In this document: piece after piece, positions 1 through 64,000 of the stretch
Numbering within the stretch: the first letter of the stretch is position 1
Layout: the number at the start of each line of letters is the position of its first letter
DNA from: Tubulanus polymorphus
Lineage: Eukaryota > Animalia > Nemertea
Direction: 5' to 3'
Assembly: GCF_964204645.1 (NCBI RefSeq)
Contig: NC_134033.1
Coordinates: 8,378,655 to 8,442,654 of the forward strand
DNA length: 64,000 nucleotides
The notes under the pieces: model-generated
Told to the model about the DNA's origin: nothing
The model's input: only the letters and a program-made list of their open reading frames with translations
Database searches by the model: none
Made by a program: the position numbers and the translations under genes

Positions 1-983
1 CTAATATGACCGCTAAAACGTTTCACCCAAAAAAAAAACAATAAAAAAGAAGTCTGAACCTATACCTATCTACTGTGTATCTACTACTATAAAACAGGAA
101 ATCATTTCACAATGTCTTTTCTTCCCTCTTGTTACCGATCTCACAATCTTGCGAGCATTGGATATATATTACCTATGCTGAAAATGTTTTCATCATTTGA
201 AAGGTCATTGTAATCCCTACCAAACATTCAATCACTATATCAAAAGCTATATCTCTTTGTATTTGGAAGTGTAACGATTTGAAAATGACTCCTATTCATA
301 CTGCAATTATGAGAAATTAATCAGGGTCTGAGTGGTACAGTGTTGAAAATCAACCTGGTAACAAAAGGGGTGATGGACATTTTATAAATTCAATAAATGA
401 TATTTCAAAGCAAAATAAAATCTGTGCTTATGTAAAGTGCAAGTAAATTGTGTGCCAAGTGTGCCAAGTAAATTGATATTCGGATGACCACACCACTGGT
501 ACCTTGTTTTCAATCATCGTGCCTAATATTGTAACTTTCTAAACTATCATTAAGCCATCGCTCTCACTGAAATTTAAGTCATCATCGAGTAACACACTCT
601 TGATGTATTAATATTCAAATTGCTAGGATTAAATCTTGAAGTGGCAGATCTATAAATTTAATTCATTGTTATTTACCATTATCAAATTCAATTTGATTTT
701 ACGAATCAAACAAAGCAAATTTAATTCAATTTTACTAAGCGTGAATCGCAGGAAACGATCCACCTGAAGTATTTGTTACTGCCACATGCACTGTCAGTGT
801 TAGTTGAAAAATGCAAGAAAAATTTAGGTTCCTCTCTCAAAATCTTATTCCAGATCAATCAATAATCCAAAGAGCACTAATTGTTACATAAATTTTCTTC
901 AATTAAGATAAAATCAGTACCGAAGCTTCAAAAATTTCAAGAAAGCAAATGAAAATTCAGTTAACATTTGTTTGGAATTATAG

Positions 984-1247
984 GTGAAAGAGGTTTTAAA
1001 GGTGACCGCGGTATCCGAGGGTTACCTGGGGCTATCGAAGCTAAGATTGCTGAGAAAGGTGAACAAGGTGAAAAAGGAGACCGAGGTTTAGATGGATTGC
1101 CAGGCAAAAATGGAATTCCGGGACTCTCTGGTCAAAAAGGTGAACCGGGAAAACGAGGTGACCCTGGACTCCCCGGTCTACCTGGACCTGATGGACCTCC
1201 TGGCGAGTCTGGACCCCAAGGTTTTCCTGGCATCGATGGATTACCAG
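984..1247 (+). CDS. Type IV collagen (alpha2-like) internal exon, Gly-X-Y triple helix
   Basis: Gly-X-Y repeats ([16 protein letters not shown]...) with a short interruption typical of collagen IV. Acceptor tag|GT at 981-985 and donor G|gtatt after 1247; phase 1 at both ends. Confidence 0.9.
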
Positions 1248-1385
1248 GTATTGTGTCTAAACATGTGTACTAACAAAATTCCTCCTAACTGGTTAACATT
1301 CCCAGTAATGTCAAAGCTAAATTCTATTTTTTGTTTAAATTGCATCATCAAAACTCAGAACAGCCTTTTCTATTATTATAATTAG

Positions 1386-1577
1386 GTACACCTGGGCCGA
1401 AAGGTCAGATTGGTCCTATTGGTATACCTGGAAGTGCTATTCCATCTGGATTCTTGTTAGTTCGACACAGTCAAACTACAGAAATACCTAAATGCCCAAC
1501 CGGTCAGACAAAGATGTGGGATGGATACAGTTTGCTGTACATTGAAGGAAATGAAAGAGCTCATAACCAAGATTTGG
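1386..1577 (+). CDS. Type IV collagen exon: end of helix and start of NC1 domain
   Basis: [10 protein letters not shown]...[39 protein letters not shown]. Acceptor attag| and donor g|gtacg. Confidence 0.93.
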
Positions 1578-1726
1578 GTACGTTTGCTTTTGCTGGGTTT
1601 GTCAAAGAGTTTCATATGGCAAAATTATTCACTTTTCGAATATCGAACATTATCAAACATTTTATCGAAAATTTTCCTCAGACAGCATAATTCAGTAACC
1701 ATCACTCCATTTCAACTTTTGTCATT

Positions 1727-4497
1727 CATTAGCCCACTTGGGACTTTAGTCCGAGCGGGCTATTGCGTTCACTTTTCGTCCGTCGTCCGTCCGTCCGTCC
1801 ATAGACGGAATCCAATTATTTTGGGCAGTTTTGAAGACGCTTCAATATAATGTCTTGATATTTTGGTTACACATGTATCTACCCTAGACACATCTTGAGC
1901 CCAAAAACTGGCCCTGACAAATCAAGATGGCCGACTGGCAGCAATTTGATATATATTTGAATCCCCCAAGGGCCCATCAGCGTAGGAAAAACAGGGTCGA
2001 TCGGACTCAAGATGGCTGTCCTGTGACCCTTTTTGTGCCCAAAAATGTCAATTTTGGCCTGAATATCGAGTCCTGTAGCTTCCAACCGGTTTGCCATTTC
2101 TCAGTGCAATTTGTGATTGGTATTCTTTGGCAAGGGATGTTTTATTACCGAGATTTTTTTATCAGTCATTTATGGCACAATTGGTGGCCATCTTGGTGTC
2201 ATCAGTACTCATTCGTAGGTGGGAAAAAGTTTTTTCCACATATTGATACCTAAGCATATTGTGTTACCACAATCAATTGGAAAGTTGTATCTTATAACAT
2301 GTCCTATGACTGTGGTGAGTTTCTAGGTCATTGGGTAATTAGTTTTTGTATATTGCCACCAGGGGGCGTTGAATAATATAATAACTAATAGTATTTCTAT
2401 ATTATATTTGTACCTATGCATATTTTGTTACCACAATCGATTGCAAAGTTGTAGCTCATGACATCGTCTATGATTGTGGTGAGTTTAAAGGACATGGGTT
2501 ATTCTGTATGGTCACCAGGGGGCGTTGAATAGTAGAATAACTTAGTATTTCCTTTTTATATTGGTACCTAGGCAAATTTTGATATTTTTTAATAAATTTG
2601 AAAAATTTTCCTCAAATCAGGGAAATATTTGGGAAATTCATTTACATTTCACGTATTGCATTTGCCAAGGGCAACTTTCTTCAGCAATTTCCCTTGAGAA
2701 TCACCTTTATCAACCAGTCACTAAGAAAATCTTTACTGTAGCATGATAGTATCTGTTCATTTCCATTTGGAAAAATTGAAAAATCTCCCATTAGATACTG
2801 GGAAATTATCACTATTACTATTAGATATTGGGAAAAACTTTACGAGAATTAGCAAGAATTTCCGCCCATGCCTTCATTGGAATATGATTTAAAGATATTC
2901 GCATGAGCAGTACCATCTGCTCGCATGAGCAAGAATAATGTGTGCATGAGCAGTTTGCAAAAACGCAAAAGAGTGCATGCACAACTTTATGAGCAACTTA
3001 CAGAAAGTGGGTGTATTTTATAGCTCGAAGTTGGCATTGAGTCAATGATGTAAAAATGGTTGAATTTATAATAAATTTTTAAGTGTTACCTGAAAAATAC
3101 TAAGCAGCAAACTATTGTTTCACTGGGCATATAAGTCGAGGTCGATAATTTAGTGGTAACGATCTATTTACATTTTGGACATGGACCATAAAGAAATATA
3201 TTTTTGGCCTTTTTTTGGAATACAAAATAATTCATTGAAAAAGATAAGATACAAGATAAAATAGAACTTTGAACGCTAGAATTGAAAATATTATTCATAG
3301 GCAATGAATGTCCTTGCCAAACAAGCTCCAGTTTCAAGGGGCAATTAATTGAGGTTTTCAAGGGAAATTTTCAAGACTCTTTTGATCAATAATCTTGGTC
3401 TTTTACATATATTTGTATCCCCCAAGGACTAAACCGCATGACATGGCCCCACAGAACAGGGAAATTGGGACAAACTTGAGAATTTTGAAATAATAATTCC
3501 CAGTTTGGAAATATTTGGGAATTTGAAAAAATTATAAAACTATAAACACACTCGTTAGTAGGTTCAAAAGAGATATTTTTAACCAATATTGATACAAAAT
3601 AGATACTTATACAAAATACTATCCTAATTCATACACCTCTGCATGATTTAAATTCATCTTAATTTTTCATCAACTCATCCCTCTTCATTTGTTCTTTTCT
3701 TTAATTTTTTCTTTGTGTTCAAGGTGTCTGAACATCCTTTTGGATATACAGCCTTTATGGCTCTGTTCAGGCTCCTGTCACCTCATTGTTTGTAATTTAC
3801 TATTGTTATTATTAATCTTGTACTTATTGATGGTGACAAATAAACTACTATACTAACTTTCTTCAGCAATTTCCCTTGAGAATCACCTTTATCAACCAGT
3901 CACCAAGAAAATGTTTACTGTAGCATGATAGTATCTGTTCATTTCCATTTGGAAAAATTATAAATCTCCCATTAGATACTGGGAAATTATTACTATTACT
4001 ATCAGATATTGGGAAATACCTGGGAATTTTTATTTGGTGTTACTGTGGGAATCATGGCATGAGAAAAATTTGGTCAACTGGACACAAGATGGCCATCCTG
4101 TGATCTTTATTGTGCCCAAAAATGTCACTTTTGGCCCGAATTGAGTTTCAAGGTTATTGGTTTTTGTATATGTCACCAGGGGGATTTAATAGTACAATAA
4201 CTAAGTATTTCCACATTATATTGGTACAGTACCTAAGCATGTTTTGTTACAACAATCAACTGCAAAATTGTAGCTCATGACATGTTCTGTAATTGTGGTC
4301 AGTTTCAAGGTCATGGGTTTATATAGGGTTAATTGTAGAATAACTAATTAACGTGTGTCTATGATTATGGTAAGTTTCAAAGTCATTGATTTTAGTAATA
4401 TGGTCACCTGGGGGCAATGAAAATATTGAATTGTTTGATTGTTGAGCATTTGAAACCACATCCCAATCGGGCATGGTATCCCTGGACCCCTAGTTTA
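1727..4497 (+). mobile_element. Non-autonomous Helitron/Helentron-associated (DINE/HINE-like) composite element in a collagen intron
   Basis: 5' hairpin tagccc...gggcta followed by a (CGTC)n microsatellite at 1778-1800. Repeated core (tacctaagcat...ccagggggc) near 2247, 2411 and 4230. 3' short hairpin followed by ctagtt. The middle contains unrelated inserted DNA. Confidence 0.5.
2673..4016. repeat. About 160-bp direct duplication (2673-2835 and 3855-4016) in the intron
   Basis: aactttcttcagcaatttcccttgagaatcacc...gatattgggaaa occurs twice, nearly identical. Confidence 0.85.
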
Positions 4498-4577
4498 CAT
4501 CTGGTTGTTAACTGTAAAATTGTTATATAGTGCTTGCGTAATTTTGTATCATCTCATTGTAAATATCTACCTTTCAG

Positions 4578-4864
4578 GTTTTGCTGGAAGTTGTTTACAA
4601 AGATTCAGTACCATGCCATTCGTATTCTGTAATTTCAACAATGTCTGCAACTACGCCAGTCGCAATGACAAATCATACTGGTTGTCAACAAGTGCAGCGA
4701 TACCTATGATGCCCGTACTCGAGAACGAGATCGCTCCGTTTATTAGCCGCTGTGTTGTCTGCGACTCACCATCAAATATAATCGCAATTCACAGTCAGAC
4801 GACTCAAATACCACAGTGTCCACGTGGCTGGACCGGCCTCTGGATTGGTTATAGCTTCGCCATG
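4578..4864 (+). CDS. Type IV collagen NC1 exon
   Basis: [36 protein letters not shown]...[19 protein letters not shown] is the alpha2-type signature. Acceptor tttcag| and donor ATG|gtgag. Confidence 0.95.
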
Positions 4865-5325
4865 GTGAGAATATTATTTTAAGTTTATTGATTGAGGGAT
4901 ATTAATGTTGTTAAGAGCGTCTCAAAAGCTTAGTAGAATAAAAACCCCAATCCTGGTAACAGGGTAGGGTAGACTTAAGTAACATGGTTAATAGATTAAT
5001 TCTTGAGTCAAAGGTTCTATAAAAGACTGAAACATGTTCCAGGAAGTTAATTTATATGCAATAATCTGAAAAGGCTCGAGTAGCCAAGTACCATACTATA
5101 TACCAGTGAAAACAGTTTCAGGGCTGTTTTGACAATCATTGATGGTTGGCAACTCAACTTGCACCAATCAAAAAATGTAGGGCCCAGGATGTTTAAGTTG
5201 GGAATTGTATAATATTTGATGGACATTGGGAATTTCAATTTGTCATCCTGTAGTATAGCTAATTTTAGTTGGTATGATATGACGAAATATTAATTTCACT
5301 AAAGATATATATTTTTCCAATATAG

Positions 5326-5583
5326 CACACAGCTGCTGGTGCAGAAGGTGGTGGACAGTCACTGGCTAGTCCTGGTTCATGTTTGGAAGATTTCCGATCA
5401 ACACCTTTCATCGAATGCAGCGGAGCACGTGGTGCCTGCCATTACTACGCGAACAAATACAGCTTCTGGTTGACAACAATCACAGAGTCAGAACAATTCC
5501 GATCACCACGACCAGAAACGCTCAAAGCCGGCAATTTGCGTTCACGAGTCAGTCGATGCCAGGTTTGCCGTAAGAACACCTAA
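5326..5583 (+). CDS. COL4A2-like: Type IV collagen terminal NC1 exon (COL4A2-like)
   Basis: [49 protein letters not shown]...LKAG....[11 protein letters not shown]. Acceptor tatag|, phase 0 matching the previous exon, stop TAA at 5581-5583. Confidence 0.93.
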
Positions 5584-6662
5584 AAAACTTCTTACCATCA
5601 TCGTCGGAACAATGCAACAATGAGTTTGAGGTAATATAAGGAATGGATAAACACAGATATGCTACAGCAGAATCAATTCATCAGTCAAACAAACACAATT
5701 TAAGGACGCAAAGTTGCCATGACAGCAAGATTTAAACTGCGATAGCCACAGATTATTGAAGGGTTGGTGCAGTTAATGAAGTACCTCCTTATGCTATTTA
5801 AGTTGCTCAAATGTTATTACGGTTTCAACGGAAATGCAGACAAATGAAACCACTAATATGATAAGTAATATTTTAATTAGATTATTGTATGTACAGTAGG
5901 AAATTTTTATATCTATGCAATGTGTCGTAGGCTTGTATTATCAATGATATATATTTTTTTATCCTGGTATGAAGTTCGAGACATTTTCTTTTTCAATAAT
6001 TGAATGAAACTGATAATCTGGTGCTAACCTATTATTTTGTAATTTACAAAGTATACATTTCAAAGTAAAAAGAGGAAAACTTGTGATTTACATATTCAAA
6101 CATATTGTAATTCGCATATTCAAAGTATACATTTCAAAGTAAAAAAAAAGGAAAACTTGTGATGGGACATCTTTGTGAATGTGTTTGATACTTGTACCGC
6201 TGACTGCCACTTAGGCATGATTTGCAGATTATGGGGATACTTTTTCCCTTTTAAAAGGGGAGAGACCAGAGAGGACTGGATTGTCAAGATCAGTGGAAGA
6301 CCAATGATTTCTACTCAGCGATTTTTTTTAGATCAGTATACTAGATACTTGTACTAGTAATTGAATTGATGTGAGATTAGTCTTCGATTGTAAAACTACT
6401 AACACATCAATTATGTTTTATGTATATTATATATGTTATTAACATGTTTTATGTAATTTTTTATGGCTATTTGTAAATTTAGGTGTTGTTATGATGTATT
6501 GTATGATCATGCAACTTGCTTTTTTTTACAGTATTACAAATTTATCTTTGTAATGATGTTTATTGTTAAGTTGTTTCTCCCTTGGATCCAACTTATGGCT
6601 GCACGAATAGTTTGATCATATGATTCATTATGAGCATTTTTTCATAATGCATTTATGAAACC

Positions 6663-6717
6663 AATAAACATGACCAATCTATAGCATATTCCGCACAACA
6701 ATGATAATTTCAATAAA
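6663..6717 (+). promoter_or_regulatory. Candidate polyadenylation signals of the collagen 3' UTR
   Basis: AATAAA at 6663-6668 and 6712-6717, about 1.1 kb after the stop. The region is AT-rich, so chance matches are possible. Confidence 0.35.
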
Positions 6718-7541
6718 GCTTATAAGCTTTAATTGAAATAATGTATTATAATTTTAATAATTATAATGGTGATAATCTTAATTATTATCATTACTGTATA
6801 TCTTTTATAGAAAATGATGAAATCATCATTGTTAATAATAGAAGTATTCAACCAAAAAAATATACAAATACATATTTCATAGAAGTAGGTCGAATTCTGT
6901 AGATGTGGTCATGACTATGGTTGGAACTGATACCTGAACAGCAAATGATCCTGGCCACTGTCCGATATGGTGACAAAATCTTAACTAATTTCTAGCTGTC
7001 TGCTATCTTGGAACCGGCATGACCATGCTTTTTTCTATGGAACAAATGGTGCAAGCCATGGTCCTAACTATTTGAAATTCAGGGCCGTTATTTTGAACAT
7101 GGTCAGGAAATCTGTGCGCCCAAAAGTTCCACCACCCTGCCTAACATATCATCTTCTCCTGGAGCATCCCAAACTGAACCATATCTCCCAGTTGTCTCTA
7201 GTTTCTATATGCGGTTGACTGTTGAGAAACTAATGTTATTTTTGGATTGTGATTTATATCAAGCGAATATATAAGCTGATTTCCAGTGTATGGTATCCAG
7301 GTATTTCATTTTGGCTCACCTCAAACATCAAACAACATCAAACAAACATTTCGCATTAGGGCTTGGCATTTTGTGTGTCTTGAATTTTGAAGGCAGCCAT
7401 CTTTTCTGCAAAGGCCTTCATTTTTCATCAGTGAGAGTATTTTGATAATGATGTATCATCAAGTGCTTCATTAATGTTTCTATGCAGGTTTCTTGATTGT
7501 ATAAAACTTATAGTTGATAAGCGTTACTTAAACATACGCGA

Positions 7542-7755
7542 GCAGTCTCAGCAGCTAAGTGAGTTAAGGCGTGATGCTGTTGTATCCAGAATCAGTGCTG
7601 AGTGACAAGTGGGTTCAAATCCTGCTGGCTGCTTACGGTGTGCGGGCAACACTTCAAAGGCCGTCCCATTGCAAGGTTAAATGAATAATCCAATATGGTT
7701 AGTCTTGGGAAACCCAGGTCAAAGCGCCATAAAGTCAAAACAAACAAACCAACAA
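7542..7755 (+). mobile_element. tRNA-derived SINE-like element
   Basis: A-box-like agcagctaagtgagttaaggcg, B-box gggttcaaatcc near 7611-7622, and a (CAAA)n tail near 7736-7755. Confidence 0.55.
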
Positions 7756-8622
7756 TCTACCAAACTGGCTATGCTGCCTACTGAGTTTAAAAAGAATATA
7801 ACTTGTTTTTTTTCCTCAGATTGAGTTATCTCTATGGTGTGAATCTTAGAGAAAACTTAAGAGAAAATTTATATCAATTTATCTCTAAAATTTGACTGAA
7901 AACTGCTCCGGTTCTTTAAATCCCCACATGTCACTGTCTGGAAGATGGAGCGAGGGATATTCTGACCTTGACAGATATTTCTCGTGTTTTTCGAGAAAGT
8001 TTTATTGTCCCGTAGTTTATCTTCACAATGCATGGATTCAGAGATTTTTGGGATCTCTAGGATTTGAACATTTTCTTCCATGAAGGGAATATCTCGTATT
8101 TCTTCTGAGTGAACTAATTCGTGAATTTTCATGGTTTGCAGTTATTTCAGTATTCTATCAGGATTACAGTTTTAACTACAATGCAGCAAATTATGAAAAT
8201 GATGGAATAGGTCACTAGATATGTTGATTCCATGTATCAATATCAATAATAGGTACACATTGGCTGAAACGTCAAACGCGAAAGGTCGAGCTGGCTTAAC
8301 AAAAATATGAGGAAGATACGATTTATCATATATGTACATCATGGCAATGAAAGAGCTTATACGCAAGTTTCTTCAGGGAAAGTACCAGGATCCTTAGTTT
8401 GCTCTCAATTCTATCAGGACAAGCTAGAACCGTGGACTCTGAAACAATTGAATTCTAGAATCTGTGCTACATATGCTGCATACTTTGAATACAATCAAGC
8501 TTCAATCAATCATTTTTTGCTGATATGTAATATTAGGGGCGCTCTTCTGGATCAGCCAGTTTTTATACCAGTTCTACAAGGGGATCGTAGACTGAATCTA
8601 ATTTTCTGTATTAAGCGTGCTT

Positions 8623-8662
8623 TGTGTGTGTGTGCGTGTGTGCGTGCGTGCGTGCGTGCGCG
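8623..8662. repeat. (TG)n/(TGCG)n microsatellite
   Basis: tgtgtgtgtgtgcgtgtgtgcgtgcgtgcgtgcgtgcgcg seen directly. Confidence 0.95.
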
Positions 8663-10105
8663 TTCACGTGTCTCACATGTATAATTCAACTATGAACTTC
8701 TTTTTGTTTAAATTGCAAAATATGTTCATACATAAGCCACGATGAGTGGGTATTTTTGCTATACAACATAAGTATCCATTCTTTAAACCGTTTGTAAAAT
8801 ACCCCAGCTCTGTTTTCTCAAGCCCATCATACTTCATACATCAAATATATCTGTAAGGCCAGTCGATGAATCGAGTTAATAATGTGTTTACATAGATGGT
8901 GTGATTTGAATGAAATCAATTGTTTTAATGCGTAATGTATATTGTTGATATTATTATATGTTTTATGTATACCGTATATACATGTGTATATATATGGATA
9001 TATAAAATGTACAGAAATAAACAAACACGTCATCCTTCACCAAATTCTACTTGTTCAACATTACTTTTTACACCCAGTTCCCTTGAGTGGTCGGTTCAGG
9101 CAGCATGCTGTCAAGGACTGCATTTATTTTTCACAAACAAATTTTGGCTAACTCCTGCAGGGGCACACCGCCTGGAATCTGGCCTAAGTTTGTTTAATCC
9201 ATGGTACGTTTCCTAGATAGAATTCAGTAAATCATTATAGTATCATTTTTCTGGGAAAGTGACGCACATTGATGTCAGTCATAACAGCCGTCTGTGCAGC
9301 TTCCTGACTCTGGTTCTCCTTTCATCCAGAGGTCAATAGAAATGTGGAATCCAGCCCTCGATGCCTATTGATTTGATTGATAGATTGATAGAGTGGCTGT
9401 TTTAGTGGTAAACCATGTGTGGGTGAGTATAAATCATGATAGCTCCAGATGTTGCCAAAGCCGTATTTCTCAACGCTCACTAAAATGAAAAATATGGAAT
9501 GAATTAATTTTAAGCAAATCCAGGAAATTAAAAGGCCCGAGTGAAGTTAAAGATATCAATTCAAATGTAGAATGTCTAATATGACATACTTATTAGGTCT
9601 CTGGTGGACATTAACTAAACAAAATCAGTAATAAACTAATTACTGTTTAAGTGGCGAAACAAAAATAGTGCAAGCTAAGAGACCGCCATGCCATGCTCAT
9701 AAAAAATTTTTTACTCACTCGCCCCTTCAACCTTTGATATGAACCCCTATTATCCCTATTACTCTTAAAATATTCATATTTTAAAAGTGTTAGCATAATA
9801 ATCTAGAAAAATAAGATCAAATATAGATTTCGAATAATAAAAAATCAATTTTCAATATAAAAAGCGTGAGTAAAGTGCAAACATAAAAAATGTGAGAAAA
9901 AGTAACGAGTAATTAACGAGTTGTTAGAATTAAAATCAATTCTTAAACATAAAAAGTGTGAGTAAAGTGTGAGTGAAATAATTCATATTTAAAACAGTGA
10001 ATATTTATATTTATATGCGTTAAATTCTTATTTTATGTTTAAAAGAAACGAGTAATTAACGAGTTGATGAAAATATGAATTTTAATTAAAAAATTACTTA
10101 TAAAT

Positions 10106-10692
10106 ATGAATGAACAGATACTACAGTTCAAAGATATTGATTTAAATGAATTAGAAAAATATTCTACAATTAAAAATTTCATTCCTATTAAAGATTTGAT
10201 TAAAACTGCGCGTCTTCGTTTTCAAGTGAAAAATATTACTGAATTAGTGTTTAAAAATCATTATCTAATAATACAGTTATCGAATGATAAAGATAAAATC
10301 TTATTCAATACAATGATTCCAAAATTCACAACATTTGATGGAATAGATAAACATTTTAATAATTACAGATGAAATGCAATCACTTTTTAATGATGAAAGT
10401 ACATTATTAAATCATAAAACATTATTTTTACACTTACGTTATTGCCCATTCAGAGAATGCTATGTTATGTTTTTTCAAATTACAAGAAAAGAGATTCATC
10501 CCCGGCATTCCAAATGAAAAATCATTTAAAGATGTTGGGATTCAATGTAACTTAGACAATAAAATTGATACACCTAAATATGAACCTAATGAAAAAGTGT
10601 TATGTAATTGTGGAAAATATTATACTCGAAGCAATAAATCACACCATCTTAAATCAAAATATCATAACTCAAAAATAATAATTCAACTCTAA
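10106..10692 (+). pseudogene. Element D gene(s): hypothetical protein ending in a C2H2-like zinc finger
   Basis: ORFs 10106-10372 and 10462-10692, the latter ending CNCGKYYTRSNKSHHLKSKYH. Possibly one frameshifted gene. Confidence 0.45.
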
Positions 10693-10750
10693 ATATCCAT
10701 ATTCAAAATAAGATATTCTAAATTACTTTTAATTTTTTTTCTTTAAATAA

Positions 10751-11368
10751 ATGAATGATTTCAGCATTCCAATTGGAAAAAGTGATTTGAAGCATTATTT
10801 AGTAGCAGGAGGTTTAATATTGGCAGCATTATATTTTTACTATGAGAATATTTCAAAAGATTTGATTAATGAAAATAATAAATTGAGTAAAAAGTTAAAG
10901 GGAAAAAATCATCGAAATAAAAAGAATAAAAAAGTTAATGATTTAAATGATTTAGAGGATAAAAAAACAGCATCTTATAATTTAATTTATTCTATATATT
11001 TTGACTATAAAATGAGCGAAAATAAGGTGATAGAAATATTACATCGAATATATAAAAATCAACAGAATATCAAATCAATTATTATGATTTCAGGTTTATT
11101 TTCTTTCTCAGTTTACAGTTTGAAACAGTTGTTAGAATTCTATGATAGCTGTAAAATTAAATATACAGAATTAAAAGATAACGTAAATTATCTATCAGAT
11201 CGAATAAATAATATTAAGTGTTGTGAAATTTGTAATAAAAGATATAAAAATAAAAAATCATTAAGGAATCATCAGATGATAAACTGTATGAATCAAAATA
11301 ACAATATGACTGTTAAATTGGCTGAAATATATAAAAATAGATTATATTATAACTATTTCTATATTTAG
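10751..11368 (+). CDS. Element D hypothetical protein with hydrophobic segments and a C-terminal zinc finger
   Basis: 205-aa ORF preceded by T-tract + TAAATG. LVAGGLILAALYFYY segment and CEICNKRY...LRNH...C. Confidence 0.55.
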   Translation: MNDFSIPIGKSDLKHYLVAGGLILAALYFYYENISKDLINENNKLSKKLKGKNHRNKKNKKVNDLNDLEDKKTASYNLIYSIYFDYKMSENKVIEILHRIYKNQQNIKSIIMISGLFSFSVYSLKQLLEFYDSCKIKYTELKDNVNYLSDRINNIKCCEICNKRYKNKKSLRNHQMINCMNQNNNMTVKLAEIYKNRLYYNYFYI

Positions 11369-11870
11369 ATTAATAATTTATATTTATAATTTTTATAAGA
11401 ACTAATTTATATATCTATGTACTAGACGTATGAGTAAGAAAGTAAGAATTCTTGGATTGATGGATTCTTACTCATACCTATCTTAGTTTTATATAAATGA
11501 ATAAATATTATGTTTTCTCCTAATAAAAATAAAAATAGATTATATTATAACTATTTCTATATTTAGATTAATAATTTATATTTATAATTTTTATAAGAAC
11601 TAATTTATATATCTATGTACTAGACGTATGAGTAAGAAAGTAAGAATTCTTGGATTGTTGGATTCTTACTCATACCTATCTTAGTTTTATATAAATGAAT
11701 AAATATTATGTTTTCTCCTAATAAAAATAAAAATAGATTATATTATAACTATTTCTATACTTAAATTAATAATTTACATTTTAATTTTTATAAAAACTAA
11801 TTTATATATGTATGTACTAGAAGTATGAGTAAGAAAGTAAGAATTCTTGGATTCTTGGATTCTTACTAGT
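11333..11870. repeat. 198-bp tandem repeat (about 2.7 units), each with an internal hairpin
   Basis: Unit starts at 11333, 11531 and 11729. 13-bp inverted repeat gtatgagtaagaa/ttcttactcatac in each unit (degenerate in the third). Confidence 0.9.
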
Positions 11871-13479
11871 ACGTCTTTTACATAAATATCATAAATAGTT
11901 TTATCATATATATTTCCGTTTCAATATTTATTTTTCTTTACTCACACTTTTTATGTTTAAAAATTGATTTTAATTCTAACAACTCGGTAATTACTCGTTA
12001 CTTTTTCTCACATTTTTTATGCTTGCACTTTACTCACACTCACTTTACTCACACTTTTTATATTGAAAATTGATTTTTTATGATTCGAAATCTATATTTG
12101 ATCTTATTTTTCTAGATTATTATGCTAAAACTTTACTCACACTTTTAAAATATGAATATTTTAAGAGTAATAGGGATAATAGGGGTTCATATCAAACGTT
12201 GAAGGGGCGAGCGAGTAAAAAAATAAAAATAAATTCGAACGTGCGAGAACTTATTTTTCATTTTTTATGAGCTCGACCCTTCGACCTTTGGTATGAACCC
12301 CTATTATCCCTATTACTACTATGGCGAAAGGAAATCCCAGGTGGAGAGAGATTTCTGTCGTTATAGTAGTATTTTGGTGGTTACGTATCCACATTTTTTT
12401 TTCTCGAGGCGGACCAAATGTCGACAAACGAAACAGAGTGCAAGAAAGGGTGTTCTGACTCGATAGTGTCAAAAAAGCTGACGATCCGATCGAGATAAGC
12501 GAAGAGTTAGGTGCGTTCTGTTGGAGTGTGCAGATGCTACAGTGCACCAGGTATTTTAATGGGAAACTGGTTGCAGTATTGACGCTTGAAGATGTCCGTG
12601 ATGCTGATGAGTATTTGCAAGCTATTGACTCACAGCACCATGCTACTGACACTGTTGAGATAGTCTAGACAGTCGAAGTCAACAAGGTGCTGGTGACGGA
12701 ATTCATCACCCGTACACCGCTGATGCCATGCCAGGTGTCCATTCTGCTTGATCATTAAGCAGCAGAAATCGTTAACTGATGACGAAAAGATGACACAGAG
12801 CACGGTAGAGGGTCCAGCCAAAAGCTCATCTCTGGTATGCTATTTTTGGTAGATGATAGGCCTACAGACAAGCTTTACAAACATAATATGATAAACATAT
12901 GGTAACGAAGATGTCGTTGTACACACCTAGTAGAATAACCACAAAATGTGGTGAACGGATGATAAGATAAAAACTCACTACCGGTATGTACAAATTAAAA
13001 GAATTTCAAAATCGTCAGGTGTGACGATGATCTCTACGTTGAGATCGAAACGTCTAAGTACTGAGAATCTACTCAGAGCTGTGCAAGAGCTACCATTGGC
13101 GCTGAACTTAAGCGAAACTGGGAAAGAAGAATTAATGGTTAAGTTCGAAGCTGCACATCAGCGGCCAACCTTGGTACATTTTGATGGGTGGCTGTGTCTT
13201 CAGTTAAAATCCCGTTGAGTTTTACTGATGCTGCTAAGTGTAACACCAGATGCACCAAGCCGAAGGCCGTTATGGATGTCCAAGTTCAACAGACGAATCG
13301 TCTGGCCACAAACTCGCCCTCACCGAAGTCTGAAAAAGAAGTTATACTGTAAGTCGTACCATTCAGACTGAATGCAGTCAAAGTTCGCCGTGTATAAAAC
13401 ACACATGCGGTTTGGAAGAAACTGATGTACAGATGCCAGATAAAAAGCAGCTAGGCTTGAACCGTCTGAAGAAAGTAGA

Positions 13480-13670
13480 TGTTATCCAAACATCCAGAAA
13501 AAGCGAAAGTATATGAGAAGACGTTCTTGACTTATGTTGAAAAGGAAAGCGTTAGAAAGCTGACTCCAATACCAAGACAGAAACGATGATTCCTGCCACA
13601 TCACGCAGTCATACATCCTAAGAAGAAGAAGCTACGCGTGGTTACCGATGCGGCATCTAGGGAGAAAGAC
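13480..13670 (+). pseudogene. Decayed BEL/Pao reverse transcriptase fragment
   Basis: Translates KHPEKAKVYEKTFLTYVEKE.VRKL...*FLPHHAVIHPKKKKLRVVTDAASR, matching the BEL/Pao YLPHHAV...KLRVVFDA motif. Confidence 0.65.
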
Positions 13671-14379
13671 AATAGATAATTAGCAGGTTGGTAGCAAAGC
13701 AATTTGTAGCTAGGGATCTGAACGGTACCGTAGTAGTGTGATCTGTGTGTATTTTTGGCCAGCACACAAGTCAACGATCATTTTCAACGTCGAGGTAGAG
13801 GTAACAGGGGCAATTAGGTAGAGAATGGAACTGTGGACTAGACAACCCACCATAGCAACTTGTGTACAGAAGACTCCACCCTAGTCGGTAAACCGGCTGC
13901 ATCGGTGAAATTCCCTTACAAAATTTCCGATCCCCAGCGTAAAACGGCTAAAATTCCCCGATCTCTTGAGTCAGTATTCGGTAATTCAGTTAAAAATTGC
14001 GGTCCAAAATAGAACCGAGTTAGACGGAGTGTAATGTATTTTTGGAAAATAACAAGCGTCCGCCGTCGATGATAGAATATCGCAATTACTGATTTGGTTC
14101 ATATTAATAGCTGTAGGCGTCATAAGCAATGTGCTGTGCTGCTTGGATGCGAAAATTAGCCATTTAGATTTTTTTTTTCTTTATTCTGCCGAGTAGTGTT
14201 CTGAAGTGATGACCATAGAGTAATATCTTAATCGGCCATACAATTCATACGGGCTTTTTCTAGCAATGCAACGAATCTCATTTTGCAATGATTTATTCTC
14301 AATTTTGATAGCTCTAAATGACTGGTTAAAATTGCCTTATCTCCATTCGAACTTAGTTAGGTAATTTTTCTGAACAAGG

Positions 14380-14965
14380 TCTCTATTTCTTTGGAACAGG
14401 ACGTTTGAAGGAAATTCAGATTGATTTTAGGCAAACTTAGAAGTATACCAATGGCATGTGTGCCATGGAACAATTTCAATAACCGTCAATTATCATCTTC
14501 CAAATCAAAACATGATACAACCCATAGTGGCCCAATGTTTTTGACAACATCTGTCAAGTGCAAAAGCAGGTGCACGTTAGCTGACATATGACGTTCACCA
14601 TACAATACATTATACATACAAACAAACTGAATTAACAATGTAAAGTGATATTCTATTTTGGTTTTTAATATGTACAAGGCCAGGACAAGAAGCTTGTGAT
14701 GAATGAAGAATTCCTCATTCATGGGACCATTTAATGCAAGCACAGAATAATAGAACAACCGCGATCTACATTCTGATGCCTTCAAATATTTACTGTGTCC
14801 AGAAATTGTTCTCGGCACACGTGAAATGAAATTTGGTGGTCGTATAGAACATAACCTTTGATCAACAGTAACCAATAACTTTGACATGGAAAATGTTTCT
14901 TTACTGTATTTTCCAACAAACCACAAAGACAGTAGTTTCCGTGTCAACCGTAACAAAACTGCATG
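14380..14965 (-). pseudogene. CACTA/EnSpm-type transposase fragment
   Basis: HAVLL..TRKLLSLWF, R.PR.I....YLKASE.R..LFYYS, NVHLLLHL...V...GPLW..SCF..E..N..L.KLFHGT are motifs of animal EnSpm/CACTA transposases. Confidence 0.7.
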
Positions 14966-17900
14966 TTCACCAAAATGTGGTTGTAATACGTAATCGTAAA
15001 ATTGAAAGATTAATAGTTTTGGTATTACTAAAATTGATGCCCCAACATAAATTGGTTAATTAAATTTCATAGAAGTTCTTCTCATTTTAACTACAGCTAA
15101 ATTTTCATCAAATATTCTGTTACCCATGACTTTAGGATATGATTGAAAATGTCTAATTCTTTTTCCATTACTAACTAACTCAACATCATTTGTATCTCTT
15201 ATATTTTCACATGGCTTACCATAGAATGCATTATTCATTAAATTGAAAAAAAATCTTTTTCAAAATCAGTTTTAGCTTTAGTTCTCTGTTTGGTATTAAA
15301 ATCTATATATTTTTCTAACCATTTAGATTGACCGAATGAAATATATCTACATGTATGTACTTTTTTAGAATCATTCCTAGTTGCAAATAGAATTTTAACA
15401 TTCTAAATGTACTACATAATTATATTTATCTTCCTGAGTCACCATTAACTTTTATGAGTATGATTTTCAGGTTTAATTATTTCTTGATAATTTGATTATT
15501 CATTATGTTTTTACAGTTTTATGTTCTGGACAATATGCTAGATTTAAATTCAATTTTTTCAGGTTATTCTAAATCTACAACAAAGAAGTATCCACTATCT
15601 GAATTATCTGCAATCTAGAATTCTTTTCTTCCAATCACATTTATCAATTTGTAAAACTTCATTTATTTAAATACTCCATCAGGCTGAGGCTCCATCATTG
15701 CCCAACTATATAGATTATTTGCATCAATATACGATAACTTAAATCCAGGATTATCATTTACATTGAATTATCTATCACCTAATACACCTGAAACACCTCC
15801 TCTTATAGATTTTTCAAATAATAGTAATTGATCAATTTCTTTTCATAAATCCATTTTTATTCCTATAAATTTTAAACCGCAATCCAAAGTTAATCCTGGG
15901 CTAGAATAACAATGACATGGATCAATATTAAGATATTTTAGATTTACATCTCTAAATCTTTCAAATACATCAGATAATAATAATACATCTGATTTTAAAT
16001 ATAAATCTACTTATTCTCCATGATTTTTCATTTTAAAATGATTCCAAATACCTAGTATTCTTTCAAAAACATTATCTTTTACATCATCATTTTTTAATTC
16101 ATCATAGAATTGTTCTTTTAATAATTATGTCATTAGCCTATGGTTCGCTTTTGCTATCACTAGCTGATGACGTCATGCTTCCAATGCATTTGCCTATCGC
16201 AAACAATTTCAGTAAAACGGGTGGCACACTTTTTATCTAGATGATCCTGAGATCTGATTTTCTTAACGGAGGTGTCATATAGTATCTATTCACTTTATTT
16301 CTATTGATCTTACGCATTGTTTTACAGATACCGGTACCCCAAGAATGAATCACCACCTCGACTCATTGAAGCTGGGATTATAGATTTTTTCAAAAAACAC
16401 GTTTCAATCAATATTCTAAGACAAAACTTCTGATATGATAAGGCCTGGCTCCTATCCTGTCTTTTGATATGAATATTATTATCTGATAATAAATATGGTT
16501 ATTTAAACAAGAGTTGCCGTTTGATTTTGATCGCTCCTTTGAAGGTCTGAAAGGCAATGTGTGTATCGATTTTCCTCTTCCCATCTTGCCACCGGCCCTT
16601 GCAATAAGACCAGCGTCTAATCCATTTTAGACATGGGATATAACAAGTCTTTAACTGCCTATTAGTTAATGGTCAGGTGAGCTACAAGACCATTGGTCTT
16701 TTATTTTGAAATCATTATGCGATTTATAAAAAGAATACGGAATTGCACCTTTAAATCTCATTAATTGAAAATCATCATTGTTTGGAAAATATTCTTTTGA
16801 TATTTTTCATTCATCATCAACTAATGATTTTGATAAATTATCTTATGAACTACTTAAAAATCTATAAGAATCTATGAACCGTAAGCAGCCAAATTGGAAT
16901 GATATATAATTTTCCGATGTTTTGGCTAGCATTCTAAATTTTTAAGTTTGTATTTTGTTAACATCTTTTGATCCATTTGAATTTAGAGTTTCTATTTCAT
17001 TATTGATTTCTTCTATTTTATGGCATAGCTGTTTGATGAATAAATGTGCATCATACCCCGATAAGTATAAATTATGAAATATTACTGGAACAAAATCAAT
17101 TTTCTTAGCTTGCAAATTACAATTCTCATGTGTTGCGCCTCTTAATTTTCCATTCAAATGATCATTATCTATAACATTTTTATCGTTGAAATTAAATAGT
17201 TTTTCACAATATTAACAATTTTCTGCAATTAAAATCTTCTTTATCTTGTTCTGTCATTATAATTTCTAATATGTATTTAATAATTTATTGAATGTTACTT
17301 CATATTCAATTAATAAATCCCAATAATGATAAATAACATTTTCATCTCTATAGATATTCATTTTTAATTAATTCTAGATAATCAGATTTAATATATAATT
17401 CAAAAGCAGCTGCTCTTTGATGAATTTTTTTTATAGTATTTGTTTTTTGGGGTTCTGAATAATCAATTACATCAGAATTTAATTTCTTTCTTTTATACAT
17501 GTAATATATTTCTTTTCTATCTTGATCAGTTCATTCCTTATTCAATGACTCGAAATCTCCATATATGACAAATGACACTTTATTTTGGTTTTCATATTTT
17601 TTAAATTATAATATTTTATCTTTTTCATTTGGTAAAACTAATTTACAATACTCATGATTATCAAATAATTGTTTATGATTTAATAATGCACTTTTATTAC
17701 TGGATTTATGTAAACATTTTCTACATAAATATATTTTACTATTAAAATCAGAATCTGATTTGAAAAATAAATCAATTTGTTTTATCCGCATATAATGATT
17801 CTCATAATATAATATATCTATAACATCATTTGAATCATAATCTTTTGATAGTTTTAAAGGTTCTCATGTAAAATGTTTTATATTATTACCATTTGTTTTT

Positions 17901-18807
17901 GGTAATTCAATTAAATCGAACACATTTATTTTTAGATTATTATCTCTTTCTACTTTTGGAATGTTTCTAATTTAAACAGGATACCTATCTTTCTTATAAT
18001 TATTTTCTAATTGTTTATAATGAATTAATCTACAAATATTATCAGTTACAGGATGTAAACAACTAATAATTGACCATAAACAACATTTATTATCTCCATT
18101 TTGTATATTTACAACAGCATTAGTTTTAAGCGATTTGACATAACTGCATTTATATTATAATCTTTATAATATGATGAATTATTTTCACCTATTGGTTCCG
18201 ATTTACTTAATTTATTATATTTTGTATTATAAACAAGTCAAGCCATAAATATATTTTCATCAAATATTAAACCAGATCCTTCAAAATGTGTCTCTTCTAT
18301 TTCATTTTTACACCAGTATAACATTTATTTAATTTATCTTCTATATGTTGTTTTGAAATAATATGCTGTGAATGAGAATTTATATTATACATAGGTATAT
18401 CTTCAGATTTTATAAATCTAATTTTAGCAGATATACTAATGTTAGGATATTCTACATCTGTAATTATTTTACACTATATTAGTCATATTTTCTAAATGTT
18501 TTTTTATTTTCTTCTAATGTTTAACCTTTATTAAATTTAAATTCAATAGCTGCTGGACCAATATTTGATTTAAATGCTCCAGTAATTTCTATTTCTTATT
18601 TATTATGATTATTATGATTGATTACATGTATTAGATTTATATATTTCTTTTTCATTCTTTAATTCTTCTAATTTAGTTTCTAATATATCAGCTTTATATT
18701 CAAATTTTAATTTCTAAGTGAGAATTAGTATCATTATGTCTTGCTTTTTGAGATTTAACTATTTTAATTTTACATGTTGGAAAGTAGTACTTCTTATTTG
18801 CTTCCAT
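14966..18807 (-). pseudogene. Element C pPolB, heavily decayed and truncated before the YxDTDS motif
   Basis: Colinear remnants: KQIDLFF...YLCRKCL, GKLRGATHENCNL...FHNL.GYDAHLFIK, NAFYGK.CENIR, ending at LQPHFGE. Many stops and frameshifts. Confidence 0.85.
16128..16704 (+). mobile_element. Non-autonomous Helentron/HINE-like insertion in element C pPolB
   Basis: Interrupts pPolB homology (compare 42450-42480). Starts cattagcc and ends caggtgagctac-aagaccattggtctt (hairpin)-ttatt. Confidence 0.55.
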
Positions 18808-18829
18808 TATGATAACAAATGTTTTATTA

Positions 18830-19197
18830 AAATTGATTTTATTTTATTCTGAAATTTATATCATGGTGCCATTTTTCATTCTTACCTTTATGTATGAAAT
18901 AGAAATCACCAGAACATTATTCTTCAATATCTTCACTAGATAACCTATGAAATCTATCTGGTAAATACTTTCTGAATTTATATTTATTTCCTTATAATCC
19001 TTCATATTCTAAATGTATCACTAATTCATTACCATATCTATTAGTAATTGTTTCAATTCTTGTATTTAAATATTTCTTATGAATTGTTAACTCAGTTAAC
19101 TTTCTAAATTTATAATCTACAGATTTAGCATTGTAGTAACTTGAATACTATCTAAGAACGATTTGTAGTTCTCAATGTATACTTATTTATTCTCCAT
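18830..19197 (-). pseudogene. Element C homolog of the small KTKYG..VFLP protein
   Basis: KFRKLTEL...ITNRYG.ELVIHL...KYLPDRFHRLSSEDIEE, homologous to 19540-19752; contains stops. Confidence 0.55.
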
Positions 19198-19426
19198 TTA
19201 TTATATAAATCTTTTACTAAAATTGATTTCATTTATATGATATTCATTTATATGATATTCATATATATGGAAGTACGAGAGTAATTAGATAATATCTTTG
19301 ATTCTAGCTAGGAATGATTTGTTGTTCTCACTGTGTACTTGAGTAATAGGAAAAGTAGGCTTTCATACCAGAGTACGAGAGTACGAGACACCACTCATCA
19401 CCACAAGTAATTTTTTTTCCTCATAA

Positions 19427-19752
19427 ATGGGAGATAGAAAAGCATTCTTAGCAACAATAAATAACAGAATAAAACCAGCAAAAAACAATTTGAAATAAAA
19501 AAGTTAGTTGATGTTACAAAAGAAATTGAACATAAAATATTGAAATTAGAAAAGATAAAAACTAAATATGGAGAAAAAGTATCAGCGAATTTAAGCTACT
19601 GTAATGTTAGTACATCGCGAGAATTTAAAGTATTTTTACCTGATAAATGGGTTTCATTGAGTACAGAGGAATTAAAAGATTTAGAAGGATTTAAAATAAT
19701 CTATCATGGAAAAAATGAAGACGGTCATCATGATTTAGAAATTGTTGATTAA
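19427..19752 (+). CDS. Element A small terminal protein (KTKYG..VFLP; possible OB-fold ssDNA binder), split by a -1 frameshift
   Basis: ATG within the TIR TAAATG. Frame 0 stops after 23 codons; the -1 frame continues into ORF 19540-19752. Same arrangement in B. Confidence 0.55.
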
Positions 19753-19780
19753 ATAAAAAATAAAAATAATGAATATCTAA

Positions 19781-20660
19781 AAATGACCTTAGTCGTTTTA
19801 CGAACAACTACAATCATACCAGGCAAACATCTGTTACATGTTATTATAAGAGAGTGCTTCATTTGAATATTGATCGATCAAACAGGTGGTTGCAATTCAA
19901 CGTTGTTGTTATATTGGATAGCTAGCAGTTATATAATAAGCACGCAATACATACAACACACACAGGACAGGATACATTCTCTCTCTCGTGATTAAAAGGA
20001 ATATTTCAGTGTTTTTAAGGTAAGTTTTTAGCAAAACCACCCGACTTGACTCGCAGAGTTTTTAGGGGATAAGCATCCCGTTATTGAGAGGCGCCACGAG
20101 ATACCTATCCCCAAGCATTTCTACTTACACCCCTGTGACCCACACCTCACCAATTCTCCTTCAATGGTTGACAGGAAACACATTATATTAAAGGCGCCTA
20201 ATGCATTTCCTATCAACCCCTTACCCCCGAAAGGAGGATCGAAAGTCGAAACTGAAGGAGAACCACGGAGGGTGGACAAAGGTGCATTTTCGAAATGCCC
20301 CTGCAAGCCAAGCCCGGCGGCACTCCAGTGGTGGAATGAATTGCCTTATATACTTAGCTAAAACACCGAAGTAAATGTTACTGGTGTTTACTAAAGAAAT
20401 ATGTGAAATTTGAAATTATAAATTATTCCGAATGAAAAGAATATAGGAATGAAAACTGATAAATGAATTATGGATTTTTAACTTAATTATGATATAATTT
20501 TCAATCAAATTAGTAATCAATTACCATGTTAATTGATTAACAAATTCAAATATTCATTTTAGCATCACACCCAGTGCTGCCATCTTTCAATTTAAGAAAA
20601 AACTAATAATAAGAAACGACTGTAATACAATATTCAAGTAAAAACTTCAAATTAAAAAAA
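19781..20660. other. About 0.9-kb unclassified insertion in element A, absent from B
   Basis: B is contiguous at the matching site (59625-59665). The insert is flanked by duplicated aataaaaataatgaatatcta, has an A-rich 3' end and a GC-richer core at 20000-20370. Confidence 0.65.
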
Positions 20661-20810
20661 AAAACAAAATAAATTAATAAAAATAATGAATATCTAGAAT
20701 CCGAAATGACTTATCTGGACAATTTAATTGCTCCGCGTAGATAGACAAAAGTAGTGCGATATTCAATTAATTAGAAAAAATTATTTTTTTTGCTTTTTTT
20801 CTAAAATATT

Positions 20811-21162
20811 AATCCATTTTTTTTATTGTCAATTTTGGAATTTCAGAAGTATTTTCATTTTTAATAGCAGTTGTTTCAGAATTATAAATATCATGAATTT
20901 TATTTGATTTCTAATACTAATTACACCCAATCAAAATGAATACAATTACAAATCCAACCGTAAAATATAGACATTTATCAAATATTCTATCATTAGAAGG
21001 AGTAGAAATAACAATATTTTCACTATTTTTATTAACAACTTTATTACTTATTTTTTCATTTACAGCTTTTTTATATTCTTGTGATTTAATTCCTAATTGC
21101 CGAGACCATTCAATTTGTTTCTGTGATCTCGGTTTTTTCTTCACTTCTTCCACCTTGTTCAT
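20811..21162 (-). pseudogene. Element A membrane-anchor protein with a premature stop
   Basis: Homolog of B 59148-59513; TGG>TAG at 20917-20919. Confidence 0.7.
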
Positions 21163-21700
21163 TTATTATAGAAATATTTTTACTTTCAATATTTGAAAAT
21201 GTTATAACTCCAGTTGATAATAATGTCATAAATCCACCTAATTGAAATGATAAATATCCAATCCATTTATCTAATTCGGTCATAACTAAATAATCATCTT
21301 TTAAATCAGCATATAATCTATTTTCATCTTGAATTGGCAGCATATAATTACATAATTTACTATAACCTTTTACTACATTTTCTGATATCGCGTCATTAAT
21401 TCTAGCTGTTCTCGCGGTTTCATAAATCTTAAATATTCTAATAATTTCATCTGATTTCATTGTATCTAATTCATTATAAGTTAAATTTTTACCGATAAAA
21501 TTTTTACATTTTCCAGATGCTATTGATATTTCTAATTGATGTTTACAACAAAGATAATATTCATAATTATTATTTGTTGTAACATTATTTAAAGCACCAT
21601 CATCTGGAGTTAATTTTGTTTCTGTTATTCCTAAATCATCTAAAGTTTTTTCAATTGGAACATCACCATTTTTAGATTTTATTCTCTTTTCACCTCCCAT
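21110..21700 (-). CDS. Element A conserved hypothetical protein
   Basis: Intact 196-aa ORF with TAAATG start; homolog of B 58610-59215. Confidence 0.75.
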   Translation of the reverse strand: MGGEKRIKSKNGDVPIEKTLDDLGITETKLTPDDGALNNVTTNNNYEYYLCCKHQLEISIASGKCKNFIGKNLTYNELDTMKSDEIIRIFKIYETARTARINDAISENVVKGYSKLCNYMLPIQDENRLYADLKDDYLVMTELDKWIGYLSFQLGGFMTLLSTGVITFSNIESKNISIINEQGGRSEEKTEITETN

Positions 21701-21719
21701 TTATATAACAAAAAAATTA

Positions 21720-22005
21720 GTTGTGATGTTGCAACTAGAATTTAACTAGAATGTAACTAGAATTCAACTAGATTAACAAGCTAGTTGAAATATTGTTGTT
21801 TTTATTTATTTCTTGTAAAATCTAGTTGATTTTTGTTCCAACTACCAATAACTAGAATTCAACTAGAATGTAATTAAAAATATACTAGATTAACAAGCTA
21901 GTTAAAATATTGCTGAATTTTATTTTATTTTTGTTTCAAATACTAATAACTAGAATTCAACTAGAATGTAACTAAATATGTAATAGACTAACAACCCTGT
22001 TGAAT
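21720..22005. repeat. Element A CTAG-rich tandem array
   Basis: Repeats of aactagaattc/aactagaatgt 11-mers nested in larger units; counterpart of 58230-58590. Confidence 0.85.
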
Positions 22006-22614
22006 TTAAATAAATTCATATTTAAATGGGTGTTGTAATCTAAATAGTAATTTTGATCTTTTATTATTTTTCAATTTATCCATATATTCATTATGTAAAT
22101 CATGTGGAATAATATCATTTTCCTCAAGTGCATTTTTCATCGATTTTCTATCATTATTGAAGAATAAAACTAGAAATCTAATGTTTTCTCTAAAGTCTTT
22201 AACAATTGAATTATATTTTTGATTTAAAACCCAAGTTGTTATCCCAAAATGTCTACAAGAAAAAGCTAAATAACATAACTCACTCTCTCTAATTTTTGAA
22301 TCATGTAAATTTGCGCAATCATCTATAATGAATAATGTATTTGATCCTTTATAAATATCTATTGCTATTTTAGTACAATTATCTAAATTTTCTTTTACTG
22401 TTTTAGGATCTAATATAACAAATTTATTATTTCTAGTAATATTTCTATCATAAGTTTGATTAAATTTATATGTTGGACAAAATAATACTATATTATCAAA
22501 ATAGTTTTTATAAACAGTTTCTAATAAATTTAATATAAAATAAGTTTTTCCACAATTTGTTACGCCAGAAATTAACATATTATGAGGCTCAAATATAAAT
22601 AATTCCTTATTCAT
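22006..22614 (-). CDS. Element A A32-like DNA packaging ATPase
   Basis: Walker A GVTNCGKT, Walker B LFIIDD, RH and Q motifs (SCRHFGIT.WVLNQ); intact 202 aa. Confidence 0.9.
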   Translation of the reverse strand: MNKELFIFEPHNMLISGVTNCGKTYFILNLLETVYKNYFDNIVLFCPTYKFNQTYDRNITRNNKFVILDPKTVKENLDNCTKIAIDIYKGSNTLFIIDDCANLHDSKIRESELCYLAFSCRHFGITTWVLNQKYNSIVKDFRENIRFLVLFFNNDRKSMKNALEENDIIPHDLHNEYMDKLKNNKRSKLLFRLQHPFKYEFI

Positions 22615-23741
22615 TTATATACTTTTAATTTTACTTGATAATATCCATTCATTGAATTTATCTGGGCATCCAACCCATTTTACTAAAGAATATTTTTTTC
22701 TTTTAATAGTTTTTGTTTTTAATACTTTTTCAATTTTATATTCTTGTTCTAGATTTTCAGTAGTTAAACTTAATTCTTCTTCGTAAAAGTAGCCATCAAC
22801 TTCTTCACCATCTAAATCTTCTAATTTATAGACATATGGTTTTGTTGTTATTACCTTTTTTATTTTATATATTTCTCTAGTAAAATTTCGATCGTATCCC
22901 TTGTCAAATATCTTATTATACTTAGAAATTCTAACATTTTGACCAACTTTAAATTTAGGTTCACCAAAATCACCTACAAGAAATGCTCCATATAAATTAT
23001 TCCAAACAATTTCAGCATTTTCAGGTTTTCTAGCATCAATAGGTTTCATTCCAATAGAAGAATGATAAGAATTATTATAACTTTCTATCAATTTTTGTAA
23101 AACATCAATCCATTTAAAAGTATTATTTGCTGTAAAATATTTCCACATTCTTGTTCTTAATGTTCTATTAAATCGTTCAACAACTGCTGCTTTTTTATCC
23201 GATTTAGTTGAAAAATATTTAATATCATGATTGTCTAAGTGTTCATGAACAAGTGAATTATCAAATTCTTTTCCATCATCAAATTGTATTTTTTCTGGTT
23301 TTAGTTTATCATCCGAAAGAAATTTTCTTAAAACATTTGATGTTTGTACAGCATCTTTTCTATAAAGTGGGAAGCTCCATACATAACGACTAAAAATATC
23401 AATTATATTCAATATCCACCAATAATCATCATTATCTTTCTTAACATTTTTCATATCAATCAAATCTCCTTGCCACTGTTGATCTACATAACTTACCATA
23501 ATTTTACGAGTTTTATATTTTCTAACAATTTTTTTATGTGTTGTGTATGTTGGTTGTTCTAACATAAATTCATTTATATCTTTATATTTAACTAAATTTT
23601 GTGGGATTATCTTATCTAATTTATCTTGTTTGACTTGGCGCCATATATTTTTGGTAGAAGAATAAGCAACCGAACTCTCAGGGTTGTAATATAAATTTCT
23701 TAAATATTGTTCTTTAGTATTAGGAGTTTTTTACCGCCCAT
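22615..23741 (-). CDS. Element A rve (DDE) integrase with C-terminal chromodomain
   Basis: WQGDL, IDIFSRY.W, QFDDGKEF, VERFNRT and KYSLVKWVG..DKFNEWI. One base is missing from a homopolymer near the ATG (23741) relative to B. Confidence 0.92.
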
Positions 23742-23771
23742 TTATATATCCTTAATTTTAACTTTATATTT

Positions 23772-25032
23772 CTAATATTGAATACTATCTAATTGTGAAT
23801 TTACAAGATTTAATTGTGCGTCAGATATAATATAAATGTGCATTTTAAAATTTAAGCTTCCTTTTTCTTTTTCATGAATAATTGTATTCCATCTTTAGTG
23901 TTCTGTAGTTTTTTCCCAGAACCATGTAATGAATTATCTTCTGTTGTTCTAAAATCTAACCATAATGCATATTTATAACCGGCATAATAATCAATTTGAT
24001 TAATATTACAATTTTCAGATGATTTTACTTTTTCATTCATAAAATGTTTTCTAATTTCTGGCCATTGATCTATCATTCTCATATCTTGACAAAATATTTT
24101 ATTTGCTATTCCTTCGATAGTTATTTCTACTTTTGCTATTTCAGGATTTTAATAATTATCTACCTTTATTGCGCCATTAGAATATGTTGCAATGATAAAA
24201 AATATTAATATACCTTTAATAGATCTTCTTGGGAAGTTAATATTCTCATTAATTATTTCATCATTTGCATTAATAGTTACAGTTATTTTAGTTTCAGTAA
24301 ATTCATCAATATAATCATATAATAATGAAAATCCTTGATTGTATTGAGTTTGAATTGTGTAAGCAATATTTTCATTAGTTACTGTGTCATATTCTAAACA
24401 TATATTCGATAATTTATAACCCATATCTTTAGCAACGCTAGATAATACAATTTCATTTTTGCAGGAGCAAATGTTATCTCAAATATAATATCTTCTTGAA
24501 TTACATATTTATATAAAGGTGCATTATTATTTATCAATTCAAAGTCTAATGGAATTTTATATTTGCTTCCATAAATCTTTTTAATCAAATTATCTACATC
24601 ATTAGCTACTACTGCGTTATTGGCTTCAGATCTTAATTTATTTTGGTTTTCTGATTGGATGCCTTGAAATATCATATTATTTCTATTTTCTTTAGTTAAC
24701 CATAAATCTTTATAATGCATCAATAAATTATAATCATCTAATGAGAAAACTGTTTCTGGACCAATCTTTATAGTTAATTTTTTGATCAAATATCTTCCAA
24801 CATTATCAACAACATAATTATTATTATTACCGGTTACTTTTATATCAGCTGATAAATAAATACTATTTGGAACATAAAAAGTATTTTTTGTTAATCGAGG
24901 AATTCTAACATATAAAGTTTCATCAGGATTAATATTAGAAGGGTTATGAGTAATTATATGATGTGATCTATCTGCTTTAATAGCATTAGATATTCTAGAA
25001 TTCTTAGAAAGACTTATATAACTCCCACTCAT
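23772..25032 (-). pseudogene. Element A major capsid protein (double jelly-roll), frameshifted
   Basis: THNPSNINPDETLYVRIP.L...VP.S..L, NVGR.LIKKL and YALWLDFRT.ED..LHGSG motifs typical of group-2 Polinton MCPs. Split across ORFs 24394-25032, 24149-24424 and 23852-24082. Confidence 0.8.
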
Positions 25033-25052
25033 TTATTTAACAAAAAAATTAA

Positions 25053-26504
25053 TTATTTATTTTTTAATGTTTTCTTGATATTTTTTGATATCATATTCAC
25101 TAACCCAAAAATAATTGCACTTACAACTGTAATTAAAAATAAAATAATATGTTCGGCAGCAAAGTTAATAATGTTTCCTGCAGATTTCAATATAAAACCA
25201 ACAATTGATGCAATAACTCCGGGTAAAGCTGCAGCAGATTTTTTAGATAGTTCCCATAAATATTTTGCTAACTTCTTTAAACCATCTTTAACTTTATCTT
25301 GTATAGAATTATTATCATTCGGGGGTTTATCCGGTTTATTGGGAGTGGGAGTAGATTTCAAAGAATTTGATATTGCTAAACCAATTGTTGTAAATAACAT
25401 AGTTACAGCTGTTAGAATTGAAAGAATTGTTATTCCTTCTAATTTAAATAATAATTTTATTCTATCTTTCAATGATATTTCAGAATTTGGTTTTATCAAC
25501 AAATTTTTAAAAATAATTTATTTTTAAAATTTAATCATATGATTTTAATAATGATTTAATTTCTTCTTTTTGTAATTCTAAATTATCTTTTAAATTATTA
25601 ATTTCTTTTTCTAAACGTAATTCTTTTTGCCTATATTCCATTTCAACAATTACTTGACTATCAAGATCAGACTTTAGTTGTTCTATTTCTTTATTTTTAT
25701 CAGTTAATTCTTTTTCTAAAGTTCTAATTTTAATATCTCTTATACTTTTATTATGTGCAATTTTATCAGCTTCATTTCTTATACTAATAATTTCTCTAAT
25801 TGCTTCATCAGAAAATATATTTAAATCTTCCAATTCTTGATTTGTTGCATCAAGTAACCCATTTTGTAAAAGTTTTTCAGTTTGAACTTCGGTTGATTTA
25901 GGTTTACTAGTTTTGGAAGTTTTATTCTGTTCAGAAGTTGTTTCTGGTTCTAAATTTTCATTAATTATCTTCAAAAAATCATCATTTCTTCGTTTAAATT
26001 CTATTTTATTTAGAGTTATCTCTTGTTCTGTAACATCAGTTATAACATCATTAATTTTTAATTTTTTTTCTTAATTCTAGATTGTTCTAATTTAATTAAA
26101 GTTGATGTTGTTATTATTTTATCGAGACTTTTATTAGAAGAAATCTTAAAATAATAGTCGCCTTTCAATTTCCAATAATAATCACCATTAAAATATTTCA
26201 AATCTTTTACTAAATAATTCATACCTTTATTTGTTATATTGAAACCAGATCTTTTTAACATTGGTTTAAATTCATGAATAATTTCATTATATTTGTATTC
26301 TTTTTCTGTTATTTCTGGTACTTCATTTTCAATACTTATCTTTGAACGTGTTTTATCAATATATGCAGGTGTATTTAAATTAGAAATACGTCCTGGCTCA
26401 TTACCGTCATTAAAACTTGTTTCACCAAAATCAGGTGGTTGTTCATCACTTATACCAGGTTCATCTAAAGGATCCAACTGAATATCTACTCCACCTTCTG
26501 CCAT
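25053..26504 (-). pseudogene. Element A coiled-coil protein with hydrophobic/amphipathic C-terminus
   Basis: Three consecutive ORF pieces homologous to B 53794-55223 (LKDRIKLLF.LEGITI...KSAAALPG.IASIV). Confidence 0.7.
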
Positions 26505-26520
26505 TTATATAATTAAAAAA

Positions 26521-27845
26521 TTAAAATTTAAAATATAATATTCCTCCGATTACAATTCCTATAAAAGTTAAAGCTAATTTAGCATTTTCATGGGATTTAT
26601 TATCATCATTTAGTTTAATTATTTCATGTTGAATATTATCAGTTTTTATATTTTCTGATGTATTGTAATCTTTTATTTTAGAATCATTATTTGATTTAAT
26701 ATTCTTAGTTTTAGTTTCTGTTGATTGAATATGTTTTTTATTTTTTTCACCTTCCATTAATTTTGGAGCAGTGATAATCTTTTTATTTATATCATTTAAT
26801 CCAAATGAATTATTTATTGTTGCAGTTTTAATTAGATTATTGTAACCAATTATGTTTCCCATCTTTAATACTAAATCATAAGAAATAATTAATAGATTAG
26901 GGCCTATACAATAATTTATTCTAATATGTGATTTATCTAAACAATTTTGATATCTTACAATGTTTTCTGGAATCGATCTATTTTTATCATTATGAATGGA
27001 ATTTTCAAATAATACTTTGAATTGTTTCTGCGCATCGAATGAAGTGTTATCATTTCCAATTATTGGGGATCTTGTTTCAACTTGCGCACCTAAAATACAA
27101 ATTAAATAAGTTCGAATAGATTGATTTATTCTTTGCATACCAGCTTTAGTAAAACCTTCACTATTTTCTAAAATGAAATTAACCGAACCATTATTATTTT
27201 GTTGTTGTATATTATTATAATATTTTGGTAATTCATTCCAATTTAGTGTTCTTATATCTGAATTTGTCATTATTTTTCCAAATTCTTTAGTATATAATAT
27301 TCCTAATCCACCCATTGTACCAATTTTTACTCTAAAATCTTTATTTGAATTAATATTAAATTCATTACATATTTTATAAAACTTAGAAAAATTAATATTA
27401 TCATTCAATTCTTTAAAATATTTTGAACCTGGTAAAGGACATTCTAATTCATCTAATATTAATTTATTTGAAAATAAGTATGAAATCTAAAAAGTGATAA
27501 CATCAATGGTAAACTTGGTTTGTTTAAATGATCATTCCAACTAATTCCACATCCTGTTGTTGCACAATAAACAGCAAAATTTAATTGGTTCTGCCAATAC
27601 TTCATATTAGATTTTAATAACCATTGTTTTGCCTCATTTAAATTTTTAAAATTAATTGTATAGACATGAAATATATTTTCCATCTTTACATGAAAATTAT
27701 TACTTTCAGTAACATAAATATATAAATCAATTGATGAATTTCAAACTTCATTTCTATATGAAATATCTTTATTAAAATCTATTGCTGGAATATTATATTT
27801 AATTGATTTATTATATTGGAAAGCTTTTGGAAAACTATCTGCCAT
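26521..27845 (-). pseudogene. Element A conserved Polinton protein (WQNQLNFAVYCATTGCGIS), frameshifted
   Basis: Homolog of intact B 52392-53777. Confidence 0.75.
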
Positions 27846-27861
27846 TTATATAATTAAAAAA

Positions 27862-28287
27862 TTAATAATTTACTAATTCTTTTAATAATTTATCTTGTTC
27901 TTCAACTGTTATATGACCATTTAAACTTATAATATAATCTAGTGTATTCTTCAATTTATTAATTTCTTTTATATTAGTTTTAATTTTTTCTTTATTACTT
28001 TTTATATTTAATTTTGAACTTATTCCGGTTAAAACACTTGAACTTAATCCTAATACACCAATTGATATAGCTAAAGGTGTTAATGGGCTGAATATTGCTA
28101 GAAATGTTATTACAGAACTAATTGTAACCGAACCACTTATAATCAAATAATATATAATTTTACTTTTTAAATATTTTTTCTTTTTTATCTTTAAGTCACT
28201 TTCAAATTCTAATATTTGTTTTTCTAAATATATTTTTAATTTAGTTTTATTTATATCACGAGGAATAATATCAATATTATCATCCAT
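27862..28287 (-). CDS. Element A two-TM hypothetical protein
   Basis: Intact 141 aa, nearly identical to B 51941-52375. Confidence 0.75.
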   Translation of the reverse strand: MDDNIDIIPRDINKTKLKIYLEKQILEFESDLKIKKKKYLKSKIIYYLIISGSVTISSVITFLAIFSPLTPLAISIGVLGLSSSVLTGISSKLNIKSNKEKIKTNIKEINKLKNTLDYIISLNGHITVEEQDKLLKELVNY

Positions 28288-28824
28288 TTATTTAGCAAAT
28301 AAATTACTAATTAGTAAACTTATACGCAACAAATATAACAATAACAGTTCCGCCTAAAATCCATATTATTTCATATTTCTTCTGTTCATTACTTGGGGTA
28401 TAATAATCTGATATTGTAGGTTTATGTAGATGTAATTTTTCTTTATTGTGTAGTGACTGTGAACTACAAGGACGAACAGCGAACAACGAACAGCGACGAG
28501 ACATACGACCCAATCCGAATCCAACGAATACGTACAGCGAACGAAAGCAGCGACGAACTCAAAAGACAACAAGGCAGTGTCTACAGTTACAAGGTTTGGT
28601 ACAGTCTAACATTTATTGTGTTCAAAGATTACAGGAAAACGATCGGAATAATGCATTTCTATGATTGGTCGAGAGACGTCAGTACTTCATGGTTCATGGC
28701 GAGTACACTTCAATGACTTTGTATTCCAGATAATCTGCTCGTCGTGACACTCCGGCCAGGAAAATAGGTTCTATAATTAAACTAACTACAACATTCAGAA
28801 AAGACAATATGATACAATAATACA

Positions 28825-30778
28825 CTAATTTTTGAACAATTCATCAATTTTGTCCTTTGCCTCTAACGCGGCTTTACGTGTAGATGGAATTCGATCAGGA
28901 ATTTCCTTTGTAGTAACAACAGAAGGTTTCAATACATTGCTTTCAATTTCCAGAGGAAATAATTTCGAAATCGGTCTATTTGTAACACCGTTCGCGGTTT
29001 TAACTGTTGCCGATCTTACGAGACCATCAGTGCTCTTATGTAAGTGTTCAATGATACCTAGTTTCCATTTAAGTCTCGGTACATTATCATCATGTATAAT
29101 TACAACTGAACCCGGTTTGGCTATTTCTCTGTTATCTCCTGTTACTCTATGAAACTCCCGGAGATTTACCAAGTACTCCTTTTGCCAACGTAGCCAAAAG
29201 GAATAAATGAGTTTATTAATATAAGAATAACGTTTTGCTAAAGTATCTGAACCGGGAGAAAACGTTGTATCACCTTCGAGATTATCAATAGGACACAGTT
29301 TAGAATGAGCGGTTATACGCCTCCCCAGCATCAAATGAGATGGCGTTAGAGTCTCGTTTTCTTCTGGTTCAAAAGAAACATAAAGCAACGGACGGTCGTT
29401 CAGACACGACTCAATTTCACACGCTACAGTGTATAATTCAGTATCTGATACTAACGACCTACCTAAGACTTTCTTCAAACAGGATTTCATGAGACCTATC
29501 ATACGCTCCCAGAAGCCCCCGTGCCAAGGGGCCCGTTTCGTGATGAATTTCCAGTCGACGTTCCGTTGTGAAAAATGTCTGTGGATCTTCGAATCTTCGA
29601 AAATTTGCTTTAACTCCGAGTTAGCACCAATGAACGTAGAAGCGTTATCTGAAACGAGCATCCTTGGCACGGAGCGTCGGGCAACAAATCTCCTAAAAGC
29701 ATAGAGAAAGTCTTCAGTAGTATTACTATTTACAATTTCTATATGTACACCGCGCGAAACAGCGCACGTAAACAAACATATGTAGCGTTTCATACCGCCT
29801 CTACAACTAGAGGACCACAATAGTCCACCCCAACGTAACTAAATGCAGGTAATTCGTCAACTCTATACGATGGCAACGTTGGTGGATCAGGTTTTTTGAA
29901 TGGCTTTGCTTGTAGTCGACGACAAGGTACGCAACGTCGTACTTGCGATTTCACAAATTGTCGAATTTGTGGGATCCAAAATTTCCCTCTAATTTTGGCA
30001 ACCGTCGTAGAAATACCAAAATGAAACACATCAAAATGAGCGTTGCGCACAATTAAATCGGCCAATCGAGAGTTCTTTGGAATCAAAATAGGAAACTTTG
30101 TTTCGTCGGGCAGGGACGTATTTTGTAACCGAACTTTACAGCGGATGACGCCGTCACTGTCGAGAAACAACTGTAGTTGGTCAATCAATGGAATTCGGTT
30201 CCCCGATCTACCTGACAAAAAATCTAATACAACAGAATAATGACTACTTTGAAAATGTTTTACCCATATAAGCTGAGCGTCTGTAATCTCGGAAGCACTA
30301 AGTGGACCTTTAGTACGCTCAGTACTTGAAGATTTCATGTTACTTACAAATCGACGCACTAACGCTGTAATTCTCAGTAATCTATACAAAAGAGCAAATG
30401 AATCAATGTTAATAACTTCAAAAACTGAAAACGTATTGTTTCCGAGTATATTATCACAATTATTTATCTCAACATTACCGACAATCACAGTGGATTTCTC
30501 AACGAGAAGTTCAACTGGTCTACGAGACGCATTTACTAACCAATCAGGCCCGTGTAACCACAAATCACATTTCAAAACTTCTGACATATTGCCTCTCGTT
30601 AGCAAATCTGCTGGATTTGATGCTGATTGACAATAATGCCAATTTTCAACGGGTAACGTATTTCTTATTTCTTCGACTCGATTCGAAACAAATGTGGATA
30701 ATTTCTTGGCCGTGTTTAGCCAACCAAGCACTATTTGACTGTCGCACCAGGCAAATATTTTCATTGGGCGATCAGGCA
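28825..30778 (-). pseudogene. BEL RNase H (C-terminal part) and integrase, frameshifted near 29800
   Basis: AWCDSQIVLGW, FVSNRV.EI, NPADLLTRG, H..H...C..C, GVDYCGP, SDNASTF, APWHGGFWER and the C-terminal W.LG...DGLVRSA motif. Confidence 0.92.
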
Positions 30779-32940
30779 TCAGACCACAATTAGGTTAGTA
30801 GCTCGAAGATGCGTAGGGCCGGACCCCAAAAATAGTACCTAGAGTGAAGAAGAGGTCCCCCATAAATGTTGCCATAATTTCTGCAAATGGGATAGGTAAC
30901 GAATTTCGGTTATATGTATGAAATCCATTGATCCTGAGAGACAGATTGATGATGAAATAAGGGATTCCCTGGACTTTTTTTGCTTGGAGTAAGGGTACCA
31001 AACACGGTGGGGGATTCCCTCTTAGATATTTGGCTCGGATGTACTGGCATACCTGTACTGGGATACCCCTCCTTTCTAAAGGTTTGATTATTTCAAAAGT
31101 TGGGTTGGGTATGTGGGGCGAAAACCACTTCAATGCGTAGCTAAGATGCTGGCCTATGAGCCATAAGCAGGATTTCCCCTGAATTTACGCGCTTATATAT
31201 GAACTAAACTCTCGAATTTCTTTTTTTTACTATAGGATTTAGAAGATTGTCTTGAAGTCGTCTTGAGGCATTCATTGAGACCTAATTCGCTGATTTTAAT
31301 CAGTTTCATGGTAGGATTTGGTAATATTTTTGCTTGTAGAAGGCTAGAATAGCAGATTTCGGTCAATTTTTAAGGCATGAACCGTAAGATATTTTCTCGT
31401 AGGAGGCTCGGTCTAGGCTCATAAATTTATTTCATAAAGGCCATCCTTGCCCATGCAGAATAATCACATTAATTCAGCTTTCTTTGATTAAGTTATCTAG
31501 TTTGGCTGACTTTTTGGTGCCAGATACTGTCAGGAATTTAAGGGGTAGGGGAAATGCATATTTTCGTTGAAACCATGGCAACCGAAAGGACATTGTCAGA
31601 GGCCAGTTGTGATATTTTTCCTAACTAGTACTGGTGACAACTACGCTTGGTATATAAAATTCGTCCCGGCCGAATGCCTGTGGACGCAGTAGGGTTCATT
31701 GGAATTAGGCCTTCAGCGCAAGAAAACGCCAAATCTAAAGGTTTCAGCCAATTCGATGATGAAAATGGCATTTTTTCAAAAAATGCTTAAAGATTGTGTT
31801 TCTGATTTTTATCCATAGCCATATATTTATATCCATCAGTGAAAAAAATCTATCAAGTATTCAGAAAATGTTGTATAATTGTTTTATTCATATTTTGAAA
31901 TGAATGTTTGACTTAGATGATATTGATAGAAAACTTGGATTTTGTCGCATACGCGCGATTTGTGCATTAGCATGTATTTCCATGTGTAATTGGCCGAGAG
32001 CTATTGTATTGCGTTGTATAACTAGCTAGTCTCCACTCTTTCTAAAACTGTACAAAAACTAATGCTATTCTTAAGTTTGGGTACTAGTCAGGCATCAGAC
32101 CACAATTAGGTTAGTAGCTCGAAGATGCGTAGGGCCGGACCCAAAAATAGTACCTAGAGTGAAGAAGAGGTCCCCCATAAATGTTGCCATAATTTCTGCA
32201 AATGGGATAGGTAACGAATTTCGGTTATATGTATGAAATCCATTGATCCTGAGAGACAGATTGATGATGAAATAAGGGATTCCCTGGACTTTTTTTGCTT
32301 GGAGTAAGGGTACCAAACACGGTGGGGGTGTCACAAACCGTTTGATCAAATCTGTCAACTAAGGGTTTAGCTCGTAGCTCTATTGTTGTCATAGTGTACT
32401 GTGCTGTAATCCCCTTTTTACGCTACGAATTTCCTGCTATAAACTCGTTCGCATACCTTGTTCTCGTCGCAATACGCCACCAGCCTACTTGACGGACGGA
32501 TCTCGATGCATAGTTCGCAAACGAAGTTGTAAGTAATGTAATACATAGATTAATATTTGAATAATTAGACGTCATCTGTCTGATATGTAATTTGCATTTT
32601 CAGTTAACGGAAGTTCAATAAAGTATTCCTGTTAAAACCGTTTCGCAGTTACTTCTATGTTATCGCGAGGGCTCTGTCCCTGACAGGGGGATTCCCTTAG
32701 ATATTTGGCTCGGATGTACTGGCATACCTGTACTGGGATACCCCTCCTTTCTAAAGGTTTGATTATTTCAAAAGTTAGGTTGGGTATGTGGGGCGAAAAC
32801 CACTTCAATGCATAGCTATGATGCTGGCCTATGAGCCATAAGCAGGATTTCCCCTGAATTTACGCGCTTATATATGAACTAAACTCTCGAATTTCTTGTT
32901 TTTACTATAGGATATAGAAGATTTTGGAATAGTGGTCTGA
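30779..32940. mobile_element. Unclassified 2.16-kb insertion in BEL RNase H with about 470-bp direct repeats
   Basis: Removing it restores in-frame ...IDELPDRPMK. Ends TCAGACCAC...GTGGTCTGA (9-bp inverted). Direct repeats at about 30772-31248 and 32088-32922. Confidence 0.7.
32329..32685 (+). mobile_element. Solo LTR (357 bp)
   Basis: TGTCA...TGACA ends and 5-bp TSD GGGGG; the first direct repeat shows the empty site at 31009-31013. Internal TATAAA and AATAAA. Confidence 0.88.
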
Positions 32941-34192
32941 GCTCATCAATAACCCTAGACATAGAGTTCAATACATGAGTAACCAATCGTGCGCCAATCA
33001 ATGCACCCATTAGTTCGAGTTTAGGAACAGTGATTTCTTTGACTGGTGCCACCCTAGCTTTGGCTATTACTATAGACGATTCGTCTTTACAAACTAGGTA
33101 AACCACTGCGCCATAGGCTAAAGTACTACTATCGCAGAATACGTGTAACTCTATCGGGTAATCTGTGATATACGAATTCATAATCCGAGAGAATTTAGTA
33201 TTCAAACATTCGTGTATGTCATTTACGATACAATGCCATGTTTTACATAGTTCTTGAGACGATGGATCATCCCAGTCATAATTTTGTTTCCAGATTGACT
33301 GCAAAAGGATTCTAGATCGAATGGTGACTGGTAAAAGTAAACCAAGTGGATCGTGGATAGAAGCAGCCTTTTGTAGGATGATATGTTTTGTCAATTGGGA
33401 ATCACTAGACATGTCTTCGGTAACAAATGACATGAAATCACCCTCAACATGCCAGTACAGCCCGAAAACTTTAACTACGGACGATTTCTCCAAAATTTCT
33501 TGTTTTGCAGCAGACTTCTGGAGCTCTGAGGAATTAGACGACCAACATCGTAAGTTAAAGTTAACTTCGGAGAAACAATTACGTGAATCATGGAGAAATT
33601 TGACGGCTTCAAATTCAGAACGAACGCTAGTGACCACATTGTCTACATAAATGTCTCTCAGAAGCTGCTGTGACAAAGGAGAATCAATATTCCGTAGATG
33701 GAAAATAATGAAACTATTCAACAAAAATGGAGAGCACGTAGCTCCAAACAAGATGCGCTTGAATCTTAACACGATAAACTCACTCTCGGGATCATCGGGA
33801 TTAACCAACCAAAAAAATCTAGTAGCATCGCGACACGACGGTTTAATAGATAACTGCAGGAAAGCCTTTTCAATGTCTGCAGTAATACCGAACTTTAAAA
33901 TCCTAAAACGTATCATAATTGAGCAAAGATCATTCAATAACGGAGGTCCACTCTCTAAGCAATCGTTTAAAGAAACTGATGACTTCGATTCTCGACAACT
34001 ACAATCGAAAACTATCCGAATAGGCGTGGTTGATGATTGTCTGAAAATTGGATGGTGCGGTATATAGTGCTCGTGACTATCTACAATGGAAGGATCAGTT
34101 ACAATCTCAATGAAATCTTGTGCTAATTGATCTCGGATGATTTGGCTATAACTGTCTAATAAACCTGGCGTCTTAGCTAAACGTCTAACCAT
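32941..34192 (-). pseudogene. BEL reverse transcriptase and RNase H (N-terminal part)
   Basis: YIPHH, RIVFDCS, ADIEKAFLQ, FGATCSPFLL, YVDN, LHVFCDSS..AYGAVVY and PKLELMGA. Confidence 0.92.
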
Positions 34193-34846
34193 GGAACGAG
34201 TCGTGCTTTTGCGAGGTTATAATTAGTTGGCAAAGTGTCGTGAATTCTTTTCCACGGCAAATCAACCATATATCGACCATCAACTAATTGAATGGATGAA
34301 TTACAAAACTCATCTAGAAACGAAGTATCACGGCTTGTTGGAGACTCAATACCAATAGTTTCTAATGACCAAAAACGCTTAAGATCTGCGATATCAGGCT
34401 CAACTATAATAGAAAGAGTATGAACATTACAATTTGCCGTGTTACGATCGTTAAACTGACCGCCGATGAGATACCCTAATTTAGATGGAACAGCAACCGG
34501 ACCACTTTCAGATTTAACAAATTCATTATCAACAACCTACGAGTAACGATATGTCAAACAAATCCACTAAATAACTAGGTGGGTGAGCGAGTTTAAGGGT
34601 TTTGAATTCAGCTAAACAAGAAACAGAATCAGTAGAAATTCGTAGTGGTCTGGTTATCTCCGGTACAACGATAACATCTAACGAAACAATTGAGTCATCA
34701 TACTCGCAAACGACATCTACGCGAACAACATTGACTCTTCTGAAACCGGTACTTCTACCCCCAAAACCGCTTAAGTCTATAGACTCAGTTCTATGAGTAT
34801 CTACCCCTAGCTCGTCGGCTAATTTTGAGGTAATAAAACTACGGTG

Positions 34847-36310
34847 CTACCCGTCGTCTAACAACAAATGACCACTGACCCGATTTCCGTTGGCCTGTAC
34901 AGGTGCTATAGCAGTTTTCAGATAAACCGTTGATGGATAAGAAACTATATGATCATCAATAACTGAATGTTGACAAATCTCTGATCCCGAATGATTATCA
35001 ACGATGTGATTTGATTCTAAATTTGAATCAGAAACTGCATTTGTCCCAGAAACTGTACAAGATACGTGCTGCGTAACGGCGTCCGTAAGAGACCTATCTA
35101 CGATAGAATTAATATTCAAACGACTTGGAAAATTAGCCCCGTGTAAGCTGGTATGATGGCGCTTACGACAAGATCTACAGGTTGACCTTGAAGGACATGT
35201 ATACATGGTATGCTGACCCATACAATTGAAACATAATTTGTTCTTCAATACGTAATCTAAACGTGACTGTGCTGTGGTGAGAACGTCGCACTCAACCGGA
35301 AAATGCCTATCTGAACTACAATAACGACATTTGAATTTACGAACAGTGGTGGAATTTCCATTCGCATGGTGACCAGCATTTTTCCGGTTTTGATGTACAT
35401 GGAGTGTTGTCATTGTACCAAATGATGACGATCCCGGTGACGTGTCGCAAACTTCTAATATGTTTATCTCAGTCAATATAGCGGAACGGAGATCTTCCAG
35501 ATTCAACTCAAAGTTACCGCGCGCTCGTGCAATGTTCCGTTTTATATCTGCCGGCAATTTATTCAATAGAATTGGTACCAGAAGCGTGCCATATGAATCG
35601 GTTGATGTTTTTTAAGAGTCTAAACTGCGAATATGCATTTCAATCTTATCATAGAATTGGCGCAAAGATTTCAAATTGTAATTCGGAGAATTCAATTCAA
35701 TTAGTTGATCCAAATTCGCTTCCGTTATTTTATGCGCCTGTCCGAAACGGTTTTCAAGCAGTTCTTTCGCCTTTTCATAGTTAATACTGGTCAATGGCAA
35801 ACCTTCAATAGTTTGTTTCGCCTCATTTACCAGGTGACATTTCAAGTGACTGAATTTTTCTACGGGAGTTAAGTTTCTTTGCTCGTCAACCGTGGACTTA
35901 AATAGATCCCAAAAAGAACACCACTCGAGCAAATCTCCTGCAAATTTCGGTAACTGTAATTTCGGCAAAGATACACGCTTACTGTTCGTTACTGAATTTT
36001 TGTCCGCAACGTTGGCAGACAACTGATTAAAAGCTAGTTCCAGAATGTTAATTTCAGTAAGACGCTCACACAGATATTCATCTCCCGTGACGATAAATTC
36101 ACTCAAATCTTTTCCTCTTAATTCGCACGCGATTATCAAGTCTTTTTCTATTTCTTCTAATTTCGAAAATTTATGTCTTAGAGTGAAAACGGTAGACATA
36201 CCTTGAGCCGCGTCTTTTCCTTTCAAATGGTCATCACATTTGTTTTTCCATCGCGTGAATTGACCACGTTGCACCTTCCGTAGCTCCTTCAATCCTTCAA
36301 AGTCTGACAT
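34847..36310 (-). pseudogene. BEL Gag (DUF1759-like region plus three Cys/His knuckles) to the protease start
   Basis: LPKLQLPKFAGD..EW.SFWDLF, EKFSHLK, CRYC...H...C, CFNC..H...C, C..C..RHHTSLH and LLLDDG*. Frameshifted or stopped. Confidence 0.88.
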
Positions 36311-36987
36311 ATCGTGAAATTCTGGTTCCTTCCCTCTTCAAATTCTGACAAATGGATCCGGCTCGAGGGACCAAAATGTAGTGACTGTGAACTACAAGGA
36401 CGAACAGCGAACAGCGAACAGCGACGAGACATACGACCCAATCCGAATCCAACGAATACGTACAGCGAACGAAAACAGAGAAGAACTCAAGAGACAACAA
36501 GGCAGTGTCTACAGTTACAAGGTTTGGTACGGTCTAACATTTATTGTGTTCAAAGGTTAGAGGAAAACGATCGGAATAATGCATTTCTATGATTGGTCGA
36601 GAGACGTCAGTACTTCATGGTTCATGGCGAGAACACTTCAATGACTTTGTATTCCAGATAATCTGCTCGTCGTGACATATTGGTTACCGCGTTATATAAA
36701 CTCATTGCATCGCCAACTGATTGAAAATCTCTATGTGAAATCTTCTGATCATATAATTCTTTGTTAATATAATCCACATAGTTTTGTCTCTTTTCTCTAT
36801 ATTCTTCTGCTGCTTTATTGTATTTTTCTAATGCTAAGTTATGTCTTTTTTGTTCGGTTAATGATCCATTTTTATCAATATGCTTAGATAAATAACCGCC
36901 ACCAGTAAATGCTAAAGCGTTAACAATTGCCGATCCTATAATAGTTATAACTGCAAAAGCCATGTATTTAGCAAAATAGTTATGTAT

Positions 36988-37207
36988 TTATATGGGAGGA
37001 ATATATTTTTGTTTTTCTAAATAATCAATAGTTAAATTAGATAAAGTTACTGCTGATTAATTTTAAAATATCATTTATATCAAATCTATCAACATTAACA
37101 CTTCCCATTTTGAATACTTTTTTTAATACCATTGAATAACCAACAGTTCCAACTGATAGTAATGCTCCATTATATAATCCAGTTATTATCCACTTATTAT
37201 CACTCAT
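36988..37207 (-). pseudogene. Element A small hydrophobic protein (MSDNKWIITG...DYLEKQKYIPPI)
   Basis: TAAATG start; homolog of B 51259-51479; frameshifted. Confidence 0.6.
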
Positions 37208-37225
37208 TTATTTATCAAAAAAATT

Positions 37226-37593
37226 ACTATCTTCAAAATATTTAGTTAACTTAGTTATAATTATTTCAACATTTATTTCATTACTAGTTTCATTTGTATA
37301 TATTTCAATTATTATTTTTTAATATCATCGATGATAAAATCTAACTATTTCATCTAATTTTTTCTAAGGTCTTCATCTAATTCATAAAATCTTAAAGATT
37401 CTCTAATTAAATTAGTAATCTTTTCTACATTTAAAGTTTCTTTATCTATTGTTGTTTCATACTCAAATGTTGTTTCATTAGAAAATGCAATATTTTTAAT
37501 ATGTGTAATTACATCATTAATGTTAAATTTCATTTCTTTCTCACGTTTAAAATCAAACCCAAAACATATACTCGGTCCAACAGTTATATTCAT
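37226..37593 (-). pseudogene. Element A hypothetical protein (MNITVGPSICFGFDF)
   Basis: Homolog of B 50903-51243. Confidence 0.6.
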
Positions 37594-37609
37594 TTATATA
37601 ATGAAAAAA

Positions 37610-38365
37610 TTACTCTCTACATTTTATAACTAATTCATATATCACAGGAAAGTTATTTAAATCAATTAAATAACCATTATGATTTCTTATTTCTAATTTG
37701 AAATTATTGAAATGTGGAATGAAAGGTTTAAAATCACATTCTGTTAAATTATAATTTATTTGAGTTCGAAATTGTTTGACATTTTTTAATGGTAAAATAT
37801 TTAATAAACCAGAATTACAAATTGTATCTTTAGTTGCTTCGAATGTTTTTGTAGGATCAATTAGATTACAATAAATATAGAAGTGCGTAAAAGGTATTAT
37901 ATTTGGTGTAGTATCAACATTTGAATAAACTTTATTTGGATTAACTCCTAGCATTTTAGCTAATGGTTTTCTTACTATGAATTTATATTGTTCATTAGTT
38001 AACTTTTTTCTTATTTTATTAGTACTATCAATTTTATTAAATTTAATGTTAAACCCAACAGATTCACCCACTTTTAACCAAGCTCTTTTATTAATTTCTT
38101 GAGATAATGTTACTAAATTATATAATCCTGGTCTTAGAAATAGATGATACCATTTATCCATATTTCTATCATGAATCATAAACAATCTATGATCAAAACT
38201 TTTATCCGATTTATTGTAAAAAGAATTACATAAACTTATATTAACTAATTTTAAATCAACACAATTCTTGAATTCTCTATCTAATTGAACTAATAAATTA
38301 TGTGATTTATGATTTGTAAGTTTTCTAGAATCAACAAATATTCTATATTCTTTTAATTCTACCAT
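37610..38365 (-). CDS. Element A minor capsid (penton-like, single jelly-roll) protein
   Basis: VDSR...L.V.L, NS.YN, G.YN...L..EIN, LAKMLG, YIYCNLID and LEIRN.NG.LID.NN.PV.YEL pattern of Polinton/virophage pentons; intact 251 aa. Confidence 0.75.
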   Translation of the reverse strand: MVELKEYRIFVDSRKLTNHKSHNLLVQLDREFKNCVDLKLVNISLCNSFYNKSDKSFDHRLFMIHDRNMDKWYHLFLRPGLYNLVTLSQEINKRAWLKVGESVGFNIKFNKIDSTNKIRKKLTNEQYKFIVRKPLAKMLGVNPNKVYSNVDTTPNIIPFTHFYIYCNLIDPTKTFEATKDTICNSGLLNILPLKNVKQFRTQINYNLTECDFKPFIPHFNNFKLEIRNHNGYLIDLNNFPVIYELVIKCRE

Positions 38366-38433
38366 TATTTATAACATAAGAAAATTAACGCTCGTCACTA
38401 AAAATAAATTTTTATAAAATTTTTCCTAAATAA

Positions 38434-39746
38434 ATGGATGAGAAGATACCATGCGAAATTTGTGGTGAACTTCTAAGAAAAAGTAATATGGCTCAAAATA
38501 TGAAAAAACATGATGAAAATTATAAACCCCCTAAAATAAACTGCCGAAAATGTAATAAATTATTCTCAAGGAGTTATGTTAAAAAACATTTAGAGAAGTG
38601 TAAAATTAATGGCGCAACGGTTAATGTTGATAGTAACGAAAGTAATAGTAATTCTGTTGAAGTTGAACCTGAAATTATTTGGAAAAGACCTTTCTTATTC
38701 TATGATAAGGATATTATGAAAGTTCATTTCTGCGAGCCTTGTCGAATGAAATTTAGTCCTGAAAATATAGAAGCTTGGGAGAATCATCAATTTCGTAAAA
38801 TACATATAGATAAAATTTCTAATAAATTTGAAGCAGAATTCAATGGAAGAAAAAATAATATATTTGAAAAAATGAAATATGAGAAAATGTTACCAGATAA
38901 TAAAGAAACAGTTGAAAAGTTAAAACAATATAATGAATTAACAAGAAAAACATTGTAAATATTGTAAATTGATTATTACAACAAGTAATTCAAATCTACA
39001 TAATAGAACAATAAAACATAAAGAAAACGTAAGAAAATACCAAGAGCTTTAATGAAGATCTATTACCAATAAATTATAAACAAAAATGCCCACAATGTAG
39101 TTATGCGACCTTAAGACAAGAAGGTACTGTGTTATTTTGTAATGAATGTGGATGGCAAAGAAATTTATGGGGTGAAGAAAAAACTAGAGATTTTCTCATA
39201 GAACCAAAATTAAATTATCTAGATGAAATTTTTAAAATATTTTCTATAGAAGATCGTACACCAGAATATATGCAATGGCTTGAAAAAATGAAAATAATAG
39301 AAAATAAAAATGGCGAAATAACTAAAAAAGATATTATAAAAACAATTATTCCATCAACATTTAACACAAAACGAAAGAAAATGTATTTATATTTATTATT
39401 TAACGATTATTATGAAAAACCTAAATTAACAGAAGATGATATGAAAAAAACATTCAAACAAATATTAATGTATTATTTGGAAAATAGAATAACAGATTCA
39501 ATTAATTATGGATTCTTTTTAAATAAGATTGTAAATTATTTAAACATCGATATTATAATTCCATTTGACGAATTAACAAACAAAAAGAAACAAAGAGAGC
39601 GAGATGAAATGTGGCACAATATAACACGTTATTTAAATGAGAAAAATGAAATGGAAGAACCTAAACAAATTATACAAGAACAATTAAATGAAAAAGAAGA
39701 AACCAATAGTGATTTCGAGTTTGATGATATTGATTTTATAATTTAA
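38434..39746 (+). pseudogene. Element A multi-C2H2 zinc finger fused to a poxvirus VLTF3/A2L-like late transcription factor
   Basis: Fingers CEIC, CRKC..H...C, CEPC..H....H and CKYC..H....H, then a CPQC..CNEC ribbon and SINYGFFLNKI. Small indels near 38950 and 39040 break the frame. Confidence 0.7.
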
Positions 39747-42700
39747 TAACCATAAGGTAATGTTTTTATACCATCATCTAAAATATGCCTTTTATCATCA
39801 AATGGATTCAAACTAGTTTTTTCAACTTCATTAATGTACATCTCGTGATCTTGTGATCTTAAACAATTCATTTTGTGTTTCATTACAATTGAGTTATATA
39901 AACACTTTATATAATCTTGAAATTCTATATGTTTATCAACCACATGTTTTGTTATTCCTTTTAACTTTTTAGCTTCATGATCTTTTGTTCTATAACTATA
40001 CAATTTACTTCTTATCCCGACAAATTCAATCATTTCATCACCCCCTAATTCATCTTTAAATTTACCAGGAATCTTTTCATTATCATTGCTAAATAGTTCA
40101 TGATCTTTAGGATAATTGCTAAAATCGAAATGATGTTTTAATGTTTTTAAGTCTTTTGTTATGTCATTTGTCTTGATTTTTAGTATGTAGGCGTCAGTAT
40201 TTTTGGCTATTAATGGAAATCCACAGTTAAATGTACCATGTTCAGTTGATAAATCATAAACATAATCTGTTGGGTTATATATTTCAAATAAATCTTTAAC
40301 TTCTTCTGTTAACTCATTTTCTACATGGCTTAAATTAAAACAATTTGGTTTAGATTTAATCAATCCAATATTCATATTAAAACCTAATGAATTGCATAAT
40401 ATATTTAATCCTGATATAGCAACTTTTCCTTTTTGAGCTAAAGATATAGTTTTGCGGTTTTTGAAACTTTTAGTACCATCTGCTGCGTAGAATCCAATGA
40501 AGAACCATTTTCTTAAATTATTTTTTGCATTTAATACATAATCTGGAACTATCTTTTCTTTAGTTGAAGTATTACTTTTCACTATTGCATGAATATAGAA
40601 TTCGTCATTATATTTTATAGCAAAATCTTTAGGATTATTCACATGTATTCTATAACATTGCGATGATTTCATAACATCTATGATTTTAAATGTTTTATGT
40701 GAATAAACTTCTTCACAGAATTTCTTTATTCTTTCTAATAATTTCAAATCTTGATTGCATAAATACCAACAATATTGAGTGTGATAAAGATAATTATACA
40801 CACCTGCTGAACCATCACCCATGAAAAATCCTTTGATAAAATATTCTTTTTCTTCTAATGTTTCGGGTTCTATATTATAAATATTATCAATAATTTCATC
40901 GAATGACATATGATTCATTCTTTGGAAAAATCTTTTATGTAATAATTCATCTCCAATTTTTATATCAGTTGGTTTTATTTCATCGCCATTTCGTTTAATT
41001 AAACTATGATCTTCTGTAACATCTACAAACCCTAATTTAGTTCTAACTCTATAGATTTTCTTATTTGTTTTATGCCTAATAATATTCTTTAATTTTTTCC
41101 ATCCATTTCTTGTCCAAACATCCATTAAGCCATTTATTTGTATTAATTCTTTTTCACCATATGAAATATAACATTCATTTTGTTTTGGAATTATTTCTGA
41201 AATTCTTCTTATCAATATTTTATCATTACATTTTAATAATATTGGGGTGTCAGCTGTTACAGAATCAAAATATAATATTTCAATATGCTTTTCCCCAAAA
41301 AGTGGTTGTAAAACATTATAATAAAAATCATACATTAATAATTTTGATACTTCTAAAACAGTTGAACCAATGAATATAGGTTTATTAAATTTCATTGACG
41401 TTCTTTTTAATTTAACTGCTGTTAAATAATCTTCAAATCTTTTATTTCCCAAATGTCTAGGACTTGATTGTAAATGTCTTAATCTTTCAGAATTATTTAC
41501 TAATTCAATATCATTTCTATTTCTAATATTTTCACATGTTTTACCATAAAAACTATTATTCATTAATTTAAAGAAATCTTTTTCAAAATCTGTTTTTGAT
41601 ATGGTTCTCTGTTGAGTATTAAAATCTATATATTTTTCTAACCACTTCGATTGATTAAATTCAATATATCTATGTACTTTCTTTAATTTCATTCCTTGTT
41701 TTAGATAAAATTTTAACATTCTATAATGAACAATGTAATTGTATTTATTATTTTGAGTAAGTATTAATTTTTCTGTAAAATTATGATCTTTCGGTTTTAT
41801 TTTCTTCTTTCTTCTGGTATTCACTTAAATAACTATCATCTACGACTAAATGTTCTGGGCAATAAGGTAAGTTTCTTGTTTTAAACTTTATATTTTCAGG
41901 ATATTCTAAATCAACTACAAAGAAATAACCAATTGGTGCTTCATCTTTTAAACTCGCAATTGCGCTTTCCCAATCAGTTTTATCACCATTTTCAACTTCT
42001 GTTAATATAAAATTTTTATATGGTTGAGGTTGCATCATTGCCCAGCCATATAAATTATTGGCGTCAATATATAATAATTTATATTCATCATTTGCTTTAA
42101 AATATCTATCTCCCATAACACCACTAATTCCACCTCTAATTGATTTTTCAAATTATAAAACAATATCTATATTTGTTAACAAATCCATTTTTGTATCTGT
42201 AAATTTTAAACCACATTGCCAGGTTAAACCAGGACTAGAGTAGCAATAGCAGGGATCAACATTAAAATGATTCAAATTGACTTCTCTAAATTTTTCAAAT
42301 ATATCGGCTAATATCATAACATCTGATTTTAAGTAAAGATCAACTAATTCACCATGATTTTTAAAATTGAAATGATTCCATATATTCAATGTTTTATGAA
42401 AAACTTCATCTTTCACGTACTCATTTTTTAATTGATCATAAAATTGTTCTTTCATTAATTTTGTTTCTTTGAAATCATCATGCGTTTTATAAAATGAGTA
42501 AGGTATTGCGCCTTTATTTCTCAATAATTTAAAATCTTGTTCATTTGGATAATAATATCGAGTTATTATAAAATCATTATCAACTAAACTTTTTGATAAA
42601 TTATCTAATGAACTTGCTAGAAATCTATAAGAATCTAAAAATCTAATGCAACCAAATTGAAATGAAATATAATTTTCAGATGTTTTAGCTAATAGTTTAA

Positions 42701-43613
42701 AATCATATTTTCTTACATTTACACCATTCATAGCATTATATTCTTCTATTTCTTGATTAATTGCGCCCGATATTCCCGATAATTGTTTTATAAATAGATG
42801 GGCATCATAGCCTGATAAATCATGAAATAATATTGGAACGAAATTTACTTTTTTTAGCTTGTAAATTACAATCTTCATGAGCAGCTCCATGATATTTTGA
42901 ATTTAAATGATCATGATCTCTAACTTTTTTATCAAATGAATAAAAACGTTTTTCACAATAACAACAATGGGTTGCATAATTAAAATCAATTTCATCTTCT
43001 TTTGTCATAACTATTCTTTTATTTTTGTTTAATAATTCTGCAAAATCACTTTCTAATTCAATTATTTTGTTACAAAAATTATTAACTACATCTTCACCTC
43101 TAAAAGAAATATATTGACTTTCATATAATTCAGGATAATTTGATTTTATGTAAATTCCATAAGCAGCAGCTCTTTGATGAACTTTTTTAATTGTATTTAT
43201 AATTGGCGGGTCTTGAATTATATCTTCATTTAGTTCATTTCCTTTATCCATTGATTTAATAATTGCTTTTTGTTGTATATTTCTTTTCTATCTTGATTAG
43301 TTAATTCTTTATTCAACGATTCAAAATCCCCATAAATTACAAATGGAACAATATTTTTAAATTTACGATTAGTAAATCTCAATTTATAATCTTTTTCTGT
43401 TGGCATTATTAATTTACAAAAATCTTTATTATCACATAATTCTTCATGTTTTAATAATGTATTCTCAGTCATTAATTTAGATAAACATTTTCAACATAGA
43501 TAAATTTTATTATGGTGATCGCTTTCTGTTCTAAAGAATAAATCAATTTGTTTTAACCACATATAATGTTCATTTTCATCTTTTTTTTAAATATAACAAA
43601 TCTATAGCATTTT
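39743..43613 (-). pseudogene. Element A pPolB, 3' part (exonuclease, EndoVII/HNH-like insert, palm) containing an intein
   Basis: YGDFES, CCYC...VRDHDHL...GAAH..CNL, HDLSGYDAH, FLDSYRF, YLKSDV, YIDANNLYG.AM, KLMNNSFYGK, YFD[intein]TDA, PGKFKDE and KKLKGI. Confidence 0.93.
40199..41263 (-). mobile_element. Intein (355 aa) with LAGLIDADG homing endonuclease in element A pPolB, reading frame intact
   Basis: Block A SVTADTP, block B DVTEDH, LAGLIDADG helices FIKGFFMGDG and FFIGFYAADG, block F YVYDLST, block G IAKN/T. Splits YFD|TDA. Confidence 0.93.
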
Positions 43614-43698
43614 AGTAATTAGAAGATGGCGTTTTCATACCAGAGTACTAGAGTACTAGACACCACTCATCACCACAAGTAATTTTTTTTCCTAATAA

Positions 43699-46600
43699 AT
43701 GGGGGAGAATGAACACCAGCCAGAAAACAATAATGTTAATGAAAATCAATATCATTGTCCATATTGTAAAAAATACATTAATAAATCTAATAAATCTCAT
43801 CATGAAAAATCTGCAAATCATATAAAAAATATAATAGATTTTAAAACTCCAGAAAATTCCAATGAAAGAAAAGAACGATTAGAAAATATGAATGTGGATG
43901 AAATAAAATGTGAAGTTTGTAATGAATTTATAGTAAAAAGGAATTATAAAAGACATATCAAATCACAAAAACACCATCAAAATTTGAGTAATGATATTTT
44001 AGGAATAGATTATTTCGATGATAAACCTCAACAAGTAAAAAAACCAACTTCAAAAACTAAATCCATTTCAAATAAACCTTACATGGAAAATGTTAGAAAT
44101 TATATTGATTCACTAGAAATAAAAGATACAATTGAAATTTTAGAAACATTACATTCTAAAATTGGTCCTGCGGCTATTATATTTAGATTCTTTAAAGGAA
44201 CAACAATAGAAGATTATAGTAAATTTAATGAAATAATAGAAAAAATACTAGTTTTGATAACAGATGTTGAATATCCAAAAATTAATATCTCTGGGTAAGT
44301 AAGTTTTATAAAGTCAGAAGATAAAATGGATTATAGTATTCAAACACTCTCTGAAGAAATAATTTCAAAAACGCAAATAAAAGAGAAGTTAGAAAAAATA
44401 TTTAATGAATTTAAACGTCATATTGAAGAGAGATATTTAAAGGGTTCTGGTTTAACACTGAATGGAATTATATTTTTAGATTTAAATGTTTATAATACAA
44501 AAAGGAATAAAACATCAAAAAGTAAAACAATGTTTAAAAATGACTCAAACTTTACAACAGAAAAGGATATTAAAGCATCAAGTTATATTAAATTACCATT
44601 TACAACAAAAGCAGTAATAAATGTTCAAAATGAAGATAATAAATGTTTTCTATGGTCAATTATTAGTTGCTTACACCCAACAGAAGATATTACGCATAGT
44701 TTTAGAATAACAAATTACCGGAAATATGAAACATTAAATAAAATTGATCAATATCCAGTAACTATAAAAATGATACCCAAAATAGAAAAAATTAATAAGT
44801 TAAGAATAAATGTATTCGAATTAATGCAATTACCAAAGACAAAAGGTGAAAATATTAAAGATTATACATTGGAAGCTTTATATTTAACAGAATATTATGA
44901 TGATGAAAATGCTATAGATTTGTTATATTACAAAAAAGATGAATATGAACATTATATGTGGTTAAAACAAATTGATTTATTCTTTAGAACAGAAAGTGAT
45001 TTTAACAGTCATAAAATCTATCTATGTAGAAAATGTTTATCTAAATTTAGAACTGAGAATGCGTTACTAAAACATAAAGAATTATGTGATAATAAAGATT
45101 TTTGCAAATTAATAATGCCAACAGAAAAAGATTATAAATTGAAATTTACTACTCATAAATTTAAAAATATTGTTCCATTTGTAATTTATGGGGATTTTGA
45201 ATCGTTGAATAAAGAATTAACTGATCAAGATAGAAAAGAAATATATAACAAAAAGCAATTATTAAAATCAATGGATAAAGGAAATGAATTAAATGAAGAC
45301 ACAACACAAGACCCGCCAATTATAAATACAATTAAAAAAGTTCATCAAAGAGCTGCTGCATATGGAATTTATATAAAATCAAATTATCCCGAATTATATG
45401 AAAGTCAATATATTTCTTTTAGAGGTGAAGATGTAGTTAATGATTTTTGTAACAAAATGATTGAATTAGAAAGTGATTTTGCAAAATTATTAAACAAAAA
45501 TAAAAGAATATTTATGACAAAAGAAGATGAAATTGATTTTAAGTATGCAACTCATTGTTGTTATTGTGAAAAACGTTTTTATTCATTTGATAAAAAAGTT
45601 AGAGATCATGATCATTTAAATTAAAAAATATCGTGGAGCTGCTCATGAAGATTGTAATTTACATGCTAAAAAAGTAAATTTCGTACCAATATTATTTCAT
45701 AATTTATCAGGTTATGATACCCATCTATTTATAAAACAATTATCAAGGAAATTGGGCACAATTAATCAAGAAATAGAAGAATATAATGCTATGAATGGTG
45801 TAAATGTAAGAAAATATGATTTTAAACTATTAGCTAAAACATCTGAGAATTATATTTCATTTCAATTTGGTTGCATTAGATTTTTAGATTCTTATAGATT
45901 TCTAGCAAGTTCATTAGATAATTTATCAAAAAGTTTAGTTGATAATGATTTTATAATAACTCGATATTATTATCCAAATGACCAAGATTTTAAATTATTG
46001 AGATATAAAGGTGCAATTCCTTATTCATTTTATAAAACACACAATGATTTTAATGTAACAGAATTATTAAAAGATCAATTTTATGATCAATTAAAAGAGG
46101 AGTATGTGAAAGACGAAGTGTTTAATAGAACATTAAATATTTAGAACCATTTTAAGATGAAAAATCATGGGGAATTAGTTGATTTATATTTAAAATCAGA
46201 TGTTATGATATTGGCTGACATATTTGAAAAATTTAGAGAAGTTAATTTGAATCATTTTAATGTTGATCCTTGTTATTGCTACTCTAGTCCTGGTTTAACC
46301 TGGCAATGTGGTTTAAAATATACAAATGTAGAATTAGATTTATTAAAAGAACCAGATATGGTTTTATTATTTGAAAAATCATTTAGAGGTGGAATTAGTG
46401 GTGTTATGGGAGATAGATATTTTAAAGCAAATGATGAATATAAATTATTATATATTGACGCCAATAATTTATATGGTTGGGCAATGATGCAACCTCAACC
46501 ATATAAAAATTTTATATTAACAGAAGTTGAAAATGATGATAAAACTAATTGGGAAAGCGCAATTATGAGTTTAGAAGATGAAGCGCCAATTGGTTATTTC

Positions 46601-48767
46601 TTTGTAGTTGATTTAGAATATCCCGAAAATATAAAGTTTAAAACAAGAAACTTACCTTATTGCCCAGAACATTTAACCGTAGATGATAGTTATTTAAGTG
46701 AATACCAGAAGAAAATAAAACCGAAAGATCATGTTTTTACAGAAAAATTAATACTTACTCAAAATAATAAATACAATTACATTGTTCATTATAGAATGTT
46801 AAAATTTTATCTAAAACAAGGAATGAAATTAAAGAAAGTACATAGATATATTGAATTTAATCAATCGAAGTGGTTAGAAAAATATATAGATTTTAATACT
46901 CAACAGAGAACCATATCAAAAACAGATTTTGAAAAAGATTTCTTCAAATTAATGAACAATAGTTTTTATGGTAAAACATGTGAAAATATTAGAAATAGAA
47001 ATGATATTGAATTAGTAAATAATTCTGAAAGATTAAGACATTTACAATCAAGTCCTAGACATTTAGGAAATAAAAGATTTGAAGATTATTTAACAGCAGT
47101 TAAATTAAAAAGAACGTCAATGAAATTTGATAAACCTATATTCATTGGTTCAACTGTTTTAGAAGTATCAAAATTATTAATGTATGATTTTTATTATAAT
47201 GTTTTACAACCACTTTTTGGGGAAAAGCATATTGAAATATTATATTTTGATTCTGTAACAGCTGACACCCCAATATTATTAAAATGTAATGATAAAATAT
47301 TGATAAGAAGAATTTCAGAAATAATTCCAAAACAAAATGAATGTTATATTTCATATGGTGAAAAAGAATTAATACAAATAAATGGCTTAATGGATGTTTG
47401 GACAAGAAATGGATGGAAAAAATTAAAGAATATTATTAGGCATAAAACAAATAAGAAAATCTATAGAGTTAGAACTAAATTAGGGTTTGTAGATGTTACA
47501 GAAGACCATAGTTTAATTAAACGAAATGGTGATGAAATAAAACCACCTGATATAAAAATTGGAGATGAATTATTACATAAAAGATTTTTCCAAAGAATGA
47601 ATCATATGTCATTTGATGAAATAATTGATAATATTTATAACATAGAACCCGAAACATTAGAAGAAAAAGAATATTTTATCAAAGGATTTTTCATGGGTGA
47701 TGGTTCAGCAGGCGTGTATAATTATGTTTGGGGTAATAAATATTGTTGGTATTCATGCAATCAAGACTTAAAATTATTAGAAAGAATTAAGAAATTCTGT
47801 GAAGAAGTTTATTCACATAAAACATTCAAAATCATAGATGTTATGAAATCATCGCAATGTTATAGAATACATGTGAATAATCCTAAAGATTTTGCTATAA
47901 AATATAATGATGAATTCTATATTCATGCAATAGTGAAAAGTAATACTTCAACAAAAGAAAAGATAGTACCAGATTATGTATTAAATGCAAAAAATAATTT
48001 AAGAAAGTGGTTCTTCATTGGATTCTATGCCGCAGATGGCACTAAAAAATTTACAAAGGATAAAAAGATAACATTTGCACAGAAAGGAAAAGTATCAGGA
48101 TTAAATATATTATGCAGTTCATTAGGATTTAATATGAATATAGAATTAATTAAATCTAAACCAATTTGTTTTAATATAAGGCATGTAGAAAAAGAATTAA
48201 CAGAAGAAGTTAAAGATTTATTTGAAATATATAACCCAACAGATTATGTTTATGATTTATCAACAGATGATGGAACATTCAATTCTGGGTTCCCATCAAT
48301 CCAAAAAAAATACCGACAGTTACATACTAAAAATCAAGACAAATGACATAACAAAAGACTTAAAAACATTAAAACATCATTTTGATTTTAGCAATTATCC
48401 CAAAGATCATGAACTATTTAGCAATGATAATAAAAAGATTCCTGGTAAGTTTAAAGATGAATTAGGGGGTGATGAAATGATTGAATTTGTTGGGATAAGA
48501 AGTAAAATGTATAGTTACAGAACAAAAGATCATGAAGCTAAAAAGTTAAAAGGAATAACAAAATATGTGGTTGATAAACATATAGAATTTCAAGATTATA
48601 TAAAGTGTTTATATAACTCAATTGTAATGAAACATAAAATGAATTGTTTAAGATCAGAAGATCACGAGATGTACATTAATGAAGTTGAAAAAACTAGTTT
48701 GAATCCATTTGATGATAAAAGACATATTTCAGATGATGGTATAAAAACATTACCTTATGGCCATTAA
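43699..48767 (+). pseudogene. Element B pPolB (N-terminal zinc fingers, EndoVII/HNH insert, intein)
   Basis: Colinear ORFs 43699-44298, 44326-45624, 45752-46144, 46157-48346 and 48222-48767. Nonsense codons at 44296 and 46142; frameshifts near 45622 and 48303-48310. Confidence 0.93.
47252..48311 (+). mobile_element. Intein with LAGLIDADG endonuclease in element B pPolB
   Basis: YFD|SVTADTP ... KN|TDS with the same blocks as in A. One extra A in an A8 run just before the terminal Asn. Confidence 0.92.
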
Positions 48768-50073
48768 AACATAAAATCAATATCATCATACTCGAAATCA
48801 CTATTGGCTTCTTCATTTTCATTTAATTGTTCTTGTATAATTTGTTTAGGTTCTTCTTCCATTTCATTTTTCTCATTTAAATAAAGTTTTATCTTGTTCC
48901 ACATTTCATCTCGCTCTCTTTGTTTCTTTTTGTTTGTTAATTCGTCAAATGGAATTATAATATCTATGTTTGAATAATTTACAATCTGATTTAAAAAGAA
49001 TTCATAATTAATTGAATCTGTTATTCTATTTTCCAAATGATACATTAATATTTGTTTGAATATTTTTTTTATATTTTCCATATCTTCTTCTGTTAATTTA
49101 GGTTTTTCATAATAATCGTTAAATAATAAATATAAATACATTTTCTTTTGTTTTGTGTTAAATTTTGACGGAATAATTGTTTTTATAATATCTTTTTTAG
49201 TTATTTCACCATTTTTTTCTATTATTTTCATTTTTTCAAGCCATTGCATATATTCTGGTGTATGATCTTCTATAGAAAATATTTTAAAAATTTCATCTAG
49301 ATAATTTAATTTTGGATCTATGAGAAAATTTCTAGTTTTTTCTTCACCCCATAAATTCTTTTGCCATCCACAATCAACACAAAATAACACAGTACCTTCT
49401 TGTCTTAAGGTCGCGTAATTACATTGTGGACATTTTCGTTTATAATCTATTGGTAATAGATCTTTTCTTACGCCTTCTTTATGTTTTATTGTTCTATTAT
49501 GTAGATTTGAATTACTTGTTGTAATAATCAATTTACAATATTTACAATAATATGTTTTTCTTGTTAATTCATTATATTTTTTTTTCTAACTTTTCAACTG
49601 TTTCTTTATCTGGTAACGTTTTCTCATATTTTATTTTTTCTAATAAACTATTTTTTCTTTCATTGAATTCAGTTTCAAATTTATTAGAAATTTTATCTAT
49701 ATGTAATTTACGAAATTGATGATTCTCCCAATCTTCTATATTTTCAGGGCTATATTTTACTCGACAAGGCTCGCAGAAATGATCTTTTATATTATCCTTA
49801 TCATAGAATAAGAAAGGTCTTTTCCAAATACCTTCAGGTTCAACTTCAGCAGAATTACTATTACTTTCATTACTATCAACATTAGCCGTTGCACCATTAA
49901 TTTTACACTTCTCTGAATGTTTTTTAACATAATTTCTTGAGAATAATTTATTACATTTTGGACAGTTTAGTTTAGGGGGTTTATAATTTTCATCATGTTT
50001 TTTTCATATGTCGAGCCATATTACTTTTTCTTAGAAGTTCACCACAAATTTCACATGCTATCGTCTCATCCAT
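48764..50073 (-). pseudogene. Element B zinc finger / VLTF3-like fusion gene
   Basis: TAAATG start at 50073. ELTRKTYYCKYCKLIITT reads through into ORF 48764-49531 (CPQC...CVDC, KIFKQILMYHLEN, SINYEFFLNQI). Upstream frameshifts lie in T runs. Confidence 0.72.
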
Positions 50074-50131
50074 TTATTAGGGAAAAAAATTACTTGTGGT
50101 GATGAGTGGTAATTTTTTTATGTTATAAATA

Positions 50132-50886
50132 ATGGTAGAATTAAAAGAATACAGAAAATTTGTTGATTCTAGAAAACTTACAAATTATAAATCACATAAT
50201 TTACTAGTTCAATTAGATAGAGAATTTAAGAATTGTGAAGATTTAAAATTAGTTAATATAAGTTTATGTAACTCATTTTACAATATATCGGATAAAAGTT
50301 TTGATCATAGATTGTTTATGATTCATGATAAAAATATGGATAAATGGTATAATCTATTTCTAAGAACAGGATTATATAATTTAGAAACATTATCTCAAGA
50401 AATTAATAGAAGAGCTCGGCTAAAAGTGGGTGAATTTGTTGGGTTTAACATTAAATTTAATAAAATTGAAAGTACTAATAAAATAAGAATAAAGTTAACT
50501 AATGAACAATATAAATTCATAGTAAGAAAACCATTAGCTAAAATGCTAGGAGTTAATCCAAATAAAGTTTATTCAAATGTTGATACTACACCAAATATAA
50601 TACCTTTTACGCACTTCTATATTTATTGTAATTTAATTGATCCTACAAAAACATTCGAAGCAACTAAAGATACAATTTGTAATTCTGGTTTATTAAATAT
50701 TTTACTATTAAAAATGTCAAACAATTTGGAACTGAAATAAATTATAATTTAACTGAATGTGATTTCAAACCATGTATTCCACATTTTAATAATTTTAGAT
50801 TAGAAATAAGAAATCATAATGGTTATTTAATTGATTTGAATAACTTTCCTGTGATATATGAATTAGTTATAAGATGTAGAGAGTAA
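50132..50886 (+). pseudogene. Element B minor capsid (penton-like) protein, frameshift near 50712
   Basis: Homolog of A 37610-38365. Confidence 0.75.
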
Positions 50887-50902
50887 TTTTTTCATTATAT
50901 AA

Positions 50903-51243
50903 ATGAATATAACTGTTGGACCGAGTATATGTTTTGGGTTTGATTTTAAACGTGAGAAAGAAATGAAATTTAACATTAATGATGTAATTACACATATCAA
51001 AAATATTGCATTTTCTAATAAAACAACATTTAAGTATGAAAAAACAATAGATAAAGAAACTTTTAACGTAGAAAAGATTACTAATTTAATTAGAGAATCT
51101 TTAAGATTTTATGAATTAGATGAAGATTTTATCATCGATGATATCAAAAAATAATAATTGAAATATATACAAATGAAACTAGTAATGAAATAAATGTTGA
51201 ATTAATCATCACTAAGATAACTAAATATTTTGAAGATAGTAAT
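50903..51243 (+). pseudogene. Element B hypothetical protein
   Basis: ORF 50903-51154 plus a frameshifted tail; homolog in A. Confidence 0.6.
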
Positions 51244-51258
51244 TTTTTTGATAAATAA

Positions 51259-51479
51259 ATGAGTGATAATAAGTGGATAATAACTGGATTATATAATGGA
51301 GCATTACTATCAGTTGGAACTGTTGGTTATTCAATGGTATTAAAAAAGTATTCAAACTGGGAAGTGTTAATGATGATAGATTTGATATCAATGATATTTT
51401 AAAATTAACATTAGCATTTACTTTATCTAATTTAACTATTGATTATTTAGAAAAACAAAAATATATTCCTCCCATATAA
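51259..51479 (+). pseudogene. Element B small hydrophobic protein
   Basis: TAAATG start; homolog of A 36988-37207; frameshifted. Confidence 0.6.
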
Positions 51480-51503
51480 ATGCGTAATTATTTTACTAAA
51501 TAA

Positions 51504-51921
51504 ATGGCTTGTGCAATTATAACTATTATAGGATCGGCAATTGTTAACGCTTTAGCATTTACTGGTGGCGGTTATTTATTTAAGCATATTGATAAAAATA
51601 GTTCATTAGGAAAACAAAGAAGACATAATTTAGCATTAGAGAAATAAAGCAGCAGAAGAATACAGAGAAAAACGACAAAACTATATGGATTATATTAACA
51701 AGGAATTATATGATCAGAAGATTTCACATAGAGATTTTCAATCAGTTGATGATGCAATGAGTTTATATAACGCAGTAACCAATAAAGAAAAATTACATCT
51801 ATACAAACCAAAATTATCAGATTATTATACCCCAAGTAAAGAACAACAGAAATATGAAATAATTTGGATTTTAGGTGGAACAGTTATTGTTATATTTGTA
51901 GCATATAAATTTACTAATTAG
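51504..51921 (+). pseudogene. Element B conserved small protein (IVNALAFTGG)
   Basis: TAAATG start, small deletion near 51645, C-terminal TM segment. Confidence 0.7.
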
Positions 51922-51940
51922 TAATTTTTTTTCTAAATAA

Positions 51941-52375
51941 ATGGAAGATAAAGTTGATAGTATTGATATTATTCCTCATGATTTAAATAAAACTAAATTG
52001 AAAATATATTTAGAAAAACAAATATTAGAATTTGAAAGTGACTTAAAGATAAAAAAGAAAAAATATTTAAAAAGTAAAATTATATATTATTTGATTATAA
52101 GTGGTTCGGTTACAATTAGTTCTGTAATAACATTTCTAGCAATATTCAGTCCATTAACACCTTTAGCTATTTCAATTGGTGTATTAGGATTAAGTTCAAG
52201 TGTTTTAACTGGTATAAGTTCAAAATTAAATATAAAAAGTAATAAAGAGAAAATTAAAACTAATATAAAAGAAATTAATAAATTAAAGAATACACTAGAT
52301 TATATAATAAGTTTAAATGGTCATATAACAGTTGAAGAACAAGATAAATTATTAAAAGAATTAATAAATTATTAA
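51941..52375 (+). CDS. Element B two-TM hypothetical protein
   Basis: Intact 144 aa with a hydrophobic hairpin. Confidence 0.75.
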   Translation: MEDKVDSIDIIPHDLNKTKLKIYLEKQILEFESDLKIKKKKYLKSKIIYYLIISGSVTISSVITFLAIFSPLTPLAISIGVLGLSSSVLTGISSKLNIKSNKEKIKTNIKEINKLKNTLDYIISLNGHITVEEQDKLLKELINY

Positions 52376-52391
52376 TTTTTTAATTATATAA

Positions 52392-53777
52392 ATGGTAGAT
52401 AGTTTTCCAAAAGCTTTCCAATATAATAAATCAATTAAATATAATATTCCAGCAATAGATTTTAATAAAGATATTACATATAGAAATGAAGTTTTAGATT
52501 CATTAACTAATTTAGAAATTTATGTTACTGAAACTAATAATTTTAATGCAAAGATGGAAAATATATTTCATGTATATTTAATTAATTTTAAAAAATTGAA
52601 AGATGAAAAACAATGGTTATTAAAATCTAATATGAAGTATTGGCAGAACCAATTAAATTTTGCTGTTTATTGTGCAACAACAGGATGTGGAATTAGTTGG
52701 AATGATCATTTGAATAATTCTGAATATAAATTAATTCAAAGTTTATTTAGATTTCATACATACTTTCAAATCAGAATAATATTAAATGAATTAGAGTGCG
52801 CTTTACCAGGATCTAGGTATTTTAAAGAATTAGATAATAATATTGATTTATCAAAGTTTTATAAAATTTGTAATGAATTTAATATAGATATAAATAATTC
52901 TGATTTTAGAACAAAAATTGGAACAATAAGATCACTTCCTTGCCCTAAAAAGATTGCAGAATATTGTGCACTTCCCATACCATCTAATAGTTTGTATAAT
53001 ATCTATAGTAATAAATTAGGTTATGGTAAAATACAAACTAAGGATTTAGAATCATTAAATTTCAATAAATTACCGACATTTTATGATAATTTAAAACAAG
53101 AAAACAATAATGGTTGGGTTTATTTCATTTTAGAAAATAATGAAGGTTTTACAAAATCAGGTATACAAAGAATAAATCAATCTATTAGAACTTATTTGAT
53201 ATGTATTTTAGGTGCGCAAGTTGAAACAAGATCCCCAATAATTGGAAATTTAAATACATCATTTGATACACAAAAATTCAAAGTATTATTTGAAGATTCT
53301 ATTCATAATGATAAAAATAGATCGATTCCAGAAAACATTGTAAGATATCAAAATCATTTAGATAAATCTCATGTAAGACTAAATTATTGTATGGGCCCTA
53401 ATCTATTAATTATTTCTAATGATTTAGTACTAAAGATGGGAAACATAATTGGTTACAATAATCTAATTAAAACTGCAACAATAAATAATTCATTTGGATT
53501 AAATGATATAAATAAAAAGATTATTACCGCTCCAAAATTAATGGAAGGTGAAAAAAATAAAAAACACATGCAATCAACAGAAACTAAAACTAAAAATATT
53601 AAATTGCATAATGATTCTAAAATAAAAGATTACAATACATCAGAAAATATAAAAACTGATAATATTCAACATGATATAATTAAAACTAATAATGATAATA
53701 AATTCCATGAAAATACTAAATTAGCTTTAACTTGTACAGGAATTGTTATAGGAGGAATATTATATTTTAAATTTTAA
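52392..53777 (+). CDS. Element B conserved Polinton protein with C-terminal membrane anchor
   Basis: Intact 461 aa: WQNQLNFAVYCATTGCGIS, FRFHTYFQ.R.IL..L...LP, RINQSIRTY..CILGAQ. Confidence 0.8.
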   Translation: MVDSFPKAFQYNKSIKYNIPAIDFNKDITYRNEVLDSLTNLEIYVTETNNFNAKMENIFHVYLINFKKLKDEKQWLLKSNMKYWQNQLNFAVYCATTGCGISWNDHLNNSEYKLIQSLFRFHTYFQIRIILNELECALPGSRYFKELDNNIDLSKFYKICNEFNIDINNSDFRTKIGTIRSLPCPKKIAEYCALPIPSNSLYNIYSNKLGYGKIQTKDLESLNFNKLPTFYDNLKQENNNGWVYFILENNEGFTKSGIQRINQSIRTYLICILGAQVETRSPIIGNLNTSFDTQKFKVLFEDSIHNDKNRSIPENIVRYQNHLDKSHVRLNYCMGPNLLIISNDLVLKMGNIIGYNNLIKTATINNSFGLNDINKKIITAPKLMEGEKNKKHMQSTETKTKNIKLHNDSKIKDYNTSENIKTDNIQHDIIKTNNDNKFHENTKLALTCTGIVIGGILYFKF

Positions 53778-53793
53778 TTTTTTTATTATATAA

Positions 53794-55223
53794 ATGGATG
53801 TAGAAGGTGGAGAAGATATTGGAATGGACCCTTTAGATGAACCTGGTATAACTGATGAACAACAACCTGATTTTAGTGAAACAAGTTTTAATGTCGGTAA
53901 TGAGTCAGGATATAATAATAATTTGAATATGCCTGATTATATTGAAAATGCAGAATCACAATTAAATCCTGAAAATTTAGACCCAGATTTAGTAAAACAA
54001 GATTTAGATAATTTAAACAAAATACCTAAATTAGAAGATTTAATTGAAAAATCTAAACTTAACATAAATGATGAAGACGTTGGACTTTTAGCAGATCAAT
54101 TAAAATTTTTAGATAATGGTAAATGTTATTATCGTTTGAAAGGTGATTATTATATTGATATCACTTATAAAAATAATGAAAATAAAATATTATCAGAATC
54201 AACTTTAGAAAAATTAAAACCAGATAGAATTAAAAGAATAAGTAATAGTAATGAAATAACTGATGTTACACAAAATGAAAGAGATGATAATATAGACGTA
54301 TTTAAACAAAAAATTAATGAATTATTTGAAATAATCAAAAAGAAATCAGAGACAGAAACAACTTCTGAACAGAATATAACTTCCAAAACTAGTAAACTTA
54401 AATCAAATAAAGTTTCAATTGAAAAACTTTTACCGAATGGATTAATTGATGCAACAGATCAAGAATTAGAAGATTTAGATATATTTTCTGATAAAGCAAT
54501 TAGAGAGATTATTAGTATAAGAAATGAAGCTGATAAAATTGCGCATGATAAAAGTATAAGAGATTTAAAAATTAGAACTTTAGAAAAAGAATTAACTGAT
54601 AAAAATAAAAAAATAGAACAATCAAAATTAGATAGAGATAATAAAGTTATTGAAGAAATCGAATTTAAAAAAAGAAATGCGTGTTTAGAAAAAGAAAAGA
54701 TGATTTAGAATATAACATAGAATTACAAAAAGAAGAAATTAAATTATTATTAAAATCATATGATTATAATATTAATAGATTAAAAGTTATTTTTAAAGAT
54801 TTATTGATAAAACCAAATTCTGAAATATCATTGAAAGATAGAATAAAGTTATTATTTAAATTAGAAGGAATAACAATTCTTTCAATTCTAACAGCTGTAA
54901 CTATGTTATTTACAACAATTGGTTTAGCTATATCAAATTCATTAAAATCTACTCCTACTCCAAATAAACCAGATAAACGCCAAGATAATAATTCTATACA
55001 AGATAAAGTTAAGGATGGTTTAAAGAAATTAGCAAAATATTTATGGGAACTATCTAAAAAATCTGCCGCAGCTTTACCAGGAATTATTGCATCAATTGTT
55101 GGTTTTATATTGAAATCTGCTGGGAATATTCTTAACTTTGCTGCTGAACATATTATTTTATTTTTAATAACAGTTGTAAGTGCTATTATTTTTGGGTTAG
55201 TGAATATGATTGAAAATAAATAA
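53794..55223 (+). pseudogene. Element B coiled-coil / hydrophobic C-terminus protein, one frameshift
   Basis: ORFs 53794-54708 and 54681-55223 overlap at an A-rich frameshift. Confidence 0.72.
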
Positions 55224-55243
55224 TTAATTTTTTTGTTAAATAA

Positions 55244-56465
55244 ATGAGTGGGAGTTATATAAGTCCTTCTAAGATTTCTAGAATATCTAATGCTATTAAA
55301 GCAGAAAGATCACATCATATAATTACTCATAATCCTTCAAATATTAATCCCGATGAAACTTTATATGATAGAATTCCTAGATTGACACAAAATACTTTTT
55401 ATGTTCCAAATAGTATTTATTTATCAGCTGATATAAAAGTAATTGGTCATGATAATAATTATGTTGTTGATAATGTTGGGAGATATTTGATTAAAAAATT
55501 AACTCTAAAGATTGGTCCAGAAACAGTTTTCTCATTAGATGATTATAATTTATTTATGCATTATAAAGATTTATGGTTAACTAAAGAAAATAGAAATAAT
55601 ATGATATCTCAGGGTATTCAATCGGAAAACCATAATAAATTAAGATCAGGAGCTAATGACGCAATAGTAACTCGTGCCACAGGTAATTTGATTAAAAAGA
55701 TTTATGGAAGCAAATATAAAATTCCATTAGACTTTATATAAATATGTAATTCAAGAAGATATTATATTTGAGATAACATTTGCTCCTGTAAATGAAATTG
55801 TATTATCTAGCGTTGTTAAAGATATGGGTTATAAATTATCAAATATATGTTTAGAATATGACACAGTAACTAATGAAAATATTGCTAGCACAATTCAAAC
55901 TCGATACAATCAAGGATTTTCATTATTATATGATTATATTGATAAATTTAAAACTGTAACTATTAATGCAAATGATGAAATAATTAATGAGAATATTAAC
56001 TTCCCAAGAAGATCTATTAAAGGTATATTAATATTTTTTACCATTGCAACATATTCTAATGGCGCAATAACGGTTGATAATTATTATAATCCTGAAATAA
56101 CAAAAGTAGAAATAACTATCGAAGGAATAGCAAATAAAATATTTTGTCAAGGAATGAGAATGATAGATCAGTGGCCAGAAATTAGAGAACATTTTATGAA
56201 TGAAAAAGTAAAATCATTTGAAAATTGTAATATTAATCAAATTGATTATTATACCGGCAATAAATATGCATTATGGTTAGATTTTAGAACAACAGAGGAT
56301 AATTCATAACATGGTTCTGGAAAAAAACTACAGAACACAAAAGATGGAATACAATTATTCATGACAAAGAATAAAGGAATCAAAAATTTCAAAATGCACA
56401 TTTATATTATATCTGACGCGCAATTAAATATTGTAAATTCACAATTAGATAGTATTCAATATTAG
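55244..56465 (+). pseudogene. Element B major capsid protein
   Basis: Same MCP motifs as A. A deletion near 55738 removes ELINNNAP; stop at 56307-56309. Confidence 0.8.
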
Positions 56466-56495
56466 AAATATAAAGTTAAAATCAACGATATATAA

Positions 56496-57623
56496 ATGGG
56501 TGGTAAAAAAACTCCTAATACTAAAGAACAATATTTAAGAAATTTATATTGCAACCCTGAGAGTTCGGTTGCTTATTCTTCTACTAAAAATATATGGCGT
56601 CAAGTAAAACAAGATAAATTAGATAAGATAATCACACAAAATTTAGTTAAATATAAAGATATAAATGAATTTATGTTAGAACAACCAACATACACAACAC
56701 ATAAAAAAATTTTTAGAAAATATAAAACTCGTAAAACTATGGTAAGTTATGGAGATCAACAGTGGCAAGGAGATTTAATTGATATGAAAAATGTTAAGAA
56801 AGATAATGATGATTATTGGTGGTTATTGAATATAATTGATATTTTTAGTCGTTATGTATGGAGTTTCCCACTTTATATAAAAGATGCTGTACAAACATCA
56901 AATGTTTTAAGAAAATTTCTTTCGGATGATAAACTAAAACCAGAAAAAATACAATTTGATGATGGAAAAGAATTTGATAATTCACTTGTCCATGAACTCT
57001 TAGATAATCATAATATTAAATATTTTTCAACAAAATCGGATAAAAAAGCAGCAGTTATTGAACGATTTAATAGAACATTAAGAACAAGAATGTGGAAATA
57101 TTTTACAGCAAATAATACTTTTAAATGGATTGATGTTTTACCGAAATTGATAGAAGGATATAATAATTCTTATCATTCTTCTATTGGAATGAAACCTATT
57201 GATGCTAGAAAACCTGAAAATGCTGAAATTGTTTGGAATAATTTATATGGAGCATTTCTTGTAGATGATTTTGGTGAACCTAAATTTAAAGTTGGTCAAA
57301 ATGTTAGAATTTCTAAGTATAAAAAGATATTTGACAAGGGATACGATCGAAATTTTACTAGAGAAATATATAAAATAAAAAAGGTTATAACAACAAAACC
57401 ATATGTCTATAAATTAGAAGATTTAGATGGTGAAGAAGTTGATGGCTACTTCTACGAAGAAGAATTAAGTTTAACTACAGAAAATCTAGAACAAGAATAT
57501 AAAATTGAAAAAGTATTAAAAACAAAAACTATTAAAAGAAAAAAATATTCTTTAGTAAAATGGGTTGGATGGCCGGATAAATTCAATGAATGGATATTAT
57601 CAAGTAAAATTAAAAATATATAA
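56496..57623 (+). CDS. Element B rve integrase with chromodomain, intact
   Basis: 375 aa; DDE triad (GDL, DDGKEF, ERFNRT) and chromodomain YKIEKVL...YSLVKWVGW...NEW. Confidence 0.93.
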   Translation: MGGKKTPNTKEQYLRNLYCNPESSVAYSSTKNIWRQVKQDKLDKIITQNLVKYKDINEFMLEQPTYTTHKKIFRKYKTRKTMVSYGDQQWQGDLIDMKNVKKDNDDYWWLLNIIDIFSRYVWSFPLYIKDAVQTSNVLRKFLSDDKLKPEKIQFDDGKEFDNSLVHELLDNHNIKYFSTKSDKKAAVIERFNRTLRTRMWKYFTANNTFKWIDVLPKLIEGYNNSYHSSIGMKPIDARKPENAEIVWNNLYGAFLVDDFGEPKFKVGQNVRISKYKKIFDKGYDRNFTREIYKIKKVITTKPYVYKLEDLDGEEVDGYFYEEELSLTTENLEQEYKIEKVLKTKTIKRKKYSLVKWVGWPDKFNEWILSSKIKNI

Positions 57624-58230
57624 ATGAATAAGGAATTATTCATATTTGAGCCTCATAGTATGTTAATTTCTGGTGTAACAAATTGTGGAAACTTATTTTA
57701 TATTAAATTTATTAGAAACTGTTTATAAAAACTATTTTGATAATATAGTATTATTTTGTCCAACGTATGAATTTAATCAAACTTATGATAGAAATATTAC
57801 TAGAAATAATAAATTTATTATATTAGATCCTAAAACAGTTAAAGAAAATTTAGATAATTGTATTAAAATAGCAATTGATATTTATAAAGGATCAAATACA
57901 TTATTCATTATAGATGATTGTGCTAATATACATGATTCAAAAGTTAGAGAGAGTGAGTTATGCTACTTAGCTTTTTCTGGCAGACATTTTGGGATAACAA
58001 CTTTGGTTTTAAATCAAAAATATAATTCAATTGTTAAAGACTTTAGAGAAAACATTAGATTTCTAGTTTTATTCTACAATAAAGATAGAAAATCGATGAA
58101 AAATGCACTTGAGGAAAATGATATTATTCCACATGATTTACATAATGAATATATGGATAAGTTGAAAAATATTAAAAGATCAAAATTACTATTTAGATTA
58201 CAACACCCATTTAAATATGAATTTATTTAA
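57624..58230 (+). pseudogene. Element B packaging ATPase, 1-nt deletion in Walker A
   Basis: tgtggaaacttat vs A tgtggaaaaacttat shows a shorter A run. The rest is colinear with A 22006-22614. Confidence 0.85.
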
Positions 58231-58590
58231 ATTCAACTGGCTTGTTAATCTAGTTGAATTCTAGTTATTGGTAGTTGTAACAAAAATCAACTAGATTTAA
58301 CAATATTTTAACTAGCTTGTTAATCTAGTTGAATTCTAGTTACATTCTAGTTGAATTCTAGTTGTTAGTAGTTGGAACAAAAATCAACTAGATTTAACAA
58401 TATTTTAACTAGCTTGTTAATCTAGTTTAATTCTAGTTACATTCTAGTTGAATTCTAGTTGTTAGTAGTTGGAACAAAAATCAACTAGATTTAACAAGAA
58501 ATAAACACAAACAACAATATTTCAACTAGCTTGTTAATCTAGTTGAATTCTAGTTACATTCTAGTTGAATTCTAGTTGCAACATCACAAC
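58230..58590. repeat. Element B CTAG-rich tandem array
   Basis: About 87-bp units (starts near 58310, 58397, 58524) built from ttctagttgaa/ttctagttaca 11-mers. Confidence 0.88.
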
Positions 58591-58609
58591 TAATTTTTTT
58601 GTTATATAA

Positions 58610-59215
58610 ATGGTAGGTGAAAAGAAAATAAAATCTAAAAATGGTGATGTTCCAATTGAAAAAACTTTAGATGATTTAGGAATAACAGAAACAAAATAAA
58701 CTCCAGATGATGGTGTTATAAATAATGTTACAACAAATAATAATTATGAATATTATCTTTATTGTAAACATCAATTAGAAATATTAATAGCATCTGGAAA
58801 ATGTAAAAATTTTGTCGGTAAAAATTTAATTTATAATGAATTAGATACAATGAAATCAGATGAAATTATTAGATTATTTAAGATTTATGAAGCCGCGAGA
58901 ACAGCTAGAATTAATGATGCGATATCAGAAAATGTAGTAAAAGGTTATAGTAAATTATGTAATTATATACTACCAATTGAAGATGAAAATAGATTATATT
59001 CCGATTTAAAAAATGATTATTTAGTTATGACTGAATTAAATAAATGGATTGGATATTTATCATTTCAATTAGGTGGATTTATGACATTATTATCAACTGG
59101 AGTTATAACATTATCAAATATTGAAAGTAAAAATATTTCTATAATAAATGAACAAGGCGGAAGAAGTGAAGGAATTAACTGTGAACAAAAAACCGAGATC
59201 ACAGAAACAAATTGA
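58610..59215 (+). pseudogene. Element B conserved hypothetical protein with an early stop
   Basis: Homolog of A 21110-21700; TTA>TAA near 58697. Confidence 0.72.
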
Positions 59216-59513
59216 ATGGTCTCGGCAATTAGGAATTAAATCACAAGAATATAAAAAAGCTGTAAAAGAAAAGATAAGTGATAAAAATGTTAATAGAAAT
59301 AGTGAAAATATTGTTATTTCTACTCCTTCTTATGATAGAATATTTGATAAATGTCTATATTTTACAGTTGGATTTGTAATTGTATTCATTTTGATTGGGT
59401 GTAATTGGTATAAGAAATCAAATAAAATTCATGATATTAATAATTCTGAAACAACTGCTATCAAAAATGAAAATAATTCTGAAATTCCAAAATTGACGAT
59501 AAAAATGGATTAA
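59148..59513 (+). CDS. Element B single-TM protein
   Basis: Intact 121 aa, TAAATG start, LYFTVGFVIVFILIG segment. Confidence 0.7.
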   Translation: MNKAEEVKELTVNKKPRSQKQIEWSRQLGIKSQEYKKAVKEKISDKNVNRNSENIVISTPSYDRIFDKCLYFTVGFVIVFILIGCNWYKKSNKIHDINNSETTAIKNENNSEIPKLTIKMD

Positions 59514-59664
59514 TATTTTAGAAAAAAAGCAAAATAAAATATTTTTTTTTAATTAATTGAATATCTCACTACTTTTGTCTATCTATGCGGAGCAATTAAA
59601 TTGTCCAGATAAGTCATTTCGGATTCTAGATATTCATTATTTTTATTAATTTATTTTTTTAAAT

Positions 59665-59990
59665 TTAATCAACAATTTCTAAATCATGATGGCCATCTTC
59701 ATTTTTTCCATGATAGATTATTTTAAATCCTTCTAAATCTTTTAATTCCTCTGTACTCAATGAAGCCCATTTATCAGGTAAAAATACTTTGAATTCTCGC
59801 GATGTACTAACATTACAGTAGCTTAAATTAGCTGATACTTTCTCTCCATATTTAGTTTTTATCTTTTCTAATTTCAATATTTTATGTTAAATTTCTTTTG
59901 TAACATCAACTAACTTTTTTATTTCAAATTGTTTTTTGCTGGTTTAATTCTGTTATTTATTGTTGCTAAGAATGCTTTTCTATCTCCCAT
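59665..59990 (-). CDS. Element B small terminal protein (KTKYG..VFLP), split by a -1 frameshift
   Basis: Same organisation as A 19427-19752, including the A AAA AAC site. Confidence 0.55.
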
Positions 59991-60249
59991 TTATAAGGAA
60001 AACAAATTACTTGTGGTGATGAGTGGGGATTACTTCCCCCCTGTATATAACGAACACACTATTAACCGTTCTCATCCAGTTCTCAGTAGAGACTCACCGT
60101 ATCGATCTATCCACGCGCAGATGTTGTTACGCGCACTCACTGTATACGTGTATCACAGAGCAATCGTCCGTTCTCACTAGAGCCTAGCTGTGATGAGTGG
60201 TGTCTAGTACTCTAGTACTCTGGTATGAAAACGCCATCTTCTAATTACT

Positions 60250-61460
60250 CATTTCCATCATCATAATATTCTGTTAAATATAAAGCTTCCAATGTATAAT
60301 CTTTAATATTTTCACCTTTTGTCTTTGGTAATTGCATTAATTCGAATACATTTATTTTTAAATTATTAACTTTTTCTATTTTAGGAATCATTTTTATAGT
60401 TACTGGATATTGATCAATTTTATATAATGTTTCATATTTCCGGTAATATGTTATTCTAAAACTATGTGTAATATCTTCTGTTGGATGTAAGCAACTAATA
60501 ATTGCCCACAGAAAACATTTATTATCTTCATTTTGAAGATTTATTACTGCTTTTGTTGTAAATGGTAATTTAATATAAGATGATGCTTTAATATCCTTTT
60601 CTGTTGTAAAATTTGAATCATTTTTAAACATTTCATTACTTTTTGATGTTTTATTTCTTTATGTATTAAAAACATTGAAATCTAAATATATAATTTCATT
60701 CAATGTTAAGCCAGAACCCTCAAAATATCTTTCTTCAATATGACGTTTAATTTCATTAAATATTTTTTCTAATTTCTCTTTTATTTGTGTTTTTGAAATT
60801 ATTTCTTCAGAGTGTATTTGAATATTATAATCCATTTTTTCTTCTGACTTTATAAAACTTACTTTCCCAGAGATACTAATTTTTGGATATTCAACATCTG
60901 TTATCAAATCTAGTATTTTTTCTATTATTTCATTAAATTTACTATAATCTTCTATTGTTGTTCCTTTAAAAAATCTTAATATAATAGCCGCAGTACCAAT
61001 TTTACTATGTAATGTTTCTAAAATTTCAATTGTATCTTTTATTTCTAGTGAATCAATATAATTTCTAACATTTTCCATGTAAGGTTTATTTGAAATGGAT
61101 TTAGTTTTTGAAGTTGTTTTTTTTTACTTTTTGAGGTTTATCATCGAAATAATCTTTTCCTAAAACATTATTACTCAAATTTTGGTGGTGTATTTGTGAT
61201 TCGAGATGTCTATTATAATTCCTTTTTACTATAAATTCATTACAAACTTCACATTTTATTTCATCCACATTCATATCATCTAATCGTTCTTTTCTTTCAT
61301 TGGAATTTTCTGGAGTTTCAAAATCTATAACATTTTTTATATGATTTGAAGATTTTTCATGTTTAGATTTATTAGATTTATCGATGTATTTTTTACAATA
61401 TGGACAATAATATTGATTTTTATTAACATTATTGTTTTCTGGCTGGTGTTCATTCTCCAT
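60250..61460 (-). pseudogene. Element A pPolB, 5' part (N-terminal zinc fingers)
   Basis: MENEHQPE...CPYC, CEVC, N.DNKCFLW.I...LHP. Colinear with B 43699-44910 and continues at 43613. Confidence 0.9.
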
Positions 61461-61545
61461 TTATAAGGAAAAATAATTACTTGTGGTGATGAGTGGTGTC
61501 TCGTACTCTCGTACTCTGGTATGAAAGCCTACTTTTCCTATTACT

Positions 61546-61757
61546 TACTTGTTTACTCTCCATTTATTATACAAATTTTTATTAAAATTGATTTCAGAAA
61601 TATCAAATTTCATAAATATAATATTCATGAATATACAATTTATAAATATTAGAGTAAGTGTATATATGTTGTTTCAGATTGAAGTTTGAAAGGTTGTGTG
61701 CGTAAAAAATAAAAATAAATTCGAACTTGCGAGAATTTATTTTTATTTTTTATGAGC
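61546..61757. mobile_element. Right-hand remnant of element C
   Basis: Continues the sequence interrupted at 19341 (paralogous to 19180-19230). Ends in aaattcgaacttgcgagaatttatttttatttttatgagc, matching D's terminal hairpin core at 12230-12272. Confidence 0.7.
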
Positions 61758-62718
61758 GTAACGATTCTTCCATTCTTTTATCACACACAGCAAACTCCGG
61801 GGCACACAACCTTCCAGCCAACGCAGAGTAAGCAAACAGGACACAGTCCTACGAGGCACAAAGCCTCTAGTCCACACACAGTAGACTCCGGGGCACACAG
61901 CCCCTCCAGCCCCCACACAGCAGGCAAAAAACACATTAGACCTCCACGCACAGTGGAATACCCCAGACGACAGACTACAAACTGCACAAAGGAAGGACAC
62001 ACAGTTCACATAAGTACACGCTCACAGAACAAAGCCAAGATGTGAACAACCACAACCGTAAAAGTACGTCCGAGAGCGAGGATAACCAAAGCCAAACTGA
62101 CTTCTCACAGATAGAGGTTCACAGATAGAGTTCTGGGGGCTTCCGCCTGTCCGCAGCGCCACGTAGTGAGAATAAGAACGCGAGTGCGTCCCATATGTTG
62201 GAGGAAGTGGTCCACCCGGGCAGCAAGCAGCAAATATAAAAATGTGTAAACATGTAATTTCAATATTCAGATGTTTTAGGAATATGTTCGATATTAGGGG
62301 TATGCAGGTTTCATGAGATTAGCAACTTATAAAAGCATAGCTGTCATATACGGCTCCGCGTCCTCTGATGGCATGTTTACTAGGTGGCAATTCAATTCTT
62401 TATTGATCCTTATTACATATAAAATTTCCAAATTCAATAAAGTAACAAATTTTGAAAATAAGAAAATACAACATACAAGACACATGCGTTATTCATACAG
62501 AATAACATAAACAAGTTATTGTAAATGACATTGTCTACTCAACTCAGACTCAAGAAGATATCGAGTGACAGCCAAACTGGGCGCTGGCTAGGCCACACGA
62601 TATGCTCCAAAGTCATGGACCAAAGTCATCGATGCAATGAAGTGTAAAAGCAGACATCAGAGCTCTTTCCTCAACCATGGAGGCAATGAAGTGTAAAATT
62701 GATTTCAATTTGATTTAT

Positions 62719-62970
62719 TGTAACGGTGCGACTGCGACGTTATTACATTGTAATATAGTATATTTGTATTTGTAATAATAAATGTTGACGATAGGTGGCA
62801 TATCTATCACTCTCTTGAAAAGAGTCCATTGTCCTGGTGAGTTATGTGTGCTTCTATTGTCTCGGTTCAAGACTCTGATTGTCCCCTATATCAGCGGCGA
62901 TTAACCCCGATGTATCCATAAGAATACCCCAAGACGACAATTGTTACACTTGTGGCAGCGAAGTGGGATT
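62719..62970 (+). mobile_element. 5' LTR and PBS of another LTR retrotransposon, interrupted by element E
   Basis: TGTAAC...GTTACA (62719-62948) followed by tgtggcagcgaagtgggat, resembling a tRNA-Leu PBS. Confidence 0.55.
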
Positions 62971-63095
62971 TTATTTCGATTGTCGTGTATTTTATGGTCT
63001 TTTTAATTAAGCGGCCCCACGTTGGGAACCTACTAGTCTGAGCGAAGCACGTTTACCGTTATTGATTAGAAAACCCTTGACAGATTTATAACAGA

Positions 63096-64000
63096 AGTAA
63101 TAGGAAAAGTGGGCTTTCAGATATGGAGGTCGGAGGTCGAGCTCACTCAACCTCTCTCCCTCTAGAATGAAAGCCTCAATTCCTTATTACTCTTAATAAT
63201 TTCATATAAATGAACATTATTTACATGAATTTCATTTATTTTAAAATCATTTATATGTTAATTACAAAAGTAGTGTGAATAAAGTGTGAGAAATAATTCA
63301 TATTTTAACAGATTTCGAATAAAAATATAAGTAAAATAATTAGATTTTTAAACATAAAAGTGTGAGTAAAGTGTGAGTGAAATAACTCATATTTTAGAAA
63401 AGTGACAAGTTATTAACGAGTTGATTAAAATTAGATTTTTAAACATAAAAGTGTGAGTAAAGTGTGAGTGAAATAACTCATTTCATACCAGAGTACGAGA
63501 GTACGAGACACCTCTCATCACAGCGAGGCGCTAGTGAGAACGGTCGATTGCTCTGTGATACACATATACAGTGAGTGCGCGTAACAACAGCTGCGCGTGG
63601 ATAGATCGATACATCGAGGTGCTACCGAGAACGGTTATTAACGCATGTACTATTACTGTAGTACAGTGATTGCGTGTCAGCTGTGCTCGGATAAATAGAT
63701 GCTGTGAGGCTTGGATGACAACGGTTAATAGCGCGCTTGTTATATATAAGGGGAAGTAATCCCCACTCATCACCACAAGTAATTTTTTTCCTTATAAATG
63801 GGGGAGAATAAGACAGGATAAATTGATGTTAATGAAAATCAATATTATTGTACATATTGTAAAAAATACATTGATAAATCTCAAAAATCGCGTCATGAAA
63901 AATCTACAAATCATCTGAAAAATGTAATAGATTTTGAAACTCCAGAAAATTCCAATGAAAGAAAAGAACGATTAGATGATATGAAAAAAGATGAAATTAG
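63096..64000 (+). mobile_element. Element E: left end of another Polinton of the same family
   Basis: Starts AGTAATAGGAAAAGTGGGCTTTCA. A terminal region of about 700 bp is followed by the pPolB start at 63798 (TAAATG; early stop at 63819; CTYC zinc finger). Confidence 0.85.

Follow-up and report, generated by a model that had tools for sequence, protein, structure and literature searches.

Inteins inserted at the pol-c site of family B DNA polymerases (PolB) are known from giant viruses. The mimivirus PolB carries one at YGD/TDS (PMC549080; here and below the slash marks the insertion point), and PolB inteins have been described for the Phycodnaviridae, Iridoviridae and Mimiviridae (PMC5784728). 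In Klebsormidium, Tetrabaena and a labyrinthulomycete, inteins were found within viral-like DNA polymerases on nuclear scaffolds (PMC10710043); among published cases, these polymerases of endogenous viruses in algae come closest to the locus described here. The protein-primed PolBs (pPolB) of Polintons are known to contain HNH and VSR endonuclease domains (PMC10748475), and it has been speculated that the HNH, GIY-YIG and VSR insertions came from intein invasions, the accessible part of that paper making no mention of LAGLIDADG endonucleases (PMC11071308).

Inteins have been described as absent from metazoan genomes (PMC8529194), and no animal inteins are listed in section 5 of PMC5784728 as far as it is accessible, in agreement with the initial annotation of this locus, according to which canonical splicing inteins are not an established feature of animal nuclear genes. 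The word intein does not occur in the accessible text of PMC10748475, PMC8502044 and PMC8097293, and it appears in other contexts in the accessible parts of PMC12220804, PMC13768754, PMC5718144 and PMC3671162. Neither a pPolB nor an animal nuclear genome with a Hint-bearing intein, nor an earlier cataloguing of this family, was found in the full-text literature searched, a coverage that ends short of most subscription papers, Repbase and InBase. As far as the searched print shows, both the host gene class (pPolB) and the host kingdom (animal) are new for pol-c inteins.

In the window, i.e. the whole stretch of 64,000 nucleotides analysed here, the pPolB gene of a Polinton is interrupted by an in-frame insertion of 355 codons without any stop (copy A, Table 1), whose translated flanks read EILYFD and TDAY. 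Motif C of PolB has the form YxDTDS, and the insertion point separates its two aspartates. The same YxD/TD(S/G) point is used in archaeal and viral loci, which bears out the earlier assignment to the pol-c site.

Table 1. Positions of the intein copies, Polinton elements and neighbouring features within the window.
Feature	Position	Strand	Remarks
Intein copy A	40199..41263	(-)	355 aa, Ser1 to Asn355, open frame; inserted at YFD/TDA, motif C of pPolB
N-terminal Hint (splicing) region, aa 1-120	40904..41263	(-)	Ser1, Thr83-x-x-His86; TIGR01445 above cut-off; all-beta in model
Monomeric two-motif LAGLIDADG homing endonuclease domain, aa 121-320	40304..40903	(-)	PF14528; Asp150 and Asp262 kept
C-terminal Hint region, aa 321-355	40199..40303	(-)	Asp337 of block F, GFPL indel motif, Lys-Asn terminus
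pPolB gene of element A, 3' part (carries intein)	39743..43613	(-)	frameshifts near 42850 and 41810; PF03175 on 42156-42902
pPolB gene of element A, 5' part	60250..61460	(-)	separated by insertion of element B
Polinton element A	19341..61545	(-)	terminal inverted repeats starting AGTA (87/89 columns identical); perfect 6-bp target duplication TACTTG
Element A genes	integrase 22615-23730; A32 ATPase 22006-22614; capsid-like near 24394-25032		
Polinton element B, 16.6 kb	43614..60249	(+)	60/60 terminal inverted repeats; 6-bp target duplication, one mismatch
Element B genes	rve+chromo integrase 56496-57623; ATPase 57679-58230; capsid-like 55244-56309		
Intein copy B	47252..48311	(+)	DNA 94% identical to copy A; frameshifted in last codons
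Decayed, older third pPolB	14957..18593	(-)	about 70-73% DNA identity; stops just before motif C
BEL/Pao LTR retrotransposon inside element A	28449..36677	(-)	LTRs 292/301 identical
Host type IV collagen gene, last exons	965..5583	(+)	collagen triple-helix and three C4 (NC1) exons

Copy A has all four nucleophile positions and three assisting residues in place. It possesses Ser1, Asn355 and Thr+1, as is characteristic of class 1 inteins, as well as Thr83 and His86 of block B and Asp337 of block F. Its penultimate residue is Lys354 instead of His, and Gly occupies the His column of block F. Both histidines assist in class 1 inteins without being universal; 77 of 202 relatives, from viral polymerases as well as other hosts, likewise terminate in Lys-Asn, and a penultimate His is present in 6 of 10 Polinton inteins. 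The two claimed LAGLIDADG helices with their catalytic aspartates were recovered as GFFMGDG at aa 145 (Asp150) and GFYAADG at aa 257 (Asp262). The intein_Nterm (TIGR01445; 30.9 bits, cut-off 24.5) and LAGLIDADG_3 models (PF14528; 28.2 bits, cut-off 22.5) matched copy A, and the Pfam Intein_splicing model (PF14890) gave an E-value of 3e-7, yet remained below its cut-off (30.7 vs 35.8).

An AlphaFold2 model of copy A built from 27 sequences (pLDDT 88.4, pTM 0.89) predicts a Hint domain into which a LAGLIDADG domain with two motifs is inserted. Its best match among the solved structures was PI-PkoII (Z 28.4, rmsd 4.3, 309 aligned), followed by the intein homing endonucleases TliVMA, PhoVMA and PI-PfuI. 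The Hint fold scored Z 18-19 against mini-inteins with an rmsd of about 2, and the nuclease domain matched I-DmoI, PI-PfuI and PI-SceI. The top five rows of a BFVD fold search include phycodnavirus, pandoravirus, marseillevirus and megavirus PolBs. The intein models, the residues and the predicted fold thus agree with the initial annotation, and copy A is confirmed, on the level of sequence and model, as a class 1 intein with a LAGLIDADG endonuclease domain, belonging to the pol-c allele family by site, residues and fold.

According to class 1 splicing chemistry (PMC4031507) Ser1 would form an ester, assisted by Thr83, His86 and Asp337, which would then be attacked by Thr+1, and Asn355 would cyclise. 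The catalytic aspartates of YxD-TDS would thereby be rejoined, so that an occupied element is predicted to need splicing in order to replicate. The freed intein protein may subsequently cut empty YxD/TDS sites in other Polinton DNA; if the break were then repaired with an occupied copy as template, the intein would be transferred together with a few flanking codons.

The intein resides in an endogenous virus-like transposon and not in a host gene. The Polinton context proposed initially was corroborated by the terminal inverted repeats, the 6-bp duplications and the pPolB, integrase and ATPase genes. Elements A and B each have these three genes and a weak capsid match. PF03175 (pPolB), PF00665 (rve) and PF04665 (A32-like ATPase) scored above cut-off, the Capsid_N match was below cut-off (E 0.001-0.004), and no match to a cysteine protease was obtained among the ORFs scanned of the window. 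Element B is nested in the polymerase gene of element A in the opposite orientation, with its target duplication at 43608-43613 and 60250-60255, and the two elements share about 89-95% DNA identity. Both are relics, as their polymerase genes are broken, that of B by stops or frameshifts, one of them within the last codons of its intein, and that of A by the insertion of B and by its own two frameshifts. The second intein copy reported previously is real, but not intact, showing a two-codon gap in addition to the frameshift in the last codons. The type IV collagen exons and the BEL/Pao element on the contig confirm the animal genome, as had been claimed.

Two further observations concern the surroundings of the elements. 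The third pPolB is cut off just before motif C by unrelated sequence (14486-14960 (-)) without Pfam match, which presumably resembles a remnant of a CACTA-type transposase. Furthermore, remnants of additional nested Polintons are suggested by terminal-repeat-like pieces at 9700-12300 and 63100-64000 and by an ORF with zinc finger (10751-11368).

Based on a search with the 355 aa (best 120 of 295 matches, plus all 41 of a second listing) the intein is most similar to those that occupy this site in other Polinton pPolBs, namely P0002 (62% identity), P0003-P0007 (47-49%) and P0010, P0011, P0013 and P0131 (40-42%), followed by those of RNA-primed PolBs (30-41%). A redundant set of 348 complete inteins was extracted, comprising 11 from pPolBs, 323 from RNA-primed PolBs, 5 from topoisomerase II and 9 from unclassified proteins, and none of the 348 lies in a pPolB outside the Polinton clade. 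The Polinton inteins form one clade in seven of seven trees (support 97-100), which spans both pPolB groups. P0006 belongs to the other group, its exteins being without BLAST match to the group-2 reference (E 1e-4), and carries an intein 47% identical to that of the window; this occurrence requires a transfer. The initial annotation had placed the jump in the protein-primed PolB of the window itself. This part could not be maintained, since its closest homologues (62% to 40%) are other Polinton inteins and the jump would consequently have been made once, in an earlier Polinton. A single entry of the intein into Polintons is well supported.

In IMG/VR a search with P0001 retrieved 37 loci, none of which is a pPolB by class, and none of the 57 candidates obtained with P0002 represents a free-virus Polinton carrying this intein. 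A C-terminal pattern detected five loci in the same database, i.e. two giant-virus PolBs and three chance matches, without any free-virus Polinton, and no pPolB was present among the best 80 of 130 loci of a JGI scan. Atlas matches to P0003 were all < 0.9 and are regarded as leads only. The intein-bearing Polinton pPolB P0011 is filed in NCBI under a clam symbiont genome bin on a 2.5-kb contig, which probably represents host DNA.

A giant-virus PolB, not necessarily that of mimivirus, is the likely donor of the Polinton inteins. Near the C-terminus, a deletion of one residue and a G-[FYTS]-P-L motif (GF-PL) are common to the Polinton inteins and one subgroup of the inteins in viral PolBs, and two bins of this viral subgroup carry NCLDV major capsid genes. 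Both were grouped in five of seven trees (88, 95, 94, 90 and 93/92); this grouping was absent in FastTree and lost upon removal of the last 14 residues, where a wider grouping remained at 99. In the careful tree, rooted on archaeal pol-c inteins, the Polintons are nested in the viral set at 96/97, the outgroup sitting on a long branch with a root position that shifts between trees. Three alternatives were not rejected by AU tests: a position of the Polinton clade external to the viral inteins (p 0.475), a basal split between P0006 and the remaining Polinton inteins (p 0.476) and a grouping of the GF-PL viruses away from the Polintons (p 0.503). Since these alternative placements are left standing, the direction of transfer is one that we infer and do not prove. 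The suggested origin from an RNA-primed giant-virus PolB intein is retained as likely on account of the sequence and fold searches, the shared indel and the five trees, but it is not enforced by the AU tests. The comparison of intein and extein phylogenies recovered a single Polinton clade whose group-2 members broadly follow their exteins and which includes P0006 of the other pPolB group; the AU tests do not fix the exact sister of this clade.

The target codons of the viral sites differ from those of copy B by 3-9 of 18 nt (best 70 rows), which makes cross-cutting plausible and may have made the first jump possible. As the genes are otherwise unalike and share no flanking homology, this jump would have needed non-homologous repair; the accessible text of PMC549080 makes the same argument for archaea and mimivirus. 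Co-infection is presumed to have been its setting.

The intein family extends to several other hosts. Five topoisomerase II proteins (P0008, P0081, P0095, P0114 and P0379) carry it at DxD/TDG, a site like that of the polymerase, and appear by sequence to represent a second non-allelic jump. A pol-c intein of the family is also encoded by P0097, named Pol delta catalytic subunit, of the green alga Chloropicon primus. The PolB inteins at L118:6001-6984 and L119:6001-6984, one in a Promethearchaeota bin and the other in another archaeal bin, group with the viral and not with other archaeal pol-c inteins and could be the result of a transfer or of mis-binned viral contigs. GF-PL-type inteins occur furthermore in divergent PolBs of ~1200 aa (P0018, P0019, P0020 and P0294), a family that only weakly resembles either reference polymerase, and two giant-virus PolB inteins (L189, L190) combine a Polinton-like NCGFP end with decayed nuclease motifs.

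Empty and occupied alleles were detected both in reads of the species and in related pPolBs, as the proposed screen had called for. About 55% of the sampled words were contained in four runs of one study, all under a single species label. Raw reads of a second study with this label (X6; 1,934 Mb or about 12% of the run; likeness 85) yielded 12,079 reads mapping to 39000-43600. Among them, 45 reads with 27 start places join 40189 to 41264 with nine letters between, a net skip of 1065 nt that corresponds exactly to the intein; empty and occupied alleles therefore coexist in the host species. The nine joining letters are three synonymous spellings of Thr-Asp-Ser, and the flank of copy B was matched by 10 of the 45 reads and not by the other 35. 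The six bins within the intein had a mean read depth of 209, compared to 390 for the five bins on its flanks, a ratio of 0.54 that is rough owing to the likeness filter. The intein copies per genome amount to about 22 (200 Mb assumed) to 216 (2 Gb assumed), a range that reflects the assumed genome size only. Copy A has substitutions absent from most reads; together with its broken gene this means that it need not be an active copy.

The N-extein has 7,486 relatives; of the best 120, 107 are empty, including the closest one (P0163, 86%), 5 are occupied and 8 uncallable, a ratio biased by the length filter of 403-1283 aa, which drops full-length occupied proteins. Occupied, full-length and open pPolBs of 1504-1693 aa are represented by P0002, P0003 with six cluster mates, P0006, P0010 and P0013. 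The 15 of 136 members listed for the 90% cluster of P0003 include seven occupied (1537-1539 aa), five empty and three uninformative ones. The five listed empties are 96-98% identical over 300 upstream residues, every one being different at the site, and one empty allele of the cluster is 100% identical to an occupied mate over 142 upstream residues. On an extein tree of 48 hand-chosen rows (18 occupied, 30 empty) occupancy switches 12 times, seven of these switches being forced by starred branches, and its clustering is no greater than in shuffles.

The pN/pS ratios between copies A and B (intein 0.19, nuclease 0.20, exteins 0.17-0.28 with one short piece at 0.59) show purifying selection on the intein. 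Selection on an occupied polymerase would imply protein splicing in the cells where the elements replicate, because the polymerase would work only after splicing. Ser1, TxxH, the block F Asp, the terminal Asn and both nuclease aspartates are kept in all ten full-length Polinton inteins (80% de-duplicated). Both aspartates are kept in 176 of 202 non-Polinton inteins, and 56 of 337 non-Polinton relatives are shorter than 310 aa. A Cys five residues before the site was found in 14 of 18 occupied alleles but only in 2 of 94 empty ones (three non-Polinton rows caught by the pattern were dropped; the related copies are not independent), a flank pattern that co-conversion would give. Taken together, the pN/pS ratios, the kept catalytic residues, the scattered occupancy and the linked flanks point to homing, and the intein is likely to be still spreading between Polinton copies.

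On the predicted DNA-reading strands of the nuclease (aa 151-170, 262-278 and 297-316; about 40316-40813) 18 codons are changed and 8 silent between A and B, compared to 1 and 14 in the rest of the domain. This enrichment of substitutions on the beta-sheet (Fisher p 1e-4) is post hoc, recurs in one of seven comparisons without the window and is treated as a lead. In a large family (P0178-P0281, P0425-P0432) the empty sites often read D-CDS or D-TDA and not D-TDS, with Cys at +1 in 35 of 90 and Ala at +3 in 19 of 90. Such altered empty sites may possibly represent an escape from the nuclease. Hypervariability of the empty site was not observed in this comparison: positions +1 and +3 vary, yet rank only 49th and 61st of 260 columns among copies that are related and not independent. 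We advance only tentatively, and with rather less than even confidence, the fuller scenario in which the intein crossed from a giant virus and is now actively homing among integrated Polinton copies of animal germlines, the empty copies escaping by way of their own catalytic motif and the DNA-reading strands of the nuclease changing in turn.

Several other explanations have to be weighed against homing and a giant-virus origin. The intein might still splice without homing any longer, having entered early and been inherited vertically, with empty alleles arising by precise loss and recombination. The broad agreement of the intein tree with the extein lineages within the group-2 pPolBs would fit this assumption, as would the empty allele that equals an occupied one upstream of the site; A and B are moreover mosaic across the polymerase gene outside the intein as well (84-100% in 200-nt windows), and repeated precise loss or ordinary recombination can also scatter occupancy. 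However, an unused nuclease would be expected to decay, as the short relatives illustrate, whereas that of the Polintons is under purifying selection and retains both aspartates throughout; the presence in the other pPolB group requires a transfer, and a flank residue is tied to occupancy across subclades. Taking this into account, a loss of homing seems unlikely. Only little more credit, and still that of an improbable alternative, is given to a different direction of transfer, in which the Polinton inteins would be an old lineage, sister to the viral pol-c inteins, or would have been passed on by a Polinton-like virus of protists or by a cellular polymerase instead of coming directly from a giant virus. 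The non-rejecting AU tests, the long-branch outgroup with its unstable root and the occurrence of the family in green-algal Pol delta, topoisomerase II and two archaeal-bin PolBs leave room for such a course, which is at odds with the nested position of the Polinton clade, its one-residue deletion shared with giant-virus inteins, the 202 distinct non-Polinton as opposed to 10 Polinton inteins at 80% identity and the confinement of pPolB inteins to the Polinton clade among those extracted.

It seems very unlikely that copy A and its relatives are dead, non-splicing remnants that inactivate the polymerase and are mobilised by empty helpers. The missing penultimate His and the broken state of both window elements could be read in this way, but the Lys-Asn end is common among the relatives, A and B diverged under purifying selection, and full-length, open occupied pPolBs exist. 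An assembly artefact or contaminating viral DNA can practically be dismissed in view of the nested insertions with target duplications, the LTR element and the collagen IV gene on one contig and of the raw reads contributed by the second study.

We therefore favour, with considerable though not complete confidence, that the window harbours a full-length intein in motif C of an animal Polinton pPolB that was likely acquired once from a giant-virus PolB and has likely been spread by homing since. The family is a qualified exception to the absence of inteins from metazoans: although confined to a virus-like transposon, it is passed on with animal chromosomes, and in many copies. With it the range of inteins comes to include protein-primed polymerases, and genes exchanged between giant viruses and animal Polintons can be traced by it as a marker. 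Since a single genome contains numerous occupied and empty copies, homing, escape and drift of the nuclease could be followed there in a natural setting. If active homing as outlined above should hold true, animal chromosomes would be shown for the first time to house a true intein family, which would directly attest that giant viruses and animal Polintons were once present in the same cells.

Among the known systems the animal Hedgehog proteins share the Hint fold with copy A (1at0, Z 15.8). They possess no nuclease and perform no extein ligation, and intein structures score far higher against the model of copy A. A Hedgehog/BIL reading was ruled out by the presence of the nuclease and by the precise empty alleles. 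The HNH and VSR domains resemble the intein in that they are nucleases within Polinton pPolBs, and relatives of the present pPolB also have an endonuclease VII/HNH domain. In the accessible descriptions, however, those domains are fixed, lie outside the active site and have no reported Hint domain, in contrast to the polymorphic combination of Hint and LAGLIDADG domains in motif C.

The archaeal PolB pol-c inteins (Thermococcales and others, L123-L159) use the same insertion point and have the same architecture, and PI-PkoII, the best fold match of copy A, is another archaeal PolB intein; they differ by an identity of about 28-35%, by His-Asn ends and by their location in cellular RNA-primed polymerases. 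The inteins of algae and protists, as far as they are described in the accessible text of PMC10710043, likewise entered the nucleus of a eukaryote as part of the polymerase gene of an endogenous virus. They belong, however, to giant-virus-type genes, whereas the present family is found in an animal, in a pPolB and in multiple copies with occupied and empty alleles. The giant-virus PolB pol-c inteins share with the Polinton inteins the YxD/TDS site, the Ser1/Asn/Thr+1 residues, the dual LAGLIDADG motifs and a BLAST identity of 30-41%, one subgroup also the GF-PL indel, and they provide the best structural matches in BFVD. Unlike them, the intein described here occupies the protein-primed polymerase of a 17-kb integrating element, is present in many copies in animal chromosomes and forms a clade of its own.

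Follow-up and report, generated by a model that had tools for sequence, protein, structure and literature searches.

Here, we describe a clade of animal Mavericks/Polintons whose genes begin, almost without exception, at a promoter unit of poxvirus late type, and which a pox-like cytoplasmic virus probably transcribes as helper (we put this reading at roughly 0.6). The original prediction had drawn such a helper from three NCLDV-like traits of one element; its promoter architecture and a poxvirus-leaning VLTF3 survive the controls, while the intein drops out as evidence. Dependence on a helper is, judged from sequence, likely. VLTF3 in Polintons is already known, having been reported in a Polinton subgroup (PMC11131425), as are poxvirus-associated PLVs, which occur in entomopoxvirus occlusion bodies (PMC11296320). 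Our literature search found no publication on poxvirus-type late promoters on Polintons. The finding bears on how animal Polintons, for which no virions have been seen (10.64898/2026.06.19.733378), are expressed, and on whether any of them depends on a larger virus.

A decayed Polinton nested in its sister copy

The window, a 64,000-nt stretch of the Tubulanus polymorphus genome (NC_134033.1), contains a decayed Maverick/Polinton of 16,636 bp and about 23% GC (copy A), inserted in the pPolB gene of a roughly 93% identical sister (copy B).

43614..60249, + strand: Maverick/Polinton copy A, recognised by TIR, TSD and gene set
43614..43673, + strand: left TIR of copy A, 60 bp, perfect match to its partner at 60190-60249
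60190..60249, − strand: right TIR of copy A, perfect 60-bp match to the left TIR
43608..43613 (left) and 60250-60255 (right), unstranded: 6-bp TSD of copy A, CATTTT / CATTTC
19342..61545, − strand: sister copy B, host of copy A, decayed; TIR about 91 bp, exact TSD TACTTG
28449..36677, − strand: BEL/Pao LTR retrotransposon inside copy B; 301-bp LTRs, Peptidase_A17, DUF1759, DUF5641
58249..58578, unstranded: 97-bp tandem repeats, the sole long non-coding gap

As expected of a Maverick/Polinton, the TIR starts with AG (AGTAAT in copy A) and the TSD is 6 bp long, with five of six bases agreeing in copy A and all six in copy B. The element had been described as complete and TIR/TSD-bounded; its bounds and gene set stand, but ten genes carry frameshifts or stops (pPolB, VLTF3, penton candidate, MCP, ATPase and five more). 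Copy A is dead: because most of its genes are broken it cannot reactivate alone, so that the suggested reactivation on infection fails for this copy. Nor does it adjoin a collagen gene as had been claimed: the exons of collagen IV are found around 970-4880, about 39 kb from it, and copy A sits within the pPolB of copy B. Purifying selection acted during the divergence of the two copies (dN/dS 0.29 over 2,016 codons).

The gene set proposed for the element was confirmed for capsid, ATPase, rve integrase and pPolB, while the penton, a single jelly-roll protein in Mavericks/Polintons, stays a candidate.

43699..48767, + strand: protein-primed PolB with N-terminal zinc fingers; stops and frameshifts; colinear with an intact relative, P0053 (1,693 aa)
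50132..50886, + strand: penton candidate, one frameshift
50903..51921, + strand: three small conserved genes, two frameshifted, two with hydrophobic segments
51941..52375, + strand: intact membrane protein with two helices, SLATT-like; Pfam SLATT_fungal at E 0.004, under the cut-off
52392..53777, + strand: conserved 461-aa protein, intact; 68% to its L004 homologue
53794..55223, + strand: conserved coiled-coil/membrane protein, frameshifted
55244..56465, + strand: double jelly-roll (DJR) major capsid protein, one frameshift and one stop
56496..57623, + strand: rve integrase with chromodomain, intact (375 aa); PF00665 37.2 bits, cut-off 32.6
57624..58230, + strand: A32-type packaging ATPase, with a frameshift in copy A and intact in copy B; PF04665 32.2 and 50.7 bits, above cut-off
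58610..59513, + strand: two conserved genes (about 200 aa with one stop; 121 aa)
59665..59990, − strand: small conserved terminal gene, broken, putatively SSB-like; 72% to its L004 homologue

The polymerase, although broken in copy A, is identified as protein-primed by its colinearity with P0053 and a PF03175 match of 62 bits; in relatives it contains an endonuclease VII-like insert. The capsid was assigned through a relative's protein used for modelling (P0001, 71% to the copy B piece), whose model (pTM 0.81) matched DJR capsids with a Foldseek E of 3e-15, the mavirus and Sputnik capsids ranking below those of iridovirus and PBCV-1. The penton candidate is conserved in three related loci (L004, L008 and L019), and its sole family match is Pfam DUF5901 at E 0.005; two further searches gave no match, as did family searches with the 461-aa protein. 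The close relative L004 additionally carries a deoxynucleoside kinase. No RNA polymerase or capping gene was found among the ORFs scanned and no ORF piece scanned matched a protease family, the rest of the element being filled by other genes.

By gene content, the only basis of this placement, copy A fits the group 2 Mavericks/Polintons (Polintoviricetes; 'adintoviruses'; coral polintoviruses), with which it shares TIRs, a 6-bp TSD, pPolB, rve integrase, A32-type ATPase, DJR capsid, a SLATT-like gene and the lack of a detected protease (10.64898/2026.06.19.733378). What sets its family apart from them is that nearly every gene stands behind a late promoter unit of poxvirus type, that its VLTF3 leans towards poxviruses and is joined to zinc fingers, and that its polymerase carries a LAGLIDADG pol-c intein; our literature search found none of the three in group 2 Mavericks. 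Group 1 Mavericks are set apart by an adenovirus-type maturation protease, absent from the ORF pieces scanned, and Lavidaviridae by a conserved protease, likewise unmatched, together with a virophage-type capsid, to which the lower rank of the mavirus and Sputnik capsids does not correspond.

Gene starts carry a poxvirus-type late promoter unit

Poxvirus late promoters combine a T core, a spacing of 5-7 bp and TAAAT(G/A) (PMC5294985; PMC11980589). The claim that almost every gene of copy A starts with TAAATG proved accurate: 14 of 15 starts have it, and the fifteenth has TAAAT three bases upstream of the ATG. Copy B has the motif at 13/15 gene starts; among other ATGs the count is 36/649. By automatic gene calls, it lies over the start codon at 51/59 starts in related metagenomic loci (L001-L014) and 113/224 in poxvirus loci, compared with 2/17 in more distant Polinton loci and 54/421 (13%) in giant-virus-type loci that are equally AT-rich. 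Exactly two A separate the T from the ATG at 51/59 starts, whereas giant-virus loci show a smooth spectrum of A-runs, and a G follows the motif in 73% of cases in the Polinton clade, 70% in poxvirus loci and 29% in giant-virus loci.

At 12 gene starts of copy A, the motif closes a fixed unit, as in this example.

43680..43701, + strand: promoter-like unit, TAA-T-run(7)-N6-TAAAT(G)

The T-run stops 6 nt upstream of TAAAT. A T occupies −10 at 11 of the 14 TAAATG starts of copy A but at only 12 of 36 other TAAATG sites, and at least six T fall within −14 to −8 at 9/14 starts versus 1/36, in keeping with the T-rich core 5-7 nt upstream, with T near −10, of poxvirus late promoters. The run is far more pronounced in the Polinton clade than among the poxvirus loci sampled (T at −9 in 49/52 and 47/94, respectively, and in 22/42 giant-virus sites), and the upstream profile correlates only modestly with that of poxviruses (r 0.48, p 0.03, with orthologous genes non-independent). 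Motif-bearing loci group into one capsid clade (support 97/96, 17 rows), within which the unit is kept across lineages whose capsids differ by 25-50%, also after changes of gene order. Unlike poxvirus late promoters, the unit also stands before replication genes and includes a fixed TAA at −16, a feature without a stated poxvirus counterpart.

A VLTF3 that leans towards poxviruses

48764..50073, − strand: multi-zinc-finger and VLTF3/A2-like gene; first half frameshifted, last 273 codons open

The proposed VLTF3/A2L-like gene is upheld by a remote profile match, a fold match and an Atlas score of 0.96, reached with VLTF3 clusters rich in PLVs. Pfam Pox_VLTF3 gave no direct match to the protein up to E 1. 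A profile of 14 poxvirus rows scored 64 bits (shuffles at most 7.6), and the protein aligns with poxvirus A2/VLTF3 over about 190 residues, spanning the zinc ribbon and helical domain, at about 23% identity and with extra N-terminal zinc fingers. The fold search reached E 4e-7 from an alignment that included one poxvirus-type row, and its named top matches are the cowpox and entomopoxvirus VLTF3. Profile scores were 38-55 bits on 14 poxvirus rows versus 1-26 on 7 giant-virus rows, and among 1.84 billion proteins there were five matches, the sole VLTF3-labelled one being a 226-aa poxvirus-type A2. By these comparisons, poxvirus A2 is a nearer match to the protein than are the sampled VLTF3s of giant viruses. 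In an unrooted tree, which left out asfarvirus, egovirus, mriyavirus and PLV VLTF3s, it forms a long branch outside the sampled poxviruses (poxvirus monophyly 69/24 and 86). Its C-terminal part shows the weakest constraint of nine segments compared between A and B (dN/dS 0.92; 5 synonymous, 23 non-synonymous). The same gene, with a TAAATG start, is present in L004.

A helper model and its alternatives

We propose that, in a helper-infected cell, element DNA would reach the cytoplasmic factory, where the helper's post-replicative machinery would initiate in the AAA of TAAAT; mRNAs would therefore have no templated 5' leader and would carry a poly(A) head made by slippage. All genes, including the polymerase, would be switched on as a single late class, as for Mavirus. 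The element's VLTF3, with its added zinc fingers, might draw the helper polymerase to element promoters or compete with the helper factor; pPolB would copy the genome, ATPase and capsid would package it, and from one infection to the next the integrase would store the element in the germ line of the host. Weighing against the model, transcripts of coral polintovirus genes occur in ordinary samples (PMC11131425), in a study that did not cover their promoters.

A known parallel is Mavirus (Lavidaviridae) with CroV, which has its helper's late promoter motif on all genes and likewise combines rve integrase, pPolB and chromosomal storage (PMC6428243). The family of copy A differs in its animal host, its Polinton-type gene set without a detected protease, its motif (TAAATG rather than TCTA) and a helper that is predicted here from sequence. 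Copy A was also considered as an entomopoxvirus-associated PLV, a group characterised by a protease, a PLA2-like protein, occlusion bodies and no rve integrase, and rejected: it has rve, and the ORFs scanned gave no protease or PLA2 match. Compared by description, AHEV_PLV1/2, CBEV_PLV1 and Ca_PLV1 have a gene for a cysteine protease, together with either a tyrosine recombinase or no integrase at all (PMC11296320); the main text of that paper mentions no promoter, TAAAT, VLTF3 or intein.

The alternative that survives best, though we think it unlikely, is that the element works autonomously in the nucleus without a helper virus, where its VLTF3 (a zinc ribbon and cyclin-like fold, TFIIB-like) would steer the host's RNA polymerase II onto the TAAATG unit. 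The element encodes VLTF3 and no RNA polymerase, as do mriyaviruses, which are thought to use the nucleus (PMC11253617). Among solved structures, the VLTF3 model best matches yeast TFIIB, if weakly (Z 5.4, rmsd 3.5, 93 residues). However, the VLTF3 gene itself begins at a TAAATG unit, and under nuclear autonomy nothing would therefore be expressed first. In addition, in 6 of 9 divergent gene pairs both starts carry TAAATG and only 19-30 nt separate the two ATGs, which by textbook Pol II spacing would be too little for two core promoters with their leaders, and motif and factor both lean to poxviruses.

A second possibility, also unlikely, keeps the helper but makes it a cytoplasmic poxvirus relative (asfarvirus- or egovirus-like) or else an element of linear-plasmid type whose RNA polymerase is pox-like. 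The position of VLTF3 outside the sampled poxviruses and the TAA at −16, which departs from vaccinia descriptions, would suit it, as would the TAAAN initiator and poly(A) leaders of yeast linear elements (PMC6211774) and the genes that egoviruses donated to Parabasalia polintons (10.1101/2024.03.23.586382). Against it, the late promoters of ASFV are given as being of TATATA type (PMC5294985), and ASFV B385R came 16th in the fold search, after cowpox and entomopoxvirus.

It is improbable that the motif signals translation or gene packing in an AT-rich genome (a stop-start join, an A-rich start context or an upstream poly(A) signal), with VLTF3 and intein as unrelated passengers. The low GC of the element would favour this, the integrase-ATPase junction is TAA-ATG, in three tandem pairs the stop codon of the upstream gene supplies the TAA at −16, AATAAA overlaps about half of the starts (24/56), and ORF callers prefer TAA|ATG. 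Yet the equally AT-rich giant-virus loci have so few TAAATG starts, and the motif persists at 40-44% GC (3/4 starts in L006, 2/3 in L007). Terminal and divergent genes have it with no gene upstream; since 16 of 18 divergent starts carry TAAATG, it is not a stop-start join. Searched independently of starts, the bipartite motif occurs 14 times in copy A against a shuffle mean of 1.06 (maximum 5 in 200 shuffles), and nowhere outside Polinton DNA in the 64 kb.

That the promoters are a relic of an ancestor that parasitised a pox-like virus, the family now being a nuclear transposon, is very improbable: both copies are decayed and nested among other mobile DNA and VLTF3 is weakly constrained, but retention of the unit at nearly all starts despite such capsid divergence and rearrangement needs ongoing selection.

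If transcription by a pox-like helper is correct, the Mavirus model would extend to animals, and integrated Polintons would record pox-like viruses in invertebrates without known ones. The unit, 22 nt long, lends itself to an inexpensive and sharp test by reporter and 5' ends, and could serve as a sequence marker for sorting Polinton families by helper. More tentatively, and we would sooner bet against than for it, this Maverick clade could be widespread in animals and consist of integrating virophages of pox-like viruses that are woken from the germ line by an infecting helper and whose VLTF3 hijacks or jams helper late transcription; it might then serve as an inherited antiviral defence and mark, host by host, an unsampled pox-like lineage at or below the base of Poxviridae.

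An intein of giant-virus type in the polymerase

47252..48311, + strand: LAGLIDADG intein in motif C of the polymerase (pol-c site); in copy A a frameshift lies close to its end
40199-41263, − strand: the same intein in copy B, open (355 aa)

The predicted PolB intein at the pol-c site is evident in copy B (YFD|SVT...AKN|TDA; TIGR01445 above cut-off), with Ser first, Asn last, Thr next and both LAGLIDADG motifs, and L006 provides the empty allele, YMDTDA. It was rightly called giant-virus-type: its nearest non-Polinton relatives lie in RNA-primed polymerases of giant-virus bins, and because its sisters are there it is no pointer to a pox-like helper. It resembles giant-virus PolB pol-c inteins (Mimivirus type) in site (YxD|S ... 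N|TD), first Ser, two LAGLIDADG motifs and 29-41% identity, and differs from them in sitting in a protein-primed polymerase. To judge from these relationships, the intein speaks independently for contact with large DNA viruses of the cytoplasm; it may record older gene flow between giant-virus and Polinton polymerases, and would be a further example of homing across the divide between RNA-primed and protein-primed polymerases. Among 95 rows, the six inteins in protein-primed polymerases form their own clade (99).

Anatomy and decay of the element

Copy A is a Maverick/Polinton with the boundaries that the original prediction proposed: terminal inverted repeats identical over 60 bp, flanked by a 6-bp target-site duplication carrying one mismatch. 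Its insertion site lies in the polymerase gene of copy B, a sister element on the other strand with an exact target-site duplication and about 93% identity to copy A. The elements are as follows:

43614–60249: copy A, Maverick/Polinton
19342–61545, minus: copy B, sister copy around copy A
28449–36677: BEL/Pao element, inside copy B
14957–19341 and 61546–61700: third, older Polinton
near 63480: start of a fourth Polinton
9707–12317: short element

The third Polinton is about 70% identical, has a gene start interrupted by copy B and carries TAAATG units of its own, at 19200 and 61566. Three Polintons are thus nested within one another; either these elements insert preferentially into their sisters, or the region may be a graveyard of repeats. 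The short element resembles a non-autonomous derivative of a Polinton: its long inverted ends are of the AGTAATAGGG type, its zinc-finger ORF (205 aa) has a T-run/TAAATG start at 10751, and each of its 198-bp tandem repeats contains TAAATG. The only long gap in copy A holds 97-bp tandem repeats (58249–58578) rich in CTAG/AACTAG palindromes and found in copy B too, a possible origin or packaging signal. Collagen IV exons identify the host as an animal and lie about 39 kb from copy A, not next to it as had been proposed.

The rve integrase and A32-type ATPase of copy A score above Pfam cut-offs, its pPolB is colinear with an intact relative (P0053; PF03175), and P0001, closely related to its capsid protein, is modelled with a double jelly-roll fold (pTM 0.81, Foldseek E 3e-15). 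Capsid and penton profiles matched nothing among PDB sequences, the penton candidate had no confirming match, and viral contigs scanned with the integrase, the capsid, the VLTF3-like alignment and the protein P0047 yielded no relative. No protease was found among the copy A genes; by this absence and the SLATT-like gene, copy A fits in gene content the published description of group 2 Mavericks (10.64898/2026.06.19.733378).

Stops and frameshifts relative to intact relatives break pPolB, VLTF3, the penton candidate, capsid, ATPase and five more genes of copy A, while the integrase, the SLATT-like gene and a 461-aa gene are open; the idea of copy A as a reactivatable provirus therefore falls. 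A dN/dS of 0.29 between copies A and B (2,016 codons, nine segments) indicates purifying selection during their divergence, and the family was therefore active before both copies decayed. Reads of the species from a single DNA run, one containing most window words, cover Polinton DNA at a depth of 258–1,085 versus 42–69 in the five lowest bins, a comparison that is only indicative since these baseline bins are possibly not single-copy; most reads over Polinton DNA were 90–95% alike. The depth thus indicates a multi-copy family of uncertain size.

A promoter-like unit at almost every gene

TAAATG was predicted to start almost every gene, and it is found at 14/15 starts in copy A and 13/15 in copy B, starts that were chosen by hand with the motif already known. 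It occurs at 36 of 649 other ATGs, a slightly low background because a TAA ahead of an in-frame ATG would be a stop; this rule forces the count at internal in-frame ATGs to zero, and these did not serve as a control. Upstream of the TAAATG starts, TAA occupies positions −16 to −14 (13, 14 and 14 of 14 per position). A T-run then covers −13 to −7, and a spacer of 6 nt follows. The unit is also present at the fifteenth gene of copy A, where TAAAT lies three bases ahead of the ATG. A gene-blind scan found the unit 28 times in the window, every one inside Polinton DNA, and 14 times in copy A, compared with an average of 1.06 after shuffling, although the scan of copy A is not independent, the unit having been derived from it. 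The copy B inverted repeat of about 91 bp (19342–19432, 61455–61545) includes the whole unit, and both terminal genes therefore have one promoter sequence in common.

Independent tests came from automatic gene calls on other loci, among them 24 metagenomic loci carrying related capsids, with the decayed fragments L021–L024 omitted from all counts. TAAATG starts numbered 51/59 in L001–L014 and 2/17 in L015–L020. The control values were 54/421 in 37 intein-bearing viral loci, treated as giant-virus although some may not be, 7/18 in one entomopoxvirus-type locus and 113/224 in 38 poxvirus-type loci. Motif-bearing loci form one capsid clade (support 97/96; tree built without L016 and L021–L024), which also includes L012 (0/2 TAAATG starts) and L019 (1/2), and TAAATG is still present in relatives at 40–44% GC. 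The motif is conserved across the clade. Outside it, three genes of the more distant locus L018 start with TAAAAATG downstream of a T-run, a possible variant initiator.

Poxvirus late promoters have a T-containing core and, after 5–7 bp, TAAAT(G/A) across the start (PMC5294985). The T ten bases upstream is conserved (PMC11980589), and TAAATG is annotated at many genes of salmon gill poxvirus (PMC4542343). The match is not perfect: T at −9 occurs in just 47/94 cases of the poxvirus sample, which mixes gene classes, and in 22/42 from giant-virus loci, so that poxviruses are no higher, and the upstream profiles of Polinton and poxvirus loci correlate at 0.48 (p 0.03).

A VLTF3-like protein with poxvirus affinity

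The predicted VLTF3-like gene is supported by a poxvirus profile, fold search and Atlas clusters, having been missed by Pfam profiles. The poxvirus profile gives 64 bits on the Polinton protein versus at most 34 on giant-virus VLTF3s, and the Polinton profile gives 38–55 bits on 14 poxvirus rows versus 1–26 on 7 giant-virus rows. Fold search ranked an unnamed 278-aa protein, cowpox VLTF3 and entomopoxvirus VLTF3 at the top, with other large-virus VLTF3s lower, the alignment used for folding including one poxvirus-type row; Foldseek against PDB gave no VLTF3 match. The helical domain of the model weakly resembles TFIIB/cyclin folds (Z 5.4). Atlas placed VLTF3 clusters at 0.96, some mainly Preplasmiviricota. 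A search of 1.84 billion representatives returned five matches: two family homologues, one unplaced protein, a spurious terpene synthase, and a 226-aa protein (E 2.7e-4) with Pox_VLTF3 and an A2L zinc ribbon, 63% identical to a gene of locus L062. A word-index search with a VLTF3 piece matched 0 of 970 candidates.

Unrooted trees, from sets without asfarvirus, egovirus, mriyavirus or PLV rows, put the Polinton sequences together on a long branch that lies outside the poxviruses or is unresolved with them. Of 80 giant-virus rows newly gathered for the last tree, dereplication left 4. The VLTF3 part shows a dN/dS of 0.92 between copies A and B, over few sites. VLTF3 in some Polintons is already published (PMC11131425, citing Krupovic and Koonin 2016), and a mimivirus-like VLTF is listed for MELD viruses (PMC8502044).

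The pol-c intein

Copy B bears an open 355-aa intein at YFD/S...N/TD with two LAGLIDADG motifs, confirming the predicted pol-c intein; the site is empty in relative L006. A homologue search gave 264 matches, of which the best 120 were examined, 101 rows extracted and 95 placed in a quick tree. Among the 120 matches listed, most are RNA-primed PolBs whose intein occupies this site too. In the tree, the six inteins of protein-primed polymerases make up a clade (99) nested in a 17-row group (97) alongside 11 RNA-primed-polymerase inteins, one of them encoded in a giant-virus bin (L026). By this nesting, the intein moved a single time, early on, between the polymerases of giant viruses and those of Polintons, in one direction or the other. 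The intein is real, but it carries no information on poxviruses, and its use as a pox-helper trait is rejected, as its sisters lie in giant-virus polymerases. Endonuclease inserts in Polinton pPolBs, likely intein invasions, have been described (PMC11071308); GIY-YIG and HNH types, unlike the type in copy B, are described in PMC12220804.

The same intein family occupies a DxD/S site in type II topoisomerases among the matches listed (P0057, P0118, P0130, P0149, P0159, P0163, P0166, P0167, P0169), eight of the nine forming one clade. P0132, a Chloropicon primus protein that its source names DNA polymerase delta, has a pol-c intein of copy B's family and may be an integrated viral gene.

A probable poxvirus-like helper and its alternatives

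As a sequence argument, the case for a Polinton with pox-like promoters is well controlled, and we put the probability that the helper is a poxvirus-like virus at roughly 0.6. The element would be transcribed in the cytoplasm by the helper's post-replicative machinery, with transcripts starting in TAAAT and poly(A) heads arising by slippage, as in vaccinia and yeast linear elements (PMC6211774). All genes would belong to one expression class, as in Mavirus and Sputnik (PMC6428243), and integration would serve as storage.

Host Pol II guided by VLTF3, with mriyaviruses as a parallel (PMC11253617), is the strongest alternative and still unlikely. In six of nine divergent gene pairs, each strand carries TAAATG and the two ATGs are separated by 19–30 nt, a gap that would leave little space for Pol II promoters and leaders. 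Another cytoplasmic relative as helper is slightly less probable. TAAATG on each strand of divergent pairs rules out that the motif arose as a stop-start join, and its being a translation or packing signal is improbable. That the promoters are a relic of an ancestor's parasitism on a pox-like virus is the least likely reading of all.

PLVs from entomopoxvirus occlusion bodies are already published (PMC11296320), with gene content unlike that of copy A and promoters untreated in the main text. No account of TAAATG promoters in Polintons was found in the literature covered, which took in few subscription papers and no bioRxiv supplements, and the word 'promoter' is absent from two 2026 preprints on PLV diversity.

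Two further genes of relatives carry the motif. In L002 an HNH-like gene (5568–6083) has its ATG 19 nt from that of a divergent integrase, with TAAATG at both. In L004, a close relative of copy A, the VLTF3 gene is paired back to back with one for a deoxynucleoside kinase (10343–10981, minus; PF01712, 110 bits) that starts at TAAATG.

Follow-up and report, generated by a model that had tools for sequence, protein, structure and literature searches.

Which RNA polymerase transcribes the genes of an animal Polinton when every one of them begins with the same signal? The question is raised by copy B, an integrated Polinton/Maverick of 16.6 kb in the window (the whole 64,000-nucleotide stretch of Tubulanus polymorphus DNA that was analysed). 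In the relevant passage of their paper, Barreat and Katzourakis raise the dependence of vertebrate Mavericks on iridoviruses as a hypothesis (PMC8097293), and a further text states, in the part concerned, that Maverick virions are so far unreported (10.64898/2026.06.19.733378). A clade-specific signal of 22 nt with poxvirus late geometry makes such dependence testable with reporters and mapped 5' ends.

An integrated Polinton with a predicted late transcription factor

Copy B is bounded by perfect 60-nt terminal inverted repeats (43614-43673 and 60190-60249) that start with AGTAAT, and by a 6-nt target duplication with one mismatch. These 5'-AG ends and the 6-nt duplication are Polinton features, as are the retroviral-like integrase, protein-primed PolB and A32-like packaging ATPase, all of which are present (Table 1). 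Copy A contains, besides B, a Pao-type LTR retrotransposon (28449-36676). The Polinton elements are about 76% AT. The host DNA of the window holds collagen IV exons (animal).

Of the B genes, six are broken. Four of these have starts (50073, 51504, 57624 and 58610) that correspond to the N-termini of intact orthologues in a related Polinton (L002), and the start of a fifth, 51259, agrees with its copy A family and with L002 1733; the call for the sixth, 59990, has copy A as its sole support. The pPolB translation carries what we take to be family B motifs; the Pfam search named the intein as its only match, and an intein-free joint was seen in run X1. For capsid proteins Pfam gave sub-threshold matches only (Capsid_N and DUF5901), and gene 50132 likely encodes, by inference, the minor capsid protein. 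The 461-aa protein is modelled with a good fold (pLDDT 78) and has no match in BFVD or PDB representatives, which does not imply a new fold. No match to the adenovirus-like cysteine protease of Polinton group 1 was found among the B ORFs scanned, several of which have no assignment, and no RNA polymerase match was found among the B ORFs or among the 34 window ORFs scanned. In IMG/VR the integrase, the 461-aa protein, the VLTF3-like protein and the ATPase had no relatives.

On its minus strand B is predicted to encode a broken VLTF3-like late transcription factor. At E<=0.001 Foldseek with the model of this protein gave 11 matches. The name is late transcription factor or VLTF3 in 7, and the matches include cowpox virus (1.6e-6), two entomopoxviruses, Medusavirus and Feldmannia virus; model quality is moderate (pLDDT 66), with TM values of 0.31-0.47. 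By these matches the protein would have the zinc ribbon and helical VLTF3 domain of the VLTF3 (A2) family, and for B the fold suggests that VLTF3 does accompany the motif, a question which the original prediction had posed. Outside the window the two are seen together in L002 only, the length of the remaining loci with the motif being insufficient for a verdict. Pfam gave the protein no name and no PF04947 match, the VLTF3-like piece had no match in word-based searches of proteins, and an Atlas score of 0.77 for VLTF3 was used as a lead only. HMMER found 4 proteins for the piece, and P0190, a terpene synthase, was dropped from these as a false match. VLTF3 has already been reported in some Polintons, according to the passages concerned (PMC8097293, PMC8502044, PMC11131425, 10.64898/2026.06.19.733378).

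Table 1. Elements, genes and start motifs in the window.
Feature	Position	Strand	Remarks
Polinton/Maverick copy B	43614..60249	+	inside the pPolB gene of copy A
Sister copy A	19342..61545	-	89-94% identity to B; TSD TACTTG; same start motif
Element D, small, inverted-repeat	motif-like start 10732..10753	+	ORF 10751
Copy E, first gene	motif + cassette 63779..63800	+	copy E runs off the window end
pPolB gene, broken	43699..48767	+	LAGLIDADG intein at about 47256-48320
Predicted zinc-finger + VLTF3-like late transcription factor gene, broken	48764..50073	-	C-terminal part open, 48767-49558
Gene 50132	start 50132	+	weak DUF5901 match (5e-3, sub-threshold Pfam)
Gene 51941	start 51941	+	weak SLATT match
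Gene 52392	start 52392	+	461-aa conserved protein
Putative major capsid gene, broken	55244-56464	+	weak Capsid_N match (9e-4, sub-threshold Pfam)
Integrase gene, intact	56496-57623	+	rve (E 3.6e-9) + chromodomain
Packaging ATPase gene, broken in B	start 57624	+	Pox_A32 E 2e-13 in copy A
Motif of pPolB	43680..43701	+	TAA, T-tract, ATAAATG; cassette CCACTCATCACCACAAG precedes
Motif of VLTF3-like gene	50071..50092	-	
Motif of gene 50132	50110..50134	+	
Motif of gene 50903	50884..50905	+	
Motif of small gene 51259	51240..51261	+	
Motif of gene 51504	51485..51506	+	
Motif of gene 51941	51922..51943	+	
Motif of gene 52392	52373..52394	+	upstream TAA doubles as preceding stop codon
Motif of gene 53794	53775..53796	+	upstream TAA doubles as preceding stop codon
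Motif of putative major capsid gene	55225..55246	+	
A-rich motif variant, integrase gene	56477..56498	+	without T-tract
A-rich motif variant, packaging ATPase gene	57605..57626	+	within integrase codons
Motif of gene 58610	58591..58612	+	
A-rich motif variant, gene 59148	59128..59150	+	within upstream ORF
Motif + cassette, gene 59990	59988..60009	-	

The start motif and its distribution

The original prediction had listed 15 B starts, 14 of them ATAAATG, and every coordinate proved right. ATAAATG occurs at only 13 of the 653 other ATGs of B (Fisher p 8e-21), and since the exception at 50132 reads TAAATAATG, TAAAT(G/A) lies on the start codon in 15/15 cases (14 TAAATG, 1 TAAATA). The T-runs described upstream are also there, with a run of five T ending at -8 to -14 before 10/15 starts vs 35/653 other ATGs. 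A second element had been missed. With 50132 numbered from its TAAAT, A-18 and A-17 are found in 15/15 starts, T-19 and T-14 each in 14/15 and T-13 in 12/15; jointly, A-18, A-17 and T-14 mark 14/15 starts vs 2/36 non-start TAAATG in B. The whole motif spans 22 nt and is stricter than had been described: TAA occupies -19 to -17, a T-tract with its centre at -13 comes next, and ATAAATG or, once, TAAATAATG closes it. At 50132 TAAAT sits 3 nt ahead of its usual place and the upstream element shifts along with it, which indicates that this element is tied to a putative start site rather than to the ATG. Three starts (43699, 50073 and 59990) have a duplicated cassette of 40 nt in common. All genes carry the motif, including the VLTF3-like gene, and there is thus no separate early class.

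The motif had also been claimed for most genes of copy A and for single starts in D and E. This holds, with ATAAATG at 13/15 copy A starts (the exceptions being one TAAATAATG and one ATACATG) and at both 10751 and 63798; it occurs at 19197 as well. At their level of identity, copies A and B are non-independent samples of the motif. A matrix built from four related Polintons (L001-L004) alone and scored over 127,954 window positions gave A and B starts the top 22 ranks and placed all 30 within the top 55. Host DNA (1-9600) has TAAATG at 7/411 ATGs.

TAAATG opens 49/55 homology-anchored starts in two groups vs 10/263 in other Polintons. The motif is therefore clade-specific, and the equal frequency in unrelated Polintons that would have told against the original prediction is not seen. 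Group 2 has its T peak at -14 (26/28), with T-13 in 17/28, and contains three divergent gene pairs spaced exactly 14 nt apart, so that the T at -15 to -13 of either gene is provided by the complement of the other gene's TAAAT. A quick IQ-TREE tree covers 67/81 rows, those lacking an ORF of >=250 aa being omitted, and is subject to compositional bias and long branches. We found no earlier report of the motif in Polintons in the open-access literature searched.

One argument of the original prediction has to be abandoned, namely that the short gaps leave little room for host Pol II promoters. From 51504 to 59148 the tandem gaps of B are 19, 16, 16, 20, 31, 0, 379 and -68 nt, but Polintons that lack the motif are packed just as tightly: 50/82 of their tandem gaps are <=30 nt and their divergent ATGs lie 3-12 nt apart. 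Short gaps are general in Polintons, and the argument fails for that reason.

Viral promoters of similar layout

Poxvirus consensus sequences were taken from papers. A motif scan of IMG/VR yielded mostly chance matches, with at least one poxvirus terminal stretch among those listed. In the part concerned of one of these, the vaccinia late consensus has TAAAT at the ATG and a T 10 nt upstream of TAAAT, that is at -13, and intermediate promoters are AT-rich 15-19 nt upstream of a TAAA that is followed by T, and lack the T at -10 (PMC11980589). The vaccinia late layout claimed for B agrees with this consensus, down to the distant T, which stands among other T in 12/15 B starts and in 25/26 starts of L001-L004. 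For the intermediate pattern the picture is mixed: A-18, 15 nt upstream, is present in 15/15 starts, and A-18 and A-17 lie at the edge of the AT-rich zone, but T-13 is absent in only 3/15. B resembles vaccinia late and intermediate promoters (PMC11980589, PMC5294985, in the passages concerned) in its TAAAT on the ATG, in the T at the tenth base upstream amid other T and in an A-rich zone about 15 nt upstream. Unlike vaccinia, B is integrated and without a detected RNA polymerase, its putative promoter stands at all genes, and in a set of 40 Polinton starts A-4 (40/40) and A-18 (38/40) are nearly fixed. TAAATG has also been noted in passages on salmon gill poxvirus (PMC4542343) and on an entomopoxvirus gene (PMC3061580).

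The vaccinia layout fits, yet the label "poxvirus" is too narrow, as invertebrate iridovirus-like contigs use AATAAATG at many starts. Such contigs (L201-L229) share with B an ATAAATG at many starts and an AT-only stretch at -16 to -12, and TAAATG opens 83/192 of the iridovirus-like ORFs, so that the helper need not be a poxvirus. Their columns differ, however, from those of the 40 Polinton starts: A-5 is found in about 79-80/86 vs 20/40, T-13 in 39/86 vs 36/40 and A-18 in 41/86 vs 38/40, and the Polinton starts do not conform to AATAAATG. No protein of B or its relatives matched the iridovirus-like loci, and the L002 kinase matched L235 only. Iridovirus early genes need host Pol II, according to the passage concerned (PMC5294985); with such starts in iridovirus-like contigs, TAAATG alone is no proof of a viral polymerase.

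A virophage would have a promoter in common with a helper of the same host, and the B motif is compatible with two virus groups. The late motif of CroV is found in EMALE04 and mavirus, which are the type of element that CroV induces (PMC10945749, in part). As in mavirus and EMALE04 with CroV, and Gezel-14T with PgV (PMC10945749, 10.1101/2022.07.28.501842, in the passages concerned), B is a small, integrating element with putative capsid genes, whose starts resemble the promoter of a large virus and whose motif is clade-specific. Those elements live in protists, and they have different motifs and helpers that are known, whereas B belongs to the canonical animal Mavericks and its motif is of the TAAAT kind. 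The entomopoxvirus-associated Polinton-like viruses of Barth et al. 2024 are proposed hyperparasites of poxviruses in invertebrates; these viruses were found in occlusion bodies and their capsids are highly divergent, a description that sets them apart from B, and "promoter", "transcription", "VLTF" and "TAAAT" each occur 0 times in the main text (PMC11296320). Animal Mavericks, Polintons and adintoviruses share with B the pPolB, rve integrase and A32 ATPase, the TIRs and the 6-nt TSD, and have a capsid, which in B is putative; the passages concerned give no promoter motif for them, and B differs in its pPolB intein and in having no detected protease (PMC8097293, PMC8502044, PMC11131425, 10.64898/2026.06.19.733378).

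Which polymerase reads the motif

We consider it likely (roughly 60%) that a large DNA virus infecting the same cell supplies the RNA polymerase, that the fixed-geometry signal at every gene start serves this polymerase as a late or intermediate promoter, and that the element is a parasite of the virophage type. The helper would by a modest preference be a poxvirus; an iridovirus or ascovirus is a tentative candidate, and any other virus an improbable one. The integrated copy would be silent to host Pol II. On infection, the post-replicative polymerase of the helper would start in the AAA and slip, giving a 5' poly(A) leader; this would take the place of the in-frame TAA and of the T at -3, which is unfavourable. 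The element's own VLTF3 might add to or redirect the late-factor set of the helper, and the genome would be copied and packaged inside the factory of the helper by means of the pPolB, ATPase and putative capsid genes. Against this reading, about half of 49 coral Polintons show gene expression, according to the passage concerned (PMC11131425).

If this is true, virophage promoter mimicry reaches animals, beyond protists, and the motif could serve as a sequence marker by which thousands of Mavericks are sorted by likely helper. The fully poxviral version is more doubtful, and we put it forward tentatively: some canonical animal Mavericks may be endogenous virophages that parasitise viruses of the poxvirus type. 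In at least two lineages, one with a VLTF3, every promoter would have been adapted to the poxviral late polymerase; the many copies in this invertebrate would then act as an infection-triggered defence, and start motifs would predict the parasitised giant virus.

It is less likely, in our view, though a serious alternative, that the motif is instead a nuclear promoter read by host RNA polymerase II together with the element's own VLTF3-like factor, which would make the element autonomous. That factor is encoded in the element, VLTF3 also occurs in viruses that are not known to have an RNA polymerase of their own and presumably use host Pol II (Medusavirus and Feldmannia virus are among the matches), and iridoviruses, which are partly Pol II users, have a similar start motif. 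Six of the 15 B starts have TATATAAA at -8 to -1, but the distance from a TATA box to the Pol II start is an established geometry, and a TATA box at -8 would place the start inside the ORF. A start in the AAA without slippage would leave a leader of 1-3 nt, and with the same motif on the VLTF3-like gene nothing would be there to boot the cycle. The coding strands, moreover, hold 4.4-5.6 AATAAA per kb, with 54 in 12.4 kb of B coding strand and no depletion; AATAAA is likewise undepleted in Polintons without the motif (58 vs 49.5), which weakens the point. The T-runs, which the original prediction took as possible terminators, are putative in this role: TTTTTNT is found 5 times in coding strands vs 16 expected, but its complement is depleted too (72 vs 95).

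Far less probable is that the polymerase comes in trans from a cytoplasmic element of non-viral nature or from a larger sister element, or that the motif is the relic of such a past. Yeast pGKL2 serves pGKL1 in this manner, and we know of no such animal element. The very high AT content would suit this origin, and cytoplasmic linear plasmids derive from Polintons, according to the passage concerned (PMC11161782); against it stand the 34 scanned window ORFs without a polymerase match and, for the relic, the fixed columns kept across relatives at 66-69% protein identity.

Least probable of all is a signal that is no promoter. An AT content this high would favour drift, AATAAA overlaps 20/40 clade-1 starts as a preceding gene's poly(A) signal might, and the integrase/ATPase junction reads TAA-ATG; but a Kozak or other translation-start context is rejected by the T at -3, the opposite of the purine in 200/263 other Polinton starts, stop-start coupling by a TAA that is the upstream gene's stop at only about 1-2/15 B starts and 2/54 in relatives, and a trans-splice acceptor by the absence of AG from -16 to -1 in 15/15 B starts (present in 2/26 in relatives), while four B starts have no same-strand gene upstream, AT-rich controls give 3/64, and the upstream element keeps its place relative to TAAAT rather than to the ATG.

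The start motif in copies A and B

Genes of the two sister Polintons in the window, copies A and B, start at a motif of TAA at -19 to -17, a T-tract near -13 and ATAAATG. The motif is real, non-random and lineage-specific. ATAAATG was originally predicted to recur at B starts, and it does, at 14/15 of them against 13 of the 653 other ATGs of B; in host DNA (1-9600), TAAATG is seen at 7/411 ATGs. The predicted upstream T-run is present at most starts, but it is too loose a description, the fixed columns A-18, A-17 and T-14 being stricter. Counted from TAAAT, A-18 and A-17 occur at 15/15 B starts, T-19 and T-14 at 14/15 and T-13 at 12/15. At start 50132, TAAAT is displaced 3 nt upstream of its usual place and the TAATT ahead of it is shifted along, in both copies; an A-rich variant is found at the integrase, the ATPase and 59148. 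With a matrix from four related loci only, the top 22 of 127,954 positions were A or B starts and all 30 such starts fell within the top 55, a ranking to which shared ancestry adds because the training loci are orthologous.

A cassette, CCACTCATCACCACAAG, lies ahead of three B promoters (43663-43679, 50093-50109 and 60010-60026), and its core closes the TIR. Between the divergent starts 50073 and 50132 it is present in B and absent in A, with the spacing of both promoters kept.

Distribution of the motif among Polintons

The original prediction had called for a survey of which Polinton clades carry the motif, and two groups were found to do so. A search with the 461-aa Polinton protein, followed by alignment of 61 homologues plus the query, led to the best 80 of 367 metagenome loci, in which we counted core genes with starts matching those of their homologues. 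TAAATG is present at 22/25 such anchored starts in L001-L004, the loci related to the window's Polintons (GC 20-23%), and at 27/30 in group 2, nine further loci with a GC of 27-38% and mostly TTAAATG, both sets having been defined after their starts had been seen. The remaining 67 of these 80 loci have it at 10/263 starts, 200 of the 263 having a purine at -3, and 13 AT-rich control loci have it at 3/64. In a quick tree, in which L019 is a long branch and from which L015 was left out, support is 99 for the joining of L001-L004 to the window and 100 for a separate clade of seven of the nine group 2 loci; L005, sister to the window's clade, has the motif at 0/3 starts. The best-kept upstream base in L001-L004 is T-13 (25/26), then A-18 (24/26), and the upstream peak in group 2 is T-14 (26/28). 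Group 2 also has back-to-back starts at fixed spacings, one of -22 nt (overlapping; L006, L008, L013) and one of 14 nt, the near-palindromic CATTTA-N8-TAAATG (L008, L009, L015).

Likeness to poxvirus promoters and the putative reader of the motif

According to PMC11980589, TAAATG overlaps the start codon in vaccinia late promoters and the tenth base ahead of TAAAT is a conserved T; intermediate promoters are AT-rich 15-19 nt upstream. That T corresponds to position -13, so that both T-13 and TAAATG fit the poxvirus late layout proposed originally. TAAATG is shared, however, with contigs among the listed IMG/VR motif-scan matches (L201-L229) that we take to be invertebrate iridoviruses from their gene content (MSV199, Bro-N, 2C-adaptor kinase, XRN, NAD ligase). 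In 14 of 34 iridovirus-like loci, picked to limit redundancy as some contigs are near-duplicates, it stands at 83/192 ORFs of at least 100 aa, nearly always as AATAAATG; our literature search found no paper on TAAATG at iridescent virus starts. The iridovirus-like starts differ from those of the window's clade at A-5 (80/86 against 20/40) and T-13 (39/86 against 36/40). Over these few positions, with a published consensus rather than a matrix on the poxvirus side, the poxvirus pattern appears the better fit. On every sequence-testable feature the motif would work like a poxvirus late promoter, and we regard it as a putative member of that class.

The upstream part of the motif is phased to TAAAT and not to the start codon, which is the geometry of a transcription start signal, the putative function here. 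The message would begin in the AAA and carry an A-leader made by slippage (such leaders are described in PMC4542343), and T at -3 and the in-frame TAA would suit a message of this kind. Because these features occur together with the motif at all genes, and no RNA polymerase match was found among 34 window ORFs scanned, we consider the post-replicative polymerase of a helper virus the likeliest reader, with a probability of about 60%. The same use of a helper, CroV, has been proposed for mavirus and EMALE04 (PMC10945749, 10.1101/2022.07.28.501842, 10.1101/2025.10.09.676808); for B a virophage lifestyle is putative. The short gaps once taken to imply a viral polymerase lose their force, since 50/82 tandem gaps are ≤30 nt in Polintons without the motif too.

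The main rival, that host Pol II and the element's own VLTF3-like factor read the motif, draws on iridoviruses, in which TAAATG is tolerated and early genes need Pol II (PMC5294985), and seems to us rather unlikely.

VLTF3 is already known from some Polintons (PMC11131425, PMC8502044). Here neither copy has an intact VLTF3-like gene, 50073(-); P0188 and P0189 are close homologues of the C-terminal part that is still open, and the N-terminus of P0188 is the same as that of the L002 ORF at 11054. An AlphaFold model from five sequences (pLDDT 66) had 11 BFVD matches at E≤0.001, of which 7 carry the name late transcription factor or VLTF3; cowpox virus ranked second and a wasp entomopoxvirus fourth. 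No PDB match reached E≤0.001 and the Pfam VLTF3 family was not detected in the protein, for which Atlas gave VLTF3 as lead at 0.77.

Stop-start coupling accounts for few cases (a TAA-ATG joint in just 1/15 B starts and 2/54 in relatives), and the TAA at -19 is the preceding gene's stop codon in only 2/15. A trans-splice acceptor is excluded by the absence of AG from -16 to -1 in 15/15 B starts.

Against synonymous-codon shuffles, TTTTTNT is depleted in B (5 observed, 16 expected) and L001-L004 (6, 14.5), its complement being lowered too, and is not depleted in group 2 (13, 14). For AATAAA no depletion is seen in B (54, 56), L001-L004 (99, 98) or the controls. TTTTTNT, a candidate terminator, lies ≤250 nt past the stop in 7/11 B genes checked.

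A link between PLVs and entomopoxviruses is already known from PMC11296320, the main text of which, by word counts, never mentions promoters, and a need of vertebrate Mavericks for a helper has been put forward as a hypothesis (PMC8097293). Among open-access texts and a few supplements, we found none that describes a TAAATG promoter in a Polinton, and the search words are absent from the available part of 10.64898/2026.10.13.758929.

Gene content and nested elements

The nested Polintons sit in animal DNA, as 965-5583 (+) of the 64-kb window holds what we take, by eye, to be host collagen IV exons (triple helix and NC1 domain). The genes of B comprise those for an intein-bearing pPolB, an rve-chromodomain integrase, an A32 ATPase (family named via copy A's gene) and probably a major capsid protein, besides about ten others; no protease family was matched in the Polinton ORFs among the 34 scanned. 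The intein is inserted at catalytic motif C, and exactly 1065 nt are missing there from a contig of run X1, so an intein-free pPolB allele exists. The 461-aa protein has a confident predicted fold without a structural match.

Features of the window, with coordinates
Feature	Position	Remarks
Element D, small, inverted-repeat	9707-12288	zinc-finger ORF 10751; 198-nt tandem repeat
MITE-like unit, 120 nt	12168-12288	ends Polinton-type
Decayed pPolB of third Polinton	14966-19200 (-)	70-73% identical; start 19197 also ATAAATG
Polinton copy A (sister)	19342-61545	89-94% identical to B; B inserted in its pPolB gene
Pao/BEL LTR retrotransposon	28449-36676	inside copy A; 300-nt LTRs 97% identical
Polinton copy B	43614-60249	60-nt perfect TIRs; 6-nt target duplication
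LAGLIDADG intein in pPolB	47256-48320 (+), and matching part of A	Pfam E 1e-5, below cut-off
461-aa conserved Polinton protein	52392-53777	137 homologues

In one DNA run, 44,504 of the 52,221 mapped reads are 90-99% alike to B and 1,688 at least 99%, which points to a Polinton family with many diverged copies; depth over B is 148-941, a range with no single-copy baseline for comparison. In B's single long intergenic gap, 58249-58578 holds 97-nt tandem repeats rich in TCTAGTTGAAT, and A is similar. The close relative L002 has a deoxynucleoside kinase gene (10340-10981, -; Pfam dNK, 1.7e-31) with the same promoter motif ahead. Polinton contigs are also seen within three bacterial MAG records (L236-L238), where they are probably host contamination.

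Follow-up and report, generated by a model that had tools for sequence, protein, structure and literature searches.

Polintons encode capsids but no RNA polymerase, and how their genes are expressed, and whether the animal ones need a helper virus, is the question addressed by the locus described here. The presence of VLTF3 in Polintons is already known from the coral polintoviruses (PMC11131425), and Zephyrvirus VC123/126 (10.64898/2026.06.19.733378) and the MELD viruses (PMC8502044) are also among the VLTF3-bearing polintoviruses and PLVs; in these, as in the present locus, a Polinton-type element that lacks an RNA polymerase carries VLTF3 as an accessory gene. The main texts of the three reports mention neither a zinc-finger fusion nor a promoter motif, and the term 'zinc finger' does not occur in them. 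The entomopoxvirus-associated PLVs (PMC11296320) and the virophages likewise have small, Polinton-related genomes and are proposed parasites of a poxvirus or a giant virus; however, those were found together with a helper, whereas the element considered here was found integrated, without a helper, and encodes PolB and an RVE integrase. The words 'promoter', 'VLTF' and 'transcription' are absent from the main text of PMC11296320, and searches of PMC8715426, PMC5499653, PMC4642659, 10.1101/2024.03.23.586382, PMC11464507 and PMC12917281 gave nothing further of relevance.

The window, that is, the whole 64,000-nucleotide stretch of the Tubulanus polymorphus genome that was analysed, contains two nested, AT-rich elements that are 90-94% identical to each other (Table 1). 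The element is a Polinton/Maverick, as defined by the TIRs, the 6-bp target duplication, pPolB, RVE integrase, A32 ATPase and capsid. The inner copy, E2, sits inside the PolB gene of the outer copy, E1, which is additionally interrupted by an LTR retrotransposon (28449-36677) that we take to be Bel/Pao-like, which by itself would point to an animal host. E2 encodes a pPolB with an intein, the MCP, an RVE integrase (INT) with a chromodomain and an A32 ATPase; in Pfam, the polymerase matches PolB with E 1e-5, the integrase matches rve with E 4e-9, the ATPase matches Pox_A32 with E 1e-7, and the capsid match, to Capsid_N, is weak (E 9e-4). Among the element ORFs scanned with Pfam, there is neither an RNA polymerase nor a protease. 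A divergent gene encoding a 251-aa protein, for which no match was obtained, might specify the minor capsid protein, a suggestion that comes solely from its position. Both copies carry the gene analysed here, ZnF4-VLTF3, which, judged from its sequence, is a decayed Polinton/Maverick gene in which four zinc fingers precede a C4 ribbon and a helical domain resembling VLTF3/A2.

Table 1. Positions in the window of the two Polinton copies, the two copies of the ZnF4-VLTF3 gene, and the predicted domains and start signals of copy B
Feature	Position	Strand	Basis or remark
Polinton copy E1, carrying gene copy A	19342..61545	-	perfect 6-bp target duplication
Polinton copy E2, carrying gene copy B	43614..60249	+	60-bp perfect TIRs; 6-bp target duplication, 5/6 matching
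ZnF4-VLTF3 gene copy A, pseudogene with two frameshifts, without the 22-bp promoter extension	38434..39746	+	
ZnF4-VLTF3 gene copy B, pseudogene of about 436 codons	48764..50073	-	ATG at 50073, stop at 48764
Copy B start signal: core TAA/T-run/ATAAATG plus 22-bp extension (50088-50109)	50071..50109	-	
Core signal, TAAATA variant, of the divergent gene starting at 50132	50110..50134	+	
Finger 1, C-x2-C-x11-H-x3-H, with a break at its end	49995..50055	-	homologous fingers in P0001 and P0002
Finger 2, C2HC (C-x2-C-x11-H-x3-C), forming a tandem pair with finger 1	49905..49964	-	weak Pfam match to zf-C2HC_2 (E 0.038)
Finger 3, isolated, C-x2-C-x14-H-x5-H, matrin/JAZ-like	49701..49775	-	equivalent finger of P0002 passes zf-C2H2_jaz
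Finger 4, isolated, U1-C/matrin type	49481..49546	-	Pfam zf-U1, 26 bits (cut-off 22)
C4 zinc ribbon CxxC-x13-CxxC, at the A2L/TFIIB-ribbon position	49370..49432	-	alignment with the N-terminal part of P0005, which matches PF08792
VLTF3-like helical (cyclin-fold-like) domain; Pfam core 48887-49108	48870..49340	-	PF04947 on the trimmed domain
Acidic C-terminal tail of the copy B protein	48767..48860	-	sequence

A phmmer search over 1.84 billion proteins yielded five matches to this gene, only one of which, P0005, is a classical VLTF3. In the poxvirus A2/VLTF3 family (PF04947 and PF08792), a C4 ribbon with a 13-residue spacer leads straight into a short helical domain, and the predicted protein has the same layout: its ribbon adjoins the helical domain and aligns cysteine to cysteine with that of P0005, the spacer being 13 residues in both rather than 15 as given in the initial annotation. 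The PF08792 model itself gives no match on the ribbon in the window. Unlike A2, the protein contains about 200 extra N-terminal residues with the four fingers and an acidic tail, and its Pfam score lies at or below the threshold. At the curated cut-off of 25 bits, PF04947 matches neither the whole ORFs nor the whole proteins P0001-P0003 (three of the phmmer matches, described below); with the trimmed domains, copy B reaches the cut-off (25.0 bits, E 1.7e-5), copy A falls below it (23.7 bits), and in a separate run with trimmed queries one of four matched, with 24.6 bits. Most of the ESM Atlas matches (27 of 30) belong to VLTF3 clusters, some of these from Preplasmiviricota; BLASTP aligns the protein with P0005 at 27% identity over 195 aa, ribbon included, and a profile built without P0005 matches the latter with a probability of 96% (E 2e-9).

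Structural comparison employed an AlphaFold model of the homologue P0002, not of the window protein, with a mean pLDDT of 57.5; a single-sequence fold of the copy B ORF was unusable (pLDDT 39.7). In Foldseek against BFVD with the P0002 model, VLTF3 proteins of entomopoxviruses and cowpox occupy ranks 1, 3 and 5 (E 1e-5 to 6e-5); of the 13 matches with E<=0.001, seven bear the name VLTF3 (best E 1.1e-5, target TM 0.56). The position of the poxvirus proteins at the top of this list may reflect their shortness rather than donor status. In the PDB, Foldseek gave no match at E<=0.001 and sequence searches found no VLTF3. The locus provides a natural handle on VLTF3, a core giant-virus gene that has a poorly known mechanism and for which no solved-structure match was found. 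In VIA, the C-terminal domain of P0002 matches cyclin folds at middling scores (Z 5-7), with chains of the TFIIB/Pol III PIC among them. As in TFIIB and Brf, a zinc ribbon is combined with a cyclin-like fold (Z 5.3-5.9 to the PIC chains); in contrast to these factors, there is one cyclin-like repeat, the identity is 0-8% and the scores are tied with those of other cyclins, which makes this a match of folds, not membership in the family. The homology to VLTF3/A2 proposed in the initial annotation is thus supported by the trimmed Pfam match, the ESM Atlas, BLASTP, the profile and the Foldseek comparison.

The other phmmer matches bear on the integrity of the gene. Two unrelated proteins from the database, P0001 (697 aa, from a three-member cluster, 47% identical) and P0002 (446 aa, 35% identical), encode the four fingers, the ribbon and the VLTF3 domain within a single ORF. 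In P0003 a related C-terminal domain is present but the finger block is missing, and P0004, a terpene synthase, was a false match and was dropped. All homologues preserve the cysteines of the ribbon and the motifs of the C-terminal part. With the copy B ORF as the query, a word-indexed protein search gave no match and an alignment search returned nothing beyond its own members; two metagenome loci considered as relatives were chance matches. Since P0001 and P0002 hold the fingers and the VLTF3 domain in a single, uninterrupted ORF, the two ORF pieces in the window are one gene, as had been proposed, and reads from the same species point in the same direction. These belong to a DNA run that bears the same species label but comes from another sample, in which 5784 reads match at 85-100% identity, a spread that shows many copies. 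Most reads deviate from the window sequence at the two breaks of copy B (144 of 231 and 141 of 201, respectively), and among the 12 listed read indels, nine are multiples of three, two fall on these breaks and one is rare (5/229).

Both copies in the window are nevertheless broken: frameshifts are located near 50000 and near 49580 in copy B and near 38950 and near 39040 in copy A, and P0001, the intact homologue, aligns by tblastn to each of them only across three frames. The earlier statement that copy B reads through holds locally but not for the whole gene, whereas the peptides quoted from copy B are present and the small deletion claimed for copy A is confirmed as a short one at the ELTRKT/YYC junction. 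The domain fusion that this decayed Polinton carries is real and conserved, the new points being the finger fusion and the start signal described below. No report of a finger fusion to VLTF3 in polintons or of a pox-like Polinton promoter was found in the main texts searched; Krupovic and Koonin 2016, which reportedly may describe polinton VLTF3 architecture, lay outside this search.

Krüppel-type zinc fingers follow the consensus C-x2-C-x12-H-x3-H and are joined by short, conserved linkers. An array of this type is ruled out by the spacings of the four fingers (x11, x11, x14 and x11), by the C2HC composition of finger 2 and by the isolation of fingers 3 and 4, which are tens of residues away from their neighbours. 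The latter two are instead fingers of the matrin/U1/JAZ type, an assignment that is based on the isolated finger with H-x5-H and the profile matches: finger 3 of P0002 scores 26.6 bits with zf-C2H2_jaz (cut-off 22.6) and also matches zf-met, and finger 4 in the P0002 model matches 7vpx_N (Z 5.6) and JAZ (2mkn, Z 4.6) in VIA; the finger neighbours in the ESM Atlas, zf-met and jaz, are weak. Fingers of this type often bind RNA. The finger pair 1-2 of P0002 matches CTCF finger pairs (E 2.6e-5), and in copy A finger 1 has lost its first histidine. Of the module that had been described as four C2H2-like fingers preceding the ribbon and as the protein's own DNA-binding module, the four Cys/His fingers themselves stand, one of them being C2HC and the spacing mostly x11; DNA binding is plausible for the pair 1-2 but, with fingers 3 and 4 being isolated and of the matrin/U1/JAZ type, is unproven for the module overall. 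The N-terminus of the element's own PolB contains two fingers of the same x11 type (BLASTP E 0.001) and is a plausible source of the fingers in this gene.

Late mRNAs of poxviruses start within the AAA of TAAAT and carry a non-templated 5' poly(A) leader. Vaccinia late promoters contain a T-containing core 5-7 bp ahead of TAAAT(G/A) (PMC5294985) with a T at -10 (PMC11980589), and a signal of this kind, resembling the late and also the intermediate promoters as they are described there, is found at the gene starts of E2. The 15 starts considered are those assigned in E2, six short or broken ones among them having been partly picked by the motif, which was defined on the same data. ATAAAT overlaps the start codon at all 15, with G as the next nucleotide in 14; AA is present at -15/-14 in 15/15, T at -10 in 12/15, and a T-run ends 5-7 nt before TAAAT in 12/15. 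The signal of the element differs from the vaccinia promoter in being more rigid, with the invariant AA, in preceding replication and structural genes alike, and in having a 22-bp extension at three starts. This extension is exactly identical at the starts of PolB, gene B and the right-end ORF; it occurs in six copies in the window, against none by chance, always ahead of one of these three.

In a motif-blind comparison, TAAATG is present at 7 of the 16 ORFs of at least 100 aa versus 43 of 648 other ATGs (p 6e-5), and eight of the nine long ORFs missed are internal pieces of frameshifted genes. TAAATG is found at 5/9 ORFs in one part of E1 and at 1/8 in its other, fragment-rich part, compared with 1/7 in the LTR element and 1/4 in the left flank; E1 and E2 are not independent for motif counts. 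A strict pattern, formulated post hoc, occurs 11 times as against 0.045 in Markov shuffles. The poxvirus early terminator TTTTTNT occurs 6 times in the coding strands as against 17 expected, a depletion that was rejected as evidence given that A-runs and all long T-runs are depleted as well, in line with a general avoidance of homopolymers.

The motif might alternatively be a stop/start and translation-context convention of a compact, AT-rich genome, in which case the gene would be dispensable cargo, its fingers and promoter having been shuffled in from the N-terminus of PolB. Indeed, PolB begins with the same x11 fingers behind the identical 22-bp extension, a related C-terminal domain that lacks the fingers exists in P0003, and between INT and ATPase the TAA of TAAATG is the stop of the upstream gene; the high dN/dS of the gene (see below), near 1, would fit as well. 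The signal is nevertheless not just a terminator, because it is present at four starts that have no adjoining upstream gene on the same strand, and the spacing of the motif is fixed. Moreover, the four-finger fusion stays an open frame at 35-47% identity, and the common indels among the copies preserve the frame. The cargo explanation is accordingly considered improbable.

The reading that we prefer, albeit tentatively and at somewhat less than even probability, is that ZnF4-VLTF3 is the element's own initiation factor at the pox-late-like signal, probably working with the RNA polymerase of a poxvirus-type helper. The observations behind it are the fusion, the VLTF3 homology, the signal at 15 of 15 starts and the lack of a detected polymerase gene. 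The protein would act as the initiation factor for the start signal, its ribbon and cyclin-like domain docking on the polymerase as TFIIB-like factors do, and its fingers adding affinity for the element's own templates, the pair 1-2 for DNA and fingers 3 and 4 for nucleic acid or protein. Promoters of the element could then outcompete the late promoters of the helper, and any harm to the latter would arise incidentally, in the manner of virophages. The 22-bp extension ahead of PolB, ZnF4-VLTF3 and the right-end ORF might mark the class that is expressed first. A helper polymerase is favoured because the core of the signal overlaps the ATG, which fits a pox-type polymerase starting inside TAAAT better than it fits a Pol II TATA box, and the link to a poxvirus-type polymerase gains support from the presence of the signal at every one of the 15 starts. 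In several genes just 16 nt separate a stop from the next ATG, and AATAAA shows no depletion in coding strands, which are further points in its favour. The interpretation in the initial annotation, by which a captured helper-virus factor could redirect the viral polymerase or poison late transcription, is weakened in three respects: VLTF3 is already on record in polintons, it is kept by viruses that lack an RNA polymerase, and among the fingers the pair 1-2 alone resembles a tandem DNA-binding pair. In vaccinia, A1L, A2L and G8R are named for late transcription, with A1 and G8 being needed besides A2, according to PMC5294985; neither A1 nor G8 was seen in the element.

A close rival, if in itself not probable, is that the fusion is a private TFIIB-like factor for the host RNA polymerase II in the nucleus, in which case the TAA/T-run would represent an initiator and a short leader, the fingers would replace TBP in promoter recognition, and no helper would be needed. 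The combination of ribbon and cyclin fold is the TFIIB layout. VLTF3 does not by itself imply a helper, because it is retained, together with TFIIB, by viruses without an RNA polymerase that are thought to depend on the host nucleus (10.64898/2026.08.29.747986); ariadnaviruses and mriyaviruses, which keep VLTF3 without an RNA polymerase, make a role with host Pol II possible. Integration by a chromodomain-containing RVE integrase and residence of the element in the nuclear genome also speak against the helper. On the other side, it is with its best-conserved part that the signal overlaps the ATG, a position in which a TATA box for Pol II could not function, and the coding strands show no depletion of AATAAA (60 occurrences versus 59.4 expected in 13.9 kb), a weak argument given that AATAAA alone does not force cleavage.

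If the helper-dependent initiation factor is nonetheless taken as the working explanation, it leads to the broader and rather doubtful proposal that a Polinton endogenous to an animal lives as a virophage on a poxvirus-type virus, with a pox late promoter on every gene and a finger-modified VLTF3 that steers the helper polymerase to its own genome. Were this the case, the parasite would itself encode the specificity factor for a viral polymerase that it has stolen. The interest of the locus lies mainly in this matched, pox-late-like promoter system; the pairing of a modified VLTF3 with a single, rigid start signal, seen at each of the genes examined, makes the dependence of animal Polintons on a helper directly testable.

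The comparison of copies A and B argues against a tightly constrained role: dN/dS in this gene is 0.68 and 0.87, not significant, versus 0.19-0.45 in five other genes. The values suggest that there is little purifying selection on ZnF4-VLTF3 between the copies, which, the counts being small, would fit either relaxation or conflict. Conflict would be expected if the protein were mainly a decoy or a dominant-negative inhibitor of the helper's late transcription, with the fingers tethering it to RNA, DNA or protein and the element serving as an antiviral defence. A virophage-like defensive role of Mavericks has been proposed (PMC8097293), and amino-acid change between the copies is faster in this gene (dN 0.047-0.072) than in INT, ATPase, PolB and the divergent gene (0.018-0.032), the MCP standing at 0.058. 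A decoy is nevertheless quite unlikely: a general poison would also strike the element itself, whose genes bear the late-like signal, and no homologue has lost the ribbon cysteines or the motifs of the C-terminal part.

The first finger of the VLTF3 gene, which joins four zinc fingers and a C4 ribbon to a VLTF3/A2-like domain, resembles the x11 matrin-like fingers at the N-terminus of PolB; the 22-bp promoter extension is also common to the starts of these two genes. For a database protein without the finger block that shares the VLTF3-like domain (P0003), and likewise for an ATPase (P0064) that is 61% identical to that of the Polinton in the window, the longest contig listed measures 12,994 nt. 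This shared figure is a hint of a related element whose VLTF3-like factor is unfused, and the two proteins would then be encoded on one, putative contig.

One Polinton copy (E2, 43614-60249) sits inside the PolB gene of its sister copy (E1, 19342-61545), in the opposite orientation, and the 301-bp LTRs of the retrotransposon that also interrupts E1 are 97% identical to each other. For the PolB intein, the intein_Nterm score exceeds the cut-off and the Pfam match is weak.

Features of the Polinton copies and their surroundings
Feature	Position	Strand	Remarks
LTR retrotransposon	28449-36677		splits E1, the copy that received E2
Older PolB remnant	14966-18464	-	72-74% identical
Beginning of another element copy	63763-64000	+	
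PolB intein	46145-48343; 39746-41824	+; -	LAGLIDADG remnant
Two x11 matrin-like fingers	43699-44295		PolB N-terminal region
Two-TM ORF	51941-52375		weak SLATT match, E 0.004
97-bp unit, x2.6	58249-58497; also about 21730-21900		between ATPase gene and next ORF
Small right-end ORF	59665-59990; 19429-19752	-; +	within terminal region; extended promoter
AT-rich fragment	10000-11900		zinc-finger ORFs

Among the remaining components, the SLATT domain appears on PLV/MELD maps in two papers too, TCTAG repeats are abundant in the 97-bp unit, and the family search with the small right-end ORF returned no match. The AT-rich fragment gives no blastn match to E1 or E2; a TAA/T-run/ATAAATG start, as in the genes of these copies, is also present in it, at 10751.
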